Part shown: piece by piece, positions 1-64,000 of the stretch
Layout: every line of letters starts with the position of its first letter
Position numbering within the stretch: the stretch's first letter is position 1
Assembly: GCA_016710285.1 (NCBI GenBank)
Contig: JADJXR010000001.1
Coordinates: 3,573,232-3,637,231 of the forward strand
Length of the DNA stretch: 64,000 nucleotides
DNA from: Chlorobiota bacterium
GTDB lineage: Bacteria; Bacteroidota; Ignavibacteria; OLB7
Reading direction: 5' to 3'
The notes under the pieces: model-generated
Seen by the model: the letters and a program-made list of their open reading frames with translations, nothing else
The model's database searches: none
Told to the model about the DNA's origin: nothing
Made by a program: the position numbers and the translations under genes

Positions 1-12
1 GCTTCGCGGCCA

Positions 13-645
13 TTGCTGGTTAATATCCTGCTGATGGTTGCTGGCCTTCCGCTGGGAATCTGGGGGGCTATCCAGCTTTCGGGAATGTTGGTCGGCGGCG
101 ATGGCGTGGTGGCAACGCTGCTCCGAACCTTCCTGCAAATTCTGGCCGCTGCCGTCGGCGTGTTCCTCTCCTTCTTCCTTCTGCTTCTGCTTGGCAGCGC
201 GATTGCCGGGCCGCTGAACTCCAAACTCTCCCTTGCTGTGGAGCAAAAAATCCGTGGCACGCAGGTTTCTGCTGGCGATACCTCCATCGTGCAAGATGTT
301 GCCCGCAGCGTGGCGTTTGCGTTTGGGCGGCTGCTGATGTTTGTCCTTTGCTACCCGCCAATCTTCCTTACTCAGTTTATTCCTGGCTTGGGGTTCATTC
401 TCTTCCCGGTGTTGTCGCTGCTGTACGGGGCGGTTGTCCTTTCGCTTGATTTCAGCGATTATGTGTTTGAACGCCACTACGCCACCTTCCGCCAAAAACT
501 TCGGCACGTGTGGGCGCGCAAGTCGCTGTACCTGGGGTTTGGTGGCGGGCTGGCGTTGCTGATGCTGGTCCCTTTTGCGGGCTTTGTGCTGTTACCCCTT
601 GGGGTGGTTGGCGCAACAATGCTCCACGCCGAAGAAACGTCATAA
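13..645 (+). CDS. EI24/CysZ-family inner-membrane protein (possibly 5'-truncated by the window edge)
   Basis: Multi-TM hydrophobic protein with the family motifs LNSKLSLAVEQKIRG and YPPIFLTQFIPGLGFILFPV...VVGATMLH. The ORF starts 12 nt from the window start. Confidence 0.55.
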   Translation: MLVNILLMVAGLPLGIWGAIQLSGMLVGGDGVVATLLRTFLQILAAAVGVFLSFFLLLLLGSAIAGPLNSKLSLAVEQKIRGTQVSAGDTSIVQDVARSVAFAFGRLLMFVLCYPPIFLTQFIPGLGFILFPVLSLLYGAVVLSLDFSDYVFERHYATFRQKLRHVWARKSLYLGFGGGLALLMLVPFAGFVLLPLGVVGATMLHAEETS

Positions 646-828
646 GCCCAACCCGAACCCGAAGCAAGCAACCCACCGTGTGGTTGCCGGTTGTTCCCAC
701 CATCGGTTCTCCCTCTTACAGTCTGTGCGTTGTTGGAGCAACCGCCCTTCGGTATATTCGCCGTCTATCACGTTCATGGCAGCGCACAGCTGCCCATTTC
801 AACAGGCAGAGATGCCGGGTATTGAACC

Positions 829-3800
829 ATGCTAAAGCTGTTAGAAAAAATCTTCGGTGCCAAGCGCGACAAGGATGTCCAAGCACTGTACCCGATTGTT
901 GACGAGATCAATGAAATCTTCGAGGAGCTGCAATCGCTTAGCGATGAAGAGCTTCGCGGCAAAACCGACGAGTTCCGCGCCTTGATCCGTGAGCGGATTC
1001 AGGCCGACGAGGAGTCGCTTGCTGAAAAACAAGCGCGATTGAAAGAAGACATCTCCGCCAACGAACGGGACCGCTTGTACGAGGAGATTGCCGACCTTGA
1101 AGCCAATATCTACGCCACCACCCAGGACACCCTGAACGAAATCCTCCCAGAGGCGTTCGCCGTGGTGAAGGAAGCCTGCCGCCGCCATGTTGGCAAGCAG
1201 TGGGAAGCCGGTGGGGCAATGGTTACGTGGGAGATGGTGCACTACGACGTGCAGCTGATTGGCGGCATCGTGCTCCACCAGGGGAAAATTTCCGAAATGG
1301 CCACCGGCGAAGGGAAGACCCTTGTTGGCACGCTCCCCACCTACCTGAACGCGCTTCCTGGGCGCGGGGTTCACATCATCACCGTCAACGATTACCTTGC
1401 CCGCCGCGACAGCGAGTGGATGGGGCCAATCTATAAATCGCTTGGGCTTACTGTTGGCTGCATTCAATCGAACCAGCCGCCGCACACGCGCAAGCCGCAG
1501 TATGAGTGCGACATCACCTTTGGCACCAACAACGAGTTCGGCTTCGATTACCTGCGCGACAACATGGCGCAACGTTCGGAGGAGGTGGTCCAACGCCCCC
1601 ACAACTTTGCCATTGTTGACGAGGTTGACTCCGTCCTGATTGACGAAGCCCGAACCCCGCTTATCATCAGCGGCCCGGTCCCCGACAGCGACGACCAGTC
1701 GTTTGACTTAATGAAGCCACGGGTTGAGCGGTTGGTGCAATTGCAGCTTCGCGAGGTGAACAAGATGCTGGCCGAAGCCGATGCAATCTTGGAATCTGGC
1801 GACCAGAAAACCCGTGCGCAAGCCGGAATCCACCTTCTGCGCGCCCACCGCGGAATGCCCAAAAACAACAAGCTGATGAAGCTGCTGCAGGAAGGGAGCA
1901 ACAAGCGGTTGTTGGAGGAAACCGAGCTTGAGTATCTGCGCGACAAAGGGACGCGGATGCACGAGATTGACGACGAGCTGTTCTACTCCATTGACGAGAA
2001 AAACCACACGATTGACCTTTCCGAAAAAGGTCGCCACTCCATTGCCAGCGCGGGGGAGGACCCAGATATCTTCCTGATCCCCGACCTTGCTTCCGAACTG
2101 AGCAGCATTGATGGCGGCGACGACGCTGCCGAGGTGAAACTGACCCGCCGCGAAGAGGCCATGCGCCGCTTTGCCGAACGGAGCGACCGTATCCACACCG
2201 TCACGCAGTTGCTGCGTGCCTACTCGCTCTATGAACGGGACGTGGAGTATGTGGTGGATGAAGGAAAGATCAAGATTGTTGACACGTTCACCGGACGCAT
2301 TCTGGAGGGCCGGCGGTACAGCGAAGGGTTGCACCAAGCGATCGAGGCCAAAGAATCGGTGAAGGTGGAGGAGGACACCCAGACCTTTGCCACCGTCACC
2401 ATCCAGAACTACTTCCGCCTGTACAAAAAACTGGCCGGCATGACCGGAACCGCCGAGACGGAGGAAGGGGAGTTCTCGCAGATCTACAAGCTGGACGTGG
2501 TGGTGATCCCCACCAACCGCCCGATTGCCCGCAACGACATGAACGACTTGATCTACCGGACCAAGCGTGCCAAATACAACGCCGTGATGCAGGAGATTGA
2601 GAAGATGCGCCAGATTGGCCGCCCGGTTCTGGTGGGAACAACCAGCGTGGAGGTCAGCGAGACGATTAGCCGGATGTTGCAGCGGGCCAAAATCCCCCAC
2701 AACGTCCTGAACGCCAAGCAGCACCAGCGCGAAGCCGAAGTGGTGGCCAATGCCGGCCTGAAAGGTGCCGTCACCATTGCCACGAACATGGCCGGACGCG
2801 GAACCGACATCAAACTTGGACCCGGGGTGAAAGAGCTTGGCGGGCTGCATATCCTGGGCACCGAACGCCACGAGTCGCGCCGCATTGACCGCCAGCTTCG
2901 CGGGCGCGCCGGACGCCAGGGACCCGGGGTCCTCGCAGTTCTACATCTCCCTGGAAGACAATCTGATGCGCCTGTTCGGTGGCGACCGCATCACCCGCTG
3001 GATGGAGAAAGTCAGCAGTGCCGATGACGTGTTGGAGGCCCCAATGCTGACCAAAGCGGTGGAACGGGCCCAGAAAAAAGTGGAGGAGAACAACTTCGCA
3101 ATCCGCAAACGCCTGCTGGAATACGACGACGTGATGAACCAGCAGCGCGAGGTGATCTACGACCGCCGCCGCCACGCACTGCACGGCGAACGCCTGAAAA
3201 GTGAGGTGTTCGACTACGTGGAAGAATGGGTCGGGACGTTGATTGAGGCCCACTTCCCCGATGGAATGGACCTTCTGCGAAACGAAATCCGCGTGCGGAT
3301 GCTGATAGATATCGAGGTCTCGCCCGAACGTGCCCAGGAGCTGGGGAAAGCCTCCTTGCAGGAAAAAATTATGGAGGCGGCAATGGACACCTACAGCCGC
3401 AAAGAGCAACGCCTAAGCAGCGAATTCATGGCGCAGCTTGAGCGGTTCGCGATGCTGCACGTGATTGACGACAAATGGCGCGAACACCTTCGGGCAATGG
3501 ACGAACTGAAAGAGGGTATCCACCTTCGCTCCTTCAGCCAGCGGGATCCGTTGGTGGAGTACAAGAAGGAAGCGTACGGCCTGTTCACGCAGTTGATTTC
3601 CGACATCAATCTGGAGGTTATCAACCTGGTGTTCCGCTACGAGCCGGAGCTTCGGATGCGCCAGCCCGAGCCGCAACGCCGCCGCCCGGTGGCCACCACA
3701 AGCGATGGAATGCCACGCCAGCGGGGGAGCAACGTCTCGGCCAGCCGTCCCCTTAACTACACCCACCGCAATGCCACCGGAATGGGAATGGCCGCAACCA

Positions 3801-3991
3801 CTGCCGAAGAGATGGAGGCCGCAGCGGCGGCGGTGGAAGCCGGCGGCGAAGAACCAGCACCACGCGGCGGCGGCGAATCGCAGCAGCCAGCAATCCAGAC
3901 GATGATGCGGGAGCAGCCCAAGATTGGCCGCAACGACCCTTGCTTCTGCGGCAGTGGGAAGAAATACAAGCATTGCCACGGGCGCTCCTGA
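829..3991 (+). CDS. secA: Preprotein translocase ATPase SecA, interrupted by an apparent -1 frameshift near 2926
   Basis: The N-terminal 732-aa ORF (829..3027) carries the DEAD motor and preprotein cross-linking domains ([10 protein letters not shown]..., [22 protein letters not shown]). The C-terminal ORF (2837..3991, other frame) continues [20 protein letters not shown] and ends in the Zn-finger [13 protein letters not shown]. The frames meet in the run cagggacccggggtcc. Confidence 0.9.
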
Positions 3992-4089
3992 TTGCTGCAA
4001 TCACATCGGCCCCGCACGCCGTTCGCTGCGGGGCCGGTGCACATCTCTTGCTTGTCACGACTCTCTCTCTCTCTCCTTCCAACAGATCA

Positions 4090-4608
4090 ATGTTCCAACC
4101 GCTCCGCCTTCTTCTGCTTGTTTTTCCATTGCTCCTTCTTTCGGTCCAGCACCGGGCCGCTGCGCAAGGTGGCGGGGGGCAGCCTGGTGGCGCGTTTGGC
4201 AGCGTTTATGATTTCACCGCCGGAGCTGGTTTCTCGATGGAGGTGAACATCTGGGGTGCGGTTGCGCGTCCCGGGCGGTACAAGGTTCCTTCATCCACCA
4301 CGCTTCTGCAACTGATCTCCTACGCCGGCGGTCCGGCTGCCGGACAAGCTGGCCCCAAGCCCAAACTTGATGAAGTTCGCGTTGTTCACGACCTGACGGT
4401 GGACAGCACCGTCAGCAAGCCGATTGAGGTGTATGATCTGGTGAAATACCAGCAAACCGCCGACACCACGCTGAACCCGAAGCTCTATCCAAACGACACC
4501 GTCATCATTCCCGAACAAGACGACACCTTCAATGAGGTGTTGGCGGTTATTCGGGATGTTGGGCTGGTGTTGGTCTCCATTCTTACCATCTACAACGGGG
4601 TCAAATAA
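4090..4608 (+). CDS. Periplasmic polysaccharide-export (Wza-like SLBB domain) protein
   Basis: Signal peptide MFQPLRLLLLVFPLLLL. SLBB-like segment VNIWGAVARPGRYKVPSSTTLLQLISYAGGP. Confidence 0.5.
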   Translation: MFQPLRLLLLVFPLLLLSVQHRAAAQGGGGQPGGAFGSVYDFTAGAGFSMEVNIWGAVARPGRYKVPSSTTLLQLISYAGGPAAGQAGPKPKLDEVRVVHDLTVDSTVSKPIEVYDLVKYQQTADTTLNPKLYPNDTVIIPEQDDTFNEVLAVIRDVGLVLVSILTIYNGVK

Positions 4609-4612
4609 CTCC

Positions 4613-5918
4613 ATGAAAATCTTCTTCAGCCGATTTGGCTTCGCTGCAATTTCCCTTTCCCTCAGCTTCGTGCTTCTTCTTGCCGGTTGTGGCGGCGGCG
4701 ACTCCCCCCAGGATGGCCGCTCGAAAGAAGGGAAAACCGTCCTGAAGTTCTGGCACTTCTGGTCCGAACCAACCCAGAAAGCCGCCTTGATGGAACGGGT
4801 GAAAGCGTTCGAGGCCGAAAACCCTGACCTGTACGTCGAGCTTTCGGAGCTTAGCTGGAACGACGGCCAAACAAAGCTGCAACTGGCCTTCAACTCCGGC
4901 ACCGCGCCCGATGTGTTGGAGCTTGGAAGCGATTGGGTGGCGCAGTTCAGCAGTGCCGGCGTGCTGGCCAACCAGAAAGGAATGGCGGGGGATAACGAGT
5001 CCCGCTTCTCGGCAGAAGTTCTTGCGCCCGGGCAGTGGAACGGCGGCGCGTATGCCTGGCCCTGGGTGGTGGATTCGCGGGTGCTCTATTTCAACAAAGC
5101 ACTTCTTGCCTCGGTTGGTGCCGACACCACCAAGCCGGACACGCTTTGGAGTGATGTTCTGGCAAAGGCCGAGCAGATCAAAGCCAAGCATCCCGATGCG
5201 TATGGCTTCGGCGCGAACGGTCCCGATCGCCACCGGCTGTATAAAAAAATCGTCCCGTTCTTCTGGTCCAACGGCGGCCAAGTGGTGGGGGCCAACGGCA
5301 CGCCAGCCATGAACTCACCGCAAAATATCCAAGCGTTGGAGGCGTATCTGGAGCTTGCCCGCACCGGCTTGATTGAAACCCAGAAGGCGCTGGATCAGCA
5401 GTTTGTAGGGGAAGGTGGGCTTCTGGATTTCCGGCCCTTGGCTTGCCGATCGCATCCGCAAGGACAACCCGGGGTTGCAGTTCGGGTTGCAGGTGATGCC
5501 CGGGTTTGCGGGCCAGCGTGCGGTGTCGTTTGGCGGGGGGGAATATCTGGCAATCAACAACGCATCGAAGCAGAAGGATGCCGCAAAAAAACTGGTGACG
5601 TTCCTGACATCGGCCAAGCAGGCGTTGGAGTTCTGCAAGGCGCTTCCCGGTGGGATGACCCCGGCAGATCTGTCGGTGGCTGGTGATCCGTTTTTGCAAA
5701 GTGAGATTCGCAAACATTTCACTGCCCAGATGAAGAATGCGCGGTTCACCCCGGTCCATCCAAAATGGTTGGATATGGAGGCAATCATCGAGGAGGAAGT
5801 CTCCCAAGCAATTCTTGGAAACAAGGAAGCCGCCCAAGCCCTGAACGATGCACAGTATCGCCTAACCCAGCTTGCCACCGGCGAAGCCACGAACGCAGCG
5901 GAAACTGCCGGGCATTAA
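4613..5918 (+). CDS. ABC transporter extracellular solute-binding protein (family 1, sugar type) lipoprotein, with an apparent +1 frameshift near 5407-5410
   Basis: Lipobox LLLAGCGGG. The SBP-1 N-half is in frame with 4613. The C-half (GKVGFWISGPWLADRIRKDNPGLQFGL...) is in ORF 5415..5918, another frame. The junction lies in the run gtagggg. Confidence 0.7.
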
Positions 5919-5979
5919 CGCAACGCAGCGGGTCGGGCCCAGAACTGCAAAACCTTACGCACGCAACCCATACTTTTTA

Positions 5980-7125
5980 ATGAAACATCACGGCTTTTCA
6001 ACACGCGCTATCCATGCCGGGCAGCCGCCGGAGGAAGTTACCGGGGCGGTGAACGTCCCCATCTTCCAAACCTCCACCTACGCCCAGCAGGGGATTGGCG
6101 ACCACAAGGGGTTCGAGTACGCACGCACCCACCACCCAACCCGGTTCGCGCTGGAGCAATGCCTTGCCGAGCTTGAAGGGGGAATCCACGGCTTTGCGTT
6201 CAGCAGCGGACTGGCGGCGATTGACGCGGTGATGCGGCTGCTGGCCCCGGGCGATCACGTGGTTGCCGGGGATGATATGTATGGCGGAACCTTCCGCTTG
6301 TTCGATACCGTGCTGAAGCCGTTGGGCTACCAGTTCACCTTCGTTGATTTTCGCGACGTTCAGGCCGTGCGCGGCGCAATCACCCCGGCAACGCGGATGA
6401 TCTACGCCGAGACCCCCACCAACCCGATGATGCGCCTGTGCGACCTTCAAGCGATTGGGGAAATTGCACGCGCCGCCAACGCCATGATGGTGGTGGATAA
6501 CACCTTTATGACCCCGTACCTGCAAACCCCGCTGCTGCTTGGTGCAAGCGTGGTGCTTCACTCCACCACGAAATATCTTGGCGGCCATAGCGATCTGATT
6601 GGCGGCGCGGCGGTAACGTCCGATCCCGCCATTGCCCAACGGCTGAAGTTCCTGCAAAACGCGTGCGGCGCGGTCCCGGGGCCAATGGATTGCTACCTCA
6701 CGTTGCGCTCGCTGAAAACCCTTGCCGTCAGGATGGACCGCCATTGCGCCAACGCCCAGAAGGTGGCCGAATATCTTGCAAGCCACCCCGAGTTTGCGGC
6801 GGTTCACTACCCCGGCCTTCCCGATTTTCCGCAGCACGACCTTGCCCAGCGGCAGATGCGCGGGTTTGGCGGAATGATCTCCGCCGATCTTGGCTCGTTG
6901 GAAAAAGCCCGTTCCTTCTGCGCTGCGGTTCGCGTCTTCACCTTCGCGGAATCGCTGGGCGGGGTCGAATCGCTTCTGTGCCACCCGGTCTCGATGACCC
7001 ACGGCTCCGTCCCCCCGGAAACCCGCCAACGCCTGGGCATCACCGATGGCCTTGTCCGCTTCTCCGTTGGGATTGAAGATGCCGAGGACCTTATCGCCGA
7101 CATCCAACAAGCAATGGAAGCATAA
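5980..7125 (+). CDS. Cystathionine gamma-synthase / gamma-lyase / beta-lyase family PLP-dependent enzyme
   Basis: Cys/Met-metabolism PLP fold: AIHAGQ..., TTKYLGGHSDLIGG, and the usual C-terminal tail. The start is taken at MKHHGFSTR. Confidence 0.8.
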   Translation: MKHHGFSTRAIHAGQPPEEVTGAVNVPIFQTSTYAQQGIGDHKGFEYARTHHPTRFALEQCLAELEGGIHGFAFSSGLAAIDAVMRLLAPGDHVVAGDDMYGGTFRLFDTVLKPLGYQFTFVDFRDVQAVRGAITPATRMIYAETPTNPMMRLCDLQAIGEIARAANAMMVVDNTFMTPYLQTPLLLGASVVLHSTTKYLGGHSDLIGGAAVTSDPAIAQRLKFLQNACGAVPGPMDCYLTLRSLKTLAVRMDRHCANAQKVAEYLASHPEFAAVHYPGLPDFPQHDLAQRQMRGFGGMISADLGSLEKARSFCAAVRVFTFAESLGGVESLLCHPVSMTHGSVPPETRQRLGITDGLVRFSVGIEDAEDLIADIQQAMEA

Positions 7126-7236
7126 AGGGGAGAAAGGGGGGAACAGCGTTTGGGGGGGCAGGCTACATGATGAATGAAAAAAAACGGAGGGGCACGCTTG
7201 GCGGCCGTACCGTTGCAACGGACCTGTATCTACTCA

Positions 7237-7980
7237 ATGTTCAAACACGCAATAATTGTTGGCGCATCGGCGGGAATTGGGGCCGCGATTGCGCGCCAGC
7301 TTGGGCGCGAAGGGTGCGCCGTTGCCCTGGTGGCGCGGCGCGGCGATGCGGTTAAGGCGATTGCCGCCCAGATCAACGCAGAAGCAAAGCAACCCCTTGC
7401 CCGGGCCTATCAACACGACGTGTTGGATGTTGGCCAGGCCGAGGGATTGTTCCAGGAGATCACCCGCGACATCGGCGGATTGGACCTTATCATCTTTGCC
7501 GCAGGGGCAATGCCGGCGGTCGCGCCGGATGAGTACAACATCGAGAAGGACGCGCTGATTTTGGATGTGAACGTTCGCGGCGCGTTTGCGTGGCTGAACG
7601 AAGCTGCGCGGCGGTTCCAGCGGGTGGGGCGGGGGACCATTGTTGGCATCTCCTCGATTGCTGGGGACCGCGGGCGGCGCGGCAATCCCGCCTACTGCAC
7701 CAGCAAAGCCGCGTTGAACACGTACTTGGAATCGCTTCGCAATCGGGTGGCGCGGTTTGGGGTGAAGGTGGTGGTGGCCAAGCCAGGGTTTGTGGATACC
7801 GACATGACGAAAGGGATGCCAGGGCTGTTCTGGTTGATCTCGGCCGAGCGGGCAGCGGAGCTTATCCTGAAGGCCGCCAAGCGTGGGAAGAAAACCGCCT
7901 ACATCCCGGCGCGGTGGCGATTTGTTGGGACGGTGATTCGCTTCTTCCCATCGTTCATCTTCCGGCGGTTGAATATCTGA
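7237..7980 (+). CDS. Short-chain dehydrogenase/reductase (SDR) family oxidoreductase
   Basis: Glycine-rich IVGASAGIGAAIA, catalytic Y-x3-K (YCTSKAAL) and the NAG-like motif. Confidence 0.8.
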   Translation: MFKHAIIVGASAGIGAAIARQLGREGCAVALVARRGDAVKAIAAQINAEAKQPLARAYQHDVLDVGQAEGLFQEITRDIGGLDLIIFAAGAMPAVAPDEYNIEKDALILDVNVRGAFAWLNEAARRFQRVGRGTIVGISSIAGDRGRRGNPAYCTSKAALNTYLESLRNRVARFGVKVVVAKPGFVDTDMTKGMPGLFWLISAERAAELILKAAKRGKKTAYIPARWRFVGTVIRFFPSFIFRRLNI

Positions 7981-7990
7981 GCAAGGTCCC

Positions 7991-9481
7991 ATGATGACGT
8001 TACGTGATGAACCAACGCTCCCGTTCCAGAACCTTGAACTTGTTCATGGCTGGGGCTTAAGCACCGATGCCGTGGGCTACGTCTTCCGCCCTTCCACGGT
8101 GGAGGGGATTCGGGAGGTTTTTGAGCTGGCGCAGCGCACCGGGCGGACGATTGCGTTCCGGGGGGCAGGGCGCAGCTACGGCGATGCGGCCTTGAATGCC
8201 GAGAACGTGGTGCTGGACCTTACCCGGTTCTGCCGAATCCTTGAATGGGACCCGCACACAGGGGTGATAAAAATGGAGTCGGGGGTGACGATCCGGCAAC
8301 TGTGGGAGTACGCGCTTCCCGATGGATGGTGGCCCCCAATCGTTCCCGGGACAATGTTCCCAACGCTGGGCGGGTGCGCCAGCATGAACATCCACGGCAA
8401 AAACAACTTTGCGGTTGGCCCAATCGGCGACCATATTCTTGAGTTCGAACTGCTGCTTCCAACCGGCCAGCATCTAACTTGTTCGCGCCAAGAAAACCGC
8501 GACCTTTTCTACGCCGCCATTGGCGGGTTCGGGATGTTGGGCTGCTTCACCAGCATCACCCTGAAACTGAAGAACGTCTATTCCGGCTACTTGAACGTGA
8601 AGGCCATCAACGTCCCAAACCTTGATGCCATGATTCGGGAGCTTGAGCAACGGATGGACGCTGCCGATTACTTAGTTGGGTGGATTGATGGATTGGCAGG
8701 GGGGAAGGGAATTGGGCGAGGGGTGATCCACGAAGCCAACTATCTGAAGCCTGGCCAGGACCCCAACCCCGCCCAGACCTTGCGGATCGAAAACCAACAG
8801 CTCCCCGACACCATTTTTGGATTGCTCCCAAAATCAACGCTTTGGCGGTTCATGCGGCCGTTTGTGAACAACGTTGGGGTTCGGTTCATCAACATGGCAA
8901 AGTTTTATGCAAGCCGGTTGTTGGATCGCGGAAAAATCTTCCAGCAGTCCCATGCTGCGTTCGCTTTTCTGCTGGACTATGTTCCAAACTGGAAGCGATC
9001 CTACGGGCGGGGCGGGCTGATTCAATACCAAAGTTTCATTCCGGAAGCCACTGCTGCCGAGGCTTTTAAAGCCCAGCTGCGGCTGGCGCAGAAGGCAGGG
9101 TATCCGCCATATTTGGCAGTGTTCAAACGCCACCGCCGCGATAATTTCCTGATGACCCACAGCGTTGATGGATACTCCCTGGCGTTGGATTTCAAAATCA
9201 CCAAAAGGAACCGCGCCGCAATTTGGAAACTGGCCTCCCAGCTTGATGAGGTTGTCCTGAAAGCCGGCGGGCGGTTTTACTTCGCGAAGGATAGCACGCT
9301 TCATGCCGCCAGTGCCGAGCAATATCTTGGCCGCGAGGCGGTTGAGCAGTTCATGGCACTGAAACGCCGCTGCGACCCGAACGGGCTGCTGGAAACCAAC
9401 CTTTACCGCCGCCTGTTCCCCGAATCGGAAGCGACGGCGAAACCAGAGGCACAGACCCAAGCCGGAACCGCCCAGCCATGA
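7991..9481 (+). CDS. FAD-binding (PCMH-type) oxidoreductase, DprE1/alditol-oxidase-like
   Basis: FAD_binding_4 region (RPSTVEGIREVFELAQRTGRTIAFRGAGRSYGDAAL) and a long substrate-domain C-half. It sits immediately downstream of the SDR gene. Confidence 0.65.
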   Translation: MMTLRDEPTLPFQNLELVHGWGLSTDAVGYVFRPSTVEGIREVFELAQRTGRTIAFRGAGRSYGDAALNAENVVLDLTRFCRILEWDPHTGVIKMESGVTIRQLWEYALPDGWWPPIVPGTMFPTLGGCASMNIHGKNNFAVGPIGDHILEFELLLPTGQHLTCSRQENRDLFYAAIGGFGMLGCFTSITLKLKNVYSGYLNVKAINVPNLDAMIRELEQRMDAADYLVGWIDGLAGGKGIGRGVIHEANYLKPGQDPNPAQTLRIENQQLPDTIFGLLPKSTLWRFMRPFVNNVGVRFINMAKFYASRLLDRGKIFQQSHAAFAFLLDYVPNWKRSYGRGGLIQYQSFIPEATAAEAFKAQLRLAQKAGYPPYLAVFKRHRRDNFLMTHSVDGYSLALDFKITKRNRAAIWKLASQLDEVVLKAGGRFYFAKDSTLHAASAEQYLGREAVEQFMALKRRCDPNGLLETNLYRRLFPESEATAKPEAQTQAGTAQP

Positions 9482-9888
9482 AGGTGATCCCCACATTGCT
9501 TGGCACAGCGTTGCTGCTTCTGCTGCTGGCAACCAGCGGCTGCGATACCGATAACTGCGTTGACGTGGAGTGCGCCCCCACGCCGCCACCATTAACCGTT
9601 CTGGTGAAGGACTCGGCCACCTCCACCCGTTTCGTCACCGATGCGGAGGTGACGTTGTGGCGCGTGAGCGGAGCCGACACCGTGGCATTGGACACCTTGC
9701 TGCTCAGCGATTCCAGCTACGTGCTGAACGATGCTTCCGGGGTGCCGAATGCTCCATTATTGGTTCGCGCCATGCGTGGCCAGCGTTGCGGAAAGCAAAG
9801 CGGGCTTCAGCTGAGAATGGTGGAAGGGTGCTGCGGCTATCCGATTGTGGGAAGGGTTACGGTGGTGCTGGTGGATTCGTGTGGGTGA
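9478..9888 (+). CDS. Hypothetical lipoprotein
   Basis: Signal peptide plus lipobox LLLLATSGC. ATGA overlap with the upstream stop. No recognisable domain. Confidence 0.35.
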   Translation: MKVIPTLLGTALLLLLLATSGCDTDNCVDVECAPTPPPLTVLVKDSATSTRFVTDAEVTLWRVSGADTVALDTLLLSDSSYVLNDASGVPNAPLLVRAMRGQRCGKQSGLQLRMVEGCCGYPIVGRVTVVLVDSCG

Positions 9889-9971
9889 GACGAAAATCTT
9901 TTCTGGAAGAAACACCAACGCCGATGCAGCATCCTGCATCGGCGTTGTGTTCTGGATGGTGAACCAGCGCG

Positions 9972-10733
9972 TTACTTCGAGTTCAACGTCCAATCGTATT
10001 CCAGCGACACGATCTTTGTTTGGGGGTTTGCCGTCAGCCCGGCTTTCATTTCGGCGGTGCCGTATTTCTTCACGAACTCCTTCAATCCTGCTTCCCCACC
10101 AAAATCCCCGCGGTACCACTCAAAAATTTTGGATAGGCTTAGCGTGCTCGTTGCTGCGTTGTAGCTGTTCTGCTTTCCGGCCAAGTAGGCTTTTGCGTTG
10201 CTGGCAAGAAGCGATTTCACATTCTTCCCGGTGTAGGCTTTGTTGATAATCGGCGGGCAGCTTCGGGCGGCGCAGACCAATCCAAAGTGGATCAGCGGCT
10301 CCTTGAAATTCTTCCGAATGATGTCGTTCTCAATCTGGTTCAGCGTTAGCGAGCGCCCGGCGATCTTGAATTTTTTGGCATCGAAGAAGCCTTTCACATC
10401 GGTCGGCTTCCGCATCCCTGGATTGTCCAGCACGTTCTTGATTGTTGAGGCGTTGTAGGCGTTAATCCAGAATGCAAGCTGTTCGTTGCTGGTAAGGCCC
10501 ATCGGTTCGGCCGTTTGCAATGCGGATAAATAGGCGGCGAACGCCGCGTTCCCTTTGAACTTCCCGTAATCAACTTTCCCCCCCGATACCGCTTGGCTTA
10601 GCAGGGTGTTGAATGCTGAATGGTCGAATGTTCCCCCCCCCGCAATCGCTACGCCGACGGTAGCAACGGTGAACAGGTGGAGCAGAAGAACAACCTGTTG
10701 TAGGCGTGTCGGCTTGGTTCGTAAACTGGTCAT
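9972..10733 (-). CDS. DUF547 domain-containing secreted protein
   Basis: N-terminal signal sequence and the DUF547 core (LAFWINAYNASTIKNVL...HFGLVCAARSCPPI). Confidence 0.6.
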   Translation of the reverse strand: MTSLRTKPTRLQQVVLLLHLFTVATVGVAIAGGGTFDHSAFNTLLSQAVSGGKVDYGKFKGNAAFAAYLSALQTAEPMGLTSNEQLAFWINAYNASTIKNVLDNPGMRKPTDVKGFFDAKKFKIAGRSLTLNQIENDIIRKNFKEPLIHFGLVCAARSCPPIINKAYTGKNVKSLLASNAKAYLAGKQNSYNAATSTLSLSKIFEWYRGDFGGEAGLKEFVKKYGTAEMKAGLTANPQTKIVSLEYDWTLNSK

Positions 10734-10821
10734 GGCCTTATCGTTATATTGGCTGTTGATGATGCGCGGTTGCTGCGTCGTCCAAATCGTGGTTCAAGTT
10801 TAGCCAGAAGATCCTTACGCT

Positions 10822-11286
10822 ATGCCAAAAATTTTGGAAGGTTCGTTGAACGCCAGCGGCTACCGTTTTGCGGTGGCTGTCAGCCGCTGGAATGATTTTA
10901 TCACCCGCCGGTTGCTGGAGGGCGCGTTGGAGTGCATCCGAATGCACGGTGGAGACGTTGACGCGGTGACAGTGGCGTATGTCCCGGGGGCGTTTGAGCT
11001 TCCGTTGGCCGCCAAGCGATTGGCCGAATCGGGCAACTACGACGCGGTGATTGTGCTTGGTGCCGTGATTCGCGGCGGAACCCCCCATTTCAACTATGTT
11101 GCCGGGGAAGCGGTGAAAGGGATCAGCAACGCCATGATGGCCACCAACATCCCCTGCACCTTTGGCGTGCTGACGGTGGACACCATCGAGCAAGCCATTG
11201 AACGCGCAGGAACCAAAGCCGGAAACAAAGGCTGGGAAGCAGCGCAAACCGCGATTGAAATGGTTGGGTTGCTGAAACAACTTTAA
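10822..11286 (+). CDS. ribH: 6,7-dimethyl-8-ribityllumazine synthase
   Basis: Full-length 154-aa match to the lumazine synthase pattern (FAVAVSRWNDFITRRLLEGA..., VPGAFELPLAAKRLAESGNYDAVIVLGAVIRGGTPHFNYV). Confidence 0.9.
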   Translation: MPKILEGSLNASGYRFAVAVSRWNDFITRRLLEGALECIRMHGGDVDAVTVAYVPGAFELPLAAKRLAESGNYDAVIVLGAVIRGGTPHFNYVAGEAVKGISNAMMATNIPCTFGVLTVDTIEQAIERAGTKAGNKGWEAAQTAIEMVGLLKQL

Positions 11287-11421
11287 CACCGCCCCTAAAC
11301 ACCAACCCACACGGTTTGTTCCCCGTTCACCCCAAACTTTTGCCTTGCATTGCCGGTGGGATTTCAGTTGGTTCGCCCCATCCACTCAATGCCAGTACGG
11401 CTGCTCTCACTTTTTGGATCT

Positions 11422-13722
11422 ATGATGCTTCACACTTCCCTTGATGTATCCCGCCGCCGGGGTGCGTTCTTGGCCGGGATCTGCTTGTTCCTGATTGGCT
11501 CCGCTGCCGTTTCGTTTGCCCAAACCGCGCCGGTCTGGAAGGCCTACAGCTCCATGCGAACCGTCTTGGGCGCAACGTTCGATGCCGATGGAGGGGTCTG
11601 GGCCGCCACCACTGGCGGTGTCTTCCGCTACGACCCGGCTGCCGATTCCTTCGCCACCTTCCGCACCACCGAAGGGCTTCTGCGGTTGACGGCCCTTGCC
11701 GTGGGCTACGATGACGATTCCAAAACACTCTATGTTGGCTCCGACAACGGAGCCATCAGCATCTATCACACAGCGGAGCAGCGTTGGAGCTACTCCACCG
11801 AGATCAGCACGATCAGCCGCCCCGATAAAAAGATCACCGGCTTCCGCTTCCACAACGGAAAAACCTACGTGCTGACGGCTTTCGGGGTCGCAGTCTATAA
11901 TCCAGCCGACAGCACTTTCGGCGATAGCTACACCCGCTTCGGGAACCTTCCTCCGTTCCTTCCCGCCCACGACATCCTTTTTTTCAACGACACTATCTGG
12001 GTTGCTAGCGAGTTCGGGCTGGCATGGGCGCCGGAGCGTGGCAAGGTTCTGACCGACCCGAAATCATGGGCGGTTGCTGGCTTGCAAGAAGGGCTTTCGG
12101 ACACCACGTACGGCCTTGCCGTTGCTGGCGGAAATCTTCAGATAGCCACCGGACGCGGCGTGTTCCAACGGATTGATGGCACGTTCCAACGCCGTGGCGA
12201 TCTTCCTCCAGTTCCTTTCCACCTTACGCAGTCCGCAAACGTGGCGATCGCCTGGTCCGGAGCCAACCTGTTCCGGTTCAACGACACCACTGCATCGTTC
12301 CGGCAAATTCAAAGTGCGGAAACCGAGATTCAACACGCTGCCGCCGCGCCCAACGGCACGTTTGCCCTTACCACAAACCGCGATGGCCTTGCCATTCCGG
12401 TTGCCGATACCTTGCGCTACCTGTTCCCAAATTCTCCGGTGTCGAACGCTTTTGCCAGCTTGGTGAAAGGGAAGGGGGGAAGCATTTGGGTGGGCACCGC
12501 AACCAGTGGGGGCGATGGTCGCGGCCTAAGCAAACTAAGCAACGAAGTCTGGGAAACATTCGCCTTCCCAACCACGCCGGACCTCCCCTCGAACAACAGC
12601 TGGAACATTGGCAATGGAGCCGACAGCACGGTGTGGGTGGGGCTGTTCCCGGGCGGATTCCTGCGGATTGGCGAAGAAGGATGGAAGCTCTACAACGCCC
12701 AGAACTCCCCGCTGATTGGAATTAATGGGAGCGAAAAAACGTACGTCATTGGCGCGGGTGCCGCCGAGCATAACGGAAGAACATGGCTGGTAAACTGGGA
12801 CAACACCTCGGCGATTGGACCGGTGCTGGTGGCGCAGCTTCGCCCGGGCGAGCAGTCGCCCGATGGCAGCGGGTTTGTTAGCTACCGAAGCCCATTCCCA
12901 CGCACCTACCGTTACATTGCCATTGACCGCAACGGGACGAAGTGGCTGGGGGCCGATGGGAGCTTAAGCCTTCAAGGATTGCAATGGTTCCGCGACACCG
13001 GTTCGGCCCCGGCAACCAACCGTGGCATCTGGGGGATTATCACCACAAACGACGGGCTTCCATCAAACCAGCAATCGGCGTTGCTGGTGGACCCCGACGG
13101 CGAAGTCTGGATTGGAACGCCCTCTGGGCTGGTGGTGCTGGTGAACCCTTCGTTCATGCTGAATCGTGGGCGGCCAACGTTCCGCACCGTGCGTGCGCTG
13201 CGCGATGTTGGTATCCGCGCCATTGCCGTTGATGCCTTGAACCGCAAATGGGTCGGGACCGATCAAGGGGTCTATCTGATGAGCCTTGACGGCACCGAAT
13301 TGCTGGAACGATACACCGTTGATAACTCCCCATTGGTGGATAATTCTGTTAGATCAATTCTTACGGATTACGCCACGGGTGATGTTTATATTGGCACCGC
13401 AAATGGCATGAACAGGGTGTCAACGCCAGCAGTGGAGTCGCCGGAGACGGCCACCTCAATTGTTGCCTCACCTCAGCCGTTTATTGTGCCAGCCAACCAG
13501 CCGCTTCGCCTGTCTGGGCTTCCTGCCGATGCTTCGGTGAAAATCTTGACGGTGAGTGGCGTGCTTGTTCGGCAATTTCAATCCCCCGGCGGGGCTGTTG
13601 CCTTCTGGGATGGTTTTGATGATAACGGCAAAATGGTTCCCAGCGGCATCTATCTGGTGGCTGCCGGAACCGAGCAAGGAGAACAAACCGTGGTTGGTAA
13701 AATTGCGGTAATCCAGCAATAG
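11422..13722 (+). CDS. Secreted beta-propeller / two-component-regulator-propeller repeat protein with a T9SS C-terminal sorting domain
   Basis: Signal peptide. Repeated WVGT/G-x-GL motifs typical of Reg_prop/Y_Y_Y repeats. C-terminal beta-sandwich tail (VKILTVSGVLVRQFQSPGGAVAFWDGFDDNGKMVPSGIYLVAAGT) typical of T9SS type-A cargo. Confidence 0.6.
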   Translation: MMLHTSLDVSRRRGAFLAGICLFLIGSAAVSFAQTAPVWKAYSSMRTVLGATFDADGGVWAATTGGVFRYDPAADSFATFRTTEGLLRLTALAVGYDDDSKTLYVGSDNGAISIYHTAEQRWSYSTEISTISRPDKKITGFRFHNGKTYVLTAFGVAVYNPADSTFGDSYTRFGNLPPFLPAHDILFFNDTIWVASEFGLAWAPERGKVLTDPKSWAVAGLQEGLSDTTYGLAVAGGNLQIATGRGVFQRIDGTFQRRGDLPPVPFHLTQSANVAIAWSGANLFRFNDTTASFRQIQSAETEIQHAAAAPNGTFALTTNRDGLAIPVADTLRYLFPNSPVSNAFASLVKGKGGSIWVGTATSGGDGRGLSKLSNEVWETFAFPTTPDLPSNNSWNIGNGADSTVWVGLFPGGFLRIGEEGWKLYNAQNSPLIGINGSEKTYVIGAGAAEHNGRTWLVNWDNTSAIGPVLVAQLRPGEQSPDGSGFVSYRSPFPRTYRYIAIDRNGTKWLGADGSLSLQGLQWFRDTGSAPATNRGIWGIITTNDGLPSNQQSALLVDPDGEVWIGTPSGLVVLVNPSFMLNRGRPTFRTVRALRDVGIRAIAVDALNRKWVGTDQGVYLMSLDGTELLERYTVDNSPLVDNSVRSILTDYATGDVYIGTANGMNRVSTPAVESPETATSIVASPQPFIVPANQPLRLSGLPADASVKILTVSGVLVRQFQSPGGAVAFWDGFDDNGKMVPSGIYLVAAGTEQGEQTVVGKIAVIQQ

Positions 13723-13785
13723 CGTTGCACCCAGCAGCATTGCCTGAACAGAAACGTTTCGATCAAAAAAACAAGGGGACTGCAA

Positions 13786-14082
13786 GTGGAAAACAATCGT
13801 GATGAAGTTTTTTCCCGGCGCGTGCGTGCTGGCAAACGAACCTACTTTGTGGACGTTCGTTCGACTCGCTCCGGCCATGATTACTACCTGACCATTACCG
13901 AAAGCAAACGCAGCGCAGAAGGTGAAGAAAAAGAGAAATTCAAAATCTTCCTCTATAAGGAGGACTTTGAGAAGTTCCGTGCAGCACTGAACGAAGCCCT
14001 GGATTTCGTTTATCAGGAACTTGCCAAAATCAACGCGCTTCCACGCCAGCGCGAGAACTACGTCGAAGAAAACGAAGCGTAG
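13786..14082 (+). CDS. PUR-alpha-like nucleic-acid-binding protein (DUF3276)
   Basis: 98 aa; RRVRAGKRTYFVDVRSTRSGHDYYLTITESKR...FKIFLYKEDFEKF matches the Bacteroidota-type DUF3276/PurA repeat. Confidence 0.5.
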   Translation: MENNRDEVFSRRVRAGKRTYFVDVRSTRSGHDYYLTITESKRSAEGEEKEKFKIFLYKEDFEKFRAALNEALDFVYQELAKINALPRQRENYVEENEA

Positions 14083-14235
14083 CACGGTATTTCCCCACTA
14101 CGCGTATGATGTATATCCAACAACTCCACGCATCATTCGGTTGGTGTGTGGAGTTCTTGTTTCCGGTGGGGGATTCCACGCCGAAACATTTGGCTTGCTG
14201 CCGTGCCGTGAACATCCATCATCCATAATCGAGAG

Positions 14236-14991
14236 ATGTCCAGTATCCTTCTTTTTGCTTCCCCAATTCATGCTGCCGAGCTGGCATTGGCGATTGCCCC
14301 CGAGCATCAACTGCTCCTTTGGGACGACGGCCTGGACCCCGCTGCCGCCGCTGCAATCCCCGAGCGCATCGTTCGGATTGAATCAACGTCGCAGCTTCCC
14401 GCGGACCTTTCCGCCATTGTTGAACTTTCCTGCGTTGACGATGGCCAGAAGCACAGCAATCTTGGGTTCATCGGCCAGATTGCCCAGCCGCAAACCCTTA
14501 TCCTGAGCAACACCCTGACGATGACCGCAACCGCCGCCGCCTCGCTGATGGGAGGGGGATTTCCGGTGGTTGGGTTCAGCTTCTTGCCGTCGGTGTTCGG
14601 CGCGGCATCGCTGGTGGAGCTTGCGCCTTCCCTTCAGATTGCGCAATCAAACAGGGAGGGCGTGGTGCAGAATGCCCGCCAGCTGTTTGCACGCGATGCA
14701 GAAGTGGTGGAAGATCGGCTTGGCTTGGTCTCGGCACGGGTGCTGGCAATGGTGATTAACGAGGCCGCGTTCGCGCTGATGGAAGGGGTTGCTTCCCCCG
14801 CCGACATTGACACCGCGATGAAGCTGGGAACCAACTATCCCCAAGGTCCCCTTGCCTGGGCCGACCGCATCGGGCCCGATGTGGTGCTGGCGTTGCTGGA
14901 AGCCCTTTGGCAGGAGTACCGCGAAGAACGCTACCGCCCCTGCGTGCTGCTGCGCCAGCTTGCCCGCGCCAACAAACCCTTCCATGCCTGA
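14236..14991 (+). CDS. 3-hydroxyacyl-CoA dehydrogenase-like protein with degenerate cofactor and catalytic motifs
   Basis: Aligns end to end with HBD-family proteins. The C-terminal domain is conserved ([41 protein letters not shown]). The N-terminal GxGxxG is replaced by ASPIHA and the HFFNP motif by GFSFLP. Confidence 0.6.
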
Positions 14992-15062
14992 AACGCTTGC
15001 TCCTGAAGTCGGTTCGCTTGCGCCGTTCCATCAACTTTAACCACAGAAAACCAACCGTGACC

Positions 15063-16274
15063 ATGTCCGAAGCATACATCGTTTCCCCGCTCCGAACTCC
15101 AGTAGGAAAATATGGCGGCGCGCTCTCCGCCGTCCGTGCCGATGACCTTGCCGCCCTTGTGGTTCGCACCGTTGTTGAACGCGCCGGGGTTCCCCCCGAA
15201 GCCATCAACGATGTGATTCTGGGCTGCGCAAACCAAGCCGGCGAGGACAACCGCAACGTGGCACGCATGGCGGTGCTGCTGGCCGGGCTTCCGCAAAGCG
15301 TTCCGGCAACCACCATCAACCGCTTGTGCGGCTCGGCATTGGATGCGGTGATTGCTGCCGCCCGTGCGGTCCGTTCCGGCGAAGCTGATCTGGTGATTGC
15401 TGGCGGGGTGGAGGTGATGTCGCGCGCGCCGTATGTCCTGCCGAAAAACGTTTCCGGCGGGGCAATGTTCGGCAATCTTACCGCCTACGATACCGCCCTG
15501 GGGTGGCGTTTCCCGAATGCAAAAATGGAGGCGATGTTCCCGCTGGAGCAGATGGGGGAGACCGCCGAAAACGTTGCCGAGAAATGGGCCATCAGCCGCC
15601 AGGAGCAGGATGAGTTCGCGCTCCGTTCGCACCACGCAGCGGTGGATGCCTGGGAAGCCGGGCGTTACGACGACACGGTGATCCCCGTGGAAATCCCGCA
15701 GAAAAAAGGTGACCCCATTGTTGTCCGCCGCGACGAAACGCCGCGAAAAGATACCTCGGTGGAAAAACTTGCCACGCTGAAACCAGCCTTCCGCAAAGGG
15801 GGAAGCGTTACCCCGGGGAACTCTAGCAGCCTGAACGACGGTGCGGGCGCGCTGATTGTGGCCAGCCAACGCGCCGTGGAAGAATACGGCCTGAAGCCAA
15901 TCCTGAAATATGTTTCGGGTGGGGTGGCGGGGGTTGATCCTCGGTTCATGGGAATCGGGCCGGTTCCGGCAACCCACAAGGCTCTTGCCACCGCCGGGCT
16001 AACGCTTGACCAGATTGATCTTATCGAGCTGAACGAAGCCTTTGCCTCGCAGTCCATCGCGGTGATTCGGGAACTGGGGTTGGACCTCAGCAAGGTGAAC
16101 GTGAATGGCGGGGCGATTGCCCTGGGCCACCCGCTGGGGATGTCGGGCGTGCGGCTGATTGCCACGCTTGGAAGCGAAATGGCGCGCCGCCCCAACAGCC
16201 GCTACGGCCTTGCCACCATGTGCATTGGAGTAGGCCAGGGGATTAGCGCGATTTTTGAGAAAGTGCAGGGGTGA
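15063..16274 (+). CDS. Acetyl-CoA C-acyltransferase / 3-ketoacyl-CoA thiolase
   Basis: Thiolase signatures: [11 protein letters not shown] (active Cys), NEAFASQ, and [11 protein letters not shown]...CIGVGQG at the C-terminus. Confidence 0.9.
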
Positions 16275-16284
16275 AAGCCCCGAA

Positions 16285-16535
16285 ACATCAGGGTTGCGAC
16301 TACACAGGTAGCCGCCCCGACCTCCGTCGGGGTTGATAAAAGGTCTTTAGCCTTCGGTGTCATCTGACTGGGCCCCGATAAAGATCGTGGCCGCTACCGT
16401 TCCGAAACTGCTGCCGCACAGGTAGCCGAAGGTCTTTAGCCTTCGGTGTCTTAGCCTTCGGCGTCATCTGACTGGGCCCCGATAAAGATCGGGGCCGCTA
16501 CCGTTTCGACAGATCGGGGTCGCTACCACCGGTGT
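16285..16535. repeat. Dispersed copies (about two units) of the 118-bp hairpin-repeat family found in tandem at 50160..51010
   Basis: Contains GTAGCCG(C/T)CCCGAC-NNNN-GTCGGG(A/G)TTGATAAAAGGTCTTTAGCCTTCGG and GGCCCCGATAAAGATCG(G)GGCCGCTACC modules. It lies between the convergent 3' ends of the thiolase and rlmD genes. Confidence 0.7.
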
Positions 16536-16552
16536 CAACGTTGCACCGCTAT

Positions 16553-17992
16553 TTACTCCCCCCGCAGCGTCAGCCTTGCCACCGTTTCGATGTGGTAGGT
16601 CTGCGGGAACATATCCACGGGCTGCACAAAATCAACGGAGTATCGCTCGGCCAGCATCGCGCAGTCGCGTGCTTGGGTGGTGGGGTTGCAGCTAACGTAG
16701 CTGATTCTGGAGGGGGCAAGCTCCATCAGCCGCCGGACAACATCCTCGTGCATTCCCGCCCGCGGTGGGTCGGTGATCACAACATCGGGAACGCCGCCGA
16801 CGCGCCCCACCACATCTTTCAAATCCCCGGCGATAAACTCTGCATTCGCCACGCCGTTCAGCACGGCGTTTGCGCGTGCGTCGGCAACCGCGCCTTCGTT
16901 CAGCTCAATCCCGATCGCGCTTCCGCTGCGCCGCGCCGCCGCAAGTGTGATGGTCCCCGCGCCGCAATACAAGTCCCAAACGGAATCATCTTCGGTTAGC
17001 CGTGCGGCGTTCAAGGCTTCCTCGTACAAGCGGTTCGCCTGGATGCTGTTGGTTTGGAAGAAGGAGAAGGGGGAGATGCTGAAACGGTTCCCCGCCACCA
17101 TCTCGGTGATTGTGCCGCTTCCATGAAGAACCCGCACCTCTTCGCTGAAGGCAATCTGCGCCTTCTTCCGGTTGATCCCTTGCACGATGGTCGTCACCCC
17201 AGGAAAATGGACCCGAAGGAATCGTGCGTATTGCTCCATCGCTTGGTCCGCCTCCTCGCTTGTCACCAAAATCACCATTGCCTCGCCCGTCCCCCGCGAC
17301 GTTCGGATCACCAGATTGCGAAGCAGCCCGGTGTGCGTGCGGAAGTTGTACGGGGCCAAACCATGCTCCAACGCAAAGGAGCGCGTGGCGTTCAGCACCC
17401 CGTTGCTAAGCTCCGACTGCAGGAAGCATCCGCCAATATCCAGCACCTTGTCGTACCGCCCGGGGACGTGCAGGCCCAGCGCGAAATCCCGCACAAACTC
17501 CTTCCCGCTGGCGATTTCCGCATCGGTTAGCCAACGCTGGTCGGCAAAGGAGAACTCCATTTTGTTCCGGTAGAAGAAGGGTTCGTCGCAGCCGATGGTT
17601 GGGCGAATCTCCACTTCCTGCAACCCTCCAATCCGTTGGAATGCGTCCAGAACGTGCTGGCGTTTCCAGCGAAGTTGCTCGGCATACTCAAGGTTCTGCC
17701 ATTTGCACCCGCCACACGTCCCGAAGTATTCGCACGGTGGGGAAATCCGGTGGGGGCTGGGCGTAATCACTTGCACGGTGCGCCCTTCGGCGTAGCGTTG
17801 TTTTGTGCGGGTGATCTGCGCCAGCACCGTATCGCCAGGGACGCAGCCGGACAGGAACACCGCCATTCCGTCGTGGCGTGCAACGCACCCCCCTTCAAAG
17901 GCTGCCGTTTCGGCCACCAGTGTGTATTGATTCCCCTTGCGAAGCCGGGGCCGCAACGGTTCTTCTGAAATTTCCGATTCTTGGTTGGTCAT
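16553..17992 (-). CDS. rlmD: 23S rRNA (uracil-C5)-methyltransferase RlmD/RumA family (TRAM domain + Fe-S + SAM MTase)
   Basis: TRAM N-terminal region, the cysteine cluster CEYFGTCGGCKWQ, and the SAM-MTase motifs LYCGAGTITL and DPPRAGM. Confidence 0.8.
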   Translation of the reverse strand: MTNQESEISEEPLRPRLRKGNQYTLVAETAAFEGGCVARHDGMAVFLSGCVPGDTVLAQITRTKQRYAEGRTVQVITPSPHRISPPCEYFGTCGGCKWQNLEYAEQLRWKRQHVLDAFQRIGGLQEVEIRPTIGCDEPFFYRNKMEFSFADQRWLTDAEIASGKEFVRDFALGLHVPGRYDKVLDIGGCFLQSELSNGVLNATRSFALEHGLAPYNFRTHTGLLRNLVIRTSRGTGEAMVILVTSEEADQAMEQYARFLRVHFPGVTTIVQGINRKKAQIAFSEEVRVLHGSGTITEMVAGNRFSISPFSFFQTNSIQANRLYEEALNAARLTEDDSVWDLYCGAGTITLAAARRSGSAIGIELNEGAVADARANAVLNGVANAEFIAGDLKDVVGRVGGVPDVVITDPPRAGMHEDVVRRLMELAPSRISYVSCNPTTQARDCAMLAERYSVDFVQPVDMFPQTYHIETVARLTLRGE

Positions 17993-18089
17993 TGTTTGGC
18001 AAACTGTTCTGTTCAAACTACGCCATGTTGCATGGCATAGCGGCGTGCAATGTCGTAAAAGTTCCCCATCTCGTGGTAATTTCTTGGCC

Positions 18090-19685
18090 ATGAATCTTTA
18101 CCAGATGCTCCGCCGCGCTGCGGTGCTTTTCCCCAACTCCATCGCTGCCGTTGACGGGCAGCGCAGCTTCACCTATCGTGAGCTTGAATCGCGTGTGCGG
18201 CAGCTTGCCTTCCACCTTTCTTCCTGCGGGGTTGCCCCGGGCGGGCGCGTGGCCGTGCTTGATGTGAACTCCATTGAATATCTGGAAAGTTACTTCGCGG
18301 CGGCGGCGTTGGGGGTAATCCTTTGTCCGCTCAATTTCCGGCTAAGCCCGCCAGAACTTGCGGCAATTCTTGCCGATTGCGAAGCGCAGCTGCTGATTGC
18401 CAATGTGGAGTTCGCCCCCGCCGTTGCCGCCGCGCTGCACGGGGCAAACACGGTTTCCCACCTTCTTTGGATTGGTGGATTGCCGCCAGCAGCGGCGGAC
18501 AATTCTTGCAGAAGCGAGGCAAGCTACCAGCAAGCAATGGAGCCGTGCGGCGTGGTGGAATTCCCCAGCAGCATTCCCCACACCACCGTTGCCCAACTGT
18601 ATTACACCAGCGGAACCACCGGCCGCCCAAAAGGGGTGATGCTTACCCACGGGAACGTCTATCTGCACGCCATTGGCGCGGTGGCCGAGCTTGGCCTGTG
18701 CCAGTCGGACCGCTGGGGCCATATCGCGCCGATGTTCCACCTTGCCGATGCCTGGGCAACGTTTGCGATAACCATGGTTGGTGGATGCCACGTCATCGTC
18801 CCGAAATTCCAGGCGGAGGGGGCGTTGGCCGCAATCGAGGAACACCGCATCACCATCACCAACCTTATCCCCACCATGCTCAATTTGATGGTGAAACATC
18901 CAGACGTGGGGCGGCGGTCCTACGCCTCGCTTCGGTATATCCTGAGCGGTGGCGCGCCGATAGCACCGGAAGTCGTCCGCCAAATCATCTCCACTTTTGG
19001 CTGCGATTACGTCCAAACCTACGGCATGACGGAAACCAGCCCATATTTAACGCTCAGCCTGCTGAAAAATCATCTAACAACATTGCCGCAGGAAGAACAG
19101 CTTCGGTATAAATCAAAAACGGGACGGGCATTTATCACCGTTGAATTAAAAGTTGTGCGCGATGATGGAACCGAGGTGAAAAATAACGAGCAAGAGGTTG
19201 GCGAAATTCTTGTGCGCGGCGGAACAATTACCCCAGGATATTGGAACCGCCCGGCGGAAACCGAGGCCGCATTCCAGGATGGATGGTTAAAAACCGGCGA
19301 CCTTGCCGTAATTGATGAAGAAGGGTACGTGACAATCGTGGACAGGAAAAAAGATATGATTATCACCGGCGGGGAAAATGTTTATTCCACCGAAGTGGAG
19401 AACGTTTTATACCAGCATCCAGCAATTTTGGAAGCCGCAGCATTTGGCATTCCCGACGACGTTTTTGGGGAAACGGTGGCTGCGGCAATCGTCCTGCGCG
19501 AATTGCAAGAAATTTCCAGCGAGCAGGTGATTTCTTTTTGCCGAGAATATCTGTCGGGATTCAAAATTCCTCGCCAGATATTTTTTCTGGAAACATTGCC
19601 CCGCACCGGGACGGGGAAAATCTCTAAAAAAATGATCCGAGAATCGCTTGCTGCCAGCCAGCAAGCACCAACCAACCATTCCTAA
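18090..19685 (+). CDS. Long-chain-fatty-acid--CoA ligase / AMP-dependent synthetase
   Basis: AMP-binding motif YTSGTTGRPKGV, plus TYGMTE, GWLKTGDL and the C-terminal GKISKK lysine. Confidence 0.85.
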   Translation: MNLYQMLRRAAVLFPNSIAAVDGQRSFTYRELESRVRQLAFHLSSCGVAPGGRVAVLDVNSIEYLESYFAAAALGVILCPLNFRLSPPELAAILADCEAQLLIANVEFAPAVAAALHGANTVSHLLWIGGLPPAAADNSCRSEASYQQAMEPCGVVEFPSSIPHTTVAQLYYTSGTTGRPKGVMLTHGNVYLHAIGAVAELGLCQSDRWGHIAPMFHLADAWATFAITMVGGCHVIVPKFQAEGALAAIEEHRITITNLIPTMLNLMVKHPDVGRRSYASLRYILSGGAPIAPEVVRQIISTFGCDYVQTYGMTETSPYLTLSLLKNHLTTLPQEEQLRYKSKTGRAFITVELKVVRDDGTEVKNNEQEVGEILVRGGTITPGYWNRPAETEAAFQDGWLKTGDLAVIDEEGYVTIVDRKKDMIITGGENVYSTEVENVLYQHPAILEAAAFGIPDDVFGETVAAAIVLRELQEISSEQVISFCREYLSGFKIPRQIFFLETLPRTGTGKISKKMIRESLAASQQAPTNHS

Positions 19686-19706
19686 TCACCAACAATCAAA
19701 CAACAA

Positions 19707-20624
19707 ATGAACCGGTATAAACTCGCCTTGCTATTTCTGCTGCTTGCACTCCTTTTTCCCATCGGGATTCCGGCACAGACCGACACCGCCGTAAAAGTGC
19801 TGCTTGTGAACGCCCATCCCGACGATGAATCTGGATGCGCCGCCACCGTGTATAAAATCACTCACGACCTGAAAGGAGTTGTGGACCTTGCCGTGATAAC
19901 CAACGGCGAAGCAGGCTACAAATACTCAACCCTTGCCGAATCAATTTATGGGATGGAGTTGACGGAGGAGGCCGTTGGTCGGGAATTTTTGCCGACAATT
20001 CGGAAACGCGAACTGATGAACGGCGGCAAGTGGGTCGGCATCCGTAATTATTATTTTATGGAGCAGAAGGACACCCGCTATTCAACCGACCCGTCGGAGG
20101 TAATGAATACTGGAGTGTGGAACCTTGCGCAAGTAAAACAGCGATTAACGGAAATCATTCTTCGCGAACGGTACGATTATATTTTTTGCTTGCTTCCAAC
20201 CGATGGAACACATGGCCACCATAAATCAGCAACAATTTTGGCATTGCAGACAGTCCAAGAATTGCCAGCGGAACAACGCCCGGTGGTGCTTGGCGTTTCC
20301 GACTCGACAAAAGGGGACACCGCTGCAACCCGATTTTCCATGCTGGCAAAATACCCCGAAACAAAAATCAGCAGTGGCAAGCCAAGTTTCTTTTTTGATA
20401 GAACCGTGAAGTTCGGATTTAAAAACGCGCTGGATTATAAAATCGTTGTGAATTGGCTGATTGCCGAACATAAATCACAAGGAACCATGCAAACCGGAAT
20501 GAGCAGGGGAGACATTGAGCAATTCTGGTTTTTCGACATCAACGATCCAGCAAAAATGGAGGAAACAAAGCAGATGTTTGAGCGATTGAAGCCAATCCCT
20601 TTCCCGAAAAAAGAATACAAGTAA
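19707..20624 (+). CDS. Secreted PIG-L/LmbE-family N-acetylglucosaminyl deacetylase
   Basis: Signal peptide. Hallmark VLLVNAHPDDESGCAA motif and HxxH (GTHGHHKSA). Confidence 0.75.
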   Translation: MNRYKLALLFLLLALLFPIGIPAQTDTAVKVLLVNAHPDDESGCAATVYKITHDLKGVVDLAVITNGEAGYKYSTLAESIYGMELTEEAVGREFLPTIRKRELMNGGKWVGIRNYYFMEQKDTRYSTDPSEVMNTGVWNLAQVKQRLTEIILRERYDYIFCLLPTDGTHGHHKSATILALQTVQELPAEQRPVVLGVSDSTKGDTAATRFSMLAKYPETKISSGKPSFFFDRTVKFGFKNALDYKIVVNWLIAEHKSQGTMQTGMSRGDIEQFWFFDINDPAKMEETKQMFERLKPIPFPKKEYK

Positions 20625-20638
20625 CCAAACTGCGCATT

Positions 20639-22558
20639 TCAACGTGGCGGAAGTTGAGCTGGCGGGGGCAATGCCGGAAGAAAAAAGTATTCCCCGCCAA
20701 GCTGCTCGGCCAATCGAACCGCGTCGGAGTTCTGGCTGAATCGTTCGCGGGTGTCAATCACCACCGAACGCACCCCCGCGCGGCGATACGCTTCCCCAAT
20801 TTTTTGCATCTCCTCCTGCACCGTTTTGCGGCGCACTTCGCGGATCATTGCTGCGGATCCTGGCTCCAGCGGGACGTTGGCGCGCCCGTCGGTTAGGATC
20901 ACCACCAATGCTTGCTCGTTCCCCCGAATCCGCTCCCGCTCGGCAATCGAAAGGGCCATCACCAGCGATGAACCCAACGGAGTTCCGCCGCCGGTTGGCA
21001 TCCGGTCCAGCGAACGCTTTGCCCGCTCGACGGAGCTTGTTGGGGGGAGCAGAAGCTCGGCCTGGCTTCCCCGGAATCCAATCATCGCCACGCGGTCGCG
21101 GCTGATGTAGGCGGTTTGCAAAATTCTTCCTGCCACCCCTTTTGCCTCGCGGATTCGGTTGGTTGCCATGGATCCGCTGCTGTCAACGCAGAAAATGAAC
21201 AGCGTTCCGGCACGCTCGGAGAACTCCTTGATTCGCAGGTCGCCCTTTCGGATTCGTATCCAATCTCCATCCCCGCTCCTTCTGGATTGCTGGTGCGGGG
21301 CCGCTGCGCGAAGGGTTGATAGAAGGTCAATCCGCCTTCCGGCAAGCTCCCCCTCGGTTGTGCGGACGTGCCGCCCACGCAGCACCTGTTTGCGCGTCCC
21401 CCGCTTCCCCGATTCCAGCCCCAGGGCCTGCTGGAAAAACGCCAGCAGTGGCGGTATCGGCGCGGTGAAATCAATCGGGTCGAACAGCTGCTCGGCCCCG
21501 GTTTGCGATTCGCCGATCGTGCTTGCCTCCTCGGTTGGTTGCTCATCTTGCCTCCCTTCGGCTTGCTCGCCTTCCCCTTCGGCCTCGGTTTCGCTGGCCG
21601 CAGCTTCGCTGGTTGGCGCGGTTCCGCTTTGCTGGATTGGTGGCTCCTCCGCTTCCGGTTGCTGGGGGCCGGGCTGGGTTGGGTCCGGGATGTTTTGGGT
21701 GCGCGGAGCAAGCACCGTGGCGATTGCAAAGCTCACATCGGCTTCCTCAACCACCATGGATTGGCGAAGTGCCGCGTGCGCCCGCGCAGCTTTTGCCGCA
21801 AAGATCAGCCCCCGCTGGCCGGCCACCTGCAACGCCGCCGCCGCTTCTATCAATTGCTCGATTGCAAGATCGCCGACTCGAACCCGGGGCCAGCTAAGGC
21901 GGGCGTTCAGCACCTGCTCGGCAATGCGTTGCTCATGCCCGGAATATCGCTGGGTGGTCTGCTGTGGCGATGCCGCGAACTCCTGGCGCAGCCGCAGCAA
22001 TCGCCCTACGTGCTCGGCTGGAAGCCTCCGCTCTTGAGCGATAAGAAAGGGGATTTTGTCGGCAAGGGCTTGTTGGATTGGGCGTTCGGAAGGGACCGCG
22101 GTTGCCAGCAGGGAGAAGCGTGCGGGGAAGAACTGGCCAAATCCTTCGCGCTGGCAATTCACCATTCCGGAATCCAACGCTTGGCCAATCGTGGCGGCGG
22201 TTGCGGGGTCCAGAAGCGGAAGATTATCAACGATGAGTATGCCGCCATTGGCCGCCGGAAGTATCCCGGGTTGCAGCACGGGCGTGCCGTGGGCGATTGT
22301 TGCATCAAAGTCAATCCCGCCAATCAGGCGGTCGTGGGTGATGCCCAACGGCAGGCGGGCAACGGGCATTTGGGGATCAATCTGGGCCAGAACAAACTGG
22401 CTGAAACTGGAAAGGAGTTGCGATTTGCCAACGCCCACCGGCCCAGAGATCACCACCCCGCAGAGCGTTGGATCCACCAGCGTGCACAGCAATGCCCGCC
22501 GCGCCATTCCGTACCCAAGAAACGCGCTGAATGGAAGGGAATACAAGGAGTGGAGCAA
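20639..22558 (-). CDS. Magnesium-chelatase subunit D (BchD/ChlD)-family protein: degenerate AAA+ N-domain, Pro/acidic linker, C-terminal vWA
   Basis: N-terminal LPFSAFLGYGMARRALLCTLVDPTLCGVVISGPVGVGKS, an acidic proline-rich linker, and a vWA domain with the MIDAS motif DSSGSM. Confidence 0.7.
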   Translation of the reverse strand: MLHSLYSLPFSAFLGYGMARRALLCTLVDPTLCGVVISGPVGVGKSQLLSSFSQFVLAQIDPQMPVARLPLGITHDRLIGGIDFDATIAHGTPVLQPGILPAANGGILIVDNLPLLDPATAATIGQALDSGMVNCQREGFGQFFPARFSLLATAVPSERPIQQALADKIPFLIAQERRLPAEHVGRLLRLRQEFAASPQQTTQRYSGHEQRIAEQVLNARLSWPRVRVGDLAIEQLIEAAAALQVAGQRGLIFAAKAARAHAALRQSMVVEEADVSFAIATVLAPRTQNIPDPTQPGPQQPEAEEPPIQQSGTAPTSEAAASETEAEGEGEQAEGRQDEQPTEEASTIGESQTGAEQLFDPIDFTAPIPPLLAFFQQALGLESGKRGTRKQVLRGRHVRTTEGELAGRRIDLLSTLRAAAPHQQSRRSGDGDWIRIRKGDLRIKEFSERAGTLFIFCVDSSGSMATNRIREAKGVAGRILQTAYISRDRVAMIGFRGSQAELLLPPTSSVERAKRSLDRMPTGGGTPLGSSLVMALSIAERERIRGNEQALVVILTDGRANVPLEPGSAAMIREVRRKTVQEEMQKIGEAYRRAGVRSVVIDTRERFSQNSDAVRLAEQLGGEYFFLPALPPPAQLPPR

Positions 22559-22616
22559 TGTTGGCCGCGGTTAGTTGTTGGTTGCTGAAAAATGTTTTTA
22601 GTTAGCACGCACCGAA

Positions 22617-23819
22617 ATGAACCTTACCGTCCACGAGTATCAAGAAAGCCAATTCACCTGCCAGCAGATTAGCAGCCGGCAGGGGGCCGTTCTGTGGGAA
22701 AACTACGGAACCTATCTAACGGTCATGGCTCCCTCGCTGACCACCAACAACCGGTGGGTGCTGCGGCCACAGGGGTGGGTGGGGAGCATTGTGGTTGATG
22801 CCGAACTGTGCGTGATGTTGCAGCCGAAGTTGCCCGTTGCCAACATCTTCGCAATGCTTGAATATGCCTACCGGCTGAAAAGTTTTACGGTGCTGGAGGG
22901 GGTGGCTTCGCTCCGCACGGTGGAGGAGATGTTCCAGCAGCTTGCCACCATTTTTGCCAAGCGTGTGCTGGACCGGGCGCGGATTGGGCTGCACCAGCAA
23001 TATGTTGAACGCACCGAGCAATCGCCCTACGTCCGTGGCAGGGTTGACCTTCCGGAAAACTGGCGTGGGCCGCACCGCCACCCGCCAAGCTCGCGGTTCC
23101 AGGAGCGGACCGCCAACTGCGAGGATAACCAGATTATCGCCTTCACGTTGCAAACATTGGCGCGGCATCGCTTGGCCGAGCGTGTGGCAAGCAGCGTCCG
23201 CACGGCGTTGCGCCTGTTTGCGGGGGGGATCACCCGGGCATTCTTTCACCCAACCGACTGCACCAACCGCCACTACTCCCGGCTGAACAGCGATTACCGA
23301 ATCCTGCACGCGCTTTGCCGTTTTTTCTTGGAGCACTCCGGCCCAACCCATGAGTTTGGCGACCGCGCCATGCTTCCATTTCTGGTGAATATGGGCCGGC
23401 TGTTTGAGCTGTTTGTGGCCGAGTGGCTGCGCTGCCATCTTCCGGAAGGGTTCCGGCTGGTGACGCAGGAGCGCGTTGCGGCGGACGTTGCCGGGGCATT
23501 CCCCATCACCCTGGATATGGTGATCTACCAAGCCGGAAGCGACACGCCCGTGCTGGTGGTTGACACCAAGTATAAAATTGGCGACCGCCCTTCCCCCGAG
23601 GACCTTCAGCAGATTGTGGCCTACTCCGTTGCGCGGGGCTGCGCCAATGCTGTGCTGATCTATCCAACCAAACTGCGCCACCCGTTCAACGGGCGATATG
23701 GCCGAAGCCCAGTTGCTATCCGAACCGTGGCCTTCACCATCGAAGGGGACGTTGAGCAGGGGGGAAGGGAGATGCTGGTTGAGTTGCTGCGGGGCGTTTC
23801 AACTCACCCATCCGATTGA
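22617..23819 (+). CDS. mcrC: McrC-family (McrBC 5-methylcytosine restriction system nuclease subunit-like) PD-(D/E)xK protein, with no adjacent McrB
   Basis: N-terminal LPVANIFAMLEYAYRL resembles E. coli McrC IPVRNIYYMLTYAWGY. C-terminal ITLDMVIYQ...VLVVDTKYK resembles METDITI...ILIVDAKYY (PD...DxK). Confidence 0.6.
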   Translation: MNLTVHEYQESQFTCQQISSRQGAVLWENYGTYLTVMAPSLTTNNRWVLRPQGWVGSIVVDAELCVMLQPKLPVANIFAMLEYAYRLKSFTVLEGVASLRTVEEMFQQLATIFAKRVLDRARIGLHQQYVERTEQSPYVRGRVDLPENWRGPHRHPPSSRFQERTANCEDNQIIAFTLQTLARHRLAERVASSVRTALRLFAGGITRAFFHPTDCTNRHYSRLNSDYRILHALCRFFLEHSGPTHEFGDRAMLPFLVNMGRLFELFVAEWLRCHLPEGFRLVTQERVAADVAGAFPITLDMVIYQAGSDTPVLVVDTKYKIGDRPSPEDLQQIVAYSVARGCANAVLIYPTKLRHPFNGRYGRSPVAIRTVAFTIEGDVEQGGREMLVELLRGVSTHPSD

Positions 23820-25888
23820 ATCCGCAGGCGGTAGTTCCGAACCTCCGTCAGCCCGGGGTGTTGCGCCGGTTGGCAGCGGATGGTGCGCCCACCATACACC
23901 AGGTCGAAATAATCATCGCGCTCGTTGGTGTCCTCCTGCTCGTTGAAGTAGATGAACAGTTCATCGGTCCCATGCAAACGGCAGCGGCAGCTGATGGTGT
24001 AGGGATAGAAAATCGGCCCATGCTCCAGCAGCGATTGATAATCGCGAGCTTCCTCCATCAACGTCACCTCGGCTTTGGCCGCAAACTGCTCGATCTCGGC
24101 ATAGAGTGTCTCAAAATTTTTGCGGCTTCCTCCTTCTCCGGTCAGTGCCGTCAAGGCAAGGTCAATGTAGTCGGCGGCTGAGGTTTCTTCTCCGGTTGGG
24201 GGGGCGTTGGCAACCGATCCATCGCTTGGATCGGCGGCGGTGGCAGCACCGGCGGCGGTTTGCCGGCGGACCTCGTTCAAGGCAATGTAGAACGATCGCG
24301 AAAGCCGAAGCTCCTGGACGATGCGGGGATAATGCGCCATCATCTCAATAATCGCCGCGCCATGCCGGGCATCGGCCCCGGCCGATTGCAACTGGGCCTG
24401 CTGCCCGCGAATTCCGGCGAACATCCGTTGCGGTGTGGGGGAAGCAATCGTCAGGCTTGGGAAGGTGATGGTCCCTTGCTCAACCGCTTCGTGGAACAGC
24501 GCGGCGCAGGCAAGATGAAATTGCAGCCGAAGGAAATGCAACGCCTGCATGTACTGTTGCTCCACCGGGCCGGCCTGCAGGATGTCGAACAACTGCTCGC
24601 GCAGCCATCCCAGCCGGATTTTTTTTGCGCGGCGGCGCCGGCTGATGTCGCGGGACAACTCGATCCCTTTTTGCAGCAGCTCGAATGTTGGTATCGCCAG
24701 CAGCACCGCCGTGAATGGGGTGTAGATGGAGAACTTGTACGTGGTGTAGCGGAACGCCAGCACCGGAAGCAGGACTGCCAAAAACAGGAAGAGGAAGAAG
24801 AGTGAGTATTGGCTGATGGTCCGTAGCGTTGGGCGGCGCACGTTGCTTACGCGGGATCGCAGCAGCAGGAAGACCGTGGCGATTGCAATCCCCACCATGA
24901 TGTTCACGTAGGGGGCAACCACCTCAACAACCCGCCCCTGCAACATGGTGTTGACGATGTTGGCATGGATCCCCACGCCGTGCATATCGGGAAGCGCGTT
25001 CTTTCCGTTTTTCAGCGGCGTAAAAAAACGATCCACGATGGAGGTGATTTGGGAATTGCGGATGTCGGCATAGCCCACCAGCACAGCCTTCCCGGCCAGC
25101 TGCTGCCGGAATGCTTCCACCGCGCTGCTCTCCCCCTGCATTGCCGCGGCAAACACCGCCTCCAACGGAATCGTCGGGAATATCTGCTTCCCGCCACCGT
25201 TGTCCCCTTCGGATTCCTCGCCGATGCCGCCGGCGTAATCAATCACAAACGTTTTTTGGGAGAAGGAGGTGGCCACCGCAGCCGCGTTGCTATCAATGGC
25301 GCGGGCAATTTTTACGTCGAACGATTCAAACTTGACGGAATCTGCCTGGCCCCACAGCACGGTGTAGGTGCGGATTGTTTTGTCGTCGTCGGGCTGAAGG
25401 TTGATGCAGCCAAGCTGCGCTCCGTTCAGCTTGAAAAGGGGAGGGGGGATTCGGAATCGCTTCAGGCTGTCCTCGTAGAAGATGCCGAACATCAGGTTGG
25501 GGTGCGCCTCGATCAATGCGGCCAACATTGCGTCGCCGTCGGGGGATTCGGGGCGTTCATCTTCCAGCAAAAAATCAACGGCAACGATTGCGGGCTTTAA
25601 ATCCAGCACTGCGGCAAGCCGGGTTGCAAGAAGTGCGCGGTCCACACGGTCGGTGCTGTCGAACAGCGTGCGGTCGTAGGTCAGGACCCGGATGTTGGTG
25701 TCAATCGGAAGCTCGCCACGGGTTTGCAGCACCAGATCGGTGAAATTCTGGTCGTTCATCGCCACCTCGACCACGTCGAATTGTGGCAGGTCCTGGGAGT
25801 ATTGGGAGAAGATGGCAACCCCCACCGCCGCCGCCAGAATCAGCCCCCAGCGGCGAGCATCCATCCGAAATGTTTGGCGCAGTGACAC
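23804..25888 (-). CDS. CHASE2 sensor-domain membrane protein with an unrecognised cytoplasmic C-terminal domain
   Basis: Periplasmic CHASE2 region (VLTYDRTLFDST...AIVAVDFLLEDE...), three to four TM helices, then a roughly 300-aa C-terminal region with no kinase, cyclase or GGDEF motifs. Confidence 0.6.
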   Translation of the reverse strand: MSLRQTFRMDARRWGLILAAAVGVAIFSQYSQDLPQFDVVEVAMNDQNFTDLVLQTRGELPIDTNIRVLTYDRTLFDSTDRVDRALLATRLAAVLDLKPAIVAVDFLLEDERPESPDGDAMLAALIEAHPNLMFGIFYEDSLKRFRIPPPLFKLNGAQLGCINLQPDDDKTIRTYTVLWGQADSVKFESFDVKIARAIDSNAAAVATSFSQKTFVIDYAGGIGEESEGDNGGGKQIFPTIPLEAVFAAAMQGESSAVEAFRQQLAGKAVLVGYADIRNSQITSIVDRFFTPLKNGKNALPDMHGVGIHANIVNTMLQGRVVEVVAPYVNIMVGIAIATVFLLLRSRVSNVRRPTLRTISQYSLFFLFLFLAVLLPVLAFRYTTYKFSIYTPFTAVLLAIPTFELLQKGIELSRDISRRRRAKKIRLGWLREQLFDILQAGPVEQQYMQALHFLRLQFHLACAALFHEAVEQGTITFPSLTIASPTPQRMFAGIRGQQAQLQSAGADARHGAAIIEMMAHYPRIVQELRLSRSFYIALNEVRRQTAAGAATAADPSDGSVANAPPTGEETSAADYIDLALTALTGEGGSRKNFETLYAEIEQFAAKAEVTLMEEARDYQSLLEHGPIFYPYTISCRCRLHGTDELFIYFNEQEDTNERDDYFDLVYGGRTIRCQPAQHPGLTEVRNYRLRIQSDG

Positions 25889-25941
25889 GGTTAATGGAGG
25901 TTGCTTGTGATTGATGTGTGCAGTGATTCCCGCAAGGCTCT

Positions 25942-27069
25942 TTACTTCAGATATGCCGTCAGCATCATATCCTCGCCAATCATCTCCGTTTTGTAGATGG
26001 TGAAGTGATAGGCTTGGTCCACGTGCTCCACCGCAAGCCCACGGAACGGGCTGATCCCATGCCCAAACATTTTTGGCGCGATAAACAAGTTCAGCTTATG
26101 GACCAACCCTTCTCGCATCAAGGATTCGGCAAGCTGTGCGCCCCCTTCCACCATCACCGAGGCGATTCCGTGGTCGCCAAGCGTGGCAAAGACCTCGTTC
26201 AGATGCAATCCCTTTGTGGTTCGGTTCGCCCCATACACCGTCACGCCGGTGGCTTGCAGCAGCCGTGCTTTGTCGGTTTCCAGATGGTCAAGGTCGGTGA
26301 AGACGATGGTGTTCGTGCGGAACTCGTCGGTGAACATCTGCAAGGTGTCGGGAAGGTGAAGGTTCTCATCCAACACCACGCGTTTGGGGTTGCGCCCGGC
26401 GATGTCGAAGCGAACGGTCAGCGAGGGGTTGTCGTGCAGTGCGGTTCCTGCGCCAATCATCACCGCATCGTTCATGGCGCGAAGCCGGTGGGTGTGTTCG
26501 CGTGCCAGCAGCCCGGTGATCCACTGCGATTCGCCGTTGGGGAGCGCGATAAATCCATCCAACGTCTGCGCAACTTTCAGGGTGATGAACGGGCTTCCCG
26601 TTTTTATGAAATGGATGTAGGCTTCGTTCAGCCGCTTTGCGTCGGCCTCGTGAACGCCCACCACAACCTCAATCCCTGCTTCGCGCAGTCGCTTGTTCCC
26701 TTGCCCGCTGACAATCGGGTTCGGGTCGCGCATGGCCACCACAACCCTGCGGATTCCCGAGGCGATAATCGCTTCGGTGCAAGGTGGGGTTTTGCCGTGG
26801 TGGTTGCATGGTTCCAGCGTTACGTACAGGGTGGCGCTGCTAAGGTCGGTCCCTTCCGGGACGTTGCGCAGAACCACTACCTCGGCGTGCGGGCCGCCGT
26901 ACTGTTCGTGCGCGCCTTCGGCAACGATTCTTCCGTTTGCGTCGGCAATCACCGCGCCCACCATTGGGTTTGGGCTAACAAGGCCTTGCCCCCGGGTGGC
27001 GATGGTCAATGCCCGCCGCATCATGGTGTCGTCGCGTTCTTCTATGTCAATCATGGTGTGTTGCATCAC
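25942..27069 (-). CDS. ribD: Bifunctional riboflavin biosynthesis deaminase/reductase RibD
   Basis: CMP/dCMP deaminase zinc motif (HAEV...LYVTLEPCNHHGKTPPC) followed by the RibD_C reductase domain. Confidence 0.9.
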   Translation of the reverse strand: MMQHTMIDIEERDDTMMRRALTIATRGQGLVSPNPMVGAVIADANGRIVAEGAHEQYGGPHAEVVVLRNVPEGTDLSSATLYVTLEPCNHHGKTPPCTEAIIASGIRRVVVAMRDPNPIVSGQGNKRLREAGIEVVVGVHEADAKRLNEAYIHFIKTGSPFITLKVAQTLDGFIALPNGESQWITGLLAREHTHRLRAMNDAVMIGAGTALHDNPSLTVRFDIAGRNPKRVVLDENLHLPDTLQMFTDEFRTNTIVFTDLDHLETDKARLLQATGVTVYGANRTTKGLHLNEVFATLGDHGIASVMVEGGAQLAESLMREGLVHKLNLFIAPKMFGHGISPFRGLAVEHVDQAYHFTIYKTEMIGEDMMLTAYLK

Positions 27070-27081
27070 GGTTGTTGTTGG

Positions 27082-27611
27082 TCAATCTTGCCGTCCGCTC
27101 CAGATAAATTCTTCGCGGAGGATGTATGGTTTTGGTTTTGCAGGAATGGTGACAATGGCGCGGTATCGCCCTTGCGGAAGCCTTCCGCCGGTAAGGGTGT
27201 TCTGGCCATCCCAGTACTCGCGGTAATCGGCAACCTCTCCAATCTGGAGCGGCTCAACTGCGCCAATCGCCTGCGTGAACATCTTTCCCGCCGACGATGA
27301 CCAGAATTGCTCGCCAACCTCGTTCTCAATCTCAATCCGGACTTTTTCACCGCTGGGGAGATACTCCCCTTCGGGCGCGTTGCGGTCCGCTCCACCCGCA
27401 CCAAAAATTCCAGCCCAACCGTGCGGGTGCGCACGTCAAGGGTGATGGCAAGGGGAGAAGATGTGGTGCGGTTGGCTTGCAGCGTGGTGTCGGGCGGAGT
27501 TGTGGTTTGCTGCGGCTTGCTGCATCCCGCGCCGCAGATCAGCGCGAGCGCTACTGCCGCAGCGCAGGAAGCTGCCCGATAGATAGTGAGTATGCTGGCT
27601 ACGGTGTTCAT
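27082..27611 (-). CDS. Hypothetical lipoprotein, apparently frameshifted near 27426-27440
   Basis: MNTVASILTIYRAASCAAAVALALICGAGC lipobox N-terminus in one frame. The protein-like C-terminal part (AHPHGW...GEYLPSGEKVRIEIENEVGEQFW...GRYRAIVTIPAKPKPYILREEFIW) is in another frame (ORF 27082..27282 extended upstream). Confidence 0.4.
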
Positions 27612-27854
27612 CGCCGGAAAAATACGGTGGAACAAAGGAACGGAGAAAGGGGAGGGATGTAAGGAGAGATATAGGAGGAAGTGGAGTCTATCCCGGGTGT
27701 GATAGGGAATCTCCTTGTTAAACCGCCGCAACGGCTTAACTGTTCTGTGGCGTTCCAAACTATTATCTATCACGTACTTATCGCAACCGCGCAACCGCTG
27801 CACCCGTTGCTTCTTTGCGGAGAGAGTATCCAACCAGAAAACAGGAGAACAACC

Positions 27855-28547
27855 ATGAGGATTCAAGCATTCCTTGCGCTGTCAATCATTGGTGCGGCGG
27901 CCATTGCCGGTTGCGGCCACACCAACAAGCTGACCAAACACAACATCAACGGGAAGACGGCCATCTACCGAACCTACACAACCGCATCGGCCGGAAGTTA
28001 CGCCTACGTTGAAAGCCCCACCAAAAACAACACCGTGGTAGATATCCTGACCGCCATCGGCTCCGGAATCGCCAGCGACCAGGGGAGGAAGAAGCTGCAA
28101 AAAGCGGTGAATGGCGACAGCATCGCCCAGGCCGTTGGGCGCGGTATCAGCGAAGCAACGGTGGATTATTTACGGCTGCAACCGGTTGCCAGCATCGCCG
28201 ATAATCCAGAGGTGATTGTGGAGACGGAGCTGACCCAGTTCAACATCGTTTCGGGGTCGTACGGCGTGGCGATCTACGTCCGCGGGAAGTCGCGGGTGAT
28301 TGAGCGGCGAACCGGAATCATCGTTTGGGAGGACTCCGAATCGCACACCATCCCCCTTTCGGAAACTTGGGTTGCAGGGCTTGGTCCGCAGGTCGTCCGC
28401 TCCGGAGCCAGCATCTTCAACGCGGTGCAGTTGCTGAGTTTAAGCGAGGAGGAAATCCGCACCGTGGTGAATAGTGGCGCGGTGGTTGCCGGGCGGGAGA
28501 TTGGCGAGACGCTTCGGGATGACATTTCCGATATGCACGAGGAGTGA
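27855..28547 (+). CDS. Hypothetical lipoprotein
   Basis: Signal peptide plus lipobox AIAGCGH. No recognised domain. Confidence 0.4.
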   Translation: MRIQAFLALSIIGAAAIAGCGHTNKLTKHNINGKTAIYRTYTTASAGSYAYVESPTKNNTVVDILTAIGSGIASDQGRKKLQKAVNGDSIAQAVGRGISEATVDYLRLQPVASIADNPEVIVETELTQFNIVSGSYGVAIYVRGKSRVIERRTGIIVWEDSESHTIPLSETWVAGLGPQVVRSGASIFNAVQLLSLSEEEIRTVVNSGAVVAGREIGETLRDDISDMHEE

Positions 28548-28675
28548 TCGCCTATCGGCCCCCGCCGGAAGTGAGCAGAAATGAACAATGGCATTGTTGA
28601 ACACAAGGCTTGCGCAACCGCATTCCATTGTGCCAACGATGCCATTGGCTATTTGTGGGGGATTTGGAAATCAGG

Positions 28676-31600
28676 TTATCTGGAAATCATCACCGGAACC
28701 ACGCTCCGCTGCGTTCCCAGCCGAAGCTCAAGGAAGTAGAAACCGGAACCAACGGTGCTGAATGTGAGTGTGGTTTCCATTTCTTCTCCGGTTCCTTCCG
28801 GCAGCGGCAAGGTTCCCACCTCGCGCCCGGTGGGGTCAAGGATCACGGCCACGGGCTGGGTTCCTTTCGGCGCGGTAAAACGCAAGGTTGCTTCGCTGGA
28901 AAGGGGGGAGGGGAACAATTCTTTGATTGCCGCGGGCCTTCCGAACAGCCCGGCTTGGTCAATCTGGCATCCATCAAGAAAAACTTTCCCGGGCATGGTG
29001 GTCAGCGTCGCGCCCGATGCCAGCAGGGTGCATTCTTCAACCGCAATTTCATTCTCCGGTTTCCCTGTCACCAAGCCCTCCATCGTCAGCCGCGCAAGCT
29101 CAACATTGGCAAGTGCGGAAGGATCGGTGGAGGTGATTTCCACCACCCCTGCCGAAAGCCGTTTCCATGAAATGCCCCGCCCGGTGACCTCGTGCAGAAG
29201 CAATGCCGTGGGATTGAATCGGATGCGCGCAGCGAATCCCCCGGAAGCGGCCGCCGTGCCGGGGAAGGCGGAGGTGTACAGCCGGAGATCGAACCGTTCG
29301 TTCACCTTCCGGTACGCGCTGTCCAGATAGATCACGGGGGGCACGCCACCGCTTCCGGTGATCGTCACCGGAATGCTTCCGCCATTCTTCAGCAAGAACA
29401 ACCCTTCGGCCTGGTAGCCCCGGATTGCTTCCGGGAGGAAGGTGACGGAGTAGAATTCCGTTCCCGACGGTGCGACCGTTGCCGGAAAATTCCCCGCCAC
29501 TGTGAACGCCGTGCTATCCCCCCCAATCCAACGGAAGCGGAGCACTTCCGTGGCGTTGGTGGTTCGGTTCTTGACCGCCAGCGCGTTGTTGGCCGCCAGC
29601 GGTGTCCCTTGCATCACCGTGCCAAGCTCAAGCCGGATGGGGTCCGCACCGATGCCGCTTGTGGTTCCTTCGCCACGCAGCTGGATGCGGGTTGTTCCGG
29701 CAACTCCATCCACCAGCAACTCACCCTGATACGCTTGGGCCGCCACGGGGGCGAACGTTGTGGAAATCCAGAGTGTGTCGGCGGCCATTCCGCGCAGTTG
29801 CTGGGCTGCCGCCGGAAGCTGGGCCGCAAAAACGTTGTCGGGATTTTGGGCGAACGCAACGGAGTTGATCGTTTCCGTTGCTTCCCCCACGTTCGTGATT
29901 CCAATCCGAACCGGCTGGCTGTTGGTGGCAATCTGCACCGCGCCGAACTCCGCCGGGGCGTTAATAAGCTGAAGCTGCGCCGGGCGGGGAACCGAACGCC
30001 CGGCAATCGGAATCCGAATCGGATCCCCCTCGGAAAGGGTGATCACAACACCAGCGGAAAAACTCCCAACGCTGTTCGGCGCGAACGTCAGGCTGTAGGT
30101 GGTTTGGCTCCCTTGCGTCAGTTTCACATCGGTCGCGCCTTGCAGGGTGAACACGCCGGCAGTGTCCCCTTCAATCGTTGCTTCGGTGACGGCAATCGTC
30201 GCGCTTCCGGTGTTGGTCAGGATGATGGTGTTGGCGGCAGTGATGGAGCTTCCGTTGGTGATCTCCCCAAAGTCAATGATGGAGGGGCTGACGGTTAGGT
30301 CACGGACCTCACCGGTTCCCTGAATTGGCTGCACAGCCGTTGCCCCCGACTCTGCCGTTGCCCTGATGCTTGCCGTGCGCAATCCCCCAGCCGATGGAGT
30401 GAACCGGACATCAGCCCAAAGGGTGTCGGCCACGGGGTGCAACGTTGCTGGAAGGTTCAGCGGAAGGATGGTGAAATCGCTGGGTGCGGCTCCCTCCATT
30501 TCCACTGTTGTGATCTTCTCCTGTGTGTTCCCGCGGTTCACCAACCCAACGCGGATTGTCAGCGAGGAATCCACGCGAACGTTGCCGTAATCGGTGGTGG
30601 TTGGGACCCAAACAATCGAGTGGTTTGCCGCCGCCCCTTTCCCCCGAAGCTCCACACGGATGCGGTTGTTGTTGGGAAGGAGGAAGTGCGCCCGCGCAAA
30701 GCAATCGCCCGGGCGGGTTGGCGCAAATTTCACGCCGAAGCGGTGGGTTGGGTTCAGCAGTGTGAAGTCGGCGGGAAGATTGCCAATCACCGCAAACATT
30801 GCCGAATCGGGGCCATCAATCCGGACCCGCACAATGCTTGCCGGCGGTGGTTGCAGCTTGCTGATAAGGATCGTGTCGGCAAGGGTAATCGAGTCGCCAA
30901 CGGTCACCAATCCGGCATCAACCAGAAGTGGGCGGATCGCAAAACCATCATCCTTGCCATTGGCTTGAAGCGGGATGGTGATCCGGTCGCCATCGGCGGT
31001 TGTTAGCCGAAGCAGCGCGTACCGTGCCCCCGTAGCGGTTGGCGCGCACTCCACCCGAATCACGCGGGCTTGGTCCATTCCCCGGTTCAAACGAAAGGGG
31101 AGCGGGGGAGCAACGAACCGGAAATCTGCAGCGTTGTTCCCAATCATTTCGATGCTGGTGAAGTCTTTATCGCTGGAACCAAGCACCGCAATGGCAACTT
31201 CCTGCTCGGGGCTGATTGCTCCAACCGAAACATCACGGAAGTCAACGGCCTCGGGGCGGATCACGTATTTGGTTCGCACAACCACAACATCAATCAGGAC
31301 CTCACCCCTTCGCCACTTGTCCCCTTTGTTGAACGTGAGATGGGTCCGAAGAATCCTGCTTGGAGGGTCGCCATTAATACTTTTGGGGACAACGCCAATC
31401 AGGATAGTGTCGAAGCCATTGGGGGGAATCGTGCGGGGGATTACGCCGGCGCGGGCAAGGAAAAATTCGCTGGCGTTGTCCCCCTCAATCTCCATTTGGT
31501 TGATCGTAAAGGGAAAGCAGTTGGAGGTGTTCCGCAGCACCAGTTGCCGGAAGCTGGTGTCCGCCAGTGCCACCGTATCCAGCGTTGCCCTGGGCGGTCC

Positions 31601-32077
31601 GGGGCTGCCCTGCACCCTGGGGTACGGCTCCATCCAAGGACCAAATTGCGCTTGGCCCACCAGCTGAACCTCGAACCTCCGTTGCTCCACCCCGCGAACC
31701 GACCATTGGATAGTGAGTTTATCAACATACTTCCCGGGGAATCGTGGGGTGAATTTCACCTCAATCTCGGTTGATGTTCCCGGGCCAAAGCTGCGGACGC
31801 TTTGGAAGGCGCGGAAGTTCCCTTGCTTCTCGGTGAAGATTCCATCAATGCGGATTGAGTCGGTCAGTGACCGGTTGGAGAGAAGCACGGTTTTGGTGAT
31901 GGTGTCTTTCCCTGCTTCGATGCAATCGGTGAAGTCCAAGCGTTCGGGGAAGATGGTAAGCTGGGCAACGCCGGTTGCCGGCCCCATCAGGGCCAAAAGG
32001 AGAAAGATCGGCAGAGCCATCAAGCTCCGCAGAAGGAAGTTCCGCCCGATGATGTTTGGCATGGTCATGGTTGGCAT
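28676..32077 (-). CDS. Very large secreted surface protein with repeated Ig-like (choice-of-anchor-D-like) domains and a T9SS C-terminal sorting domain
   Basis: Signal peptide. About 1100 aa of repetitive beta-rich modules. C-terminal Por-type tail (KVFLDGCQIDQAGLFG...ATLRFTAPKG...GSGFYFLELRLGTQRSVVPVMISR). Confidence 0.65.
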   Translation of the reverse strand: MPTMTMPNIIGRNFLLRSLMALPIFLLLALMGPATGVAQLTIFPERLDFTDCIEAGKDTITKTVLLSNRSLTDSIRIDGIFTEKQGNFRAFQSVRSFGPGTSTEIEVKFTPRFPGKYVDKLTIQWSVRGVEQRRFEVQLVGQAQFGPWMEPYPRVQGSPGPPRATLDTVALADTSFRQLVLRNTSNCFPFTINQMEIEGDNASEFFLARAGVIPRTIPPNGFDTILIGVVPKSINGDPPSRILRTHLTFNKGDKWRRGEVLIDVVVVRTKYVIRPEAVDFRDVSVGAISPEQEVAIAVLGSSDKDFTSIEMIGNNAADFRFVAPPLPFRLNRGMDQARVIRVECAPTATGARYALLRLTTADGDRITIPLQANGKDDGFAIRPLLVDAGLVTVGDSITLADTILISKLQPPPASIVRVRIDGPDSAMFAVIGNLPADFTLLNPTHRFGVKFAPTRPGDCFARAHFLLPNNNRIRVELRGKGAAANHSIVWVPTTTDYGNVRVDSSLTIRVGLVNRGNTQEKITTVEMEGAAPSDFTILPLNLPATLHPVADTLWADVRFTPSAGGLRTASIRATAESGATAVQPIQGTGEVRDLTVSPSIIDFGEITNGSSITAANTIILTNTGSATIAVTEATIEGDTAGVFTLQGATDVKLTQGSQTTYSLTFAPNSVGSFSAGVVITLSEGDPIRIPIAGRSVPRPAQLQLINAPAEFGAVQIATNSQPVRIGITNVGEATETINSVAFAQNPDNVFAAQLPAAAQQLRGMAADTLWISTTFAPVAAQAYQGELLVDGVAGTTRIQLRGEGTTSGIGADPIRLELGTVMQGTPLAANNALAVKNRTTNATEVLRFRWIGGDSTAFTVAGNFPATVAPSGTEFYSVTFLPEAIRGYQAEGLFLLKNGGSIPVTITGSGGVPPVIYLDSAYRKVNERFDLRLYTSAFPGTAAASGGFAARIRFNPTALLLHEVTGRGISWKRLSAGVVEITSTDPSALANVELARLTMEGLVTGKPENEIAVEECTLLASGATLTTMPGKVFLDGCQIDQAGLFGRPAAIKELFPSPLSSEATLRFTAPKGTQPVAVILDPTGREVGTLPLPEGTGEEMETTLTFSTVGSGFYFLELRLGTQRSVVPVMISR

Positions 32078-32204
32078 ATGCTGCGTACCGATCACGTTGC
32101 AATAGAAGAGCATTCTTCACCACATAAAGTAACGGCAAAAATTGTGTGGCAGAAATTTTTTTACCCGTGTTACCTTTCTTGGAAGCATCGGATCAACCCC
32201 AGTG

Positions 32205-32816
32205 ATGACCCGCACAACCGCGATACCAGCCAATGTTTCGGAAAACGAAATCTTCCAGCAGTTCCTGGATGGTGACGACCAAGCGTTCGTCCAACTGTTT
32301 GAACGCTATGACCGCCGGCTGCGGCTGTACTGCGTAAAAATCGTGGGGGACCAACAGGTAAGCGAGGATTTAGTTCAGGAGTTGTGGGAGCGGGTGATAA
32401 AAATGCGGCGCGAACCGGTCCAGATTAACGAGCCGGGGAAGTATTTCATGACAATGGCCCGCAACCTTTGCCTGAAATATGTGCAACGCACCCGCCGGCA
32501 CACTTCGCTGGATGACCTTCTGGAATCGGAGCATCCAGCCGCCGAGCATCACGAGCAGTCGCACCTTGAGGAGCTTGTGGCGATGTACGTCCCCAAGCTG
32601 CCGATTGACCAACGGGAGGTCCTGGTGCTGCACCATTACATGGGATACCCTTACGAGGAGATTGCCACGATGCGAGGGGAGACGCTTGGTTCGGTGAAAA
32701 TGCGGGCAATGCGGGCGCGCGTCCGGTTGGGCCGCATGATTTCAGCAATGATTGACATCAGCAAGGAGGAGGAGCGACCCGCCTCTGGCGATATACTTGG
32801 AGAGAATGAACGATGA
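32205..32816 (+). CDS. RNA polymerase ECF-type sigma-70 factor
   Basis: Sigma70_r2 (LVQELWERV) and r4 (LPIDQREVLVLHHYMGYPYEEIA) regions. Divergent from the large T9SS protein. Confidence 0.8.
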   Translation: MTRTTAIPANVSENEIFQQFLDGDDQAFVQLFERYDRRLRLYCVKIVGDQQVSEDLVQELWERVIKMRREPVQINEPGKYFMTMARNLCLKYVQRTRRHTSLDDLLESEHPAAEHHEQSHLEELVAMYVPKLPIDQREVLVLHHYMGYPYEEIATMRGETLGSVKMRAMRARVRLGRMISAMIDISKEEERPASGDILGENER

Positions 32817-33517
32817 CACAGAATGAACGCGAGTTGCTTGTTGAGAAGTATCTATCCGGCGGCATGAATGCTGCCGAGGAGAGCGATTTCTTCATCAACG
32901 TGGCACTTGATACCAACTTACGGCAGGACCTTCGGGCGCAGCAGATGCTGCACCGGGCTTTTGCTTCCGATATTCGTGCTGCCGTCCCGCAGCAGGCTTC
33001 CTACCGGTCCAACATCATGGCACTGCTTGCCTCCACACAGGTGATTGGCGGGGCAGGGATCGGTGCCGGCGCGGGGGCATCGGGCGCGGCTTCCGGTTCC
33101 GGCGCGGCTGGCGCAGGGGCTGCCGCCACGGTTGGCACGGTTGCAACCGGGTCCCTGCTGACAAAAGTGATTCTTGGAACCGCCGTTGGGCTATCCCTTG
33201 CCGGTGGAACCCTGTACGTGACCGGGCAGTTCGGCAACAGCAACCAAGCTGAAACCCCGAACGCCGCCCCAGTTCAACATCACCTTGAAACGATTCCGCC
33301 GCAGTTGCAGCCGCCAACGTTGCAGCCATCAGCGTTGGAACAGCCAACGCCGCCGGCCCAGCCGCAAGCAGCATCCAAGCCAACAAAGCGGACCGCGCCC
33401 CCTGCCAGCCAGGCAAAACAAGCGGGGAATTCTGAAGAAACGGTGAGTGGTGACCAGGTTGTGACGGTCGGACCGGCAACAACCACCAAGCAAGGGAGTG
33501 CGACCCTGAATAAATAG
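32813..33517 (+). CDS. Putative membrane-anchored anti-sigma factor
   Basis: ATGA overlap with the sigma-factor stop. N-terminal cytoplasmic segment, a Gly/Ala-rich TM-like stretch and a Pro/Gln-rich C-terminal tail. Confidence 0.45.
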   Translation: MTQNERELLVEKYLSGGMNAAEESDFFINVALDTNLRQDLRAQQMLHRAFASDIRAAVPQQASYRSNIMALLASTQVIGGAGIGAGAGASGAASGSGAAGAGAAATVGTVATGSLLTKVILGTAVGLSLAGGTLYVTGQFGNSNQAETPNAAPVQHHLETIPPQLQPPTLQPSALEQPTPPAQPQAASKPTKRTAPPASQAKQAGNSEETVSGDQVVTVGPATTTKQGSATLNK

Positions 33518-33557
33518 CATTGTTCTCCGGTGTATCACCTCAGCGATACATCGTTAC

Positions 33558-33600
33558 GCGCCGAACGGGTTGACGTGTCCCGTTCGGCGCGTTAGTTTGT
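33558..33600 (+). terminator. Rho-independent terminator-like hairpin after the sigma/anti-sigma pair
   Basis: 12-bp stem GCGCCGAACGGG/CCCGTTCGGCGC, then GTTAGTTTGT. Confidence 0.45.
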
Positions 33601-33681
33601 GGGGACTGTGCTTCGGCAACGTGATTCAGCAACGTGCTTTGGAAGTGGCACAGCAACGGAAAAGAAACAGGGAAGGAAACC

Positions 33682-35520
33682 ATGACCACCGAGCGATTTC
33701 TCCAACTTCTGAACGAGCGCGTTCTGCTGTTCGACGGCGCGACCGGAACCTCGCTCCAAACCCAATATCTTACCCCCGAGGACTTCGGCGGGCGGGATCT
33801 TGACGGCTGCAACGAGTACCTTTGCATTTCCAACCCCCAAGCCGTTCGCAACGTGCATTATGGCTTTTTGGAGGCCGGTGCCGACATCATCGAAACAAAC
33901 TCCTTCGGCTCGGCTTCCATTGTGCTTGCCGAGTATGGCATTGCCGAGAAGGCCTACGAACTTAGCCGCCGCTCGGCCGAACTTGCCCGCGCCTGCGCCG
34001 ACGAATATTCCACCCCCGAACGCCCCCGGCTGGTTGCCGGATCGGTTGGACCCACCACGAAACTCCCGTCGCTTGGCCAGATTGATTTCGACACCATGGC
34101 GGCCGCGTTCCAGGAACAAATTGCTGGGCTGATTGATGGCGGCGCGGACCTTCTGTGCATCGAAACCTGCCAGGATCCGCTCCAGACCAAATGCGCTCTG
34201 TACGGAGCCATGGCCTACTTCGAACAGGCAGGGCGGACGGTTCCCATCATCGCCTCGGTGACGATTGAATCCACCGGAACGATGCTGATGGGGACCGAGA
34301 TCGCTGCCGCATTGGCAATCTTGGAACCGTACTCAATCATCACCGTCATCGGGATGAACTGCGCCACCGGCCCGAAGGAAATGGAGGAGAACCTTCGTTA
34401 CCTGTGCCAAAACTCCCCCAAACCAATTTTTGTGATGCCGAACGCCGGCATCCCCGAAAACATTGGCGGAAAGGCGCACTACCACCTTACGCCCGAGGAG
34501 ATGACCATGTGGATGAAGAAGTTCGTTGGGGAGTTCGGCGTTGCGGTGATTGGCGGCTGCTGCGGAACAACCCCGGCCCATATCAAGGCCCTGCGCGAAC
34601 TGATTGACACCGCCCCACGCGCCGAACGGAAGTGGGAATACACCCCCTCAGTGGCCTCGCTCTATTCCGCTGTCCCGATGCGGGTGGATCCCGCGCCGTT
34701 GCTGATTGGCGAGCGTTGCAACGCCAACGGCTCCAAAAAATTCCGTGAACTGCTTGCCCGCGAAGACTACGACGCGATGGTGGCAATGGCAAAAGAACAA
34801 GTCCGCGAAGGGGCGCACGTTCTGGACCTTTGCGTGGCCTACGTTGGCCGCGACGAACGCCGCGACATGGTGGAAGCCGTCAAGCGAATGGCCACCCAAG
34901 TCTCGCTCCCGCTTTGCATTGACAGCACCGAAGTTCCCGTGATCGAGGCAGCGTTGAAGCTGTATGGGGGGCGCGCCATTATCAACTCCATCAACTTCGA
35001 GGACGGAACCGCAAGAGCCGATGTGGTGCTGGAGCTTGCCCGGAAATTCGGCGCGGCGGTGATTGCCCTTGTGATTGATGAAGAAGGCCAAGCCGTTGAT
35101 TTCGACCGCAAAATTGCCATTGCCCAGCGCATCCGCGATTACGCCGTCCAGCAGCACGGCCTGCGCGAGGAGGACCTGATTTTCGACGCACTCACCTTCA
35201 CGCTGGGAACCGGGCAGGAGGAGCTTCGGCGCAGCGGGGTGGACACCATCAACGCCATCCGCGAGATAAAGCGGAGAATGCCGGGAGCCAAAACCGTGCT
35301 TGGCCTTAGCAACTGCTCCTTTGGATTGTCGCCCCTCACTCGGCAAGTTCTGAACTCCGTGTTCTTGCATCACGCCGTGGAGGCTGGGCTGGACATGGCG
35401 ATTGTCCACGCCAGCAAGATCATGCCGCTGTATCGCTTGGACCAGCGGGGCGTTGAGCTTGCCACGGACCTCACGTTCGACAATCGGAAGTATGAGGAAA
35501 TCGCTGCCGAGCTTGAGTGA
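33682..35520 (+). CDS. metH: Methionine synthase, homocysteine-binding plus pterin-binding modules only (no cobalamin-binding or AdoMet domains)
   Basis: S-methyltransferase domain with the Zn ligands GMNCATGP and GGCCGTTP. Pterin-binding domain (INSINFEDG..., GLSNCSFGL). The ORF ends at about 612 aa. Confidence 0.8.
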   Translation: MTTERFLQLLNERVLLFDGATGTSLQTQYLTPEDFGGRDLDGCNEYLCISNPQAVRNVHYGFLEAGADIIETNSFGSASIVLAEYGIAEKAYELSRRSAELARACADEYSTPERPRLVAGSVGPTTKLPSLGQIDFDTMAAAFQEQIAGLIDGGADLLCIETCQDPLQTKCALYGAMAYFEQAGRTVPIIASVTIESTGTMLMGTEIAAALAILEPYSIITVIGMNCATGPKEMEENLRYLCQNSPKPIFVMPNAGIPENIGGKAHYHLTPEEMTMWMKKFVGEFGVAVIGGCCGTTPAHIKALRELIDTAPRAERKWEYTPSVASLYSAVPMRVDPAPLLIGERCNANGSKKFRELLAREDYDAMVAMAKEQVREGAHVLDLCVAYVGRDERRDMVEAVKRMATQVSLPLCIDSTEVPVIEAALKLYGGRAIINSINFEDGTARADVVLELARKFGAAVIALVIDEEGQAVDFDRKIAIAQRIRDYAVQQHGLREEDLIFDALTFTLGTGQEELRRSGVDTINAIREIKRRMPGAKTVLGLSNCSFGLSPLTRQVLNSVFLHHAVEAGLDMAIVHASKIMPLYRLDQRGVELATDLTFDNRKYEEIAAELE

Positions 35521-35667
35521 TCCTTCCTGTGGCCGCGTGGCGCACGACGCCCGCATACGCCATTGCCCGAAATCAACATTCACCCAAACCTGATTCGTAG
35601 TTTCTGTTCCGCTGCGCCGGGCCTTTGCCTGGCGCGGCGGTAGCTTGTTCCAACCGCGCCGCGCACC

Positions 35668-36978
35668 GTGCTTTTGTTCTACCGCTATCTTGTCCGCCCA
35701 TTGCTTGACTTTTTGCTGCGAGCAATGGCCGTGCGTTCCCGCAAAGCGCGGCTGACGTGGCGGGGGAGGAAGGAGTGGAGAACGCAGCTGCGCCACGTTC
35801 CCCAAACGGCCAGCCATCGGGTTCATTTCCACGCGGCTTCGGTGGGGGAGTTCGAGCAGGCGAAGCCGATTATTGAGGCGATTCGGGCCACGTTCCCGGG
35901 CAGCGTTATCACCGCCAGCTTCTTCTCCTCAAGCGGAATGTGGCAGCAGGGGAACTACGATGGGGTTGATGCCGCCTGCCACCTTCCCCCCGACCGCCCC
36001 AAAGAAATCAACGAGTTTCTGGACCACCTTCGCCCCCAGCTTATCATCATCATCCGGTATGACCTTTGGCCCCAGCTGCTGGCCCAGGCCAATCGCCGGA
36101 AGATTCCGGTGGTGCTTGCGTGCGGCGTGCTGCATGGCGGTTCGGCGCGGTTGTTTCCGGTGGTTCGGCGCTTTTTCCGTTGGCTGTATGGCCAGCTAAC
36201 CCTTGCCTGCGTGGTGGGGCCGGAGGATGAACGGGCATTCCGGCAGCTTGCCCCAACCCTTGCGGTTCGCGTTGCTGGCGACACCCGCTACGACCGCGTT
36301 GTTGCCCGCACCCAGCAGCCATCGGCGACCCCGGTGCTGGCCGCGCATCTGCCGGGGAGCGTTACCCTGATTGCCGGAAGCACCTGGCCCGATGACGAAC
36401 GCCTTCTTGCCGAAGCCACCGCCGCCGAAGCCAGCCGCCTTCAACCAATCCTTGTTCCGCACGAGCCGACCCCCCAGCATCTGGACCCGCTCCGCAAGCA
36501 ATTCCCGAACGCCGTTCTCCTTTCCGAGCTTGAAAAAATTGAGATTGGAGGGAGTGAGTTTGAGGAGAGTGAGTCTGGAAAGAGTGAGCCTGAAGGGGCG
36601 GCAACCGGGAAGGAGCGGGGGGTGATTGTGGACCGCACCGGAATGTTATCGGGGTTGTATCGCCAGGGGGAGATCGCCTATGTTGGCGGCGGGTTTGGGG
36701 CGGGGGTTCACAGTGTGTTGGAGCCGGCGGCCTACGGAATTCCGGTTATTTGCGGCCCCGGAATCCACCGCTCGCGCGATGCCGTGGCGATGGAGAAAGC
36801 CGGGGCACTGATAGTGGTTGCCGATGCCGCATCGCTGCGCCAAACGTTGCTGCGGCTGCTGGATAACCCCGAAGAGCGGAATCGGCTGGGGACCGCTGCG
36901 CGCCAGTTTGTGGAGGAACGGGCCAACGCCACCGAACGAATCATTTCCACACTTTTGGAGAAGGGTTTGCTGGCGTAA
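35668..36978 (+). CDS. waaA: 3-deoxy-D-manno-octulosonic acid (Kdo) transferase
   Basis: N-terminal Kdo-transferase domain with the HAASVGE motif. GT-B C-terminal half. Confidence 0.75.
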   Translation: MLLFYRYLVRPLLDFLLRAMAVRSRKARLTWRGRKEWRTQLRHVPQTASHRVHFHAASVGEFEQAKPIIEAIRATFPGSVITASFFSSSGMWQQGNYDGVDAACHLPPDRPKEINEFLDHLRPQLIIIIRYDLWPQLLAQANRRKIPVVLACGVLHGGSARLFPVVRRFFRWLYGQLTLACVVGPEDERAFRQLAPTLAVRVAGDTRYDRVVARTQQPSATPVLAAHLPGSVTLIAGSTWPDDERLLAEATAAEASRLQPILVPHEPTPQHLDPLRKQFPNAVLLSELEKIEIGGSEFEESESGKSEPEGAATGKERGVIVDRTGMLSGLYRQGEIAYVGGGFGAGVHSVLEPAAYGIPVICGPGIHRSRDAVAMEKAGALIVVADAASLRQTLLRLLDNPEERNRLGTAARQFVEERANATERIISTLLEKGLLA

Positions 36979-37026
36979 ACCTTCCACGAAATCTCTATCT
37001 TTGCCCCCCAATTTCGGAGTTCACGG

Positions 37027-38526
37027 ATGAAGATTGCTTATTTCGATTGTTTCTCAGGAATCAGCGGCGATATGGCCGTTGGGGCATTGCTTGATGCTGG
37101 GGTGCCGCTTGGCGTGGTCCAGGAGGGGCTTGCGCGGATTGGGCTTTCCCCAAGCCAGCTGACGGTGCGCACCCGCTCAATCAGCCGCAGCCAAATCCAC
37201 GCCACAAAGTTCGATGTCCTTCGGCCCGATGGTGCCATCTTCGACGCGGAACCGGCGGAGCATCACCACCATCATCATGGCGACCACGATCACTCACACG
37301 ACCACGGCCATTCGCACGGTCACGGTCACTCGCACAGCCACGGTCACTCGCACGATCACGACCACTCGCACGGCCATTCACACGATCACAGCCACTCGCA
37401 CAGCCACGATCACTCACACGGCCATTCCCACGATCACGGCCACTCGCACAGCCATGCCGTAGCTGAAGTGATGGATGGCGAGAAGGCCCAGGGGGATGCT
37501 CATCACCACCATCACCACCACCATCACCATCATCACGGCAGTTATGCCGAGATCATTGCGTTGATTGATGGGAGCAGTTTGGAGGAGGGGGTGAAGGAGC
37601 GCGTCCGCAAAATTTTCCGGACGATTGCCATTGCCGAAGGGCGCATCCACAACATGGACCTGAGCGAGGTCCATTTCCACGAAGTCGGCGCGTTAGACTC
37701 CATTGCCGACATCGTTGCGGTGGCGCTCTGTTTGGAGCATTTGCGGGTGGAGCAGGTCTATTCCTCGGTGGTTCCGTTGGGTTCGGGGGGGATGATCCGG
37801 ACGCAGCATGGGGTGATGCCGCTTCCCGCCCCGGCCACGCTGGAAATCTTGAAAGGCTACCCCGTCACCCTGACGAACATCCCGATGGAGCTAACCACCC
37901 CAACCGGCGCGGGAATCTTGAAAGCCCTTTCGCGCGGGACGATTGAGCTTGAGCGTTTGCAGGTGGAGCGCGTGGGGTTCGGGGCCGGCACTCGCGAGCT
38001 TCCGGATCGCCCAAACCTGCTGCGGGTGGTGATTGGCGAGATAATCGGCGAGGAAGAGTTCGACACCGTCACGCTGATTGAAACGAACATTGATGACATG
38101 AACCCCCAAGTCTATCCCTTCTTGCTGGAGCGGTTGCTGGAGTCGGGGGCAATGGAGGCGTACCTGACCCCGGTCATCATGAAAAAAGGGCGGCCCGGGA
38201 TGGTGCTGTCGGTGCTGGCTCCGCACGGTGCGGTGGATGAGCTTACCAAAGTGATCTACCGCGAGACCACCACCATCGGGGTCCGTTACCAAACCCTTAC
38301 CCGGCGCAAACTGATCCGCGAGGAGATTCTAACCCCGTCGGAATTTGGCGTGGTTCGGATGAAGAAAATCAACAGCGCGGGGGAGCTTCGGGTGATACCG
38401 GAGTACGACGAAGCAAAGCGAATCGCCCGCGAGCGTGGGTTGCCGCTGCAGACCGTGCTTCGCAAACTTGGCGACGTTGCGCGCCAGGCCGCCAGCAAGC
38501 TGGCGGAAACCTCACCCGAGCTGTAG
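37027..38526 (+). CDS. larC: LarC-family nickel-insertion protein (DUF111) with a long His-rich insert
   Basis: MKIAYFDCFSGISGDM start. Conserved HFHEVGALDSIADIV. About 90 aa of (H-D/S/G)n and a H12 run. Confidence 0.75.
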   Translation: MKIAYFDCFSGISGDMAVGALLDAGVPLGVVQEGLARIGLSPSQLTVRTRSISRSQIHATKFDVLRPDGAIFDAEPAEHHHHHHGDHDHSHDHGHSHGHGHSHSHGHSHDHDHSHGHSHDHSHSHSHDHSHGHSHDHGHSHSHAVAEVMDGEKAQGDAHHHHHHHHHHHHGSYAEIIALIDGSSLEEGVKERVRKIFRTIAIAEGRIHNMDLSEVHFHEVGALDSIADIVAVALCLEHLRVEQVYSSVVPLGSGGMIRTQHGVMPLPAPATLEILKGYPVTLTNIPMELTTPTGAGILKALSRGTIELERLQVERVGFGAGTRELPDRPNLLRVVIGEIIGEEEFDTVTLIETNIDDMNPQVYPFLLERLLESGAMEAYLTPVIMKKGRPGMVLSVLAPHGAVDELTKVIYRETTTIGVRYQTLTRRKLIREEILTPSEFGVVRMKKINSAGELRVIPEYDEAKRIARERGLPLQTVLRKLGDVARQAASKLAETSPEL

Positions 38527-38541
38527 CCGCCAACAATTCCA

Positions 38542-39270
38542 ATGAACGGAGAGAAACGGGGCGGCGGCTTCGGCAACGGTGGGGGGCTTCTTCCGGCCCG
38601 TCGTGGCCTGCGTTGGTTGGCGGTGGCTTCGGTTGCAAGCGTCTGCGGCGTGGTGGTTCGTTCGGTGTATGTTGGGCATCCCTCGTTCCTGTTCCTTTTG
38701 TGGAATCTGTTGTTGGCGGCGTTTCCGTTGCTGTTCGCTTTTCTTGCTGCGCGCAATGCGGGAAAAGGAAACCGGCGGGGAAGGGTGATTGCGTGGGGGG
38801 CATTGTGGCTTCTGTTCTTCCCCAACGCGCCGTACATCATCACCGACTTCGTCCATCTTGGCTCGTGGGGCGAATCCCCCCTCTGGCTTGATGCCGTGGT
38901 GATTGGCAGCTTCGCCTGGACCGGGATGATGCTGGGCTTTGAATCGCTTGCGCTGCTGCAGGGGATCGTCGGGAAAAAATATGGCCACGGGATTGGATGG
39001 GGCTTTGCGGCTGCGGTGCTGGTGGTCTCCAGCTACGGGATCTATCTGGGGCGTTTTCAGCGGTGGAACAGTTGGGACCTTTTCACCCAACCCGCAGCCC
39101 TGTTTGCCGACATCTTTTCCAGCATCGCCCACCCATCCACCACGGTCCAAGGGCTTGCGCTGACGGTTGGAATGGGTGTATTCTTGCTGCTGTCCTATTT
39201 CTCTGTCATCACGCTGCGTGAGAAAAAATTTGGGGGGGAAGCTGGCATTGCCAACCCGGGGAAGGGCTGA
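38542..39270 (+). CDS. DUF1361 domain-containing membrane protein
   Basis: Multi-TM protein with the FFPNAPYIITDFVHL motif. Confidence 0.55.
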   Translation: MNGEKRGGGFGNGGGLLPARRGLRWLAVASVASVCGVVVRSVYVGHPSFLFLLWNLLLAAFPLLFAFLAARNAGKGNRRGRVIAWGALWLLFFPNAPYIITDFVHLGSWGESPLWLDAVVIGSFAWTGMMLGFESLALLQGIVGKKYGHGIGWGFAAAVLVVSSYGIYLGRFQRWNSWDLFTQPAALFADIFSSIAHPSTTVQGLALTVGMGVFLLLSYFSVITLREKKFGGEAGIANPGKG

Positions 39271-39308
39271 ATCCAGAATACTTCAACGAACACTGAACAC
39301 GAAACGCC

Positions 39309-40658
39309 ATGCCATATACCATTGCTGTTGTTGGGACCGGATACGTGGGGCTTGTCTCCGGAACCTGTTTTGCTGAATCGGGGAACCAGGTCCTTTGTGT
39401 GGACATTGACCCAAAGAAAGTGGAGATGCTGGAAGCCGGCGGAATTCCGATCTACGAGCCAGGGCTGGACCTTCTGCTGGAGCGGAACATCCGCGAACGC
39501 CGCATCCGTTTCACCCTGGACCTGGAGGCCTCCGTTCTGAAATCCGAAATCATCTTCCTCTGCCTTCCAACTCCGCCCGACGAGGATGGCTCGGCGGACC
39601 TGAAATATGTGCTGCAGGTGGCGCACGACATCGGCCAGATACTTCACCGCAACCCTGAAGTCGGCTACAAGGTGATTGTTGACAAAAGCACGGTCCCGGC
39701 GGGGACCGCCGATATTGTTCGCGACACCATCCGCCAGCAGGCTCCGAATGCCGATTTCGACGTTGCCAGCAATCCCGAATTCCTGCGCGAAGGGCACGCC
39801 GTGGAGGATTGCATGAGGCCCGAGCGCGTGGTGGTGGGGACCAACAGCCCACGCGCACGCACGATGATGATGGAACTGTACGAGCCGTTCGTCCGCAGCG
39901 GCAACCCGGTGTACATGGTCTCCGAACGGAGTGCCGAGGTTGCGAAGTACGCCGCCAACTCCTTCATCGCCATGCGGATCAGTTTTATGAACGAGATGGC
40001 CAATTTCTGCGAGCAGGTCGGGGCCGACATTGACGAGGTTCGTGTGGTGATTGGCGCAGACTCGCGGATTGGCAAGAAATATCTGTTCCCGGGGATTGGC
40101 TACGGCGGCAGTTGCTTCCCGAAAGATGTCCGCGCAATCCTGAAAACCGCTGCCGATCATGGTGCCCAGCTGGAGTTGATCAACGCAGTGGAGCGGGTGA
40201 ACCAGAAGCAAGGGCGCATCTTTTTCGAGAAGATCGTTGGCCATTTCGATGGGGATCTGAAAGGGGTTCGCATGGCCGCTTGGGGGCTTGCCTTCAAGGC
40301 CAACACCGACGACGTGCGCGAGTCGCCCGCGTTCCGCGTGATTGATCTGCTGATTGATGCCGGGGCCGAAGTCACGGCCTACGATCCCGAAGGGATGGAG
40401 GGGGCGCGCCAACGCTACGGCGACCGAATCCGCTACGGAGCCGGGATGTACGAGGCGGTTCGCGATGCCGACGCGCTGGTGGTCCTGACCGAATGGAACG
40501 AGTTCCGCAACCCGGACTTCCAGCGGCTGAGCGATGGAATGCGTGGCAAGGTGATCTTTGATGGCCGCAACCTGTTCTCCGGCGAGGATGTTGTCAAGCG
40601 TGGCTTCCGCTACTACTCCGTGGGCCGGCCATTGCAGGCGGGGGTGGAGAAGGAATAG
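39309..40658 (+). CDS. ugd: UDP-glucose 6-dehydrogenase family
   Basis: N-terminal Rossmann VVGTGYVGL. Central catalytic-Cys region GGSCFPKDV. UDPG_MGDP_dh C-terminal domain. Confidence 0.85.
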   Translation: MPYTIAVVGTGYVGLVSGTCFAESGNQVLCVDIDPKKVEMLEAGGIPIYEPGLDLLLERNIRERRIRFTLDLEASVLKSEIIFLCLPTPPDEDGSADLKYVLQVAHDIGQILHRNPEVGYKVIVDKSTVPAGTADIVRDTIRQQAPNADFDVASNPEFLREGHAVEDCMRPERVVVGTNSPRARTMMMELYEPFVRSGNPVYMVSERSAEVAKYAANSFIAMRISFMNEMANFCEQVGADIDEVRVVIGADSRIGKKYLFPGIGYGGSCFPKDVRAILKTAADHGAQLELINAVERVNQKQGRIFFEKIVGHFDGDLKGVRMAAWGLAFKANTDDVRESPAFRVIDLLIDAGAEVTAYDPEGMEGARQRYGDRIRYGAGMYEAVRDADALVVLTEWNEFRNPDFQRLSDGMRGKVIFDGRNLFSGEDVVKRGFRYYSVGRPLQAGVEKE

Positions 40659-40671
40659 AAGGGAGTTTCCC

Positions 40672-40706
40672 GTGGCCGCCCGGGCGTTTGTAAGGCGGCC
40701 ACGTTG
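40672..40706 (+). terminator. Terminator-like hairpin after ugd
   Basis: CGTGGCCGCC...GGCGGCCACG 10-bp stem. Confidence 0.35.
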
Positions 40707-40771
40707 TAACGAACATTTGTCTGGCGAAAAATCCTTTTGCGCAGTGGGGGGCGTGGGCGCATATTTGCCGC

Positions 40772-40847
40772 GCTTCCTTAGCTCAGTTGGTAGAGCAACT
40801 GACTCTTAATCAGTGGGTCGCCGGTTCGAGTCCGGCAGGGAGCACCA
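40772..40847 (+). tRNA. tRNA-Lys (anticodon CTT)
   Basis: Cloverleaf: acceptor GCTTCCT/AGGGAGC, D-arm GCTCAGTTGGTAGAGC, anticodon stem ACTGA/TCAGT with loop CTCTTAA, T-arm GCCGG-TTCGAGT-CCGGC, and 3' ACCA. Confidence 0.9.
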
Positions 40848-40853
40848 AGAATA

Positions 40854-40888
40854 AAAAAGCGACGTGTCCATTGCCCGTCGCTTTTTTT
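40854..40888 (+). terminator. Rho-independent terminator after tRNA-Lys
   Basis: AAAAAAGCGACG-loop-CGTCGC stem followed by T7. Confidence 0.6.
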
Positions 40889-41041
40889 GTTTGATGAAAT
40901 TCCCTTCCCCGTTTGTACGGCGTGGGGAAAGGGTACTATCTTCGGCCTGTTCGCTTCCGGCCAAGCATGACCGTTGCTGTCGGTTTGGCAATGCTGGTGC
41001 GTTGTTTGTTTCACTAACAGGGGGAGGTTTCCCTATCCTTC

Positions 41042-42403
41042 ATGGATGATCCGTTTATAGGACTACTCATTACGTTGCTGTTGGTTCTTGCCAACGCATT
41101 CTTTGTGGCTGCCGAGTTCGCTATCGTGAAAGTGCGGGCTTCGCAGATAGAGTTGAAAGTGCAGTCCGGCAGCAAAGTTGCCAAAATGGCGCAACGCCTG
41201 CTGGCGCATCTGGACGAATACCTTTCGGCCACCCAGCTTGGAATCACCCTTACCTCGCTTGGGCTTGGTTGGGTTGGCGAACCCGTTGTCAGCAAGCTGA
41301 TTATTGGTTTCTCGGCACTTGTTGGTTTCGAGCCAAACCCAGAGCTTGCTCATAAAATCGCCCTTCCGGTTGCGTTCCTTGCCATCACGTTCCTCCATAT
41401 TGTCTTTGGCGAGCTTGCGCCAAAATCGCTGGCGATCCAACGCCCAGAGCAGACCACGCTGGCCATTGCCTACCCACTCCGCGTCTTCTACATCCTTCTG
41501 AAGCCGGCCATCAAAGCCTTGAACGGAACGGCCAACTTGCTCCTTCGGCTGATCGGTATCCAACCCGCGAACGAGTCGGGCCATTACCACAGTGGCGAGG
41601 AGCTTCGGCTGCTGCTGGAGCAAGGGAAGGAAGGGGGAGCATTGGAGGAAAGCGAGCACGAGCTGATTGAAAACGTCTTTGAATTCCGCGAGAAAATCAT
41701 CCGCGAGGTGATGGTCCCCCGCGTGAACATCGCCGCCATTAACATCGAGGCTCCGCAGGATGAGATCATCAAGTTTGTGCTGGAGGAAGGCTACACCCGA
41801 ATGCCGGTCTATGAAGGCTCCATTGATAACATCATCGGCATCATCTACTCCAAGGACCTGATTACCCTGATGGAGCACAGCAACTTGATTATCCTGCAAG
41901 ACTTGCTCCGCCCCCCATACTTCGTTCCCGACACCAAGCCGATTTACGAACTGCTGCGCGAGTTCCAGCGGAAAAAAATCCAGCTTGCAGTGGTGATGGA
42001 TGAGTTTGCCGGAACCGCGGGGCTGGTGACGATGGAGGATATTTTGGAGGAGCTTGTTGGCGAAATCCAAGATGAGTATGATGAAGAAGCCACCGGCGTG
42101 GAACCGATTGGCGACGGCGAGTATATGGTGATGGCCGGCATGACCATCAGCGATGTGAACGAACACATTGACGGATTTTTGCTGCCGGAAGGGGAGGACT
42201 ACACCACCATTGGCGGGTTGGTGAACAAGTGGTTCGGCCATATCCCGCAGGAGAACGAATCGTTCGAGCGGGACGCGGTTCGGATGACGATCGTGAAAAC
42301 CCACAACCGCCGCGTGGTCCAAGTGAAAATCCAGGACCTTAACCGCGACAGCCGCGTCAACGGCCTTAACGCATTCCCGCTACCAACACCGGAAGAAGAA
42401 TAG
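41042..42403 (+). CDS. HlyC/CorC (CNNM) family transporter: DUF21 + CBS pair + CorC_HlyC
   Basis: N-terminal DUF21 TM domain (AAEFAIVKVR), two CBS domains (REVMVPRVNI..., IGIIYSKDL), and the C-terminal transporter-associated domain. Confidence 0.8.
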   Translation: MDDPFIGLLITLLLVLANAFFVAAEFAIVKVRASQIELKVQSGSKVAKMAQRLLAHLDEYLSATQLGITLTSLGLGWVGEPVVSKLIIGFSALVGFEPNPELAHKIALPVAFLAITFLHIVFGELAPKSLAIQRPEQTTLAIAYPLRVFYILLKPAIKALNGTANLLLRLIGIQPANESGHYHSGEELRLLLEQGKEGGALEESEHELIENVFEFREKIIREVMVPRVNIAAINIEAPQDEIIKFVLEEGYTRMPVYEGSIDNIIGIIYSKDLITLMEHSNLIILQDLLRPPYFVPDTKPIYELLREFQRKKIQLAVVMDEFAGTAGLVTMEDILEELVGEIQDEYDEEATGVEPIGDGEYMVMAGMTISDVNEHIDGFLLPEGEDYTTIGGLVNKWFGHIPQENESFERDAVRMTIVKTHNRRVVQVKIQDLNRDSRVNGLNAFPLPTPEEE

Positions 42404-42447
42404 AGCATCCGCGTGCGCCCGCTTGGTATCAGCTTTCAATAAATCCC

Positions 42448-44637
42448 ATGTCCTTATTCCAACGAACCCTTGTCACCAGCGCGCTTCCGTATGCCAATGG
42501 GTATATCCATCTTGGCCACGTTGCCGGCGCGTATCTCCCTGCCGACATCTACACCCGATTCCTTCGCGCAACGGGCCAGGAAGTGATCCATATTTCAGGA
42601 TCGGATGAGCACGGCGTGGCCATTATGATCTCCGCCGAGGAAGAGAAATCCACCCCGCAGGCGATTGTTGATAAATACCACACCGCCAACGCCGCTGCGT
42701 TTGCCGGGCTTGGAATTGCCTTCGATATGTACGGGCGCACAACATGGCCCGAACACCACCAATCCGCCCAGGAATTCTTCCTTGCCTTGCACCAGCAAGG
42801 CTACCTTGTTGAGAAGGAGGAGGAGCAGTTCTATGACCCCGAAGCCGCCATGTTCCTTCCGGACCGCTATGTGGAGGGGACCTGCCCGGTGTGTGGCGCG
42901 TTGGGCGCACGTGGCGACCAGTGCGACAACTGCTCCAGCACCTACAACCAAACCGAACTGAAGAACCCCATCAGCAAGCTCACCGGAAAAACGCCGGAGC
43001 TGCGGACCACCCGCCATTTCTACTTTTCGCTTGGCAAGTTCCAGCAGCGGCTTGAGGAATACGTGGAGGGCCACAGCCACGACTGGCGGGATCACGTCCT
43101 GCAGCAGTCGCGAAGCTGGCTGAAGCAGGGGCTGGGGGACCGCGCCATTACCCGCGACCTCTCCTGGGGCATTGACGTCCCGCTGGCGGGCTACGACGGC
43201 AAGAAACTCTACGTCTGGTTCGATGCCCCGTTCGGCTATATCACCAACACCAAAGTGCTGATGGAATCGCGTGGCGATGCCAATGGATGGCGGCGGTGGT
43301 GGCAATCCCCCGACACCCGCTACGTTGCCTTCATCGGCAAGGACAACATCTGGTTCCACACCCTGATGTTCCCGGCAATGCTGATGGGCTGGAACGACCA
43401 ACAACGGGAGCAGTATATCCTGCCGAACAACGTCCCGGCCTGCAATTTCCTGAACCTTGAGGGGAACAAGTTCAGCAAGTCGCGGAAATGGGGGATTGAC
43501 TTGCAAGATTATCTGGCCCAATTCCCCGCCGATCCGCTTCGGTACACACTGGCGGCCAACCTGCCGGAAAACAAGGATGCTGACTTCACGTGGCGCGAGT
43601 ACCAAGCCCGCACCAACAACGAGCTTGCCGACATCCTTGGCAACTTCGTCAACCGGACGTTGCAGTTTTCGGCGCGCTATTTCGACGGCGCGGTCCCGCC
43701 ACTTTCGCCCGACTCGGCAAAAGAGGAAAGCCTTCTATCGCTTCTGAACGAGGACCTTCGCCGGATTGCTGCCGATGGCCGCACCGATGAGGAAGCAATC
43801 GAAGAGCTTTCCACGAAATATCTGAACTACCTTACCCGCAACGATGCCGTGATGCTGGTGGCGCTGGCCCGTGCACCGCACCGAATTGCCGATCTCTATT
43901 CCGCATTCCGTTTCCGCGATGCGGCCCTGGAGACGATGAACGTTGCCCGCGCCGCCAACAAATATTTCAACGACTCGGAGCCGTGGAAAACCCGCAAGGA
44001 TAACCCCGAACGCTGCGCAACCTCGCTGAATATCTGCTTGCAAGTGGTGCGCTCGCTGGCGGTGTTGTTCCGGCCAATCATCCCGTTTACTTCCGACCAA
44101 ATTTTTGGGCTGCTGAATGTGCCGCCAACCGAAAACGACTGGTATTCGGCGGGGACGCTGGCAATCCCCACCACTGCCCCCCTTGCCGAGCCGGTGATCC
44201 TGTTCAGCAAAGTGGAGGATGCGGTGGTGGAAGCGCAAGTGGCCAAGCTGGGCGCCGCCGCCGAGTCATCGGGGGAGAAGCAGCCGATCCATGTTGAGCT
44301 GAAGCCAGAGGTCACGATTGAGGATGTGATGAAGCTGGACCTTCGGGTGGCAACGGTGCTGGCGGCCGAGCGGGTGAAGAAATCGGAGAAGCTGCTGAAG
44401 TTGCAGATCAGGATTGGCGACCTTCAGCGGCAAATTTTGGCGGGGATTGGGAAGGTCTATCAGCCGGAGGAATTGGTGGGGAAGAAGATTGTGGTGGTGG
44501 CAAACCTGAAGCCGGCCAAGCTGATGGGCCAGGAGTCGCAAGGGATGCTGTTCGCGGCAAACTCCCCCGACGACGTTCCCACCATCGTCACGGTGCTAAA
44601 TCCCGATGACGTAGATGATGGGTTCATCGTCCGGTAA
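42448..44637 (+). CDS. metG: Methionine--tRNA ligase with C-terminal tRNA-binding (EMAP-like) domain
   Basis: HIGH motif (YANGYIHLGH), Zn knuckle CPVCG...CDNC, KMSKS variant KFSKS, and a C-terminal Myf domain. Confidence 0.95.
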   Translation: MSLFQRTLVTSALPYANGYIHLGHVAGAYLPADIYTRFLRATGQEVIHISGSDEHGVAIMISAEEEKSTPQAIVDKYHTANAAAFAGLGIAFDMYGRTTWPEHHQSAQEFFLALHQQGYLVEKEEEQFYDPEAAMFLPDRYVEGTCPVCGALGARGDQCDNCSSTYNQTELKNPISKLTGKTPELRTTRHFYFSLGKFQQRLEEYVEGHSHDWRDHVLQQSRSWLKQGLGDRAITRDLSWGIDVPLAGYDGKKLYVWFDAPFGYITNTKVLMESRGDANGWRRWWQSPDTRYVAFIGKDNIWFHTLMFPAMLMGWNDQQREQYILPNNVPACNFLNLEGNKFSKSRKWGIDLQDYLAQFPADPLRYTLAANLPENKDADFTWREYQARTNNELADILGNFVNRTLQFSARYFDGAVPPLSPDSAKEESLLSLLNEDLRRIAADGRTDEEAIEELSTKYLNYLTRNDAVMLVALARAPHRIADLYSAFRFRDAALETMNVARAANKYFNDSEPWKTRKDNPERCATSLNICLQVVRSLAVLFRPIIPFTSDQIFGLLNVPPTENDWYSAGTLAIPTTAPLAEPVILFSKVEDAVVEAQVAKLGAAAESSGEKQPIHVELKPEVTIEDVMKLDLRVATVLAAERVKKSEKLLKLQIRIGDLQRQILAGIGKVYQPEELVGKKIVVVANLKPAKLMGQESQGMLFAANSPDDVPTIVTVLNPDDVDDGFIVR

Positions 44638-44729
44638 GTTGCGGGTGGTGGAATCCATCGGTTTGTTGCGTAGATTCGGCCGCTGAAAATCTTGGAAAGA
44701 AGCAGTTGAACACAGCACGGAACCCACGC

Positions 44730-44981
44730 ATGGCACAGCAACAACGCCGCATCGCAAGCCTTACGCTCCGCTCGCTCCTGACGGAAAACGCCCCGTTACG
44801 CGGGCTTTCGGCCAGGGTGATTGGGCAACTTGTTCGGTACTACGGTAACTGGCGGCACTCCCGCGACTTAATCAGCAACCTTGATGAGTTCGGCAGCGCA
44901 GTGCCGCCGGCTTCCCGGAAAAACGGCGGCGGTGGTGCCTCGCCGTACTTCCCCACGCTCCGTTCCTTCCATGCTCGCTGA
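44730..44981 (+). CDS. Small hypothetical ORF in the metG-lysC intergenic region (may be non-coding leader)
   Basis: ORF only. No domain and no convincing riboswitch signature seen. Confidence 0.15.
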   Translation: MAQQQRRIASLTLRSLLTENAPLRGLSARVIGQLVRYYGNWRHSRDLISNLDEFGSAVPPASRKNGGGGASPYFPTLRSFHAR

Positions 44982-45020
44982 CCGAAATCTCCATCATCCA
45001 TCCATGCCATCCTGCGTGCC

Positions 45021-46418
45021 ATGATCGTCGCAAAATTTGGCGGGGCGGTGCTTGACGGCGCGCCCGGCGTGCTGCGGGCGTGCTCCACTATCTGCTCCCT
45101 TCCTTCGCCGCAACTGGTGGTGGTTAGTGCGTTTGCCAAGGTCACCAACTGGCTGGAGCAGATTGCCCACCGCGCCACCGAGGACTCCGCCGAAGCCTTC
45201 CGGCTGCTGCAATCGCTGCTGAAGCATTACGAAGGAATCGCCGCCCAGCTTCTTCCCGAGCCTGCCTACTCCGCTTGGCTGAATCACGTTATCCCGTGGG
45301 CTTCCCGTTTGGATGAAATCATCCAGGGGCTTTCCATTGTTCGCGAGCTTTCCCCGCGCACGTTGGACATGGTGGTCCATTATGGCGAACGCTATTCTTC
45401 CTCCATCGTGGCCGCCGCGTTGCAGCTGCAGGCGGACGTTCCGGTGATCCCGATTTCCGCGCTGGAGCTTATCATCACCGATGAGGCCCACCGCTACGCC
45501 CGCCCCCACATTGACCTGACGCGGGAACGGGTGGAGGCCCTGCTGAAGGAGTACCGGGGGAAGCAGGTGATACTGCTGACCGAAGGCTATATCGCCCGCG
45601 CCACCAGCGGACAGGTGACGACCATGGGGCGCGAAAGCTCCTCCTACACCGCCACGCTTCTGGGGGAATTGCTTGGGGCCGATGAGGTCCGAATCTACAC
45701 CGACGTTCCTGGCGTGATGACTGCCGACCCGGCAATCGTTCCCGGCGCGATGACCATCCCCAGCATGAGTTACGAAATGGCCAACACCCTTGCCGAGCTT
45801 GGGGCGAAGGTTCTTCACCCACGCACGGTTGCGCCGGTTGAGCGCGCAAGAATTCCGCTGGTGATTACCAGCTTCCAGCAAGGGGAAACCGTGATCGCTT
45901 CCCAACAGCAGAACCCGACCACGGCGGGAACTCATCCGGTAGAAACTCAATCAGCAGAAACCTACTCGGTGGCATTGCTCCCCGAAGCCACAGTAATCAC
46001 CATCGAGACCGAGCTTGCCAACGCCCAGCTTGACCCTTTCTGCCACGCGCTTTCTGCGGAGGTTCCGTTGCTGTGGCGGCATCACTTCCGCCGGAAGCAT
46101 ACGCTGGTGACGGCCCGGCCAATCGAACCAACCATGCGGTTGCCGTTGGAGTTGCTTCCGGAATCTACCCGTGTGGAAGTCCAGGAAGCGGCCGTTGTTT
46201 CGCTGGTTGGCCAGCATTCCATTGCTCCATCCCAGATGGAGTCGTTGTTCGGCATCATGGCGGCCCTGCCGGTGTTGGCGTTGCAAGGTGGGGTGGATTC
46301 CCGGGCGTTCAGCGTGGCGATTCCGCGCGAACGGGCATCGGCGATTGTGGGGCGGCTTCACGCGCTGATTACGGGAATTCCGCAGCAACCGCTGCACCAT
46401 GAAGTTTTTGTTCGGTGA
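45021..46418 (+). CDS. lysC: Aspartate kinase
   Basis: Classic MIVAKFGGAVL start, amino-acid-kinase fold and C-terminal ACT-like region. Confidence 0.85.
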   Translation: MIVAKFGGAVLDGAPGVLRACSTICSLPSPQLVVVSAFAKVTNWLEQIAHRATEDSAEAFRLLQSLLKHYEGIAAQLLPEPAYSAWLNHVIPWASRLDEIIQGLSIVRELSPRTLDMVVHYGERYSSSIVAAALQLQADVPVIPISALELIITDEAHRYARPHIDLTRERVEALLKEYRGKQVILLTEGYIARATSGQVTTMGRESSSYTATLLGELLGADEVRIYTDVPGVMTADPAIVPGAMTIPSMSYEMANTLAELGAKVLHPRTVAPVERARIPLVITSFQQGETVIASQQQNPTTAGTHPVETQSAETYSVALLPEATVITIETELANAQLDPFCHALSAEVPLLWRHHFRRKHTLVTARPIEPTMRLPLELLPESTRVEVQEAAVVSLVGQHSIAPSQMESLFGIMAALPVLALQGGVDSRAFSVAIPRERASAIVGRLHALITGIPQQPLHHEVFVR

Positions 46419-48357
46419 TGCTTCCATGCGCCTTGCTCCATCCATCTTCCTTGCCTTCGCGGCGTTGTTGGGATGCAGCGGGGCGGCCATTGGGCAGATT
46501 CCGATGCTTGCCGACACGCTGTTGCGCCCGCAATGGCTGATTGCCCGAACCGAACGCTACGTTGCAACCCATGCCACGTCGCTCTCCCTTGATTATGCCA
46601 TTCGTGACCCGTCCCTTTTGGGCCACTTGCAGGGGCTGTTTGGTTCAACAACCACGCTAACGGCCAGCCGCCCCACCCGCGACCGTCTGGACGCACAGCT
46701 TCAGCTTTCCCTTCCGTTGGGTTCCGCGTTCAGGCCGTACGTTCTTGCCGATGGAGTGATGCTGAACGATGCCGGCAGCACAACAAGCCATATCCCGGGA
46801 TTGAACAACACCAGTGCCGGGTTCCTTGGGGCCGGGTTTCAGCTTAGCGATAGTGCCGCGCTGAACCATCTTGGGGTTGCCGTTGGTGGCGGCTACAACC
46901 GCCAGCTGAACGTCCACCACAACGGGCTTGCTGCGGTGGCCAACGCGGCGGCGGCAATGGACCTTGCCGGATACGCCATCACCCTTACCGGCGATGGACG
47001 CTGGTACAACCTTCAACCCCTGGAAAACCTGAACGCCGCGCTCCTGTTCCGCGCCGCACGCCAGTTCGAGGAACGGGCCGTTGGGGAGCTTGAGCTTCAG
47101 TACGACCTTGCCCGCTCGGACCTCTATCTTCCCCGCGCCGAGGAGGATATTCTGGCCAATGGCGGAGCCAATTATCTGGGATTGGAGCGGCGGCAGGATC
47201 ACCGGCTGGGGGTGGTTGCCCACGTGGAGCTTCCGGTGGTGGACCAGGTTGATCTGGCCATCAGCGGAACCATTGCCCGCCAGGGTTACGGGGTGTTCGA
47301 GCGGGGCAATCTTCCGCTTCCAATCCAGCGCGAGCGGAACCCTTTTTTGGTGGATCGCCGCGATTTCTTGATCGGCATCTCGTCGCGGCTGATCTGGCTG
47401 CCGGAAAACGGAAGGGTGGAGTTGAAGCTGGACTACAACACCGCCGAGCAGGATAACATCGTGGAGGCGGTCGCGCCGGTCAGCGATGTGCTGCTGAAGG
47501 AGAAGCGGGAGACCAACGCGCTGAACGATTTTGTTTCCGAGCAGATATTGGCTTCGGCAATTGCCGAGCATCAGTTTGGCGGCGGGGACACGGTGGGGGT
47601 GGTGGGGTCGGTTGGCATTTATCGCTACAACACCCCGCTGGGAAACCTGCTGGATTACGACGAGCAATCGCTTCATGCCGAGGCGTACTACCGGCATACT
47701 TTCAGCCCATTTCTTCAAGGAGGGGTAACGGTTCAGGCGTTTCTGACCCATCTGGTCTATCTTTCGGGGCGGTTCAGCAGCGATAATTCTTGGAATCGAA
47801 TCTTCCGGTTTGCCCCCTCCGTCCGTTTCCGGCCCAGCAAGGGGGTGCGGAACGATGTGGTGGCCGAGGTCAGCGCAAACTACACCGAGTATGATTTCGA
47901 GGAGCTGTTCCAGGCCGTACGCGGGCGTTCCTTCCGCGAGCTTCGGCTGCGCGACTCCTTAACCGCGCAGATCACCAGCACCTTGTCGCTGTGGGTTTCG
48001 GGGGAGCTTCGGATCTCCGAACGGAGCAGTTTCAGTTGGGCGCAGTTTGCCGAAAGCCCGCTGGAGCGGACGCGGATTGAGGGGGGGGAAGCGGGCCTTG
48101 CAACCGAGCGTTTTTCCGGACTCCAGATTGGAATTGGGGGGAAGTTCTTCCGGGTGAAATCATTCCGAAGCAATCCGCAAAACGTGCTGGAACCGTACTC
48201 CGATCGGGTCTCCTTGGGGCCAACGGTGCGTGTGGTGGCTGGGCTTCCCGCCGGAAGCCGAATCGAGCTTCAGGGGTGGTGGGAACATCAATTCAGCGAC
48301 AGCAAACTAACCGGACGCACGCCTTCGTTGTTTCTGGTTGCCGGACTTCAACTTTAG
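46399..48357 (+). CDS. Hypothetical outer-membrane (beta-rich) protein
   Basis: Signal peptide. Alternating hydrophobic beta pattern throughout. No recognisable domain. Confidence 0.35.
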   Translation: MKFLFGDASMRLAPSIFLAFAALLGCSGAAIGQIPMLADTLLRPQWLIARTERYVATHATSLSLDYAIRDPSLLGHLQGLFGSTTTLTASRPTRDRLDAQLQLSLPLGSAFRPYVLADGVMLNDAGSTTSHIPGLNNTSAGFLGAGFQLSDSAALNHLGVAVGGGYNRQLNVHHNGLAAVANAAAAMDLAGYAITLTGDGRWYNLQPLENLNAALLFRAARQFEERAVGELELQYDLARSDLYLPRAEEDILANGGANYLGLERRQDHRLGVVAHVELPVVDQVDLAISGTIARQGYGVFERGNLPLPIQRERNPFLVDRRDFLIGISSRLIWLPENGRVELKLDYNTAEQDNIVEAVAPVSDVLLKEKRETNALNDFVSEQILASAIAEHQFGGGDTVGVVGSVGIYRYNTPLGNLLDYDEQSLHAEAYYRHTFSPFLQGGVTVQAFLTHLVYLSGRFSSDNSWNRIFRFAPSVRFRPSKGVRNDVVAEVSANYTEYDFEELFQAVRGRSFRELRLRDSLTAQITSTLSLWVSGELRISERSSFSWAQFAESPLERTRIEGGEAGLATERFSGLQIGIGGKFFRVKSFRSNPQNVLEPYSDRVSLGPTVRVVAGLPAGSRIELQGWWEHQFSDSKLTGRTPSLFLVAGLQL

Positions 48358-48796
48358 CAGGGGAATCACACAGGTGAACAACAGCGGAACCATCCTTCTT
48401 CAAAAGCGATTTTTCACCGACAAGGGGGAACTATCGTTGCTTCTGCGCGAGCTTGAGCGGCTGCGCCCGCAGATGCCGCTTAGCAACGACCAGTTCCACA
48501 ACTTGGTGATTGCCATGACCGAAGCGGTCAACAACGCGATTGTTCACGGCAACCAGTTGGACCCCTCCAAATCGGTCTTCTACCAAATCTCCGCAACCGA
48601 GGATGGAGTTTTTTGCACGATTGAAGATGAGGGGGAAGGCTTCACGCTGGAAGACCTTGCCAACCCCATCAGCCCCGAAAATCTGTTGATGGAAAGCGGG
48701 CGCGGGATGTTCATTATCGGCGCGCTGATGCGGGACCTGAAGGCGGTGAAAACCGAGCGCGGGATGCGGGTGGAGTTCCTGTGTGCCGCAGGGTGA
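48338..48796 (+). CDS. RsbW-like anti-sigma regulatory factor / serine-protein kinase (HATPase_c_2)
   Basis: Conserved N-box AVNNAIVHGN and G-box IEDEGEGF...GRGMFII. Confidence 0.55.
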   Translation: MPDFNFSRGITQVNNSGTILLQKRFFTDKGELSLLLRELERLRPQMPLSNDQFHNLVIAMTEAVNNAIVHGNQLDPSKSVFYQISATEDGVFCTIEDEGEGFTLEDLANPISPENLLMESGRGMFIIGALMRDLKAVKTERGMRVEFLCAAG

Positions 48797-48833
48797 GCTT
48801 CCATATCCCACCGCTCCCCGTGGCGCATCAACG

Positions 48834-50188
48834 ATGATGAACTCACCCTCTTCACCTCCTTTTTTGTGGGTTGGCGGCGCGGTCTTGCTTGCACTTGCGC
48901 CGCTTCCATGGTTGGGGGATTTGCGCGCAGAGTTCTGGAGCTATCTGGCCTTGATGCTTCTATCAACGGTGCTGCTTGGGGTTGGCTGCTGGCTGGGCTT
49001 CAGGGGAAGGGGCGGGGACCTTCCGATTCGCCACATTCTGCTGGTTGCCGGGCTGCTTCGCCTGGCCATGCTTCCCATGATGCCTTCCCTTTCCGACGAT
49101 GCCTACCGCTACGTGTGGGATGGGCGGCTGCTTCTTCACGGAGAAAACCCGTACCACGTCACCCCCACGGAAACAGCCTGGAGGGATGAGCTGTTCCAGC
49201 TTCAAGGCTACCCCACCACTCACACGATTTATCCCCCCGCCGCACAGCTTCTGTTTGCCGCCGCCGCTGCCGTTGGTGAATTTTTTGGAGGGGCTTGGCA
49301 ATGGAGTTTCCTTGCTTGGAAGTTGATGGTGATCGCTGCCGATCTGTTGGCGGTGTACTTGCTGCTGCGGCTGCTTCGCGCGCAAGGGGTTCCGCTGGTG
49401 CGGGGGGTGATGTATGCTTGGCATCCGTTGGTGGTGGTGGAGCTTGCGGGCCAGGGCCATACCGACGCGTTGTGGGTGTTGGCAATCGCGCTTGGGCTGT
49501 GGGGGTTCGCTTCCGGGGGGGCGGGGAAGGGGTTGCCGGCGGTGGTGGTTGGGGGCGCGGCGCGGGTGTTTCCGCTTGTTGTTGCTCCGCTTTGGTTCCG
49601 TTTTTTGCCGCGCCGTCAGCTTCTTGTTGCGGTTGCTTGCGCGGCGTGCGGCGCGCTTCTGTTTGCGCCGTTTCTGACCCCGTGTCGGTGGAGAATTATG
49701 TTCGGGTGATGCTCCGGTTCACCAATTACTACGAGTTCAACGGGGGGGCATATCAAGCGGTGAAATGGGTGTTCGATGAACTCCATCTTCAGCCATCGAA
49801 CAGGATAGCGGGGGGGATATTGTTAGGGGTGCAGCTTGCTGCGTTTGGCCTTCTTTGGTTGCTTCCGGTTGCCGAGCGGTCGGTGCGTTCGCTTGCGTGG
49901 CGGATGTTGCTGCTGCTCAGTTTCCAGATCGTGCTTCCGGCAAAGGTCCATGTGTGGTATTTCGTTGCCCCGCTGTTCCTGCTCCCGATAACGTGGGGGC
50001 GCGGGCTGCGTTGGGGGTGGTGGTGGCTTTGCGCCGTTGCCCCGCTGACCTACTTCGCCTACTCTGGCTTGGCGGTTCGCGAGCCAACGTGGCTGCTGGC
50101 CGTTGAGTGGGGCGGCTTCGCGCTGCTGGTGCTGGCCGAACAAATGCGCCGAAGCGCCGGTAGCCGTCCCGACCTGCGTCGGGATTGA
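48834..50188 (+). CDS. GT87/DUF2029-like integral-membrane glycosyltransferase, apparently frameshifted near 49668-49680
   Basis: DDAYRYVWDGRLLLHGENPYHVTP motif in frame with 48834. The C-half (VSVENYVRVMLRFTNYYEFNG...) is in ORF 49295..50188 in another frame. The junction is at the cccc run in ctgaccccgtg. The last 10 codons and the stop lie inside the first repeat unit. Confidence 0.55.
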
Positions 50189-51010
50189 TAAAAGGTCTTT
50201 AGCCTTCGGTGTGTCGTCACTGGGCCCCGATAAAGATCGAGGCCGCTACCCCGACAGAGTCAGGGCTGCTAGCGCAGTGGTAGCCGTCCCGACCTGCGTC
50301 GGGATTGATAAAAGGTCTTTAGCCTTCGGTGTGTCGTCACAGGGCAGGCTAAAGACCTGCCGCTACCCCGACAGAGTCGGGGCTGGCGGTGGAACAGGTA
50401 GCCGTCCCGACATACGTCGGGATTGATAAAAGGTCTTTAGCCTTCGGCGTGTCGTCACAGGGCAGGCTAAAGACCTGCCGCTACCCCGACAGAGTCGGGG
50501 CTGGCGGTGGAACAGGTAGCCGTCCCGACATACGTCGGGATTGATAAAAGGTCTTTAGCCTTCGGCGACTCACTCTTGAGAAAGACAGGGCAGGCTAAAG
50601 ACCTGCCGCTACCCCGACAGAGTCGGGCTGGTGGTGAGACAGGTAGCCGTCCCGACCTGCGTCGGGATTGATGTCAGGCTGGCGATGGAACAGGTAGCCG
50701 AAGGTCTTTAGCCTTCGGCGTGTCGTCACAGGGCAGGCTAAAGACCTGCCGCTACCCCGACAGAGTTGGGCTGGCGATGGAACAGGTAACCGTCCCGACA
50801 TACGTCGGGATTGATAAAAGGTCTTTAGCCTTCGGCGTGTCGTCACTGGGCAGGCTAAAGACCTGTCGCTACCCCGATAGAGTTGGGCTGGCGGTGGAAC
50901 AGGTAGCCGTCCCGACATACGTCGGGATTGATAAAAGGTCTTTAGCCTTCGGCGTCATCCTCGCAAGAAAGACAGGGCAGGCTAAAGACCTGTCGCTACC
51001 CCGACTGGGT
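50160..51010. repeat. Tandem array of about eight copies of a roughly 118-bp GC-rich multi-hairpin repeat
   Basis: Units start at about 50161, 50281, 50399, 50517, 50644 (partial), 50693 (partial), 50786 and 50903. Each carries TCCCGAC-NNNN-GTCGGGA, AGGTCTTTAGCCT...AGGCTAAAGACCT and CCCCGAC-AGA-GTCGGGG palindromes. Confidence 0.85.
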
Positions 51011-51039
51011 TAGAGTAGATCGGCGCACCTGCAAACAAC

Positions 51040-51066
51040 AAGGCCCAGCCAATAATGGCCGGGCCT
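51040..51066 (-). terminator. Terminator-like hairpin for the minus-strand lipoprotein gene
   Basis: AAGGCCCGGCC-ATTATT-GGCTGGGCCTT followed by GUUGUUUG when read on the minus strand. Confidence 0.45.
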
Positions 51067-51106
51067 TTGTTCTAAAAAAAACTTTGCGATGCTGTTGGCT
51101 GCGCAA

Positions 51107-51559
51107 TTACGGGTTGCGGCGGACGCTTGATTCCTGCGAGCTGCTGTTGCTGCTGCTTGGCGTGCGGCGGACGCTTGATTCTTGCGAGCTGTTGGTGCTT
51201 CCACCGCGGCGAACTTCCGATTCTTTTGCGGTGTTCTGCCCCGGGCGGCGTGTTTCCGATTCGGCTGGCTTATTCTCCGAAGGCTTCGCGGTGGATTTTG
51301 CTGCCGCGCCCTTGTCTTTGTCGCCGTGATCGTGGCCATCGTGGTCATCATGCTTCATCGCTGCCGAGTCAGGCTTCATTGCGGAGTCGGCCTTCGCGGT
51401 GTCCATCGGGGTTGGCGTTGGCATTGGTGCGGGGGCTGGCATGGTCATCGTGTCTTTCTTTGTGGTGTCGGTTGCCGGTGGCTCTTCCGACTTTTTGCCG
51501 CAGGCCACAAACGTCAGTGTGGTAAGGGCCAGGGTTAGGATAATCGAGCGTGTTTTCAT
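51107..51559 (-). CDS. Small lipoprotein with a His/Asp-rich segment and C-terminal tandem repeats
   Basis: Lipobox LTFVACGKK. AMKHDDHDGHDHGDKDK. C-terminal ...SSQESSVRR... repeated, encoded by tandem roughly 54-bp DNA repeats at 51110-51220. Confidence 0.45.
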   Translation of the reverse strand: MKTRSIILTLALTTLTFVACGKKSEEPPATDTTKKDTMTMPAPAPMPTPTPMDTAKADSAMKPDSAAMKHDDHDGHDHGDKDKGAAAKSTAKPSENKPAESETRRPGQNTAKESEVRRGGSTNSSQESSVRRTPSSSNSSSQESSVRRNP

Positions 51560-51774
51560 GGTTGGTTGTTCGGATAAACTTGAATGGTTGGATGCTTCTT
51601 GCATAAGCCGCCGCAAAGATAGCAGATGCAAAGCGAAGTGCTGTGAGGAATTTTCGCGCCCGAAGATTAACCGTGGGATCAACCCCACCCTGAACCCCTT
51701 CTCGCCTAACGTTCTGCTACATATTCCCCCTGCGTAACGGCGTGCGTCGCGGGCTATATTTGCAGCCCGCAAAC

Positions 51775-51848
51775 GGGGTTATGGCACAGTTGGTTAGCGC
51801 GCTTCCTTGACATGGAAGAGGTCACAGGTTCGAGTCCTGTTAACCCCA
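51775..51848 (+). tRNA. tRNA-Val (anticodon GAC)
   Basis: Acceptor GGGGTTA/TAACCCC, D-arm GCACAGTTGGTTAGCGC, anticodon stem CTTCC/GGAAG with loop TTGACAT, T-arm CAGGTTCGAGTCCTG. Confidence 0.88.
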
Positions 51849-51850
51849 CA

Positions 51851-51892
51851 AACAACGGCGATTCCGCAAATGGAGTCGCCGTTGTTTTTTTT
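51851..51892 (+). terminator. Rho-independent terminator after tRNA-Val
   Basis: AACGGCGA-TTCCGCAAATGGAG-TCGCCGTT stem followed by T8. Confidence 0.7.
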
Positions 51893-51962
51893 GATGGTGG
51901 AATCATTCTTTCCGCTGTGGAAGGGGGAAGGAATGCGTAATCTTTCCGGTATCCAAGCCGAT

Positions 51963-52875
51963 ATCATCAAGAAGGTAGCCGCCCCGACCTCCGTCGGGAT
52001 TGATAAAAGGTCTTTAGCCTTCGGTGTTCAGGCCGCGTTGGCTCCGTGCGTTGCTCCCCCTCTTGGGAGGGGCTGGGGGGTGGGTTTGGGGACACCCGCG
52101 AACCGGGTGTTGCTTTCCCGAATCTCAGGATCAGAAACTTCCCGTGCCACCGCAACCCCCGCGCCCTGCATTGCTTCCCCCGAACCCACCCCGCCCTATC
52201 GGGCACCCCTCCGTTGGAGGGGGACTACTTGTGAGGGTTCGGAGAAAACTCGCGGACGGGCTTGTGGGCGGCTCCCCCTCTTGGGAGGGGGCTAGGGGGT
52301 GGGTTTGGGGACACCCGCGAACCGAGCGTTGCTTTCCGAATCTCAGGATCAGGCAGGGCGGGGTAGTCGCAGGTCTTTAGCCTGCGCGGGGACACCCGCG
52401 AACCGGGCATTGCTTCCCGAATCTCAGGATCAGAAACTTCCCGTGCCACTGCAACCCCCGCGCCCTGCATTGCTTCCCCCGAACCCACCCCGCCCTATCG
52501 GGCACCCCTCCGTTGGAGGGGGACTACTTGTGAGGGTTCGGAGAAAACTCGCGGACGGGCTTGTGGGCGGCTCCCCCTCTTGGGAGGGGGCTAGGGGGTG
52601 GGTTTGGGGACACCCGCGAACCGAGCGTTGCTTTCCGAATCTCAGGATCAGGCAGGGCGGGGTAGTCGCAGGTCTTTAGCCTGCGCGGGGACACCCGCGA
52701 ACCGGGCATTGCTTCCCGAATCTCAGGATCAGAAACTTCCCGTGCCACTGCAACCCCCGCGCCCTGCATTGCTTCCCCCGAACCCACCCCGCCCTATCGG
52801 GCACCCCTCCGTTGGAGGGGGACTACTTGTGAGGGTTCGGAGAAAACTCGCGGGCGGGCTTTGTCAGACTTTCAG
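51963..52875. repeat. One family-1 partial unit followed by about 2.8 tandem copies of a roughly 299-bp composite GC-rich repeat
   Basis: Exact 299-bp periodicity: identical ORFs 52225..52488 and 52524..52787, and 52299..52679 versus 52598..52888. Internal palindromes CCCCTCTTGGGAGGGGG and CCCCTCCGTTGGAGGGGG. Twice-per-unit motif GGGGACACCCGCGAACCG...TCCGAATCTCAGGATCAG. Also contains GCAGGTCTTTAGCCTGC. Confidence 0.8.
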
Positions 52876-53502
52876 TTTCAAAAAATAAAGGTCGTTGATG
52901 TTATCCCACAAAAAAACATGGTCTTGTTTAAGTGAAAGGTCTGGTCCGTATGGTCTTTCTGTTTTATACCGTAGGATAGTTCCTGATTTATATTCTTTGC
53001 CGTGTCGAAAATCAAAATCTGATGTGTCTGGCGAATAGTTGCCCTGGTTGTAATAATGTGAATGATCTGTTGCAAGAATAAAATAGCAAAGGTCAATGCC
53101 ATGATCTTTGTATAATTCAAGGTTTGAAATGTCCTTGAATACATCATAACGATTATTAGGTTCTCGGTGATTCTCTTTCTTGAAAAACTTTAGTTCAAAA
53201 GCTGCTTTCGTTACAGTGCTATTGTCTTGGTAGCTTATCAGTATATCCACTCTTGCTCTGTCGGATTTGCTTTTTATGCTTGCTTCGTTGAGTGAAACGT
53301 ATGTCTCGAATTCAAGGTGAAATTTGTCAGCAAGTCTAAATTCATACAACCGCCCCAAAGTTTTTAGGATGTGTCCAAATTCAAGTTGAAAAGCATTTTC
53401 ATTTCTTGCTGTCAGCCCGCCAAAAGCAAGTTTATGAGTCAGGAGCTTGTATGCTGTCTCAATAATTTCTTCTGTCAGTCTAATTTGGTTTTCTTTTAGC
53501 AT
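52864..53502 (-). CDS. Hypothetical protein with a PD-(D/E)xK-like motif
   Basis: Low-GC codon usage. Segments FQLEFGHIL ... RVDILISYQDNSTVTKAAFELKFFK fit an E...D...ExK restriction-endonuclease-like pattern. Confidence 0.35.
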   Translation of the reverse strand: MLKENQIRLTEEIIETAYKLLTHKLAFGGLTARNENAFQLEFGHILKTLGRLYEFRLADKFHLEFETYVSLNEASIKSKSDRARVDILISYQDNSTVTKAAFELKFFKKENHREPNNRYDVFKDISNLELYKDHGIDLCYFILATDHSHYYNQGNYSPDTSDFDFRHGKEYKSGTILRYKTERPYGPDLSLKQDHVFLWDNINDLYFLKLKV

Positions 53503-53597
53503 TTATCAGGACGATGGTGCTTTATTCTCAACGCAAATGCGTTTTTTATTTTCAAGAACAGCAAGTGAGAGAAGGTCTTTAGTCTTCGGTTGTAAAA

Positions 53598-54089
53598 TCA
53601 GACCCCATGGTTAGCAACATTGTTTGTGATTTCGCTGGGGAGCAAGCTGTGCAAGTCAAACAACGGGAGGATAAGATTGGCGAAAGGAGTATTGGCAAGT
53701 TTGCTAAGTAGCAAACCTCGTGTGGTTCCTACAGATGCGCTGGTCATCGTCGCAGCAATCCATCCGGGAATTTCAATATTTCCCCCTGATTCCTTTAGGC
53801 CATGGATCTGATACTTGGAATTGGTTGTGATTGATGCCAGCATCCCTGATTTTGATTTTTTGTGTCCTTCCCATGAAATTTCTACAGAGATGATGAGCGT
53901 GGATGTCGCACCAGTAGCAGCATTAATACTACGCCGCACAGTGATGGCATAATGAATTCCACTGATCTCAGCTGGATCCGGATTGGAAATCTCGAATGTC
54001 TCAACGGAGCAGTCAGCAAAAACAAGGCCGATTGGGGGCGCGGCGGGGGGAGCATCTCCATTTTTAGAGCGAGAGTTTTTCTTGGCCAT
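53598..54089 (-). CDS. Hypothetical protein (163 aa), no recognisable domain
   Basis: ORF in the AT-rich island, co-directional with the TA genes. Low-complexity N-terminus. Confidence 0.3.
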   Translation of the reverse strand: MAKKNSRSKNGDAPPAAPPIGLVFADCSVETFEISNPDPAEISGIHYAITVRRSINAATGATSTLIISVEISWEGHKKSKSGMLASITTNSKYQIHGLKESGGNIEIPGWIAATMTSASVGTTRGLLLSKLANTPFANLILPLFDLHSLLPSEITNNVANHGV

Positions 54090-54564
54090 AGCTCTGCGAT
54101 TTTTGAGTTTTTGAAGAGATCATTTCGTTAGAATTATTAACGACAAGGGTTCCGAACTCATTGACGCTTTGTGAGCTTAGATGGAATGATTCAGAAGAAG
54201 AGAGCGGGGTGTTTGTCTTCCCGTAGGTGATAATGGTGGTTATGGAGCCATCACTATTTTTTAGTTTTTCAATCTGCCTGGTAAACGCTGTTGAGGCCAC
54301 GGCTTCGGGGAAATTTTGAGCTACTTCCAGCAACCGCCGCGCCGGTCCTTTTGGGCGGCGGCGGCCTTGTTCCCAGCCTTCAAGGGTGCGCTGGCTAATG
54401 CCCAGCATCAGCGCAAATTTTGCTTGGGACATCCCCATTTTGTTCCGAATCTCCTTCGCATCAGGAATTTGGTAGTAGGTAATGCGCGATGGCTGCTTTT
54501 TGCCTGCGCGTATCTCCTGCAAGTCGGAAAGTGCATGTTCCAACGATGTCAATAAGCTATCCAT
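54064..54564 (-). CDS. HTH (XRE-like) antitoxin, HigA-2/NadS-like
   Basis: IRNKMGMSQAKFALMLGISQRTLEGWEQGRRRPKGPARRLLEVAQNFPE matches antitoxins paired with Gp49/HigB-2-type toxins. It overlaps the toxin-like ORF by 8 nt. Confidence 0.6.
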   Translation of the reverse strand: MDSLLTSLEHALSDLQEIRAGKKQPSRITYYQIPDAKEIRNKMGMSQAKFALMLGISQRTLEGWEQGRRRPKGPARRLLEVAQNFPEAVASTAFTRQIEKLKNSDGSITTIITYGKTNTPLSSSESFHLSSQSVNEFGTLVVNNSNEMISSKTQKSQSYGQEKLSL

Positions 54565-54757
54565 GAAGATTTTTAATAATGGTTTGAAGGATGGTTATTT
54601 CTTCTCTTGTGAGGTCGCTTTTCTGCCGCTTGCTGTATGCCGCAATCAGGTAGATATCCCCTTGTCTGCTCCGATAGTAGTAGATCACCCTTGCACCGCC
54701 ACGTTTGCCCCCTTTATGTTGCTCCGTTAATGCCTCAAAGATAGCATGGTGTTTCAC
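54557..54757 (-). CDS. RelE/ParE-superfamily (Gp49/HigB-2-like) toxin, N-terminally short (66 aa, GTG start, in-frame stop immediately upstream)
   Basis: GGARVIYYYRSRQGDIYLIAAYSKRQKSDLTREEITILQTIIKNL matches the conserved C-terminal half of HigB-2/Gp49-like toxins. Confidence 0.5.
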   Translation of the reverse strand: MKHHAIFEALTEQHKGGKRGGARVIYYYRSRQGDIYLIAAYSKRQKSDLTREEITILQTIIKNLHG

Positions 54758-54845
54758 TAGTCAGAGAGGAAATGATTCCTTCCGTTGATTCCGTGATCCC
54801 ACCAAGTTGCTCCGCACCAACTTCATCCCTATGTTTGGCCCGCCG

Positions 54846-56915
54846 ATGAACGATCTACCAAACTCTCAACCCGCCAGCAACGCTCCAGAACCGGAGCCGC
54901 TGGAGCTTCCCCTTTCCTTGCAGGATAAGCTGAACAACCTTCCGCCGGACCCGGGGGTGTACCAGTATTTCGACCGCGACGGGAAGGTGATCTACGTTGG
55001 CAAGGCCAAAAACCTGCGCAACCGCGTCCGCAGCTACTTCCAGCAGGGCCGCCCGCACGACGCAAAAACCCGCGCACTGGTGGCGAAAATTGCCGACCTG
55101 CAGACCATCGTCACCGACTCCGCCGTCGAGGCCCTAATCCTTGAAGACACCCTGATTAAAAAACTGCGGCCACGCTACAACATCCTGCTGAAGGATGATA
55201 AAACGTACCCGTACATCCGCGTCACCAACGAGCCGTTCCCCCGCGTGTTCAGCACCCGAACCCGGGTCCGCGACGGCAGCCGCTACTTCGGTCCCTTCAC
55301 CGATGTGAAGTATGTCCGCTACTTGCTGAAAACCCTTCGCTCAATCTTCCCAATCCGCTCCTGCGACCTTACGTTGAACGATGAAACGATTGCCGCCGGC
55401 AAGTTCAAGGTCTGTTTGGATTTCCACATCGGGAAATGCCAAGGGCCATGCGAAGGATTGGTAAGCCAAGCCGACTACCGCGAAATGATCCGCCAAGTGA
55501 TGCAGGTCCTGAACGGAAAAACCCGCGAACTTGAACGCACCCTTGAGCTTGACATGGGCCACCTTGCCGAAGCGATGCGGTTCGAGGAAGCCGCCGCCAT
55601 GCGGAACCGTTTGCAGAAACTGCGCGAGTACAGCGGCAAGCAAAAAGTCGTCAGCGAGGACCTTACCGACCGCGACATCATTGCCTGCGTTGCCGAGGAC
55701 GACGACGCTTGCGCGGTGATCTTCCGCGTGCGCGACGGGCGGATGGTGGGGCGGCAGCACCATTACCTGAGCGGCGTGCTGCAGATGCCGCAGCCGGAAA
55801 TCCTCCGGAACGTTATCGAACGCCATTACTCCACCGCCGAGTCTATCCCCGAAGAATTGCTTCTGCCGATTGAGTTGGAGGACGATGGCGAGCTGATTGA
55901 GCGATTCCTAACCGACCGCCGCGCCGAAGGGAAGGTCCGGCTGGCGGTGCCGAAAATTGGCGACAAGCAGAAGCTGGTGGCAATGGCCCAGACGAACGCA
56001 AAGTTCCTGCTGGATGAGCTGAAGTTGCAGCGAATGAAACGGAGCGACATGGTCCCGCGCCCCGTGCAAAGCCTGCAGCGCGACTTGGGCCTGAAGAAAC
56101 CGCCGCGCCGGATTGAGTGCTTCGACAACTCCAATATCCAGGGGACCGACCCGGTTTCCTCCATGGTCTGCTTTGTGGACGGCCAGCCGCGCCGAAGCGA
56201 GTACCGGAAGTTCAACGTGAAAACCGTTGTTGGCCCGAACGATTTCGAGACGATGCGCGAGGTTGTTGGCCGCCGCTACCGCCGCGTGCTGAACGAAGGC
56301 CTTGCGCTTCCGGACCTGATTGTGATTGACGGCGGGAAAGGGCAGGTGGGGGCGGCAATGGAGGTGCTTCAGCAGCTGAACCTTGAGCATATCCCCCTGA
56401 TTGGATTGGCCAAACGATTGGAGGAAGTGGTGGTCCCGGGCCAGCGCGACACGTTGCTGTTGCCCCGTTCCTCCAGCAGCCTTCGGCTTCTGCAGCAAAT
56501 CCGCGACGAGGCTCACCGCTTTGCCATCACCTTCCACCGGACGCTTCGGAACCGGCGCACCTTGCAGACCGAGCTAACGAACGTCCCAGGAATCGGCACG
56601 AAAACGGCGCAAAAAATTTTTGAGACGTTCGGCTCCGTTCGCGGGGTCATTGCGGCCTCGTTGCAGGAATTGCAGCAGGTGCTGGGCCCCAAAACGGGGC
56701 AAGCCTTGCACGAGTACTTCCAGGCCAAAGCCGCCGCGCTCTCCGCCGCCGCCGCCGAAGAAGGCCCCGCAACCGACGAGCAAGAAGACGACATCCAACT
56801 GATGAGCGACGACGGCCAATTGGAGGGGGATGAAGAAATGGAGCGCGATGAAGAACGCAACGGAGATGCGGAGGAAGAGCCGGAAGAGTTCGCCGGGGAA
56901 GGGGAATTGGAGTAG
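54846..56915 (+). CDS. uvrC: Excinuclease ABC subunit C with an unusual acidic C-terminal tail
   Basis: GIY-YIG (GVYQYFDRDGKVIYVGKAKNLRNR), UvrBC-interaction region, RNaseH-like endonuclease domain, (HhH)2, then about 70 aa of D/E-rich tail. Confidence 0.9.
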   Translation: MNDLPNSQPASNAPEPEPLELPLSLQDKLNNLPPDPGVYQYFDRDGKVIYVGKAKNLRNRVRSYFQQGRPHDAKTRALVAKIADLQTIVTDSAVEALILEDTLIKKLRPRYNILLKDDKTYPYIRVTNEPFPRVFSTRTRVRDGSRYFGPFTDVKYVRYLLKTLRSIFPIRSCDLTLNDETIAAGKFKVCLDFHIGKCQGPCEGLVSQADYREMIRQVMQVLNGKTRELERTLELDMGHLAEAMRFEEAAAMRNRLQKLREYSGKQKVVSEDLTDRDIIACVAEDDDACAVIFRVRDGRMVGRQHHYLSGVLQMPQPEILRNVIERHYSTAESIPEELLLPIELEDDGELIERFLTDRRAEGKVRLAVPKIGDKQKLVAMAQTNAKFLLDELKLQRMKRSDMVPRPVQSLQRDLGLKKPPRRIECFDNSNIQGTDPVSSMVCFVDGQPRRSEYRKFNVKTVVGPNDFETMREVVGRRYRRVLNEGLALPDLIVIDGGKGQVGAAMEVLQQLNLEHIPLIGLAKRLEEVVVPGQRDTLLLPRSSSSLRLLQQIRDEAHRFAITFHRTLRNRRTLQTELTNVPGIGTKTAQKIFETFGSVRGVIAASLQELQQVLGPKTGQALHEYFQAKAAALSAAAAEEGPATDEQEDDIQLMSDDGQLEGDEEMERDEERNGDAEEEPEEFAGEGELE

Positions 56916-56935
56916 CTGACGGAGAAGGGAGCAAG

Positions 56936-57195
56936 TGAAGGTAGCCGTCCCAATTGAATCGGGGCGGTGTGATCTTCGTTCTTCGTGCGTTGGCCCCGTG
57001 CGTTGCTCCCCCTCTTGGGAGGGGGTTGGGGGGTGGGTTGGGGACACACGCGAAACAGCGTCCCTTTCCGAATCTCAGGACCAGAGCCTTCCGCGGTCAG
57101 CGCGAACCGCCGCCCGTTCGGTGGTTCCCCCGAACCCACCCCGCCCTGTCGGGCACCCCTCCGTGGGAGGGGAATGCTTCGGGGGGGGGCGGAGG
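56936..57195. repeat. Partial copy of repeat family 1 (GGTAGCCGTCCC) fused to a family-2 unit
   Basis: GTTGCTCCCCCTCTTGGGAGGGGG...GGGACACACGCGAAACAG...TCCGAATCTCAGGACCAG...CCCCCGAACCCACCCCGCCCTGTCGGGCACCCCTCCGTGGGAGGGG. Confidence 0.7.
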
Positions 57196-57275
57196 TAGGA
57201 TGGCGCGGCACAGATCAGCAACATGATAGCGAATCAACACATCAAAAACTCAACAACAGACCGAACCATTTCCAC

Positions 57276-58475
57276 ATGAGCAGTTTTCAGATTGGCGACA
57301 TCTTCCTGTTCCCCCTTCGCGACCGGATGTACGGCGTTGGGAAATTCGTGATGGAGCATAACCTTGCGTTGCAGCACAGCTACATGATTGCCGTCTATGA
57401 CCGGGTGATCGAGCTGGACCCGGCAGTTCTGAACGACCTGTATGCCCCCTTGCCCGACATCAGCCACGAGCTGAACGGCATTGAGCAAGAAGAAGCATTG
57501 GTCAACACCGTGATGCTGACCGCAATCGGCATCCGCGCCACCGAGGTCCACGTGGTTGCCCATGCCGACATCCACGAAAGCGACCGCGACGGATACCTGA
57601 CCTGGCTCTACGTCAAAAAATATGAGGCCCTGCAGAAAGGCTTGATTAAAGAAGAAGAGGAGGCCGCAGCCGAGGAAGAAACAACCGAGGAGGAAGGGGA
57701 GGAGATGGAGCAAGCAGAGATGGAGCAACCGGAAATGGAAGGAACCGAAGGGGAAGAAGATGCTGGGCCAGAGCCTGAATCGAGCAATGCAAACATTGTG
57801 GAGGACCAGCGCCAAACCGCCGCTGCGGCAACCATCCCGGCCCCGGCCGAGCCGAAAAAACCGTTGACGATGGTCCCGATTCTTTCACCCACCGGCGAGG
57901 TTCTTCGCGAGGTTCGGATCCGGTTGTGGCATCTGCATGTTTTTGAGGTAAGCGTGGGGGAGGCGTTGTTCGGGATGTACAAAAATTTCATGATGCCGGA
58001 GCTTGCCAGCACACGGATTGGGGCCTACATCATTGCCCACTACGACCACCGCAACGTTGGCCGCGTTCGCCAGCTTGCCGACGCACTTGTTGAAGGGGAT
58101 TTCGGCGCGGGGCACGAACTGATTGAGTTCGGCGACACCGCCGCCCAGGTGCTGGCATTGAAACTGAAAGAACCGCTGGAGCCGGAGGTGATGGGGGATG
58201 TACTACAGATTCTGGGCGACATCGGGGTGGACCGCGGCTACGACCTGATTGCGGCGTTTGTAGCAGAGCATGGCATGGACGAATCGGGCCGATACTACGC
58301 CCAAGCGTGGCGCGGGTACTGCAACGCCGTGGTGAACACCGGCGGCGATTCCGCACCGTTGCAGCCATACCTTCCCCAGCTGAAAACCATCACCCACCCG
58401 GAACTCCGCAGCGATATCCGAATCGCCCTGGAGTCAGTAACCAACAAAGCGGTGGAAGGGGCGGTGGATGGGTGA
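57276..58475 (+). CDS. Hypothetical protein with a central acidic linker
   Basis: Start at MSSFQIGDIFLF. An E-rich linker separates two domains. No family recognised. The longer ORF upstream reads through the repeat and is disregarded. Confidence 0.4.
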   Translation: MSSFQIGDIFLFPLRDRMYGVGKFVMEHNLALQHSYMIAVYDRVIELDPAVLNDLYAPLPDISHELNGIEQEEALVNTVMLTAIGIRATEVHVVAHADIHESDRDGYLTWLYVKKYEALQKGLIKEEEEAAAEEETTEEEGEEMEQAEMEQPEMEGTEGEEDAGPEPESSNANIVEDQRQTAAAATIPAPAEPKKPLTMVPILSPTGEVLREVRIRLWHLHVFEVSVGEALFGMYKNFMMPELASTRIGAYIIAHYDHRNVGRVRQLADALVEGDFGAGHELIEFGDTAAQVLALKLKEPLEPEVMGDVLQILGDIGVDRGYDLIAAFVAEHGMDESGRYYAQAWRGYCNAVVNTGGDSAPLQPYLPQLKTITHPELRSDIRIALESVTNKAVEGAVDG

Positions 58476-58558
58476 GCTTGGCGGCGGAAGCATGAAAAAA
58501 TGGAGGGAGTAGAGATTGTCTCTGCTCCCTCCATTTTTTTGGATTTGCCTCTCGCGTG

Positions 58559-59329
58559 CTATCCCCGCCGCGAGACCTGTGTTGCCGAGGCCTGCGCGGT
58601 GGGGAACAGAAGCATCTCGGCAACGGCAACGTGGGCCGGACGAGTGGCGCAGTACACGACGGCATCGGCGACATCATCGGGGGTGAGGGGCGTTAGGCCA
58701 TGATAGACGGCTGCGGCACGCTCCTGATCCCCATGGAATCGGACAACGGAGAATTCCGTTTCCACCAGCCCCGGGTCCACCGTCGTGACGCGGACTCCGG
58801 TCCCGAGCAAATCCAGCCGCATCCCGGCGGTGATGGCCGCCACCGCGTGCTTGGTGGCGCAATAGACATTCCCTTTTGGATAGACCTCGTGCCCGGCCAC
58901 CGACCCAATATTGATGACGTGGCCCTTCCCCCGCAGGATCATCCCGGGCAGCACCGCTCGGCTGACGTAGAGCAGGCCTTTCACGTTGGTGTCAATCATC
59001 TCCTCCCAATCGTGCAAACTCCCTTCCTGGATGGTGTCCAGCCCGCGGCTTAGGCCAGCGTTGTTTACCAGCAGATCAATTGCTTGCCATTCTTCTGGGA
59101 GCGTATCCACCGCTTGTTGGACGGCGGGTTGGTTGCGAACATCCAGCCGCAGCGGAAGCACATCGGTTCCGGCATCGCGAAGCTGGGCGGCAAGTTCCTG
59201 AAGGCGTTCTTCGCGGCGTGCGGCAACAATCAGCCGCGCGCCGTGCTTGGCCAACTGCTGGGCGCAGGCCAATCCAATCCCCGAGGTTGCCCCGGTGATG
59301 AAGGCAATGCTTCCTGATAATGAGGTCAT
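58559..59329 (-). CDS. SDR-family NADP-dependent oxidoreductase (YdfG/serine 3-dehydrogenase-like)
   Basis: ITGATSGIG, NNAG and Y-x3-K (YCATKHAV) motifs. Confidence 0.85.
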   Translation of the reverse strand: MTSLSGSIAFITGATSGIGLACAQQLAKHGARLIVAARREERLQELAAQLRDAGTDVLPLRLDVRNQPAVQQAVDTLPEEWQAIDLLVNNAGLSRGLDTIQEGSLHDWEEMIDTNVKGLLYVSRAVLPGMILRGKGHVINIGSVAGHEVYPKGNVYCATKHAVAAITAGMRLDLLGTGVRVTTVDPGLVETEFSVVRFHGDQERAAAVYHGLTPLTPDDVADAVVYCATRPAHVAVAEMLLFPTAQASATQVSRRG

Positions 59330-59490
59330 TCCGTTATCCTTTTTCTTCGATACTGTGTTGTGGGTGTGGAAACTACGCCAATTTTGCCGGAGCCGGATGC
59401 GGGGAAAACCTTGTCACATCCTGATGATCGGGCTATCTTTTCCGGCGCGTTGCGCAAACCCACTCAAGTTGATAACTCCCAAATCGAACC

Positions 59491-62124
59491 ATGAAACGTT
59501 CTCTCTACTTCCTTGCCATCCTGATCGCCATGATCGTTTGGCCTTCGTCTTCTGGGAAGGCGCAGGTGAAGGATTCCGTCTATGTAATTGAGCAGTTGGG
59601 GCTGAATCCTTACGAGTGCTGCTACGGGTTCATCCTGCAAAGCCGCCAGCCCAAAGGGACCAAGATTGATGAGTTCCGCGTGCGGATTATTGAAGGGGAT
59701 GGCAAGTTCCTTACCGGCCAGTCCAGTTCCCCGTTTCGGTGGCTGGTGTTCCAGGATTACGACAGCGTGCGCTGGCTGACCAGCACCGCTTCGGCCGAGC
59801 TTGACAGCGGCCAGATTGCGCAAGGCTTCAACGTCTGCGCCCGCAACGTTGGCGTGTTGGTGATGGTGTGGGAGACGCGCTATCTGGAGGAGGTCCGCAG
59901 CCGCGACACCATCCGCGTTGTTTGCACGGGGCGCACCGGTTGCGACGAACCGTTCTTCCGCCCAATCCCCAGCGGATCCATTTGCGCGTTTGATGTTGAC
60001 CTTATTGCTGGCAACCCAGAGCAGCGTGTCGTCAACGATTTCCATGTTCGGGTTGCAAGCGGCGGGGTGGCATTCAACACCGCGGCGATTGCTTCGCAGG
60101 GGCGGCAGCCTGCCGGGTGGACGCGCTTCAAAACCAAAGCGGACACGCTTAGCTGGCGAACCATCAACAACGGCTTGACGCAGCCGCAGTTCGCCGAAGG
60201 GTTCCGATTCTTCTTGGATGTACAGCCCGATTCCGCAATCATCATTGAATGGTGGACAACGAACTTCGGCGAAGTTCTTTGCCGTGGGTTCGACACCTTA
60301 GTCTGCGGGCTGCAGGCGCCCGACAGCATCCAGTTCAGCCGCGTTCCGGTCAATGGAGATAGCTGTTGCTTGGACCTGCAGATGCGGAACACCCACAAAC
60401 CAAAGTCGAAGTTGAATGGCTTTGCTGTGAAGATCACCACTCCCAAAGCACGCTTTAGCGGAAGCCCAATTCCCCCAGCCGGGTGGTCAACCGCCGGGGC
60501 CAATGCCGCCGGGGACTCCATCTATTTTTCCACGGCGAACGGGCTGGCTCCCAATCTTGCAGCCTTGTTCAGGGGGGTCTGCTTCGATAACAACCTCTCC
60601 AGCACCGACACCGTGCGGTTCCAGGTGGAGACATTCAGCAGCGGGATCAGCGTCACGAAAGGGACGGGATCGCTCTACTGCCAGCGGAAGCTGGTTTTCT
60701 GCGACAGCATCAGCGCGACGGTGGATTCCACCTATCCATCGGCGGTTCGCTGCATCCGGTTTGCGGTGAACAACACCAATTCCCGAAGTGATGAGATTGA
60801 GAGAGTGGTGATGCGGTTCCGCAATGCTGGCACGCCGCGCCGGGTGGTGGCGGCATCGGGACCGGCTGGGTGGCAGGTGGCGTTCGGGGGGGATTCGGCG
60901 GTCTTCTTCGGCAACATTGTTTACCCGGGGGAACGCCTCCCTGGGTTCAGCGCGTGCTTGACGTTGGGAGACAGCACAACGAAGGACCCGCTTGGCATCT
61001 ACTGGGAGACCTCCAACACCACGCGGAGCATCTGCCGGGACACGATCAAGGTGAATGCCATTATCACCCGTGGGTGCGATAACATCAGCGCGACCGAGCT
61101 TCCGGCAACCGAGCCGCAGATTGCTTGCTTCAAGGTTTCGCTGAACGCAGCCAACCAGTTCAACAAACCGGTGACGCGGTTTACGATTGCCATCCCGGGC
61201 ACGAAGACCATCTTCACCAATGCCACAACGCCAAGCGGGTGGAAGTTGGTGGACGATGCGTTCCCATTGTTCGATCTTGATTTTGCCGACGGGAATTTGC
61301 CAATCGGCGGAACCGTGGCCACCGATGTCTGCTTTAACGTCTCGCAGCTTGGCAAGCCGCCGCTGGCAATCCCGGTGGTCTGGACAACCTACAGCGGAAC
61401 AACGCTGATCTGCCAGGACACCTTGCGAATCGCCTATCAGGGGAATCAGGTGGACCCGGTGTGTGACACGATCACCATTGCCAACACCGCAACGGACCCT
61501 GAGCAGGGGAAATGCACGTATGCGATTACCATCAAGAATCGGCACAACAATCCAACCGGTCCAATCAATGGATTCCGCGTGAAGGTTACGGGGGGGAAGG
61601 GAGGCTTTGCCGCTGCCGATGCGGCAGGGGGGGGATGGACAGCAACGGTGGGGCGTAGCGAAGTTCAGTTTAGCGGAGGAGTGATTCCTGCTGGTGAGGA
61701 ACGAAGCAGCTTCACCGTGGTGATAGATTCCAGCGACGGCAACCCGGTTCGCATCGAGGCCGTTGCCTTGACTGACGGCACCCCACGTTGCGCAACCCAG
61801 CTGACGGTTTCCTGCCAGCCGCCAACAACGGATGCTCCGTTGGCCGGCGAAGAACCCGCAGGGAAATGGCTAAGCGTCACCCCGAACCCCGTTGCCCACA
61901 CAATGGCGGTGGAATACCGCTGGCCAGCGGCTGGAAGGCTGGCCCTCCGTCTTCGCGATGCCACAGGGGCAACGGTTTTGCAGGAATCGGCGGTGGTGTT
62001 GGCTCCTGGGTCGTCATCGCGGTTGCAGCTTTCCACAACCGAACTTCCTTCCGGCATCTACTATCTCAGCCTTGACGACGGGCGCGCCCCGGCAATAACC
62101 CAGCGGGTGGTTGTGGTTCGGTAA
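59491..62124 (+). CDS. Secreted protein with four internal roughly 150-aa repeats and a T9SS C-terminal sorting domain
   Basis: Signal peptide. Repeated modules each carrying GF(R/A)VK(I/V)T...P(A/S)GW and Cys pairs. C-terminal Por tail (LSVTPNPVAHTMAVEYRW...SGIYYLSLDDG...VVVVR). Confidence 0.6.
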   Translation: MKRSLYFLAILIAMIVWPSSSGKAQVKDSVYVIEQLGLNPYECCYGFILQSRQPKGTKIDEFRVRIIEGDGKFLTGQSSSPFRWLVFQDYDSVRWLTSTASAELDSGQIAQGFNVCARNVGVLVMVWETRYLEEVRSRDTIRVVCTGRTGCDEPFFRPIPSGSICAFDVDLIAGNPEQRVVNDFHVRVASGGVAFNTAAIASQGRQPAGWTRFKTKADTLSWRTINNGLTQPQFAEGFRFFLDVQPDSAIIIEWWTTNFGEVLCRGFDTLVCGLQAPDSIQFSRVPVNGDSCCLDLQMRNTHKPKSKLNGFAVKITTPKARFSGSPIPPAGWSTAGANAAGDSIYFSTANGLAPNLAALFRGVCFDNNLSSTDTVRFQVETFSSGISVTKGTGSLYCQRKLVFCDSISATVDSTYPSAVRCIRFAVNNTNSRSDEIERVVMRFRNAGTPRRVVAASGPAGWQVAFGGDSAVFFGNIVYPGERLPGFSACLTLGDSTTKDPLGIYWETSNTTRSICRDTIKVNAIITRGCDNISATELPATEPQIACFKVSLNAANQFNKPVTRFTIAIPGTKTIFTNATTPSGWKLVDDAFPLFDLDFADGNLPIGGTVATDVCFNVSQLGKPPLAIPVVWTTYSGTTLICQDTLRIAYQGNQVDPVCDTITIANTATDPEQGKCTYAITIKNRHNNPTGPINGFRVKVTGGKGGFAAADAAGGGWTATVGRSEVQFSGGVIPAGEERSSFTVVIDSSDGNPVRIEAVALTDGTPRCATQLTVSCQPPTTDAPLAGEEPAGKWLSVTPNPVAHTMAVEYRWPAAGRLALRLRDATGATVLQESAVVLAPGSSSRLQLSTTELPSGIYYLSLDDGRAPAITQRVVVVR

Positions 62125-62144
62125 TCGTCGTGCATTGGCAGTTC

Positions 62145-62185
62145 AACGGGGCTACGGTCAGCAACCGTAGCCCCGTTGTATTGTG
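62145..62185 (+). terminator. Rho-independent terminator after the T9SS cargo gene
   Basis: AACGGGGCTACGG-TCAGCAA-CCGTAGCCCCGTT followed by a T-rich GTATTGTG. Confidence 0.5.
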
Positions 62186-62327
62186 AAGAGTTTATGTGTA
62201 CGATTCTCGGATGTTGTTGTAAAATCAAACAGCCATCAGATGAAAAAAAATCAACAGAAAACGCCGAAATTTGCTTAAAAAGAAGGATTCTGGATTGTCA
62301 AAAACTTCACCAGGGGTTAAAAAATCG

Positions 62328-62359
62328 TTGACAACAGGATTTCGGCCATAGTAGTTTTG
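62328..62359 (+). promoter_or_regulatory. Bacteroidota-type sigma-A-like promoter motif (TTG ... TAnnTTTG)
   Basis: TTGACAACAGGATTTCGGCCATAG-TAGTTTTG, with 21 nt between TTG and the -7 box. This is a motif match only. Confidence 0.2.
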
Positions 62360-62885
62360 TATGCTAAACGCACGAGCAAGAAACCACGTTAGTGGATGAT
62401 GAGGCTGGGAATTGGGGCAACTGGATATCGAATGTGTGGCTGAAGGCTTGGGGATACTGGAAGAATCCCCAATTTTTCGCGAAAATTGCAACACCGCCAT
62501 CCCATCCCTTCGTTGTTTCTTCGACTTTATCAAAATGACAGAGGCAGGATTGCGCTGCTAAATCACAGCGTACTCTTGTGAAGAATGGGGGGCTACGGCG
62601 TAGATATGGGCGATAATCAGCCACAATGGATGGCACAATGGGGAGCGAAAAGTAGTAGAACAGAAAGTCTGAGACACTTCTTTTCAAAAGCCGACAAGGT
62701 CTATACTTGGGTGGTCGAAATCCAGATTACAAGCATGGCACGGTAATTGATGTGATCTACGTGCAAGTCTTTACTGGGCTTGTTCAAGACGCACAACATC
62801 AATGGGCAATGCCAGTAGAAGAAGCGGCCCTCTGTCTCGGCAGCGTATGGCACCCATCGTAAGAAACAGACGGGAGAGCGATTAA

Positions 62886-63698
62886 GTGAACGTTTTCAAA
62901 CTGCATAGCTGGCCAACTCCTGTATTGGTTCTGCTATCACTAATGGTCGGAACAGTGGCGTTTGCCCAGACTGCTCAAACTGCTCGTTTGGGGTCGGGAA
63001 CGGAAGCACAGGCAGAGAATCCAACGTTATCAACCCAACGTTCGGGCATCCAATTGATGGGGGTTACGCCACCATCACCAGGGGTAAGCACTGCACCGAT
63101 GGTTGATATTTATGGGCACATGGGGGTTGGAACGCTGCAACCGGATATTTCCGCAGCAATTGACATTTCATCGGCTCATGCAGGGCTGCTGATCCCGCGA
63201 TTGACGCAAGCGCAACGGGACTCTATCTATCTCCCTGCAACAACCCTGCTGATCTTTAATCAGACGTCGTTCCAGTTTGAGTACAACGACAGCACGCCGG
63301 TAAACCCACATTGGGTTCCGTTTCTAAACGGGCATTCCATTATCGGGTTCAACATGATTGGAACCGGAACAAATCAAGGGCAAACCTTGAATGTGGGGAA
63401 TGGATCGGTGCTTCAGCCAACTGGCACGGGGATTGTAATTGCTAACCAAATCAATGGGGCAGGGGCGAACAAGTTTGCTGGCGCAATACCGATCCCCGAC
63501 GGAACCACGGATCTTGACATCGCATACACGGGGCTTCAAGCAAATGCAGTGGTTGTGGTCTCCATCAGCGACCCAACGTTTCCAGGGGTGGTGACAACAA
63601 CCACCGAAAAAAATCCTGGAATTGGATTTACGGTTCACTTTGCAAGCCCATACCCGGGAACAACCGGAACCCTTGATTACGTGGTGATTAACCCGTAA
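62886..63698 (+). CDS. Hypothetical secreted protein
   Basis: Signal peptide MNVFKLHSWPTPVLVLLSLMVGTVAFAQ. Thr/Gly-rich beta-type sequence. Lower GC (about 50%) than the window average. Confidence 0.35.
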   Translation: MNVFKLHSWPTPVLVLLSLMVGTVAFAQTAQTARLGSGTEAQAENPTLSTQRSGIQLMGVTPPSPGVSTAPMVDIYGHMGVGTLQPDISAAIDISSAHAGLLIPRLTQAQRDSIYLPATTLLIFNQTSFQFEYNDSTPVNPHWVPFLNGHSIIGFNMIGTGTNQGQTLNVGNGSVLQPTGTGIVIANQINGAGANKFAGAIPIPDGTTDLDIAYTGLQANAVVVVSISDPTFPGVVTTTTEKNPGIGFTVHFASPYPGTTGTLDYVVINP

Positions 63699-63732
63699 TC
63701 ATCCTTTGAAAATTCTGTGAGGTACAGGCACC

Positions 63733-63973
63733 TGAATTGGCCGTTGAGGAGCAGTCAATTCAACACAGCAACGGAAGCCTAACCGTTCGCCAAAAAATGG
63801 CACAGGGTTTGAGGAAGCCCTACCAACAAGTGCATGAGCGGTGGTAATGTTGAGGAGCATTACCACCGCCAATGCCCGACGAATCTTGGTACGCGTCGCA
63901 CAGAAAACACCAAGAATGCAAAGGGGTTTTGAGGAAGCCCCAACGCACACCGCGATTTGGTTGAGGAGCCAAA
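63733..63973. ncRNA. Candidate structured RNA: five consecutive hairpins with loops UUGAGGAG or UUUGAGGAAG (strand undetermined, runs to the window end)
   Basis: Hairpins at about 63733-63765, 63804-63821 (AGGG-TTTGAGGAAG-CCCT), 63838-63869 (GCGGTGGTAATG-TTGAGGAG-CATTACCACCGC), 63923-63941 (GGGG-TTTTGAGGAAG-CCCC) and 63956-63973 (TTTGG-TTGAGGAG-CCAAA). Confidence 0.3.
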
Positions 63974-64000
63974 CAAAGTGTGCACGACGGAACCGGTGAT

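Follow-up and report, generated by a model that had tools for sequence, protein, structure and literature searches.

A probable BIME-like cluster of GTAG-tagged extragenic palindromes between convergent genes of an uncultured Kapabacteria lineage

What kind of element is the array of hairpin-forming repeats, about 850 bp long, that separates two convergent genes in the window (the whole 64-kb stretch of DNA that was analysed)? The host is an uncultured Kapabacteria ("Chlorobi OLB7") lineage, in which such repeats have not been described previously. The array is likely to be a BIME-like cluster of GTAG-tagged repetitive extragenic palindromes (REPs). The repeats are probably ordinary selfish DNA palindromes that are moved by a transposase.

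The array lies, as the earlier note stated, at a convergent gene junction, which has the following parts:

48885..50188, + strand: MptA_B-family glycosyltransferase gene, upstream of the array, split by a frameshift in the window assembly
50159..51005, no strand: the likely BIME-like tandem cluster, delimited by Tandem Repeats Finder, module coordinates, unit alignment and the independent contig L051
51040..51067, no strand: hairpin terminator common to the convergent genes, downstream of the array
51107-51688, - strand: 193-aa gene

The last codons and the stop of the MptA_B-family gene fall inside the first unit of the array. In the strain represented by contigs L039 and L043, the TAG within the first GGTAGCC serves as this stop codon. 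Because the array is situated after this stop codon and before the shared terminator, it is probably transcribed as the 3' untranslated part of the MptA transcript. The repeat period of 117-120 bp is not in frame and the array is thus non-coding.

A regular-expression scan of the window finds eight units headed by GGTARCC, with GGTARCCG heads at 50159, 50279, 50397, 50515, 50642, 50693, 50785 and 50902, spaced by 120, 118, 118, 127, 51, 92 and 117 bp. Tandem Repeats Finder divides the array into a stretch of period 118 (50159-50672; 4.3 copies, 89% matches, score 715) and one of period 117 (50701-50955; 2.2 copies, 96%, score 475). The units are as follows:

50159-50278: U1
50279-50396: U2
50397-50514: U3
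50515-50641: U4
50642-50692: U5a, truncated, 51 nt
50693-50784: U5b, 92 nt, lacking hairpin A, with a "double-foot" GGTAGC...GCTACC
50785-50901: U6
50902-51005: U7

The previous count of about eight copies of a 118-bp repeat is a fair one, as the eight heads represent six full units and one unit split into U5a and U5b. Pairwise identity among the full units is 72-97%, with U2 and U3 being 97% identical.

The basic element of the array, which can be read on either strand, is about 26 nt long and consists of GGTAG(C/T), a stem of 6-8 bp, a TCTTTA(G) loop and the complementary stem (type I). Each unit contains two type I elements arranged tail-to-tail in inverted orientation around a variable spacer of 12-22 nt, forming a REPIN-like doublet. 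The whole doublet can alternatively form a single long hairpin with GGTAGC...GCTACC at its ends, and U5b is predicted to fold as a "double-foot" GTAG...CTAC hairpin. Between successive doublets lies a conserved head-to-head spacer with a palindrome of a second kind, CCCCGAC-AGA-GTCGGGG. Most units have a further copy of this second family (type II, with a YCCCGAC stem) within the stem of the + strand REP, into which it was apparently inserted. A + strand head and a - strand head alternate in every unit, across seven modules. The "three hairpins" of the earlier note are a simplification of these two hairpin families. The modules are located as follows:

50693..50720, + strand: intact type I REP, GGTAG-CCGAAGG-TCTTTAG-CCTTCGG(C), with an 8-bp perfect stem
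16421-16448: second intact copy of the same REP
50192-50206, 50312-50326, 50430-50444, 50548-50562, 50818-50832, 50935-50949, 16340-16354 and 52007-52021, + strand: B cores of eight more type I copies, in which a 25-nt type II module stands between GGTAGCCG and AAGG
50341..50367, - strand: type I REP module C1 of U2, GGTAGC-GGCAGG-TCTTTAG-CCTGCC
50463-50477, 50591-50605 and 50734-50748, - strand: C1 cores of U3, U4 and U5b
50851-50865 and 50978-50992, - strand: C1 cores of U6 and U7, with one G>A change
50222..50250, - strand: type I REP variant C2 of U1, GGTAGC-GGCC(T)CGA-TCTTTA-TCGGGGCC, with one stem mismatch
16474-16502: intact copy of C2
16370-16398: copy of C2 with one mismatch
50167..50184, + strand: type II hairpin (module A), YCCCGAC-NNNN-GTCGGGR, after GGTAGCCG and before TTGATAA
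50167, 50287, 50405, 50523, 50650, 50793, 50910, 16315 and 51982: copies of module A
50367..50396, + strand: head-to-head spacer, consisting of hairpin D (CCCCGAC-AGA-GTCGGGG, stem as in type II) followed by CTGGCGGTGGAACA
50207..50221, no strand: variable tail-to-tail spacer V between two inverted type I REPs, from the unit alignment

The head-to-head spacer connects the foot of each doublet (GCTACC) with the head of the doublet after it (GGTAGCC). Only U2 and U3 keep this spacer intact, and it has decayed in the rest. Hairpin D, previously placed in every unit, is complete in those two units only and elsewhere has suffered C>T changes or the loss of one nucleotide. The GCTACC...GGTAGC enclosure is found throughout the array, as had been stated, and TCCCGAC-NNNN-GTCGGGA occurs in it seven times with CTGC or ATAC loops. 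The 13-bp inverted repeat AGGTCTTTAGCCT/AGGCTAAAGACCT, claimed for each unit, is present in U2-U7. The second central form, CCCCGA-TAAAGA-TCGGGG, does exist and is intact at 16480-16491, but within the array it is confined to U1 and has one mismatch. Spacer V is 12 nt long in most units and 22 nt long in U4 and U7, with differing sequences (CGACTCACTCTTGAGAAAGACA, CGTCATCCTCGCAAGAAAGACA). The AAGG-TCTTTAG-CCTT hairpin is the "CUAAAGA-loop" hairpin seen on the opposite strand.

Two candidate signals were rejected. A CGTC tag on hairpin A (GCCGTCCCGAC) was discarded, as its T/C is part of the stem and the outer pair covaries from T-A to C-G. By eye, TTGATAAAAGG does not fit the IHF consensus WATCAANNNNTTR.

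The same hairpins are found at other intergenic sites of the window:

16297..16530, no strand: second locus, of two units
51974..52025, + strand: solitary head, type II hairpin and type I core, downstream of tRNA-Val and its terminator
52088..52861, no strand: separate 299-bp tandem array, 2.6 copies, 98%
52363 and 52662, + strand: type I REP with a fourth stem, GGTAGT-CGCAGG-TCTTTAG-CCTGCG, in each 299-bp unit
Heads at 52228, 52527 and 52826, - strand: third GTAG-tagged hairpin type, GTAG-TC-CCCCTCC-AAC-GGAGGGG, in each 299-bp unit

In total, four loci with about 25 tagged hairpins are seen within the window. All copies of the family lie between genes or after a tRNA, with U1 overlapping just the last codons and stop of the MptA gene. 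The 16297-16530 locus is situated between a convergent thiolase gene (ending at 16274) and a tRNA-U5-methyltransferase-like gene (ending at 16553). Two further assemblies have this locus in identical form, and there are other short-read contigs that break within its first head.

The association of tag and hairpin is far from what is expected by chance. There are 19 matches to GGTCTTTAGCC, compared with 0.74 expected, and nine to CCCGACNNNNGTCGGG, compared with 0.32. Of 252 GTAGs, 25 (10%) stand before a perfect hairpin of 6 bp or more, while eight control tetranucleotides give 1-7 such cases; 20 of the 25 fall in the three intergenic repeat loci. Every TCTTTA-loop hairpin in the repeat loci with a stem of at least 4 bp has GGTAG on its 5' side on its own strand, except for the interrupted copies, in which GGTAGCCG precedes the type II module instead. 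When a unit is folded as single-stranded DNA, z is -6.8 for one strand and -7.7 for the other. The named structure has 90.8% of its cells paired, a value that falls to 30-47% if the partners are slid. The palindromic units are 26-29 nt long, within the 20-40 nt range by which REPs are recognised.

Four versions of the type I stem are found: CCGAAGG/CCTTCGG, GGCAGG/CCTGCC, CGCAGG/CCTGCG and GGCCCCGA/TCGGGGCC. Double changes that keep the pairing distinguish these versions at five positions of the stem; tag and loop do not vary. These compensatory changes were read directly from the hairpin listings and not from pair counts in an alignment, because MAFFT loses register between the 6-nt-loop C2 and the 7-nt-loop variants. 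Covariation inside the array is weak, since its units were duplicated recently: double changes are confined to the outer pair of hairpin A (UA in six copies and CG in two; T-A in the array and C-G at 16315), and 18 of 500 shuffles attained the covariation score. It is therefore the four stem classes, a small sample, that carry the structural argument. The view that structure is conserved over sequence was right, and is extended by the opposite-strand AAGG-TCTTTAG-CCTT hairpin and by the fourth stem, CGCAGG/CCTGCG, of the 299-bp array.

The array is real. An independent contig (L051 from ENA, a k141 short-read assembly of another sample) reproduces U4-U7 and the right junction, and contigs from three strains enter its left end. 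A protein database search with the translated array ORF gave one match, which is the same locus in another sample. The independent support covers U4-U7, and the copy number of the near-identical U1-U3 comes from the window assembly alone. This assembly has indel errors (the SecA and MptA genes are both split by frameshifts), so that the one-nucleotide differences among units may be sequencing errors. That the array is an assembly artefact or a degenerate CRISPR-like array is scarcely credible despite these indels and the similarity of U2 to U3, given the contigs just described, variable parts of 4 nt and 12-22 nt in a mosaic of inverted hairpins, and the lack of any Cas-family Pfam match in the ORFs scanned; the earlier exclusion of CRISPR was correct. 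CRISPR arrays have direct repeats of 24-48 bp with unique spacers of about 26-72 bp, and usually cas genes.

The array varies between strains and species. In the strain of L039 and L043, the MptA stop is followed directly by a U5a/U5b-type junction and not by U1-U4. In the closest syntenic species (L050) the array is absent; the terminator is retained there directly after the MptA stop, at a distance of at most 24 nt. Such differences in the start and presence of the array are typical of BIME and REPIN clusters, although the 16.3-kb locus is invariant in the three assemblies compared. Short-read contigs of other strains (L039, L043, L049, L053, L057 and L058) end inside heads, and the contigs encoding the window proteins are mostly short and stop at repeats. 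Because short-read contigs break at the repeats, many genomic copies are suggested. GTAG-type REPs usually have more than 100 copies per genome.

The type I and type II hairpins all have a 5' GTAG tag on their own strand, are short palindromes with compensatory changes and occupy extragenic sites, all of which is characteristic of REPs. The regular alternation of orientation and the tandem repetition of a basic module are characteristic of BIMEs and REPINs. A point against a REP identity is the loop, whose 7 nt exceed the 2-5 nt usual among GTAG REPs (PMC3733652).

The organization of the array resembles that of the GTAG REP super-family (PMC3733652), whose dimers alternate in orientation, have variable tail-to-tail and conserved, structured head-to-head spacers and include heterodimers. 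The same dimer arrangement has been reported for BIMEs (PMC2817692). Both kinds of spacer and the heterodimers are found in the array. The super-family and the array also share stem-loops of 6-9 bp with an unpaired GTAG at their 5' foot, stems that vary within a family through compensatory changes, and a tendency to lie behind genes or where two genes converge (PMC3733652). The array differs in its invariant 7-nt TCTTTAG loop, as most GTAG REP loops are 2-4 nt long. The comparison with this super-family, for which 24 families are listed (PMC3733652), is one of anatomy.

The BIME-2 and atypical BIMEs of E. coli, in which Y and Z2 REPs alternate (PMC2817692), likewise have a tandem module with two oppositely oriented REPs and two kinds of linker. 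They too are extragenic and vary in copy number between strains. However, the REP sequences differ: those of E. coli are bulged, imperfect palindromes, while the array has short perfect stems and a second palindrome family nested within its module. The REPINs of Pseudomonas fluorescens SBW25 (Bertels & Rainey 2011, PMC3116915) also consist of two inverted REPs and a spacer, which can adopt a single long hairpin. They too are lineage-specific, are known as singlets, doublets and clusters, and are regarded as the entity that a single-copy RAYT mobilises (PMC3116915). Unlike them, the doublets of the array have arms with different stems (a heterodimer), and the C2-version doublet pairs only partly.

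The nearest taxonomic precedent is provided by the canonical and "double-foot" REPs of TnpA_REP subclass 2.4, reported from Cyanobacteria and Bacteroidetes (Quentin et al. 2018, PMC6006769). In U5b a 5' GT[AG]G and a 3' C[TC]AC similarly bound one hairpin. However, subclass 2.4 is defined by its protein, while the array family is known here from the repeats alone. The TnpA_REP of Stenotrophomonas maltophilia, which acts on Group 3 perfect-palindrome REPs, requires GTAG and a loop base for cleavage; a stem mismatch abolishes cleavage, but the stem sequence is largely replaceable (Corneloup et al. 2021, PMC8266576). This agrees with what is conserved across the four stem variants of the array: a perfect stem of replaceable sequence, with the tag and loop kept. 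The S. maltophilia element has an 8-bp stem and a 3-nt loop and belongs to a gammaproteobacterium, and the match is one of functional analogy only.

By analogy with these systems, the hairpins would form on single-stranded DNA at the replication fork, as for other GTAG REPs. A REP-associated tyrosine (HUH/Y1) transposase, encoded elsewhere in the genome, would recognise the unpaired GTAG tag and bases of the loop, and the stem would need only to pair. Cleavage and rejoining of the hairpins by this enzyme would seed new copies. The tandem array might then lengthen and shorten through the activity of that enzyme, or as units recombine unequally or slip against one another. Being in the 3' UTR, the array may incidentally affect mRNA decay, rather than having a conserved host function.

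No RAYT/Y1 transposase was found by Pfam scans of the window ORFs and of the genes beside the copy in contig L010. A tblastn search of 500 kb of sequence with the E. coli TnpA_REP (PDB 4ER8) had a best E of 0.5, amounting to nothing, and a scan of the same 500 kb for the HUH...Y motif gave no transposase. The genome is 4.35 Mb in size. There is a slim chance that the family is not serviced by a classical RAYT, and that some other protein recognises the invariant TCTTTAG loop, which is kept across four unrelated stems and whose 7 nt are unusual among GTAG REPs for their length. A new biological question would be opened only if the genome proved to have no RAYT.

A functional RNA had been proposed for the array. 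As a long 3' UTR or an independent sRNA, its CUAAAGA- and UCUUUAG-loop hairpins would act at the RNA level and might stabilise the MptA mRNA against 3' exonucleases, or serve as a protein sponge of the CsrB/RsmZ type. The probable transcription of the array, the stability of the hairpins (z about -7), the conserved loop on varying stems and the known action of REPs as RNA stabilisers (PMC3733652) are in agreement with this. Several decayed stems also keep G-U-compatible pairs on the + strand (GU/UG, helices 2 and 4). Other mismatches are C-A on that strand (U1, 51982), so that mismatch types (G-T or C-A) have no consistent strand bias and the result is mixed as to folding of DNA or RNA. A dedicated functional RNA is nevertheless unlikely, because tag and loop occur in both orientations in each unit: one transcript would carry UCUUUAG in half of its hairpins and CUAAAGA in the other half. 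There is no RNA rationale for an unpaired GTAG conserved 5' of the stem on each hairpin's own strand, nor does a functional RNA accord with the absence of the array in the nearest syntenic species and its differences between strains. The suggested Rfam comparison, run at the gathering threshold over the whole window and in E-value mode over 49900-53100, gave only two tRNAs and chance matches; those on the array have E of at least 0.36. Any effect on RNA would be secondary to a REP origin and not an alternative to it.

It is quite improbable that the array is a non-mobile local satellite, in which palindrome-rich intergenic DNA was amplified by slippage or unequal crossing-over without a transposase, perhaps as a binding array for a DNA-binding protein (a nucleoid protein or gyrase). 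Tandem repetition, a length that differs between strains and the lack of a transposase nearby would fit such an origin, and CGTC-type REPs have been reported without a dedicated transposase (PMC3733652). However, the same tagged hairpins are found in different combinations at three other, unlinked intergenic sites of the window, and contigs from elsewhere break at tagged hairpins. Slippage alone neither disperses elements nor explains a GTAG tag with compensatory stems.

The earlier note also called the array "REP/MITE-like". The first half of this name is supported by the 5' GTAG tags, the inverted pairs, the extragenic, dispersed and lineage-specific occurrence and the BIME-like clustering. 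A MITE derived from a DDE-type insertion sequence, with GGTAGC...GCTACC as terminal inverted repeats mobilised in trans and inserted repeatedly in tandem, is very unlikely. The units are non-coding, about 90-120 bp long and bounded by inverted ends of 6-8 bp, as a MITE would be, but neither the 16.3-kb cluster nor the array has a visible target-site duplication at its ends, and no DDE transposase is encoded in the window. What would be the inverted ends are GTAG tags that belong to two short hairpins, each independent of the other and also found alone (51974, 52363), and the mosaic, regularly alternating organization is that of BIMEs and not of MITEs.

REP, REPIN and BIME elements are familiar from Proteobacteria, and there are reports of them from a few other phyla. 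In the survey of Di Nocera, De Gregorio & Rocco (2013), GTAG REPs were found in Proteobacteria, Cyanobacteria, Chloroflexi and the PVC group, while Chlorobi and Bacteroidetes had only CGTC-type REPs (PMC3733652). The range of such elements is extended to Kapabacteria, the "Chlorobi OLB7" lineage of the Bacteroidota/Chlorobi group, by this clear family of GTAG-tagged repeats with its tandem modules in the BIME style. The repeats explain why short-read MAGs of a common anammox and activated-sludge organism are fragmented at these sites. The invariant tag and loop on freely co-varying stems are a natural illustration of the rules of perfect-palindrome REP recognition established in vitro.

The repeat matched no plasmid (blastn, distant mode). 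Searches of 185,579 species genomes and a metagenome set with the exact 18-mer core AAGGTCTTTAGCCTTCGG gave singleton, chance-level matches, with the exception of contig L010. This contig, assigned to Acidimicrobiia, ends in a near-identical head module. On the same slim chance as the reading without a classical RAYT, and if this placement is real, the family would be a palindrome system that spreads horizontally between phyla in wastewater and anammox communities.

Tandem Repeats Finder resolves the array into 4.3 copies of a 118-bp period at 50159-50672 (89% matches, score 715) and an adjoining 2.2 copies of a 117-bp period at 50701-50955 (96%). A module scan located eight GGTARCCG heads, spaced by 120, 118, 118, 127, 51, 92 and 117 bp, which begin units U1-U4, U5a (shortened), U5b (lacking hairpin A), U6 and U7:
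50159, 50279, 50397, 50515, 50642, 50693, 50785, 50902: GGTARCCG heads (n = 8)
The pairwise identity among full units is 72-97%. The window has 19 copies of the core 11-mer (expected, 0.74), the single-strand folds of the units have z of about -7 on either strand, and 90.8% of cells are paired in the named structure, compared with 30-47% in slid controls. The two arrays, the eight heads, the 11-mer excess and the fold scores confirm the tandem hairpin array described in the earlier note. All motifs listed there are present, but CCCCGAC-AGA-GTCGGGG is undamaged in U2 and U3 only, and CCCCGA-TAAAGA-TCGGGG has a single, mismatched copy in the array (U1), its undamaged copy being at 16480.

An assembly artefact is excluded: U4-U7 and the right junction recur in the ENA k141 contig L051, which was assembled from another sample. 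The left end of the array is entered by contigs of three other strains (L039, L043 and L049). The window assembly does carry indel errors of the kind typical of uncorrected long reads, as shown by two genes that are split by frameshifts: SecA (829-3991) into overlapping ORFs at 829-3027 and 2837-3991, and the MptA_B-family gene into 48783-49709 and 49295-50188, the latter gene being intact in other assemblies (426 or 434 aa). Single-nucleotide differences between units should therefore not be over-read.

Each TCTTTA with complementary flanks was scanned. Read on its own strand, every TCTTTA hairpin of the repeat loci consists of GGTAG(C/T), a stem, TCTTTA(G) and the returning stem (type I):
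plus strand: GGTAG-CCGAAGG-TCTTTAG-CCTTCGG
minus strand: GGTAGC-GGCAGG-TCTTTAG-CCTGCC
minus strand, alternative: GGTAGC-GGCCCCGA-TCTTTA-TCGGGGCC
neighbouring 299-bp array: GGTAGT-CGCAGG-TCTTTAG-CCTGCG
Tag and loop are unchanged across the four stems, which have diverged through compensatory paired substitutions at five positions. Since the own-strand readings agree, the "UAAAGA-loop hairpin" and the "AGGTCTTTAGCCT arm" of the earlier note are one element in opposite orientations.

A second palindrome family, YCCCGAC-N3-4-GTCGGGR (type II), forms hairpin D of the conserved spacer and recurs in a 25-nt module, hairpin A followed by TTGATAA, situated between GGTAGCCG and AAGG in nine of the 11 plus-strand heads. 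This module interrupts the type I hairpin in its lower stem; in the heads without it, at 16421 and 50693, the stem is a perfect 7-8 bp. The outer type II pair covaries, being T-A in the array and C-G at 16315 and in the contig L010. A third tagged hairpin, GTAG-TC-CCCCTCC-AAC-GGAGGGG, is found on the minus strand of every 299-bp unit. Of the 252 GTAGs in the window, 25 precede a perfect hairpin with 6 bp or more, compared with 1-7 cases for eight control tetranucleotides, and 20 of these 25 fall in repeat loci.

The 118-bp unit thus runs from the head through the type II insert and a rightward type I REP to a variable spacer of 12-22 nt, and then through a leftward type I REP and the foot (GCTACC) to the conserved spacer with its type II hairpin. 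When folded as DNA, the GGCAGG version forms a 13-bp hairpin from its two type I arms, the fold of U5b spans GGTAGC to GCTACC, and the arms of the CCCCGA version fold apart from each other.

The family is found at three further sites in the window, all extragenic:
16297-16530: two units, with a convergent thiolase gene on one side and a tRNA-methyltransferase-like gene on the other
51974-52025: solitary head, past tRNA-Val
52088-52861: 299-bp array, one type I copy per unit
An ENA contig and the original OLB7 MAG carry the 16.3-kb locus unchanged. Six more short-read contigs end within its first head, the expected effect of a multi-copy repeat on de Bruijn assemblies. The 299-bp array (2.6 copies, 98% identical) lies directly past tRNA-Val; its unit carries the GGTAGT-tagged type I and the third hairpin in opposite orientation, an internally duplicated 45-nt block (GGGGACACCCGCGAACCG...CTCAGGATCAG) and a CCCCCTCTTGGGAGGGGG hairpin. 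In other strains, short-read contigs (L024-L029) stop within this array.

The surroundings of the main array are as follows:
48885-50188, plus strand: MptA_B-family glycosyltransferase gene; the array begins at its stop codon
51040-51067: hairpin terminator, 35 bp past the array end, common to the MptA-family and convergent genes
51107-51688, minus strand: convergent 193-aa gene
51775-51849: tRNA-Val, beyond the convergent gene
The junction is therefore convergent, as had been proposed, with one terminator serving both genes. Because the array precedes this terminator, the MptA 3' UTR probably includes it. Exact protein matches assign the window to "Chlorobi bacterium OLB7" and to nearly identical MAGs, one of which has a 4.35-Mb contig, and the homologues of the upstream gene bear the names Candidatus Kapaibacterium or Kapabacteria. 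Its stop codon comes from the REP array (window 50159-50188; L039 12106-12110). In L039 and L043 the stop is the TAG within the first GGTAGCC, giving a protein of 426 aa. The frame of the window strain and L049, shifted by 1 nt relative to these, crosses hairpin A and stops at a TGA in GATTGATAA, giving 434 aa ending in ...SAGSRPDLRRD. The convergent gene contains a 24-nt imperfect tandem repeat (51125-51200, 3.2 copies) and encodes a protein of low complexity that is probably secreted, with a 142-aa homologue in L050.

In L039 and L043 the gene leads directly into a U5a/U5b-type junction with no U1-U4 in between, so that their array is either about four units shorter or differently arranged. 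A deletion between U1 and U5a would give this arrangement, as the CTGC loop is common to both units. L050, from the closest related species with a contig spanning the locus, is fully syntenic (MptA 73% identical) and has no array there: a homologous terminator at most 24 nt past the stop codon is followed by the small convergent gene and tRNA-Val, and the 299-bp array and AT-rich island are likewise absent. The 18-mer core occurs at chance level in 185,579 species genomes (one each) and a metagenome collection, with the exception of L010 (QWHP01000049.1). There, positions 1-60 contain a head module of 56 nt, made up of GGTAGCC, a type II hairpin and a type I core, which differs at one position from the window copy at 16307-16362. 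It lies at the extreme end of a contig whose GC is 0.64 and whose genes are Acidimicrobiia-like, the closest homologues being in Acidimicrobiia at 74% identity. Either the contig end is chimeric, with sequence of a co-resident Kapabacterium, or the family has spread across phyla.

GTAG REPs are short stem-loops with a terminal unpaired GTAG and 6-9 bp stems bearing complementary changes; they frequently form hetero-dimers, tail-to-tail with variable spacers or head-to-head with conserved, often structured ones, and tend to lie downstream of a gene or where two genes converge (Di Nocera et al., PMC3733652). BIMEs are REPs at regular spacing and alternating orientation, tandemly repeated as basic modules in BIME-2; altered REPs within them retain palindromy through complementary mutations, and their length differs extensively between strains (Nunvar et al., PMC2817692). 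The array matches these defining features, higher-order forms included. Canonical and "double-foot" (5' GTAG ... CTAC 3') REPs accompany TnpA_REP subclass 2.4, found in Cyanobacteria and Bacteroidetes (Quentin et al., PMC6006769). The invariant tag and loop, with stems free to vary if paired, reproduce the in vitro pattern of a perfect-palindrome REP, in which cleavage is lost when GTAG is mutated, nearly lost on a stem mismatch and dependent on one loop base, yet withstands exchanges of stem sequence (Corneloup et al., PMC8266576).

We consider it likely that the array is a BIME-like tandem cluster of a REP family not described before, in a Kapabacteria genome. The anatomy and dispersal of the elements are observed directly, as are their sites outside genes, their variation among strains and their lineage specificity; a RAYT link and a high copy number across the genome are presumed, which keeps confidence from being higher. 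By analogy with the family, the hairpins would form on single-stranded DNA, and a RAYT/TnpA_REP transposase encoded elsewhere would read tag and loop, cleave and rejoin, producing new copies. Unequal recombination, or the enzyme itself as modelled in PMC2817692, would amplify the tandem module. No Y1_Tnp domain was found in the scanned window ORFs or beside the L010 copy, and neither tblastn with E. coli TnpA_REP (the PDB 4ER8 sequence) nor an HUH...Y motif scan gave a match in the 500 kb searched. About one RAYT is expected per REP family, so that its absence from 64 kb of a 4.35-Mb genome is uninformative. The family should be useful for annotation and for explaining MAG fragmentation in this organism; only the lack of a RAYT in the genome would make it surprising.

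The functional RNA suggested earlier is disfavoured: each unit holds tag and loop in both orientations, the nearest relative has no array, there is no Rfam match and neither strand is favoured by the mismatch types. The array may incidentally affect mRNA stability, as other REPs are reported to do. A purely local satellite does not explain the dispersed copies in differing combinations. The earlier "REP/MITE-like" proposal is supported for REP, given the tag, dimers and dispersal, but not for a DDE-type MITE with GGTAGC...GCTACC as inverted ends, since there is no target-site duplication and these "ends" are separable tagged hairpins. A CRISPR array, already dismissed in the earlier note, is excluded by the unit alignment, which shows inverted hairpins and a variable spacer of 12-22 nt.

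Between the 299-bp array and uvrC lies an AT-rich island (52864-54600; GC 0.41, window 0.58) with three minus-strand genes, probably a small mobile or defence island beside tRNA-Val. They encode a 212-aa protein without Pfam or PADLOC family (a one-member cluster at 90% identity), a 163-aa protein matching the PADLOC candidate PDC-M64C (E = 3e-9) and a 166-aa HTH_3 regulator. A degenerate REP core (GAAGGTCTTTAGTCTTCGG) lies within the island at 53570. The 499-aa ORF at 37027-38526, with no Pfam family on record, contains dense in-frame tandem repeats (37281-37536; periods 6-48 nt; CAC/CAT/GAC-rich), and its predicted product looks like a histidine-rich repetitive protein. In the region 19000-24000, a stretch of reduced GC (0.49-0.52 at 19-21 kb) adjoins an AAA+/VWA protein (20639-22558, minus strand) and a McrBC-family protein (22617-23819, plus strand); the region matched no PADLOC model and may be a restriction or defence locus.

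Follow-up and report, generated by a model that had tools for sequence, protein, structure and literature searches.

The window, the 64,000-nt stretch of Chlorobiota DNA that was analysed in full, carries between a tRNA-Val gene and uvrC an islet with a GC content of 37–50%, against about 60% in its flanks. A sequence-only reading of the window had called two ORFs in this islet on the minus strand, one of 212 aa (52864–53502) and one of 163 aa (53598–54089), and both were confirmed. They share the strand of, and lie downstream of, a RelE-like/HTH gene pair at 54064–54757. The features of the region, with the letters T, A and C for the toxin, antitoxin and chaperone genes of a predicted TAC operon, are listed here.

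52864..53502, minus strand: 212-aa ORF, lone gene for a predicted PD-(D/E)xK-fold nuclease
53503..53597: 95-nt spacer between the 212-aa and 163-aa genes
53598..54089, minus strand: 163-aa ORF, predicted SecB-fold chaperone (C) of the TAC operon
54064..54564, minus strand: gene of the 166-aa HTH antitoxin (A)
54067..54291, minus strand: 75-aa C-terminal extension of the antitoxin (residues 92–166), candidate chaperone-addiction (ChAD) region
54557..54757, minus strand: 66-aa ORF, remnant of a RelE (PF06296)/HigB2-type toxin (T)
54719..54723: deletion junction with GCAA microhomology, where 305 bp are absent relative to the sister strain

Both of the ORFs called by that reading are foreign, defence-flavoured DNA. 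The GC content is 36.5% in the 212-aa gene and 47.8% in the 163-aa gene, and at third codon positions (GC3) it is 33% in the 212-aa gene, 46–53% in the TAC genes and 77% in uvrC. An Rfam scan returned the tRNA as its sole match. We rejected the idea of an island integrated at tRNA-Val and flanked by att repeats, as the end of the tRNA is not repeated directly around the islet and an integrase is absent. The two proteins had been described as lacking obvious family matches. This is borne out for Pfam and NCBIfam, in which neither protein has a match at E ≤ 1, and a search of PHROGs likewise matched neither; it does not hold for the 163-aa protein in PADLOC, where the model PDC-M64C (PDLC04763) matches it (E = 3e-9) along with all 33 members of its family. 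The same defence database, at E ≤ 1, gave no system model (PADLOC-DB v2) for the 212-aa protein.

The AF2 model of the 163-aa protein (pLDDT 86.8) has four long strands and a long helix arranged in the SecB topology. When this model was compared with the PDB by Foldseek, the top 22 matches were all SecB or Mycobacterium tuberculosis Rv1957 (probability 1.00, E-values 6e-5 to 4e-3), with moderate TM-scores of about 0.5–0.6; they include the SecB structures 1fx3, 1ozb, 1qyn and 5jtl, and 5mtw, the SecB-like chaperone Rv1957 with a ChAD peptide. Sequence comparisons were negative throughout: Pfam SecB (PF02556) matched 0 of 33 family members, a PDB profile search with the family alignment yielded no SecB and chance matches to YajQ and AFG2, and an hhalign comparison of the family with verified E. 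coli SecB was non-significant (E = 0.03, probability 1.7%). Since significant sequence similarity to SecB is lacking, the assignment of this protein rests on the predicted fold, whose topology is simple, together with gene context.

In the window the toxin remnant, antitoxin and SecB-like genes are co-oriented and overlapping on the minus strand, the start of the 163-aa gene overlapping the antitoxin gene by 26 nt. Wherever the upstream gene is visible (the window/CHB2 pair, P0123, P0124, P0125, P0126, P0130, P0132, P0134 and P0141), an antitoxin-type HTH_3, HTH_37 or HicB gene directly precedes the SecB-like gene, usually overlapping it (9/9), and all nine of these antitoxins carry a C-terminal extension of 55–110 aa. 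The gene before the antitoxin, where visible, encodes a RelE, Gp49/HigB, HicA or unidentified toxin, and the SecB-like genes follow antitoxins of at least four TA families. The intact order of toxin, antitoxin and SecB-like gene occurs in the sister strain Chlorobi CHB2 (L084, 2620–3911; 111, 166 and 162 aa) and at L080, L082, L083, L089, L090 and L096. Because the SecB-like genes in these nine contexts always follow extended antitoxins, we assign the 163-aa protein, on its modelled fold and its gene context, as a probable, highly divergent SecB-fold chaperone of a TAC operon. The sequence-only reading had cast it as the partner of a nuclease; on this assignment its gene belongs, in third place, to the very TA operon that this reading had set apart from it.

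The antitoxin has two parts. Residues about 1–90 form a NadS/MqsA-type Xre HTH domain (Pfam HTH_3, 2e-9, and MqsA_antitoxin, 3.5e-3; NCBIfam NadS, 1.6e-18, aligning protein residues 3–88 with profile positions 6–87 of 94), and the NadS and MqsA profiles both stop at about residue 88–90 of 166, which leaves the extension outside. The extension is rich in Ser (20%) and Thr (12%), carries the aromatic residues F94, Y114, F127, F137 and Y159, and contains two hydrophobic, beta-prone patches, ITTIITY and TLVV. Its motif F94..N103-x-D105..T109..T113 is common to relatives at 37–64% identity, and homologues of the antitoxin are always found upstream of a SecB-like gene. These properties make residues 92–166 a candidate ChAD region.

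The toxin gene has been cut down. Alignment with intact toxins of 106–111 aa reveals that only the C-terminal ~54 codons of the 66-aa ORF are toxin (residues about 58–111 of 111), and that its first ~12–13 codons are former upstream non-coding DNA, now fused in frame; the Pfam RelE match (1.2e-5) covers profile positions 50–100 of 120 only. Pairwise DNA alignment with the CHB2 locus (L084) maps a 305-bp deletion, and blastn blocks break at 54719 and 54722. The deletion took the first ~57 toxin codons and the ~130 bp ahead of the gene, in which the promoter is expected. A functional toxin gene is absent from the window and present in CHB2. An exact look-up of the 66-aa remnant in other assemblies found no record, and the deletion is known from a single assembly. 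With the 5′ half of the toxin gene gone, and the DNA ahead of it as well, the TAC module of the window is, judged by its sequence, a degenerate and disarmed remnant, its toxin dead and its antitoxin and chaperone genes intact.

The 212-aa protein had been suggested to have a restriction-endonuclease fold on the strength of an E...D...ELK pattern, and conservation, modelled topology and fold searches all support this. The pattern is not a matter of chance: D86, E103, K105, E35/Q39 and E66 are each kept in all or at least 97% of 64 homologues, whose identity ranges down to 42%. D86 and E103-x-K105 are the putative catalytic residues; the block N111-x-REPNNRYD120 is conserved as well, and N127xxxY131 is a possible further motif. 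Structure prediction, a check which the sequence-only reading had proposed for both proteins, gave the SecB fold described above for the 163-aa protein and a PD-(D/E)xK core for this one. The AF2 model (pLDDT 90.2) has an alpha-beta-beta-beta-alpha-beta core (elements H35-52, E60-70, E82-92, E97-107, H116-132 and E138-145; a-a-b-b-b-a-b with a further helix). The D lies on strand 2 and the ExK on strand 3; the first helix and strand 1 carry conserved acidic residues. Foldseek matches of the model belong almost all to the PD-(D/E)xK superfamily, dominated by Cas4, RecB-like proteins, BamHI, DrdV and CinB, at E-values that are weak: the best in BFVD is a Cas4 (5.6e-5, probability 1.00), followed mostly by proteins annotated as PD-(D/E)XK, exonuclease or UL24, and the best in the PDB, where the matches are Cas4 SSO0001, AddB, BamHI, DrdV, PaqCI and CinB, reaches just 6e-3. 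A PDB profile search with the family alignment returned a chance match to BCL10 only. The protein is thus confidently modelled as a PD-(D/E)xK fold and is a putative Mg2+-dependent nuclease.

Its family is large and patchily distributed, in the manner of a horizontally spreading gene. A first search recovered 597 homologues, and a profile search that included divergent members recovered 973 clusters, with no Pfam-annotated relative among the 120 matches listed and none among those listed for the first search. DNA homology of the gene to other genomes is limited to 52859–53514, that is, it ends with the ORF. Comparison with CHB2 gives a dN/dS of 0.09 for the 212-aa gene and the same value for the antitoxin, indicating purifying selection on both. 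The family has no fixed partner, in that no Pfam family occurs in more than two of about 60 immediate neighbours. PADLOC models matched PD-T7-1, PD-T7-5, ThsB, an Argonaute-associated TIR, DRT, IetA, LmuB, PDC-S73 and methyltransferases among the neighbours of the homologues, and many homologues adjoin housekeeping genes (selO, tRNA synthetases, an ammonium transporter). Since its neighbours often include defence genes, a role as a stand-alone defence nuclease is plausible; the nuclease activity and the defence role are both putative. We rejected an origin as a phage or plasmid gene: the family has 0 matches among 50,697 phage records, 1 match in 2.9 million viral contigs and two weak matches on Sphingobium plasmids, one of which, on inspection, has an IS3 transposase gene for a neighbour and no annotation on its own strand.

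The two neighbouring ORFs have separate histories. The TAC cassette is homologous to L080 as far as 53596, and the homology of the 212-aa cassette stops at about 53508–53514, leaving a seam of about 80 nt between the homology blocks. The 95-nt spacer has homology to the sister strain only and to no other locus, and at 53566–53590 it holds a fragment (88% match) of a dispersed repeat of the host genome, TGATAAAAGGTCTTTAGCCTTCGGT, whose copies in the window number 11, with 0 expected. On the coding strand of the spacer no terminator or promoter scored above shuffled controls, and the z-score for RNA folding was −0.9. By this pattern of homology, the spacer is the seam of two independently acquired cassettes. 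Homologues of the 163-aa protein, the antitoxin or the toxin were found within ±8 kb of the 212-aa homologue at 0 of 79 other loci, and none of the 11 other loci with a member of the 163-aa family has a 212-aa homologue; the two occur together only at the orthologous locus of CHB2 (L084–L087).

These counts weigh heavily against a dedicated two-gene anti-phage module of nuclease and partner, as the sequence-only reading had proposed. That reading took absence of co-occurrence elsewhere as grounds for giving the module up, and outside the sister strain the two genes do not co-occur. The adjacency of the genes on one strand, 95 nt apart and both in foreign low-GC DNA, and the conservation of this arrangement in CHB2 are what such a module would show, yet the 163-aa gene shares 26 nt with the antitoxin gene and follows antitoxins in the contexts seen, the GC3 values of the two genes are unequal, and a host repeat parts their distinct blocks of homology; we regard the module as very improbable. 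A related possibility is a lineage-specific unit of four genes in OLB7 and CHB2, in which the nuclease was recruited behind the TAC operon and is co-transcribed with it, as a second effector or under regulation by the HTH antitoxin. Because the spacer is short, the strand shared and a terminator undetectable, co-transcription of the 212-aa gene with the TAC genes is possible, and all four genes are found together in two strains with the low dN/dS values given above. The 212-aa family, however, occurs elsewhere without TAC genes, and the gene is unlike them in composition. It is also intact in the window despite the deletion upstream of the TAC operon, which argues against dependence on a TAC promoter, and a four-gene unit therefore seems quite unlikely to us.

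Two further alternatives concern the function of one protein each. The 163-aa protein might be SecB-like in fold and yet not an antitoxin chaperone, acting instead as a direct inhibitor of the toxin, as a phage sensor with some different output or as a structural component of PDC-M64. The lack of SecB sequence homology would suit such a role, PDC-M64 is itself a prediction only, and a member of the family carries fused TPR repeats and has as its neighbour the gene of an EAD11/CHAT protease, not a TA pair. Extended antitoxins before this family across at least four TA families are, however, as the chaperone-addiction model predicts and are hard to explain otherwise, and the best structural matches include the chaperone of the M. 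tuberculosis TAC, which leaves a non-chaperone role unlikely. For the 212-aa protein, the alternative is a restriction endonuclease of the ordinary Type II sort, its methyltransferase either lost or encoded at another locus. One UniRef entry names a homologue 'Restriction endonuclease', the fold has weak similarity to BamHI, PaqCI and DrdV, and a DNA methyltransferase gene adjoins the homologue at a few loci (at L001 an N6_N4_Mtase gene lies 144 nt upstream). These cases are few: Pfam identifies 2 DNA methyltransferases among 60 upstream neighbours (one N6_N4_Mtase, one D12-class) and none among the 25 families listed for the downstream neighbours (n = 59), PADLOC finds MTase_II in a minority of 119 neighbours, and the islet of the window has none. 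With methyltransferases so rarely adjacent, a classical Type II restriction-modification pair was rejected. The family also retains 72–83% identity across phyla, its members coming from Bacteroidota, Acinetobacter, Chlorobi and other groups, whereas much faster divergence is usual for Type II enzymes; we consider an ordinary Type II enzyme improbable.

The explanation that we favour, and hold to be probable as a whole, is that two unrelated cassettes, each acquired independently, came to lie head to tail by chance and make up the islet as a mosaic. Cassette 1 (53596–54757 plus the deleted part) would be a TAC operon of a RelE/HigB2-type mRNA-interferase toxin, an Xre/NadS-type antitoxin and a SecB-fold chaperone. 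If it works as M. tuberculosis HigBA1-SecB(TA) and E. coli HigBAC do, an antitoxin with this extension would be aggregation-prone or unstable unless bound by a SecB-like tetramer; were the chaperone lost, or titrated by a phage protein for instance, the toxin would be freed. Cassette 2 (52859–53514) would be a solitary nuclease gene from a large, horizontally spreading family, most likely coding for a Mg2+-dependent DNA endonuclease that may act as a solo, restriction-like defence factor with no cognate methyltransferase. More speculative is a joint claim, tentative at best: that the 212-aa family is an undescribed, single-gene, methyltransferase-independent PD-(D/E)xK defence nuclease that spreads as a bare ORF-sized cassette, and that the PDC-M64C family is a branch of SecB orphaned in sequence.

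In place of a supposed novel two-gene system, this analysis offers a testable assignment for a 163-aa protein annotated only as hypothetical, and links PDC-M64C, which is functionally unexplained in PADLOC, to the SecB/TAC mechanism. If the models are right, TAC chaperones include a clade that the Pfam SecB model misses, and sequence-based censuses of TACs may therefore undercount them. In E. coli, TACs are proven anti-phage systems in which the chaperone is the phage sensor, and new chaperone clades could bring new sensing specificities. Should PDC-M64C prove to be a SecB branch, the TAC paradigm, possibly with chaperone-based phage sensing, would in environmental phyla take in RelE, HigB, HicA and a novel 160-aa toxin; PDC-M64 would then be explicable as a TAC. 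The 212-aa family, being small, solitary and widespread with an intact nuclease motif, is a cheap and reasonable candidate for phage screens. The locus is also a clean example of TA decay, in which the toxin and the upstream region are gone and the antitoxin and chaperone are kept.

Among known systems, the 212-aa protein resembles the PD-(D/E)xK superfamily (Cas4/RecB-family proteins, BamHI and the nuclease domains of DrdV, PaqCI and CinB) in its modelled core, with the D on strand 2 and the ExK on strand 3. Unlike Cas4 it has no Fe-S cysteine cluster, and unlike fused PD-(D/E)xK enzymes no helicase, methyltransferase or reader domain; its REPNNRYD block and a small C-terminal subdomain rich in aromatic residues set its family apart from other PD-(D/E)xK proteins, as does the absence of a profile match in Pfam, NCBIfam, PADLOC and the PDB. 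Stand-alone defence nucleases (Type IV-like or single-gene) offer a parallel in gene organisation: the gene is solitary and patchily distributed, has no conserved methyltransferase and often has defence genes nearby. It differs from Type IV-like nucleases in having no recognisable reader domain for modified bases, and from the single-gene systems of PADLOC in matching none of them and in having many copies among housekeeping genes.

With PDC-M64 the islet has one component in common. This system is a candidate predicted by 'guilt by embedding' (Payne et al., bioRxiv 10.1101/2024.01.29.577857); the main text of that study mentions neither SecB nor chaperones, and its supplement gives PDC-M64 as cassettes of numbered families without annotation. 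No mention of PDC-M64 was found in the main text of the literature searched. The full PDC-M64 cassette is present at a relative, L090, where it comprises a 159-aa unannotated protein, an HTH protein and a SecB-like protein. The 163-aa protein and its 33 relatives share the PDC-M64C component, whereas the toxin and antitoxin of the window match none of the PDC-M64 models, and therefore the third component alone is shared.

The TACs provide the broader comparison. SecB sequence signal is undetectable in the 163-aa family, and the antitoxin extension, unlike the ChAD of M. tuberculosis HigA1, is without a Trp-based motif and has instead a conserved N-x-D-G-x-x-T-x-I and F/Y residues. The window differs from functional TACs in its truncated toxin and in the deletion of the expected promoter region. 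As in M. tuberculosis HigB1-HigA1-SecB(TA) (Rv1955–1957) and E. coli HigBAC and CmdTAC, the genes run in the order toxin, antitoxin, chaperone, and they overlap (PMC5105189; PMC6377645; bioRxiv 10.1101/2024.02.24.581848). The components correspond as well: a toxin of the RelE/HigB superfamily, an HTH antitoxin with a long, low-complexity C-terminal extension and a third protein with a predicted SecB fold. The hallmark of TACs is that one chaperone family serves several TA families and their extended antitoxins (PMC5105189; bioRxiv 10.1101/2024.02.24.581848), and the 163-aa family likewise pairs with RelE-HTH, Gp49/HigB-HTH_37, HicAB and unidentified-HTH systems.

Two open reading frames lie on a 1.9-kb islet whose GC content is 37–50%, as against ~60% in its surroundings, and both are present exactly as the sequence-only reading had described them; we call their products p212 and p163. 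That reading had also seen, by eye, no obvious family match for either protein. This holds for Pfam and NCBIfam, where neither has a match at E≤1, and fails for p163 in PADLOC, where a single model is matched, PDC-M64C (E 3e-9), which represents the third component of the phage-defence candidate PDC-M64. Both database entries (KXK52314.1 and KXK52313.1; Chlorobi bacterium OLB7) are labelled hypothetical. The islet and its flanks comprise:

51775–51849: tRNA-Val(GAC), on one flank of the islet together with GC-rich tandem repeats
52864–53502, minus strand: p212 ORF, 212 aa
53598–54089, minus strand: p163 ORF, 163 aa
54064–54564, same strand, upstream: HTH protein (antitoxin), 166 aa; Pfam HTH_3 2e-9, NCBIfam NadS 1.6e-18, weak MqsA_antitoxin
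54557–54757, same strand, upstream: RelE-like ORF, 66 aa; matches RelE (PF06296) at positions 50–100 only, of 120
54807–56915: uvrC, on the opposite flank

The islet is a mosaic of two foreign cassettes from different sources, p212 alone and a toxin-antitoxin-chaperone (TAC) operon that includes p163, whose gene shares 26 nt with that of the antitoxin. Other genomes match p212 at the DNA level over window positions 53508–52859, that is, the ORF plus ~6 nt per side, and similarity of the TAC genes to a homologous locus (L080) stops at 53596, two bases beyond the p163 stop codon; the ~80 nt between these blocks have a counterpart in the sister strain only. GC3 is 33% in p212, 46–53% in the TAC genes, and 77% in uvrC. 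An 88% copy of a 25-nt motif, represented 11 times across the window (0 expected), lies at the seam (53566–53590); on the other side, two bases separate the p212 stop codon from the final copy of a 299-bp host tandem repeat, which ends at 52861. The two cassettes had come together before OLB7 and its sister strain CHB2 diverged. The proposal that p212 and p163 form a dedicated nuclease-plus-partner module for anti-phage defence is rejected on these separate homology blocks, on the differing GC3, and on a tblastn search in which homologues of p163, the antitoxin, and the toxin were absent within ±8 kb of p212 at all 79 genome loci; p212 and p163 homologues occur together on four sister-strain contigs only, an accident of adjacency.

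GC-rich tandem arrays lie on either side of the tRNA-Val gene (50159–50955 and 52088–52861), one with a 117–118-nt unit in two blocks (~4.3 and 2.2 copies) bearing CCCGAC...GTCGGG hairpins, the other with a 299-nt unit (2.6 copies, 98% identity). They have in common an 18–25-nt core, AAGGTCTTTAGCCTTCGG, found also at 16340, 16429, 52007, and 53572 and totalling 11 copies across the window, where 0 are expected. Neither arrays nor core match Rfam, and together they resemble a REP/MITE-like repeat family particular to this host. The p163/p212 spacer holds a hairpin, AACGCA-AA-TGCGTT (53530–53543, plus strand), followed by TTTTTATTTT; it is terminator-like on the non-coding plus strand only and does not exceed shuffle expectation. 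Toward the window end, GC falls again (45–49% vs ~60% at 62000–63000), which may mark another foreign islet.

The predicted structure of p163 resembles that of SecB. The AF2 model (pLDDT 86.8, pTM 0.80, from a 33-sequence alignment) consists of four long antiparallel strands, then a 23-residue helix, and finally a short C-terminal segment. Its best 22 Foldseek matches in the PDB are exclusively SecB (H. influenzae 1fx3, 1ozb; E. coli 1qyn, 5jtl) or M. tuberculosis Rv1957, a SecB-like chaperone that in 5mtw binds the peptide of HigA1's chaperone-addiction (ChAD) extension; all have probability 1.00, with E 6e-5 to 4e-3 and TM ~0.5–0.6. Sequence methods miss the relationship: no family member matches Pfam SecB, a profile search of PDB sequences with the p163 family found nothing, and hhalign against E. 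coli SecB (SecB sequence confirmed against 5jtl, E 6e-103) gave E 0.03. The modelled link to SecB is therefore one of fold and context, without demonstrable sequence homology.

Close p163 homologues are scarce, with 3 clusters in 5.8 billion proteins, and an exhaustive phmmer search yielded 33 distant representatives of 130–180 aa, all 33 of which match PDC-M64C (best E 1.5e-25). At every locus whose context was recovered, the p163-type gene is directly preceded, usually with overlap, by a gene for an antitoxin-type DNA-binding protein that carries a long C-terminal tail, which places p163 in the toxin-antitoxin operon. RelE, Gp49/HigB, HicA, and unknown toxins are all paired with this one chaperone family.

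Gene order at loci with p163-type genes (toxin position; antitoxin; SecB-like protein).
L080/L081: RelE 111 aa; HTH_3 168 aa; 168 aa
L082: RelE 108 aa; HTH_3 206 aa; 168 aa
L083: RelE 106 aa; HTH_3 165 aa; 164 aa
L084–L087 (sister strain CHB2): RelE 111 aa; HTH_3 166 aa; 162 aa
L089: HicA 85 aa; HicB 157 aa; 160 aa
L090/L091: unknown protein 159 aa; HTH_3 150 aa; 149 aa
L096: Gp49/HigB 111 aa; HTH_37 171 aa; 167 aa
L097: contig ends; HTH_3 at least 143 aa; 167 aa
L098: contig ends; HTH_37 at least 128 aa; 172 aa

TAC systems are defined by a SecB-like chaperone gene 3′ of a TA pair, by antitoxins that come from several families (HigA, MqsA, HicB) and carry a variable C-terminal ChAD extension, and by the modular exchange of chaperone and extension between TA families (PMC5105189; PMC6377645; bioRxiv 10.1101/2024.02.24.581848). 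In the window antitoxin the HTH domain stops near residue 90 and is followed by a 75-residue tail (20% Ser, 12% Thr). Aromatics stand at residues 94, 114, 127, 137, and 159, and ITTIITY and TLVV form two beta-prone patches of hydrophobic character; the motif F94..N103-x-D105..T109..T113 is kept in antitoxins of just 37–64% identity. Because this tail and the use of one chaperone family for several toxins fit the published features, we assign p163, on its modelled fold, as the putative chaperone of a RelE/HigB2-Xre-SecB TAC; it would thus be a new, sequence-orphan member of the known TAC chaperone class. By analogy we infer that its peptide groove would hold the antitoxin extension, keeping the antitoxin soluble and active. 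The toxin would be set free once something titrated the chaperone away; a structural protein of a phage could do so, as shown for HigC with lambda gpV. The SecB-like module may also have a different role, unconnected with TA pairs, in a conflict system: at L093, a 444-aa protein (P0138, 2072–3406) fuses an N-terminal PDC-M64C domain to TPR repeats and its gene adjoins one for an EAD11/CHAT caspase-like protease (3457–4476), not a TA pair.

In this genome the TAC module is broken and disarmed. Alignment with the CHB2 locus L084 (94–96% identity) reveals a clean 305-bp deletion in the window (one assembly), with its junction at 54722/54723 and GCAA at either end of the deleted segment. Lost are ~130 bp 5′ of the toxin gene, the expected location of its promoter, together with ~57 codons at the start of the 111-codon toxin gene; in the 66-aa ORF that is left, the C-terminal ~54 toxin residues are joined in frame to former non-coding DNA. 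The antitoxin and chaperone genes are intact. Between the window and CHB2, dN/dS is 0.09 for the antitoxin (3 non-synonymous, 10 synonymous changes), p212, and uvrC, and 0.37 for p163, only a hint that the chaperone gene is less constrained, since substitution counts are small.

The restriction-endonuclease fold proposed for p212 is borne out by its conservation and model. Searches returned 597 (single-sequence) and 973 (profile) homologous clusters, with no Pfam domain among the matches listed. Nearly all homologues are 212 aa, 72–83% identical across taxa that include Chryseobacterium/Epilithonimonas, Flavobacterium, Chitinophagales, Acinetobacter, Nafulsella, Armatimonadota, and one archaeal MAG. 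Across 64 non-redundant sequences with identity down to 42%, E35, Q39, E66, D86, E103, K105, the block N111-x-R-E-P-N-N-R-Y-D120, and E129, Y131, T145, H147, H149, Y150, and W199 are ≥97% conserved. The AF2 model (pLDDT 90.2, pTM 0.89) shows the canonical alpha-beta-beta-beta-alpha-beta core, in which strand 2 carries D86 and strand 3 carries E103-x-K105. Foldseek matches are weak and nearly all PD-(D/E)xK superfamily nucleases: in the PDB, Cas4 SSO0001, AddB, BamHI, DrdV, PaqCI, and CinB/CidB (best E 6e-3), and in BFVD, Cas4 (E 5.6e-5, probability 1.00), then many 'PD-(D/E)XK', exonuclease, or UL24 entries. With low confidence, N127xxxY131 may be the counterpart of the QxxxY motif in RecB/Cas4-type nucleases; it lies on the helix that follows the ExK strand. 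The model thus predicts a genuine PD-(D/E)xK-fold protein, and p212 represents a new, unannotated family inside that superfamily.

The gene travels widely, in varied company. At 60 non-redundant loci no Pfam family recurs in more than 2 of ~60 neighbours, upstream or downstream; the upstream neighbour is oriented like p212 in 50. Among the neighbours are housekeeping genes (selO, glyQ, argS, metG, amt) and genes for transposases and integrases; defence proteins, too, are notably frequent: PD-T7-1, PD-T7-5, two ThsB, two Argonaute-associated TIR proteins, DRT/RT, IetA, LmuB, HEC-06, PDC-S11, PDC-S15, PDC-S73, GmrSD, nSTAND3, and several MTase_II. None of 50,697 phage records contains a member of the family, and 2.9 million viral contigs hold one relative (38% identity). 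Two Sphingobium plasmids give weak matches; the one inspected adjoins an IS3 transposase gene and is unannotated on its own strand. An 83%-identical copy on a 4.6-kb contig of a Candidatus Methanofastidiosum MAG (L001, 2991–4456), either an inter-domain transfer or a binning artefact, has an N6_N4 DNA methyltransferase gene 144 nt upstream, which makes this one of the few loci with an adjacent methyltransferase. In Acinetobacter lwoffii and relatives (L021–L036, around 8001–8636) the gene keeps a constant chromosomal position, 19 nt 3′ of a gene encoding ~481 aa that is probably selO (two of the upstream neighbours match SelO in Pfam, individual loci unmapped). This shows insertion among housekeeping genes followed by vertical inheritance within the genus; three of these copies are shortened to 161 aa.

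We tentatively favour p212 as a stand-alone restriction-like DNA endonuclease acting in defence, because it retains an intact catalytic triad and because its gene stands alone, spreads horizontally, is almost absent from phages, and often has defence genes next to it; no methyltransferase travels with it, so the enzyme may be modification-dependent or otherwise self-sparing. Against this stand the lack of a reader domain and of database precedent, and the many copies among housekeeping genes. It is improbable that p212 is a Type II enzyme whose methyltransferase is unlinked; a classical Type II pair is argued against by the scarcity of DNA methyltransferases, of which Pfam finds only two among upstream neighbours (one N6_N4_Mtase, one D12-class) and none among the families listed downstream. 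Coupling to the TAC operon in this lineage only seems highly improbable, and a repair or other cellular nuclease is unlikely because the distribution is patchy. As a candidate defence endonuclease, p212 offers a compact nuclease for experimental screening.

PADLOC's PDC systems are candidates predicted from their embedding in BREX, DISARM, or Type I R-M loci, and the supplement presents PDC-M64 as numbered-family cassettes only (Payne et al., bioRxiv 10.1101/2024.01.29.577857); the words 'SecB' and 'chaperone' are absent from the main text. All three proteins of the L090 operon match PDC-M64 models: the 159-aa protein (283–762; also at L091), which has no Pfam match, hits PDC-M64A/B at 1e-27 to 1e-32, the HTH protein reaches 5e-30, and the SecB-like protein matches as well. 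PDC-M64 thus resembles a TAC whose toxin is a novel 160-aa protein, and the 159-aa protein, which sits where a TAC-like operon has its toxin, is a candidate for a new family of toxins. PADLOC's PDC-M64C would thereby gain a functional explanation. Neither the toxin nor the antitoxin of the window matches PDC-M64 models, and the chaperone is the sole component that PDC-M64 and the window operon have in common.

Follow-up and report, generated by a model that had tools for sequence, protein, structure and literature searches.

A low-GC islet upstream of uvrC in OLB7/CHB2 Kapaibacteria probably combines a toxin-deleted toxin-antitoxin-chaperone cassette with a stand-alone nuclease gene

The islet described here occupies positions 52876-54770 of a 64-kb window (the whole stretch of DNA that was analysed) and lies upstream of uvrC. 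All four co-oriented minus-strand genes of the preliminary description were recovered: orf212 (52864-53502; 639 bp and 212 aa in the ORF list), orf163 (53598-54089; 163 aa), orf166 (54064-54564; 166 aa), and an apparent ORF of 66 aa with a GTG start (54557-54757) that contains the remnant of a toxin gene. The antitoxin gene orf166 shares 26 nt with the chaperone gene orf163 and 8 nt with the toxin remnant. The GC content of the islet is 43.4% versus 58.1% for the whole window (z = -6.75, with non-overlapping windows as reference), and no 1.9-kb stretch of the window is lower. This quantitative comparison upholds the compositional deviation reported earlier, but a drop to about 38% applies only to orf212 (36.5%); the other three ORFs have 45-48% GC, which leaves a gap of 11 points between orf212 and the toxin-antitoxin-chaperone (TAC) part.

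On its left side, the islet indeed abuts the end of a repeat array, since a 299-bp tandem array (52088-52861; 2.6 copies, 98-100% identical) stops 2 nt before the orf212 stop codon. This array lies outside the imported DNA, and public contigs of the source strain break at it. Between orf212 and the stop codon of the chaperone gene, a 95-bp spacer holds a 25-nt scrap of a host 118-bp repeat (53566-53590, plus strand) that is identical to positions 52001-52025 at 22 of 25 bases and fits the core AAGGTCTTTAG[CT]CTTCGG, which is seen in uniform orientation in 10 other repeat copies; no scrap of this repeat was found after the chaperone gene of the distant locus L004. The right border zone (54758-54830) is made up of leftover spacer and the uvrC 5' region, and upstream DNA specific to the TAC stops near 54745. 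An Rfam scan of positions 49500-57500 matched only a tRNA.

The earlier assignment of orf166 as an XRE-type antitoxin proved correct. Its core (residues 3-88; 54301-54558), in which residues 37-72 (54349-54456) form the HTH, matches Pfam HTH_3 with an E-value of 2.3e-9, and the NCBIfam model NadS (NF041265) scores 66.8 bits, above its cut-off of 60, over residues 3-88 of 166 only. The core is followed by a C-terminal extension of ca. 70 aa (ca. 54067-54282) that we regard as a putative chaperone-addiction (ChAD) region. Such an extension is found in four out of four antitoxins linked to orf163-type chaperones (166, 168, 171, and 206 aa) and reaches 70-110 aa past the HTH core in every linked locus. 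Two of its motifs, DGSxTxIITYG and SVNxFGxxVV with the aromatic residues Y114 and F137, are conserved among the NadS-type ones of these linked antitoxins, and T-Y114-G and E/Q-F137-G of orf166 fit the polar-aromatic-small pattern of ChAD motifs published together with the finding that a TAC chaperone senses phage (bioRxiv 10.1101/2024.02.24.581848). Compared with its counterpart in the sister strain Chlorobi bacterium CHB2, orf166 has a dN/dS of 0.08.

The toxin gene next to it had been described as HigB-2/Gp49-like; the HigB-2 family is right, but what the window holds is a 66-codon remnant of which only the last 54 codons are toxin-derived. This 3' remnant of a HigB-2/PF06296 toxin of the RelE superfamily (54557-54721, minus strand, 54 codons plus stop) is fused in frame to 12 codons of former intergenic DNA (54722-54757, minus strand), which also supply the GTG start; this start is preceded, at a distance of two codons, by an in-frame TGA. 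When the window was aligned with CHB2 and L002, this alignment and the blastn coordinates placed the deletion junction at 54719-54723, with GCAA as microhomology. Altogether 305 bp were lost, comprising the first 57 of the 111 codons of the toxin gene and ca. 134 bp of upstream DNA that included the promoter and an operator palindrome, TTG(C/T)ATTCCATACGTCATTG(A/G)CGTATCATTGCA, which is conserved between CHB2 and L004 and missing from the window. The remnant covers positions 50-100 of the 120 positions of the PF06296 model at 25.9 bits, below the Pfam cut-off of 27 that the L004 orthologue exceeds (30.2 bits). CHB2 retains the intact toxin of 111 aa, and this full-length orthologue matches the Vibrio cholerae HigB-2 structures (5ja8, 5ja9, and 5jaa) with an E-value of 9e-16 over about 94 residues as well as, weakly, Mycobacterium tuberculosis HigB1. 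A scan of the minus strand for sigma-70-like promoters found none for the remnant, though promoters of another type may be in use in this lineage.

The window locus is therefore a toxin-less antitoxin-chaperone (AC) remnant that, having lost its promoter/operator and the 5' half of the toxin gene, is unable to kill, and the earlier suspicion of decay was well founded in this respect. We also considered whether the deletion might be an assembly artefact. The exact orf212 sequence occurs on 23 contigs, and in the four loci listed among them, which stem from independent samples (the OLB7 assembly is one of them), no toxin gene was called between uvrC and the antitoxin gene either; this reading was dropped because the gene is missing at the same place in independent samples.

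The 163-aa protein, previously counted as one of two unknowns beside a toxin-antitoxin pair, is predicted with high confidence to be the SecB-fold product of the third gene of a TAC module. Its AF2 model (pLDDT 90.7, pTM 0.82) shows four long strands and a long helix, and the top 18 Foldseek matches in the PDB are all SecB (1ozb, 1fx3, and 1qyn) or M. tuberculosis Rv1957 bound to its ChAD peptide (5mtw), with a probability of 1.00, TM values of 0.56-0.71, and 8-18% sequence identity to the SecB structures. The assignment rests on predicted structure and gene context because the links at the level of sequence are weak: A profile search of PDB sequences placed SecB first at E-values of 0.13-0.19, hhalign against Escherichia coli SecB gave an E-value of 2.8e-4 at a probability of 41%, and a single-sequence search of PDB sequences returned only noise. 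Pfam SecB (PF02556) was matched neither by orf163 at E<=1 nor, at E<=0.01, by any of 78 members of its family, so that we file orf163 as belonging to a divergent SecB-like clade. Direct family searches of orf163 and orf212 in Pfam, NCBIfam, PHROGs, and PADLOC found nothing but the PADLOC model PDC-M64C for orf163 (E-value 3e-9; 5e-11 for its L004 homologue). In public records, both genes are annotated as "hypothetical protein".

For the orf163 family, a word-indexed homologue search yielded 3 proteins and an exhaustive profile search 102. Relatives with 27-58% identity are always encoded in third place, behind the genes for a toxin and for an HTH antitoxin with an extension; one remote relative (L043) has no obvious toxin-antitoxin context. 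The order of toxin, extended antitoxin, and chaperone with overlapping genes recurs at the independent loci L001/L002, L004/L005, L042, and L044. All three genes are complete at L004, L042, L044, and, in the sister strain, L001 (111, 166, and 162 aa), and the window keeps this co-oriented tricistronic arrangement with a truncated toxin gene. The toxin-antitoxin pair at L044 belongs to a different family (Gp49/HTH_37), in keeping with the modularity known for TAC systems. Since the 163-aa protein is SecB-like and forms the third component, we classify the module as a TAC system.

It is improbable that orf163 shares the fold of SecB and yet acts by another mechanism as a distinct third component (a sensor or an adaptor, for instance) instead of as an antitoxin chaperone. 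Besides the lack of Pfam SecB matches across the 78 family members and the low identity to SecB structures, such a role could draw on the evolution of orf163, which has a dN/dS of 0.36 against CHB2 with 21.5 of 25.5 non-synonymous changes in residues 1-100, the beta-sheet half. Fast evolution is nevertheless compatible with a chaperone role because in known TAC systems phage are sensed by the chaperone itself (bioRxiv 10.1101/2024.02.24.581848), and the rapidly changing beta-sheet half would fit the sensing of a phage protein. Furthermore, the hallmarks of TAC systems are all in place (the gene comes third in the operon and overlaps the antitoxin gene, and the antitoxins are extended by 70-110 aa), and the best structural matches include the TAC chaperone Rv1957.

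The module thus read as a TAC system shares with known members of this class the co-oriented order of overlapping toxin, antitoxin, and chaperone genes, a HigB-type toxin of the RelE superfamily, a SecB-fold third protein, an HTH antitoxin whose long C-terminal extension bears polar-aromatic-small motifs, and its location in a compositionally alien region. TAC systems are known with HigBA, MqsRA, and HicAB units carrying ChAD extensions (PMC5105189 and PMC6377645), and 34 of a described set of 49 TAC and 11 toxin-less AC systems lie in compositionally alien regions (PMC3581621). Differences from known TAC systems are the chaperone clade outside PF02556, the host from the Kapaibacteria/Chlorobi group, the combination of a PF06296/HigB-2-type toxin with a NadS-type antitoxin, and the deletion of toxin and promoter in this genome. 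Like the AC loci of Sala et al. 2013 (PMC3581621), the window retains antitoxin and SecB-like chaperone genes without a functional toxin, but how the AC state arose can be seen directly in this case, as a 305-bp deletion relative to the complete TAC of the sister strain. V. cholerae HigB-2/HigA-2, the source of the homologous toxin structures, is by contrast a classical two-gene system without ChAD extension or chaperone that became chaperone-dependent only once a ChAD had been grafted on experimentally (PMC5105189). As for PADLOC PDC-M64, orf163 and its L004 homologue match component C, whereas the window toxin and antitoxin fit neither the A nor the B model; a search of the available paper library found no publication describing this system. 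With orf163 read as a SecB-like chaperone, the range of TAC systems grows to include the Kapaibacteria/Chlorobi group, and a SecB-like clade is defined that Pfam misses and that surveys for TAC systems relying on PF02556 would not pick up. In addition, the OLB7/CHB2 pair offers a clean natural example of the transition from TAC to AC, in which one microhomology-mediated deletion removed promoter, operator, and half of the toxin.

The other unknown, orf212, had been described as part of a toxin-antitoxin islet but is a solitary, independently mobile PD-(D/E)xK nuclease gene that was acquired independently of the TAC module, from which the host-repeat scrap separates it. The protein has a restriction-endonuclease-like alpha-beta-beta-beta-alpha-beta core with a D on strand 2 and ExK on strand 3, and the residues D86, E103, and K105 are invariant. 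The family is highly conserved and spread across phyla; it has ca. 600 members, nearly all of exactly 212 aa. In its size, its core, and its D...ExK catalytic residues, orf212 resembles small type IIP PD-(D/E)xK enzymes (BamHI, OkrAI, BstYI, and BglII) and stand-alone type IV restriction nucleases; its frequent location in defence islands is a further shared feature. The gene stands alone, without TAC genes, in six other contexts, among them a Flavobacterium locus where it adjoins an integrase and an McrBC island. No DNA methyltransferase gene, and hence no adjacent cognate partner as in type II restriction-modification, was found beside orf212 in the window, CHB2, Chryseobacterium/Epilithonimonas, Acinetobacter soli, L035, Flavobacterium, L040, or the Sphingobium plasmid. 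The Flavobacterium gene has only a housekeeping-type MTS gene after rimM as a neighbour of this kind.

Between contexts, homology of orf212 begins at the ATG and ends at the stop codon, as for a bare ORF, and in all cases examined its GC content is below that of the locus around it. The proteins are 72-83% identical across phyla although synonymous sites are saturated (pS 0.65-0.98). The DNA identity of ca. 75-80% across phyla was not accepted as evidence of recent transfer because this saturation points to protein constraint combined with a shared AT-rich codon choice. Searches of plasmids and phages returned two weak Sphingobium plasmid matches, no phage match, and one viral contig with 38% identity, which gives no support for any particular vector. 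The gene may travel as a bare ORF and settle preferentially in defence islands. Most probably, orf212 would be a one-gene restriction-like (modification-dependent, type-IV-like) defence nuclease or a selfish nuclease, with the defence role suggested by the neighbourhoods in about four of seven contexts. More speculatively, the family could represent undescribed one-gene, methyltransferase-independent, restriction-like defence nucleases and, secondarily, the AC pair an anti-addiction or decoy module. As an abundant, strongly constrained, and uncharacterised family, the only truly uncharacterised component of the islet, these nucleases are reasonable candidates for defence screens.

Taken together, we interpret the islet, with a probability of about 0.8, as two horizontally acquired cassettes, a toxin-deleted TAC and a stand-alone nuclease, at a variable spot upstream of uvrC in OLB7/CHB2 Kapaibacteria. 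The first would be a tricistronic TAC of about 1.55 kb when intact, as in CHB2, where the HigB-2-type toxin would act as a ribosome-dependent mRNA endonuclease and the NadS/XRE antitoxin would neutralise it and repress the operon at the palindromic operator. The aggregation-prone C-terminal extension of the antitoxin would create dependence on the dedicated SecB-like chaperone from the overlapping third gene, and if this chaperone were titrated (by a phage protein, for instance), the toxin would be released and the infection aborted. In the window genome, the microhomology-mediated 305-bp deletion would then have left a toxin-less AC remnant. The second cassette would be a lone 639-bp PD-(D/E)xK nuclease gene without a methyltransferase partner. 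In this form, the islet is a typical small defence/addiction hotspot that is mostly ordinary and leaves current concepts unchanged.

Following the preliminary description, which listed tRNA proximity among its hallmarks and allowed for a decayed remnant, the islet could be what is left of an integrative element (a genomic island or prophage) targeted to tRNA-Val with decayed integrase and att sites, which we consider unlikely. As reported, a tRNA-Val(GAC) (51775-51849) does lie to the left of the islet at a distance of about 1 kb, but a link between the two is unsupported: Host repeat arrays stand between tRNA and islet, no integrase or transposase ORF was found within about 5 kb (flanking ORFs had no Pfam matches), and the 24-nt 3' end of the tRNA is single copy in the window even with up to 3 mismatches. 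The window thus shows neither the integrase nor the tRNA-3'-derived direct repeats, complete or partial, of a tRNA-integrated genomic island, in line with the initial observation that none were visible. A tRNA-Val is missing from all ten relatives' loci, in which no tRNA of any kind lies upstream of uvrC. Phage counterparts exist for both toxin-antitoxin families (phrog_5869, E-value 8e-26; phrog_2104, E-value 1.7e-22; PHROGs), and the integrase next to the Flavobacterium orf212 could likewise be taken to favour such an element, yet viral contigs hold no close relative of the chaperone and, for orf212, only the one relative already mentioned.

It is very improbable that all four genes form one system, for instance one in which the HTH and SecB-fold proteins regulate or guard an orf212 effector in the manner of a PDC-M64-like candidate defence system. 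The genes are co-oriented and tightly packed without an obvious minus-strand terminator from orf163 to orf212, their order is kept in both strains, and orf163 matches PDC-M64C. However, the TAC recurs without orf212 at L004, L005, L042, and L044, orf212 occurs in its six other contexts without TAC genes, and the two parts are set apart by the 11-point GC difference and by the host-repeat scrap between them, while toxin and antitoxin fail the PDC-M64 A and B models.

The horizontal origin of the islet, which had been proposed from its composition and context, is supported by its distribution. All four genes are confined to the source strain and CHB2 (96.8% nucleotide identity in the uvrC segment), and none of them turned up less than 10 kb from uvrC in ten other Kapaibacteria-type genomes with UvrC 71-91% identical, whose neighbours upstream of uvrC differ. 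Deviant composition is thereby combined with patchy distribution, as in horizontally acquired islets generally. A dN/dS of 0.08-0.36 against CHB2 shows that the islet genes are real and all under purifying selection. The idea that the region is ancestral and was lost elsewhere, with low GC as a gene-specific constraint, is very doubtful: It could invoke the shared site in the two closest strains, the purifying selection, and the AT-richness of orf212 in every host (because of which part of its low GC is family-intrinsic), but it is opposed by the ten relatives, by the separate occurrence of TAC and orf212 in unrelated genomes, and by a GC deviation of -6.8 sd. The TAC has low GC in another host as well (47% versus 56%). 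Because homology with the nearest islet-free relatives begins at 54830-54851, we re-placed the uvrC start, judging from this alignment, to what is most likely the ATG at 54831 or 54846 instead of the TTG at 54807.

The AT-rich islet upstream of uvrC (52876-54770) carries a degenerate new case of a toxin-antitoxin-chaperone (TAC) or toxin-less antitoxin-chaperone (AC) system with a divergent SecB-like chaperone. Its GC content of 43.4%, compared to 58.1% across the window, is lower than in any other 1.9-kb segment there (z = -6.75 relative to non-overlapping windows), and the 4 minus-strand ORFs named in the preliminary description are present as reported there. That observation was essentially right but needs quantitative and structural corrections: The drop in GC is uneven, with 36.5% for orf212 (52864-53502, minus strand) versus 47.8%, 48.1%, and 45.3% for orf163, orf166, and orf66, respectively. 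Furthermore, what had been described as a toxin-antitoxin pair plus 2 unknown genes is a three-gene module with a truncated toxin and the 163-aa "unknown" as its SecB-like third gene, accompanied by a separate 212-aa nuclease. Exact records of the islet proteins exist in "Chlorobi bacterium OLB7" and on a 4.35-Mb MAG contig, labelled "hypothetical protein" in both. Two more patches of the window with less than 48% GC (500-bp windows; ~19100-20700 and ~62100-62800) may be other acquired segments.

The antitoxin orf166 scores 66.8 bits with the NCBIfam NadS model (cut-off 60), which spans only residues 3-88 and leaves over a C-terminal extension of ~70 aa with the conserved motifs DGSxTxIITYG and SVNxFGxxVV. 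Y114 and F137 of this extension lie in a "polar-aromatic-small" setting as described for chaperone-addiction (ChAD) elements (bioRxiv 10.1101/2024.02.24.581848). The toxin remnant orf66 matches the PF06296 RelE model only at positions 50-100 of 120. Beside uvrC of sister strain CHB2 (contig QWGY01000253.1), a full-length 111-aa toxin, clearly homologous to V. cholerae HigB-2 (E 9e-16) and weakly to M. tuberculosis HigB1, is encoded together with a 166-aa antitoxin and proteins of 162 and 212 aa. A distant metagenomic locus (L004/L005) encodes toxin, antitoxin, and chaperone in another neighborhood without the 212-aa gene. Relatives of orf163 with 31% and 27% identity are third genes after a PF06296 toxin (108 aa) and an extended HTH_3 antitoxin (206 aa) in L042 and after a Gp49 toxin (111 aa) and an extended HTH_37 antitoxin (171 aa) in L044, with antitoxin and chaperone genes overlapping by 26-41 nt; one remote relative (L043) has a different context. 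This architecture fits the published TAC definition (PMC5105189, PMC6377645, PMC3581621).

No match to orf163 was found in Pfam, NCBIfam, or PHROG, and it matches PADLOC candidate PDC-M64C (E 3e-9). An exhaustive profile search recovered 102 remote relatives of 140-180 aa, and the AlphaFold2 model built from their alignment is confident (pLDDT 90.7, pTM 0.82) and displays 4 long antiparallel strands and, after them, a long helix. Its best 18 Foldseek matches in the PDB are all SecB (1ozb, 1fx3, 1qyn) or the M. tuberculosis TAC chaperone Rv1957 with bound ChAD peptide (5mtw), each at probability 1.00 and a target-normalised TM of 0.56-0.71. Support at the sequence level is weak: SecB ranks first in a PDB profile search, but only at E 0.13-0.19, hhalign to E. 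coli SecB gives E 2.8e-4 (probability 41%), and no tested family member matches Pfam SecB. Between the sister strains, 23 of 163 chaperone residues differ (53598-54089 versus 3423-3911 of the CHB2 locus) compared to 3/166 in the adjoining antitoxin, and these differences are concentrated in the beta-sheet half (residues 12-111), with the C-terminal 50 residues identical. The dN/dS values are 0.08 for the antitoxin, 0.09 for both uvrC and orf212, and 0.36 for the chaperone, where 21.5 of 25.5 non-synonymous changes fall into residues 1-100. Because these counts are small, we regard the skew as an observation and no proof of positive selection.

Alignment with CHB2 and locus L002 revealed a single clean 305-bp deletion in the window, with GCAA microhomology at its junction (54719-54723), that took ~134 bp of upstream DNA together with 57 of the toxin's 111 codons. 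The apparent 66-aa ORF consists of 12 former-spacer codons joined to the final 54 codons of the toxin gene. Lost with the upstream DNA was a promoter-like palindrome, TTG(C/T)ATTCCATACGTCATTG(A/G)CGTATCATTGCA, which is probably an operator, since it is kept in both CHB2 and the distant L004. An assembly artefact is ruled out: Among 23 contigs with the exact orf212 sequence, all 4 loci listed, which come from independent samples and include that of the OLB7 assembly, lack a called toxin gene between uvrC and antitoxin. The locus in the window is thus now an AC remnant, a class already known from Sala et al., who reported 11 AC and 49 TAC systems and placed 34 of them in regions of alien composition (PMC3581621). 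By analogy to established TAC systems, the NadS antitoxin of the intact module would neutralise a HigB-2-type RNase, its ChAD extension would make it dependent on the SecB-like chaperone, and sequestration of the chaperone, e.g., by a phage structural protein, would release the toxin. With this killing arm lost in the window, the antitoxin-chaperone pair may be maintained as an anti-addiction module, or it may just be in the course of decay.

The nuclease gene orf212 is a cassette separate from the TAC module. Nearly all of its ~600 homologues have exactly 212 aa, and those in Chryseobacterium/Epilithonimonas, Flavobacterium, Acinetobacter, and Nafulsella are 72-83% identical, with DNA similarity between hosts running from ATG to stop codon and unrelated flanks. 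Across phyla, synonymous sites are saturated and dN is 0.10-0.18; these values mark an old family under strong constraint and not a very recent spread. Its GC content is below that of the surrounding locus in all cases examined. The AF2 model (pLDDT 91.9) shows the alpha-beta-beta-beta-alpha-beta core of PD-(D/E)xK nucleases, with invariant E66, D86, E103, and K105. In Chryseobacterium/Epilithonimonas (L006-L009, 1-5867), a pair of genes with ZorC/ZorD-like domains (EH_Signature; SNF2 plus Mrr_cat), as well as a 516-aa gene without annotation, precede the homologue in what is a dense defence island, given the YhcG-type nuclease and MmeI-like enzyme nearby. Other contexts feature GmrSD and a type IIG enzyme, an integrase and McrBC, an RteC-type region, gatCAB (Acinetobacter soli), or IS elements (Sphingobium plasmid). 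No context examined has a DNA methyltransferase next to orf212. Most plausibly, and this is our weakest inference, the gene encodes a stand-alone nuclease that depends on modification or is self-limiting in some other way. The nuclease, which accompanies the TAC/AC remnant, belongs to a family uncharacterised so far. A 25-nt scrap of a host 118-bp repeat between chaperone stop codon and orf212 (53566-53590) argues for 2 insertion events.

Part of the earlier interpretation, an acquired and decayed islet for defence or addiction, is supported by the toxin deletion and by the absence of all 4 genes within 10 kb of uvrC in 10/10 Kapaibacteria-type genomes (UvrC 71-91% identical). Its proposed link to tRNA-Val(GAC) (51775-51849) is not supported: There is no integrase gene among ORFs near the islet, a search for tRNA-derived repeats such as partial tRNA-Val 3' copies found none, and the 10 relatives' uvrC loci contain no tRNA-Val and, upstream of uvrC, no tRNA whatever. 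This tRNA is the sole Rfam element found near the islet. Homology with the nearest islet-free relatives begins at the uvrC start (54830-54851), and the gene downstream of uvrC is syntenic; their upstream genes were found nowhere in the window. In one of them (L010, UvrC 90% identical), a low-GC (~45%) ORF with an HsdS (PF01420) domain, a type I restriction specificity domain, lies just upstream of uvrC (9216-9929). Because it occupies the same spot, the site looks like a variable hotspot and synteny break, and it is variable and defence-associated in that lineage too.

At the islet's left border, a 299-bp tandem repeat (52088-52861; 2.6 copies, 98-100% identical) ends 2 nt from the orf212 stop codon, and public contigs of the window's strain stop within this array. 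Partial copies lie at 52053-52134 and, downstream of uvrC, at 57005-57172 inside a segment (56836-57236) without counterpart in L010 and another islet-free relative (L011), which suggests a lineage-specific, MITE-like element. The 118-bp repeat, with an internal hairpin core (GGTCTTTAGCC...GGCTAAAGACC), forms a tandem array at 50159-50955 (~6.5 copies, with 72-100% blastn identity to the reference copy), with further dispersed copies or fragments at 16307-16525 and 51974-52027. UvrC itself ends in a strongly acidic tail of ~60 aa (DEQEDD...EEEPEEFAGEGELE; ~56730-56915), and most relatives align only to ~residue 625-663. Within 48783-50188, two long plus-strand ORFs without Pfam match overlap in different frames (48783-49709 and 49295-50188); they could represent a membrane-protein gene with a frameshift or be spurious ORFs in high-GC DNA.
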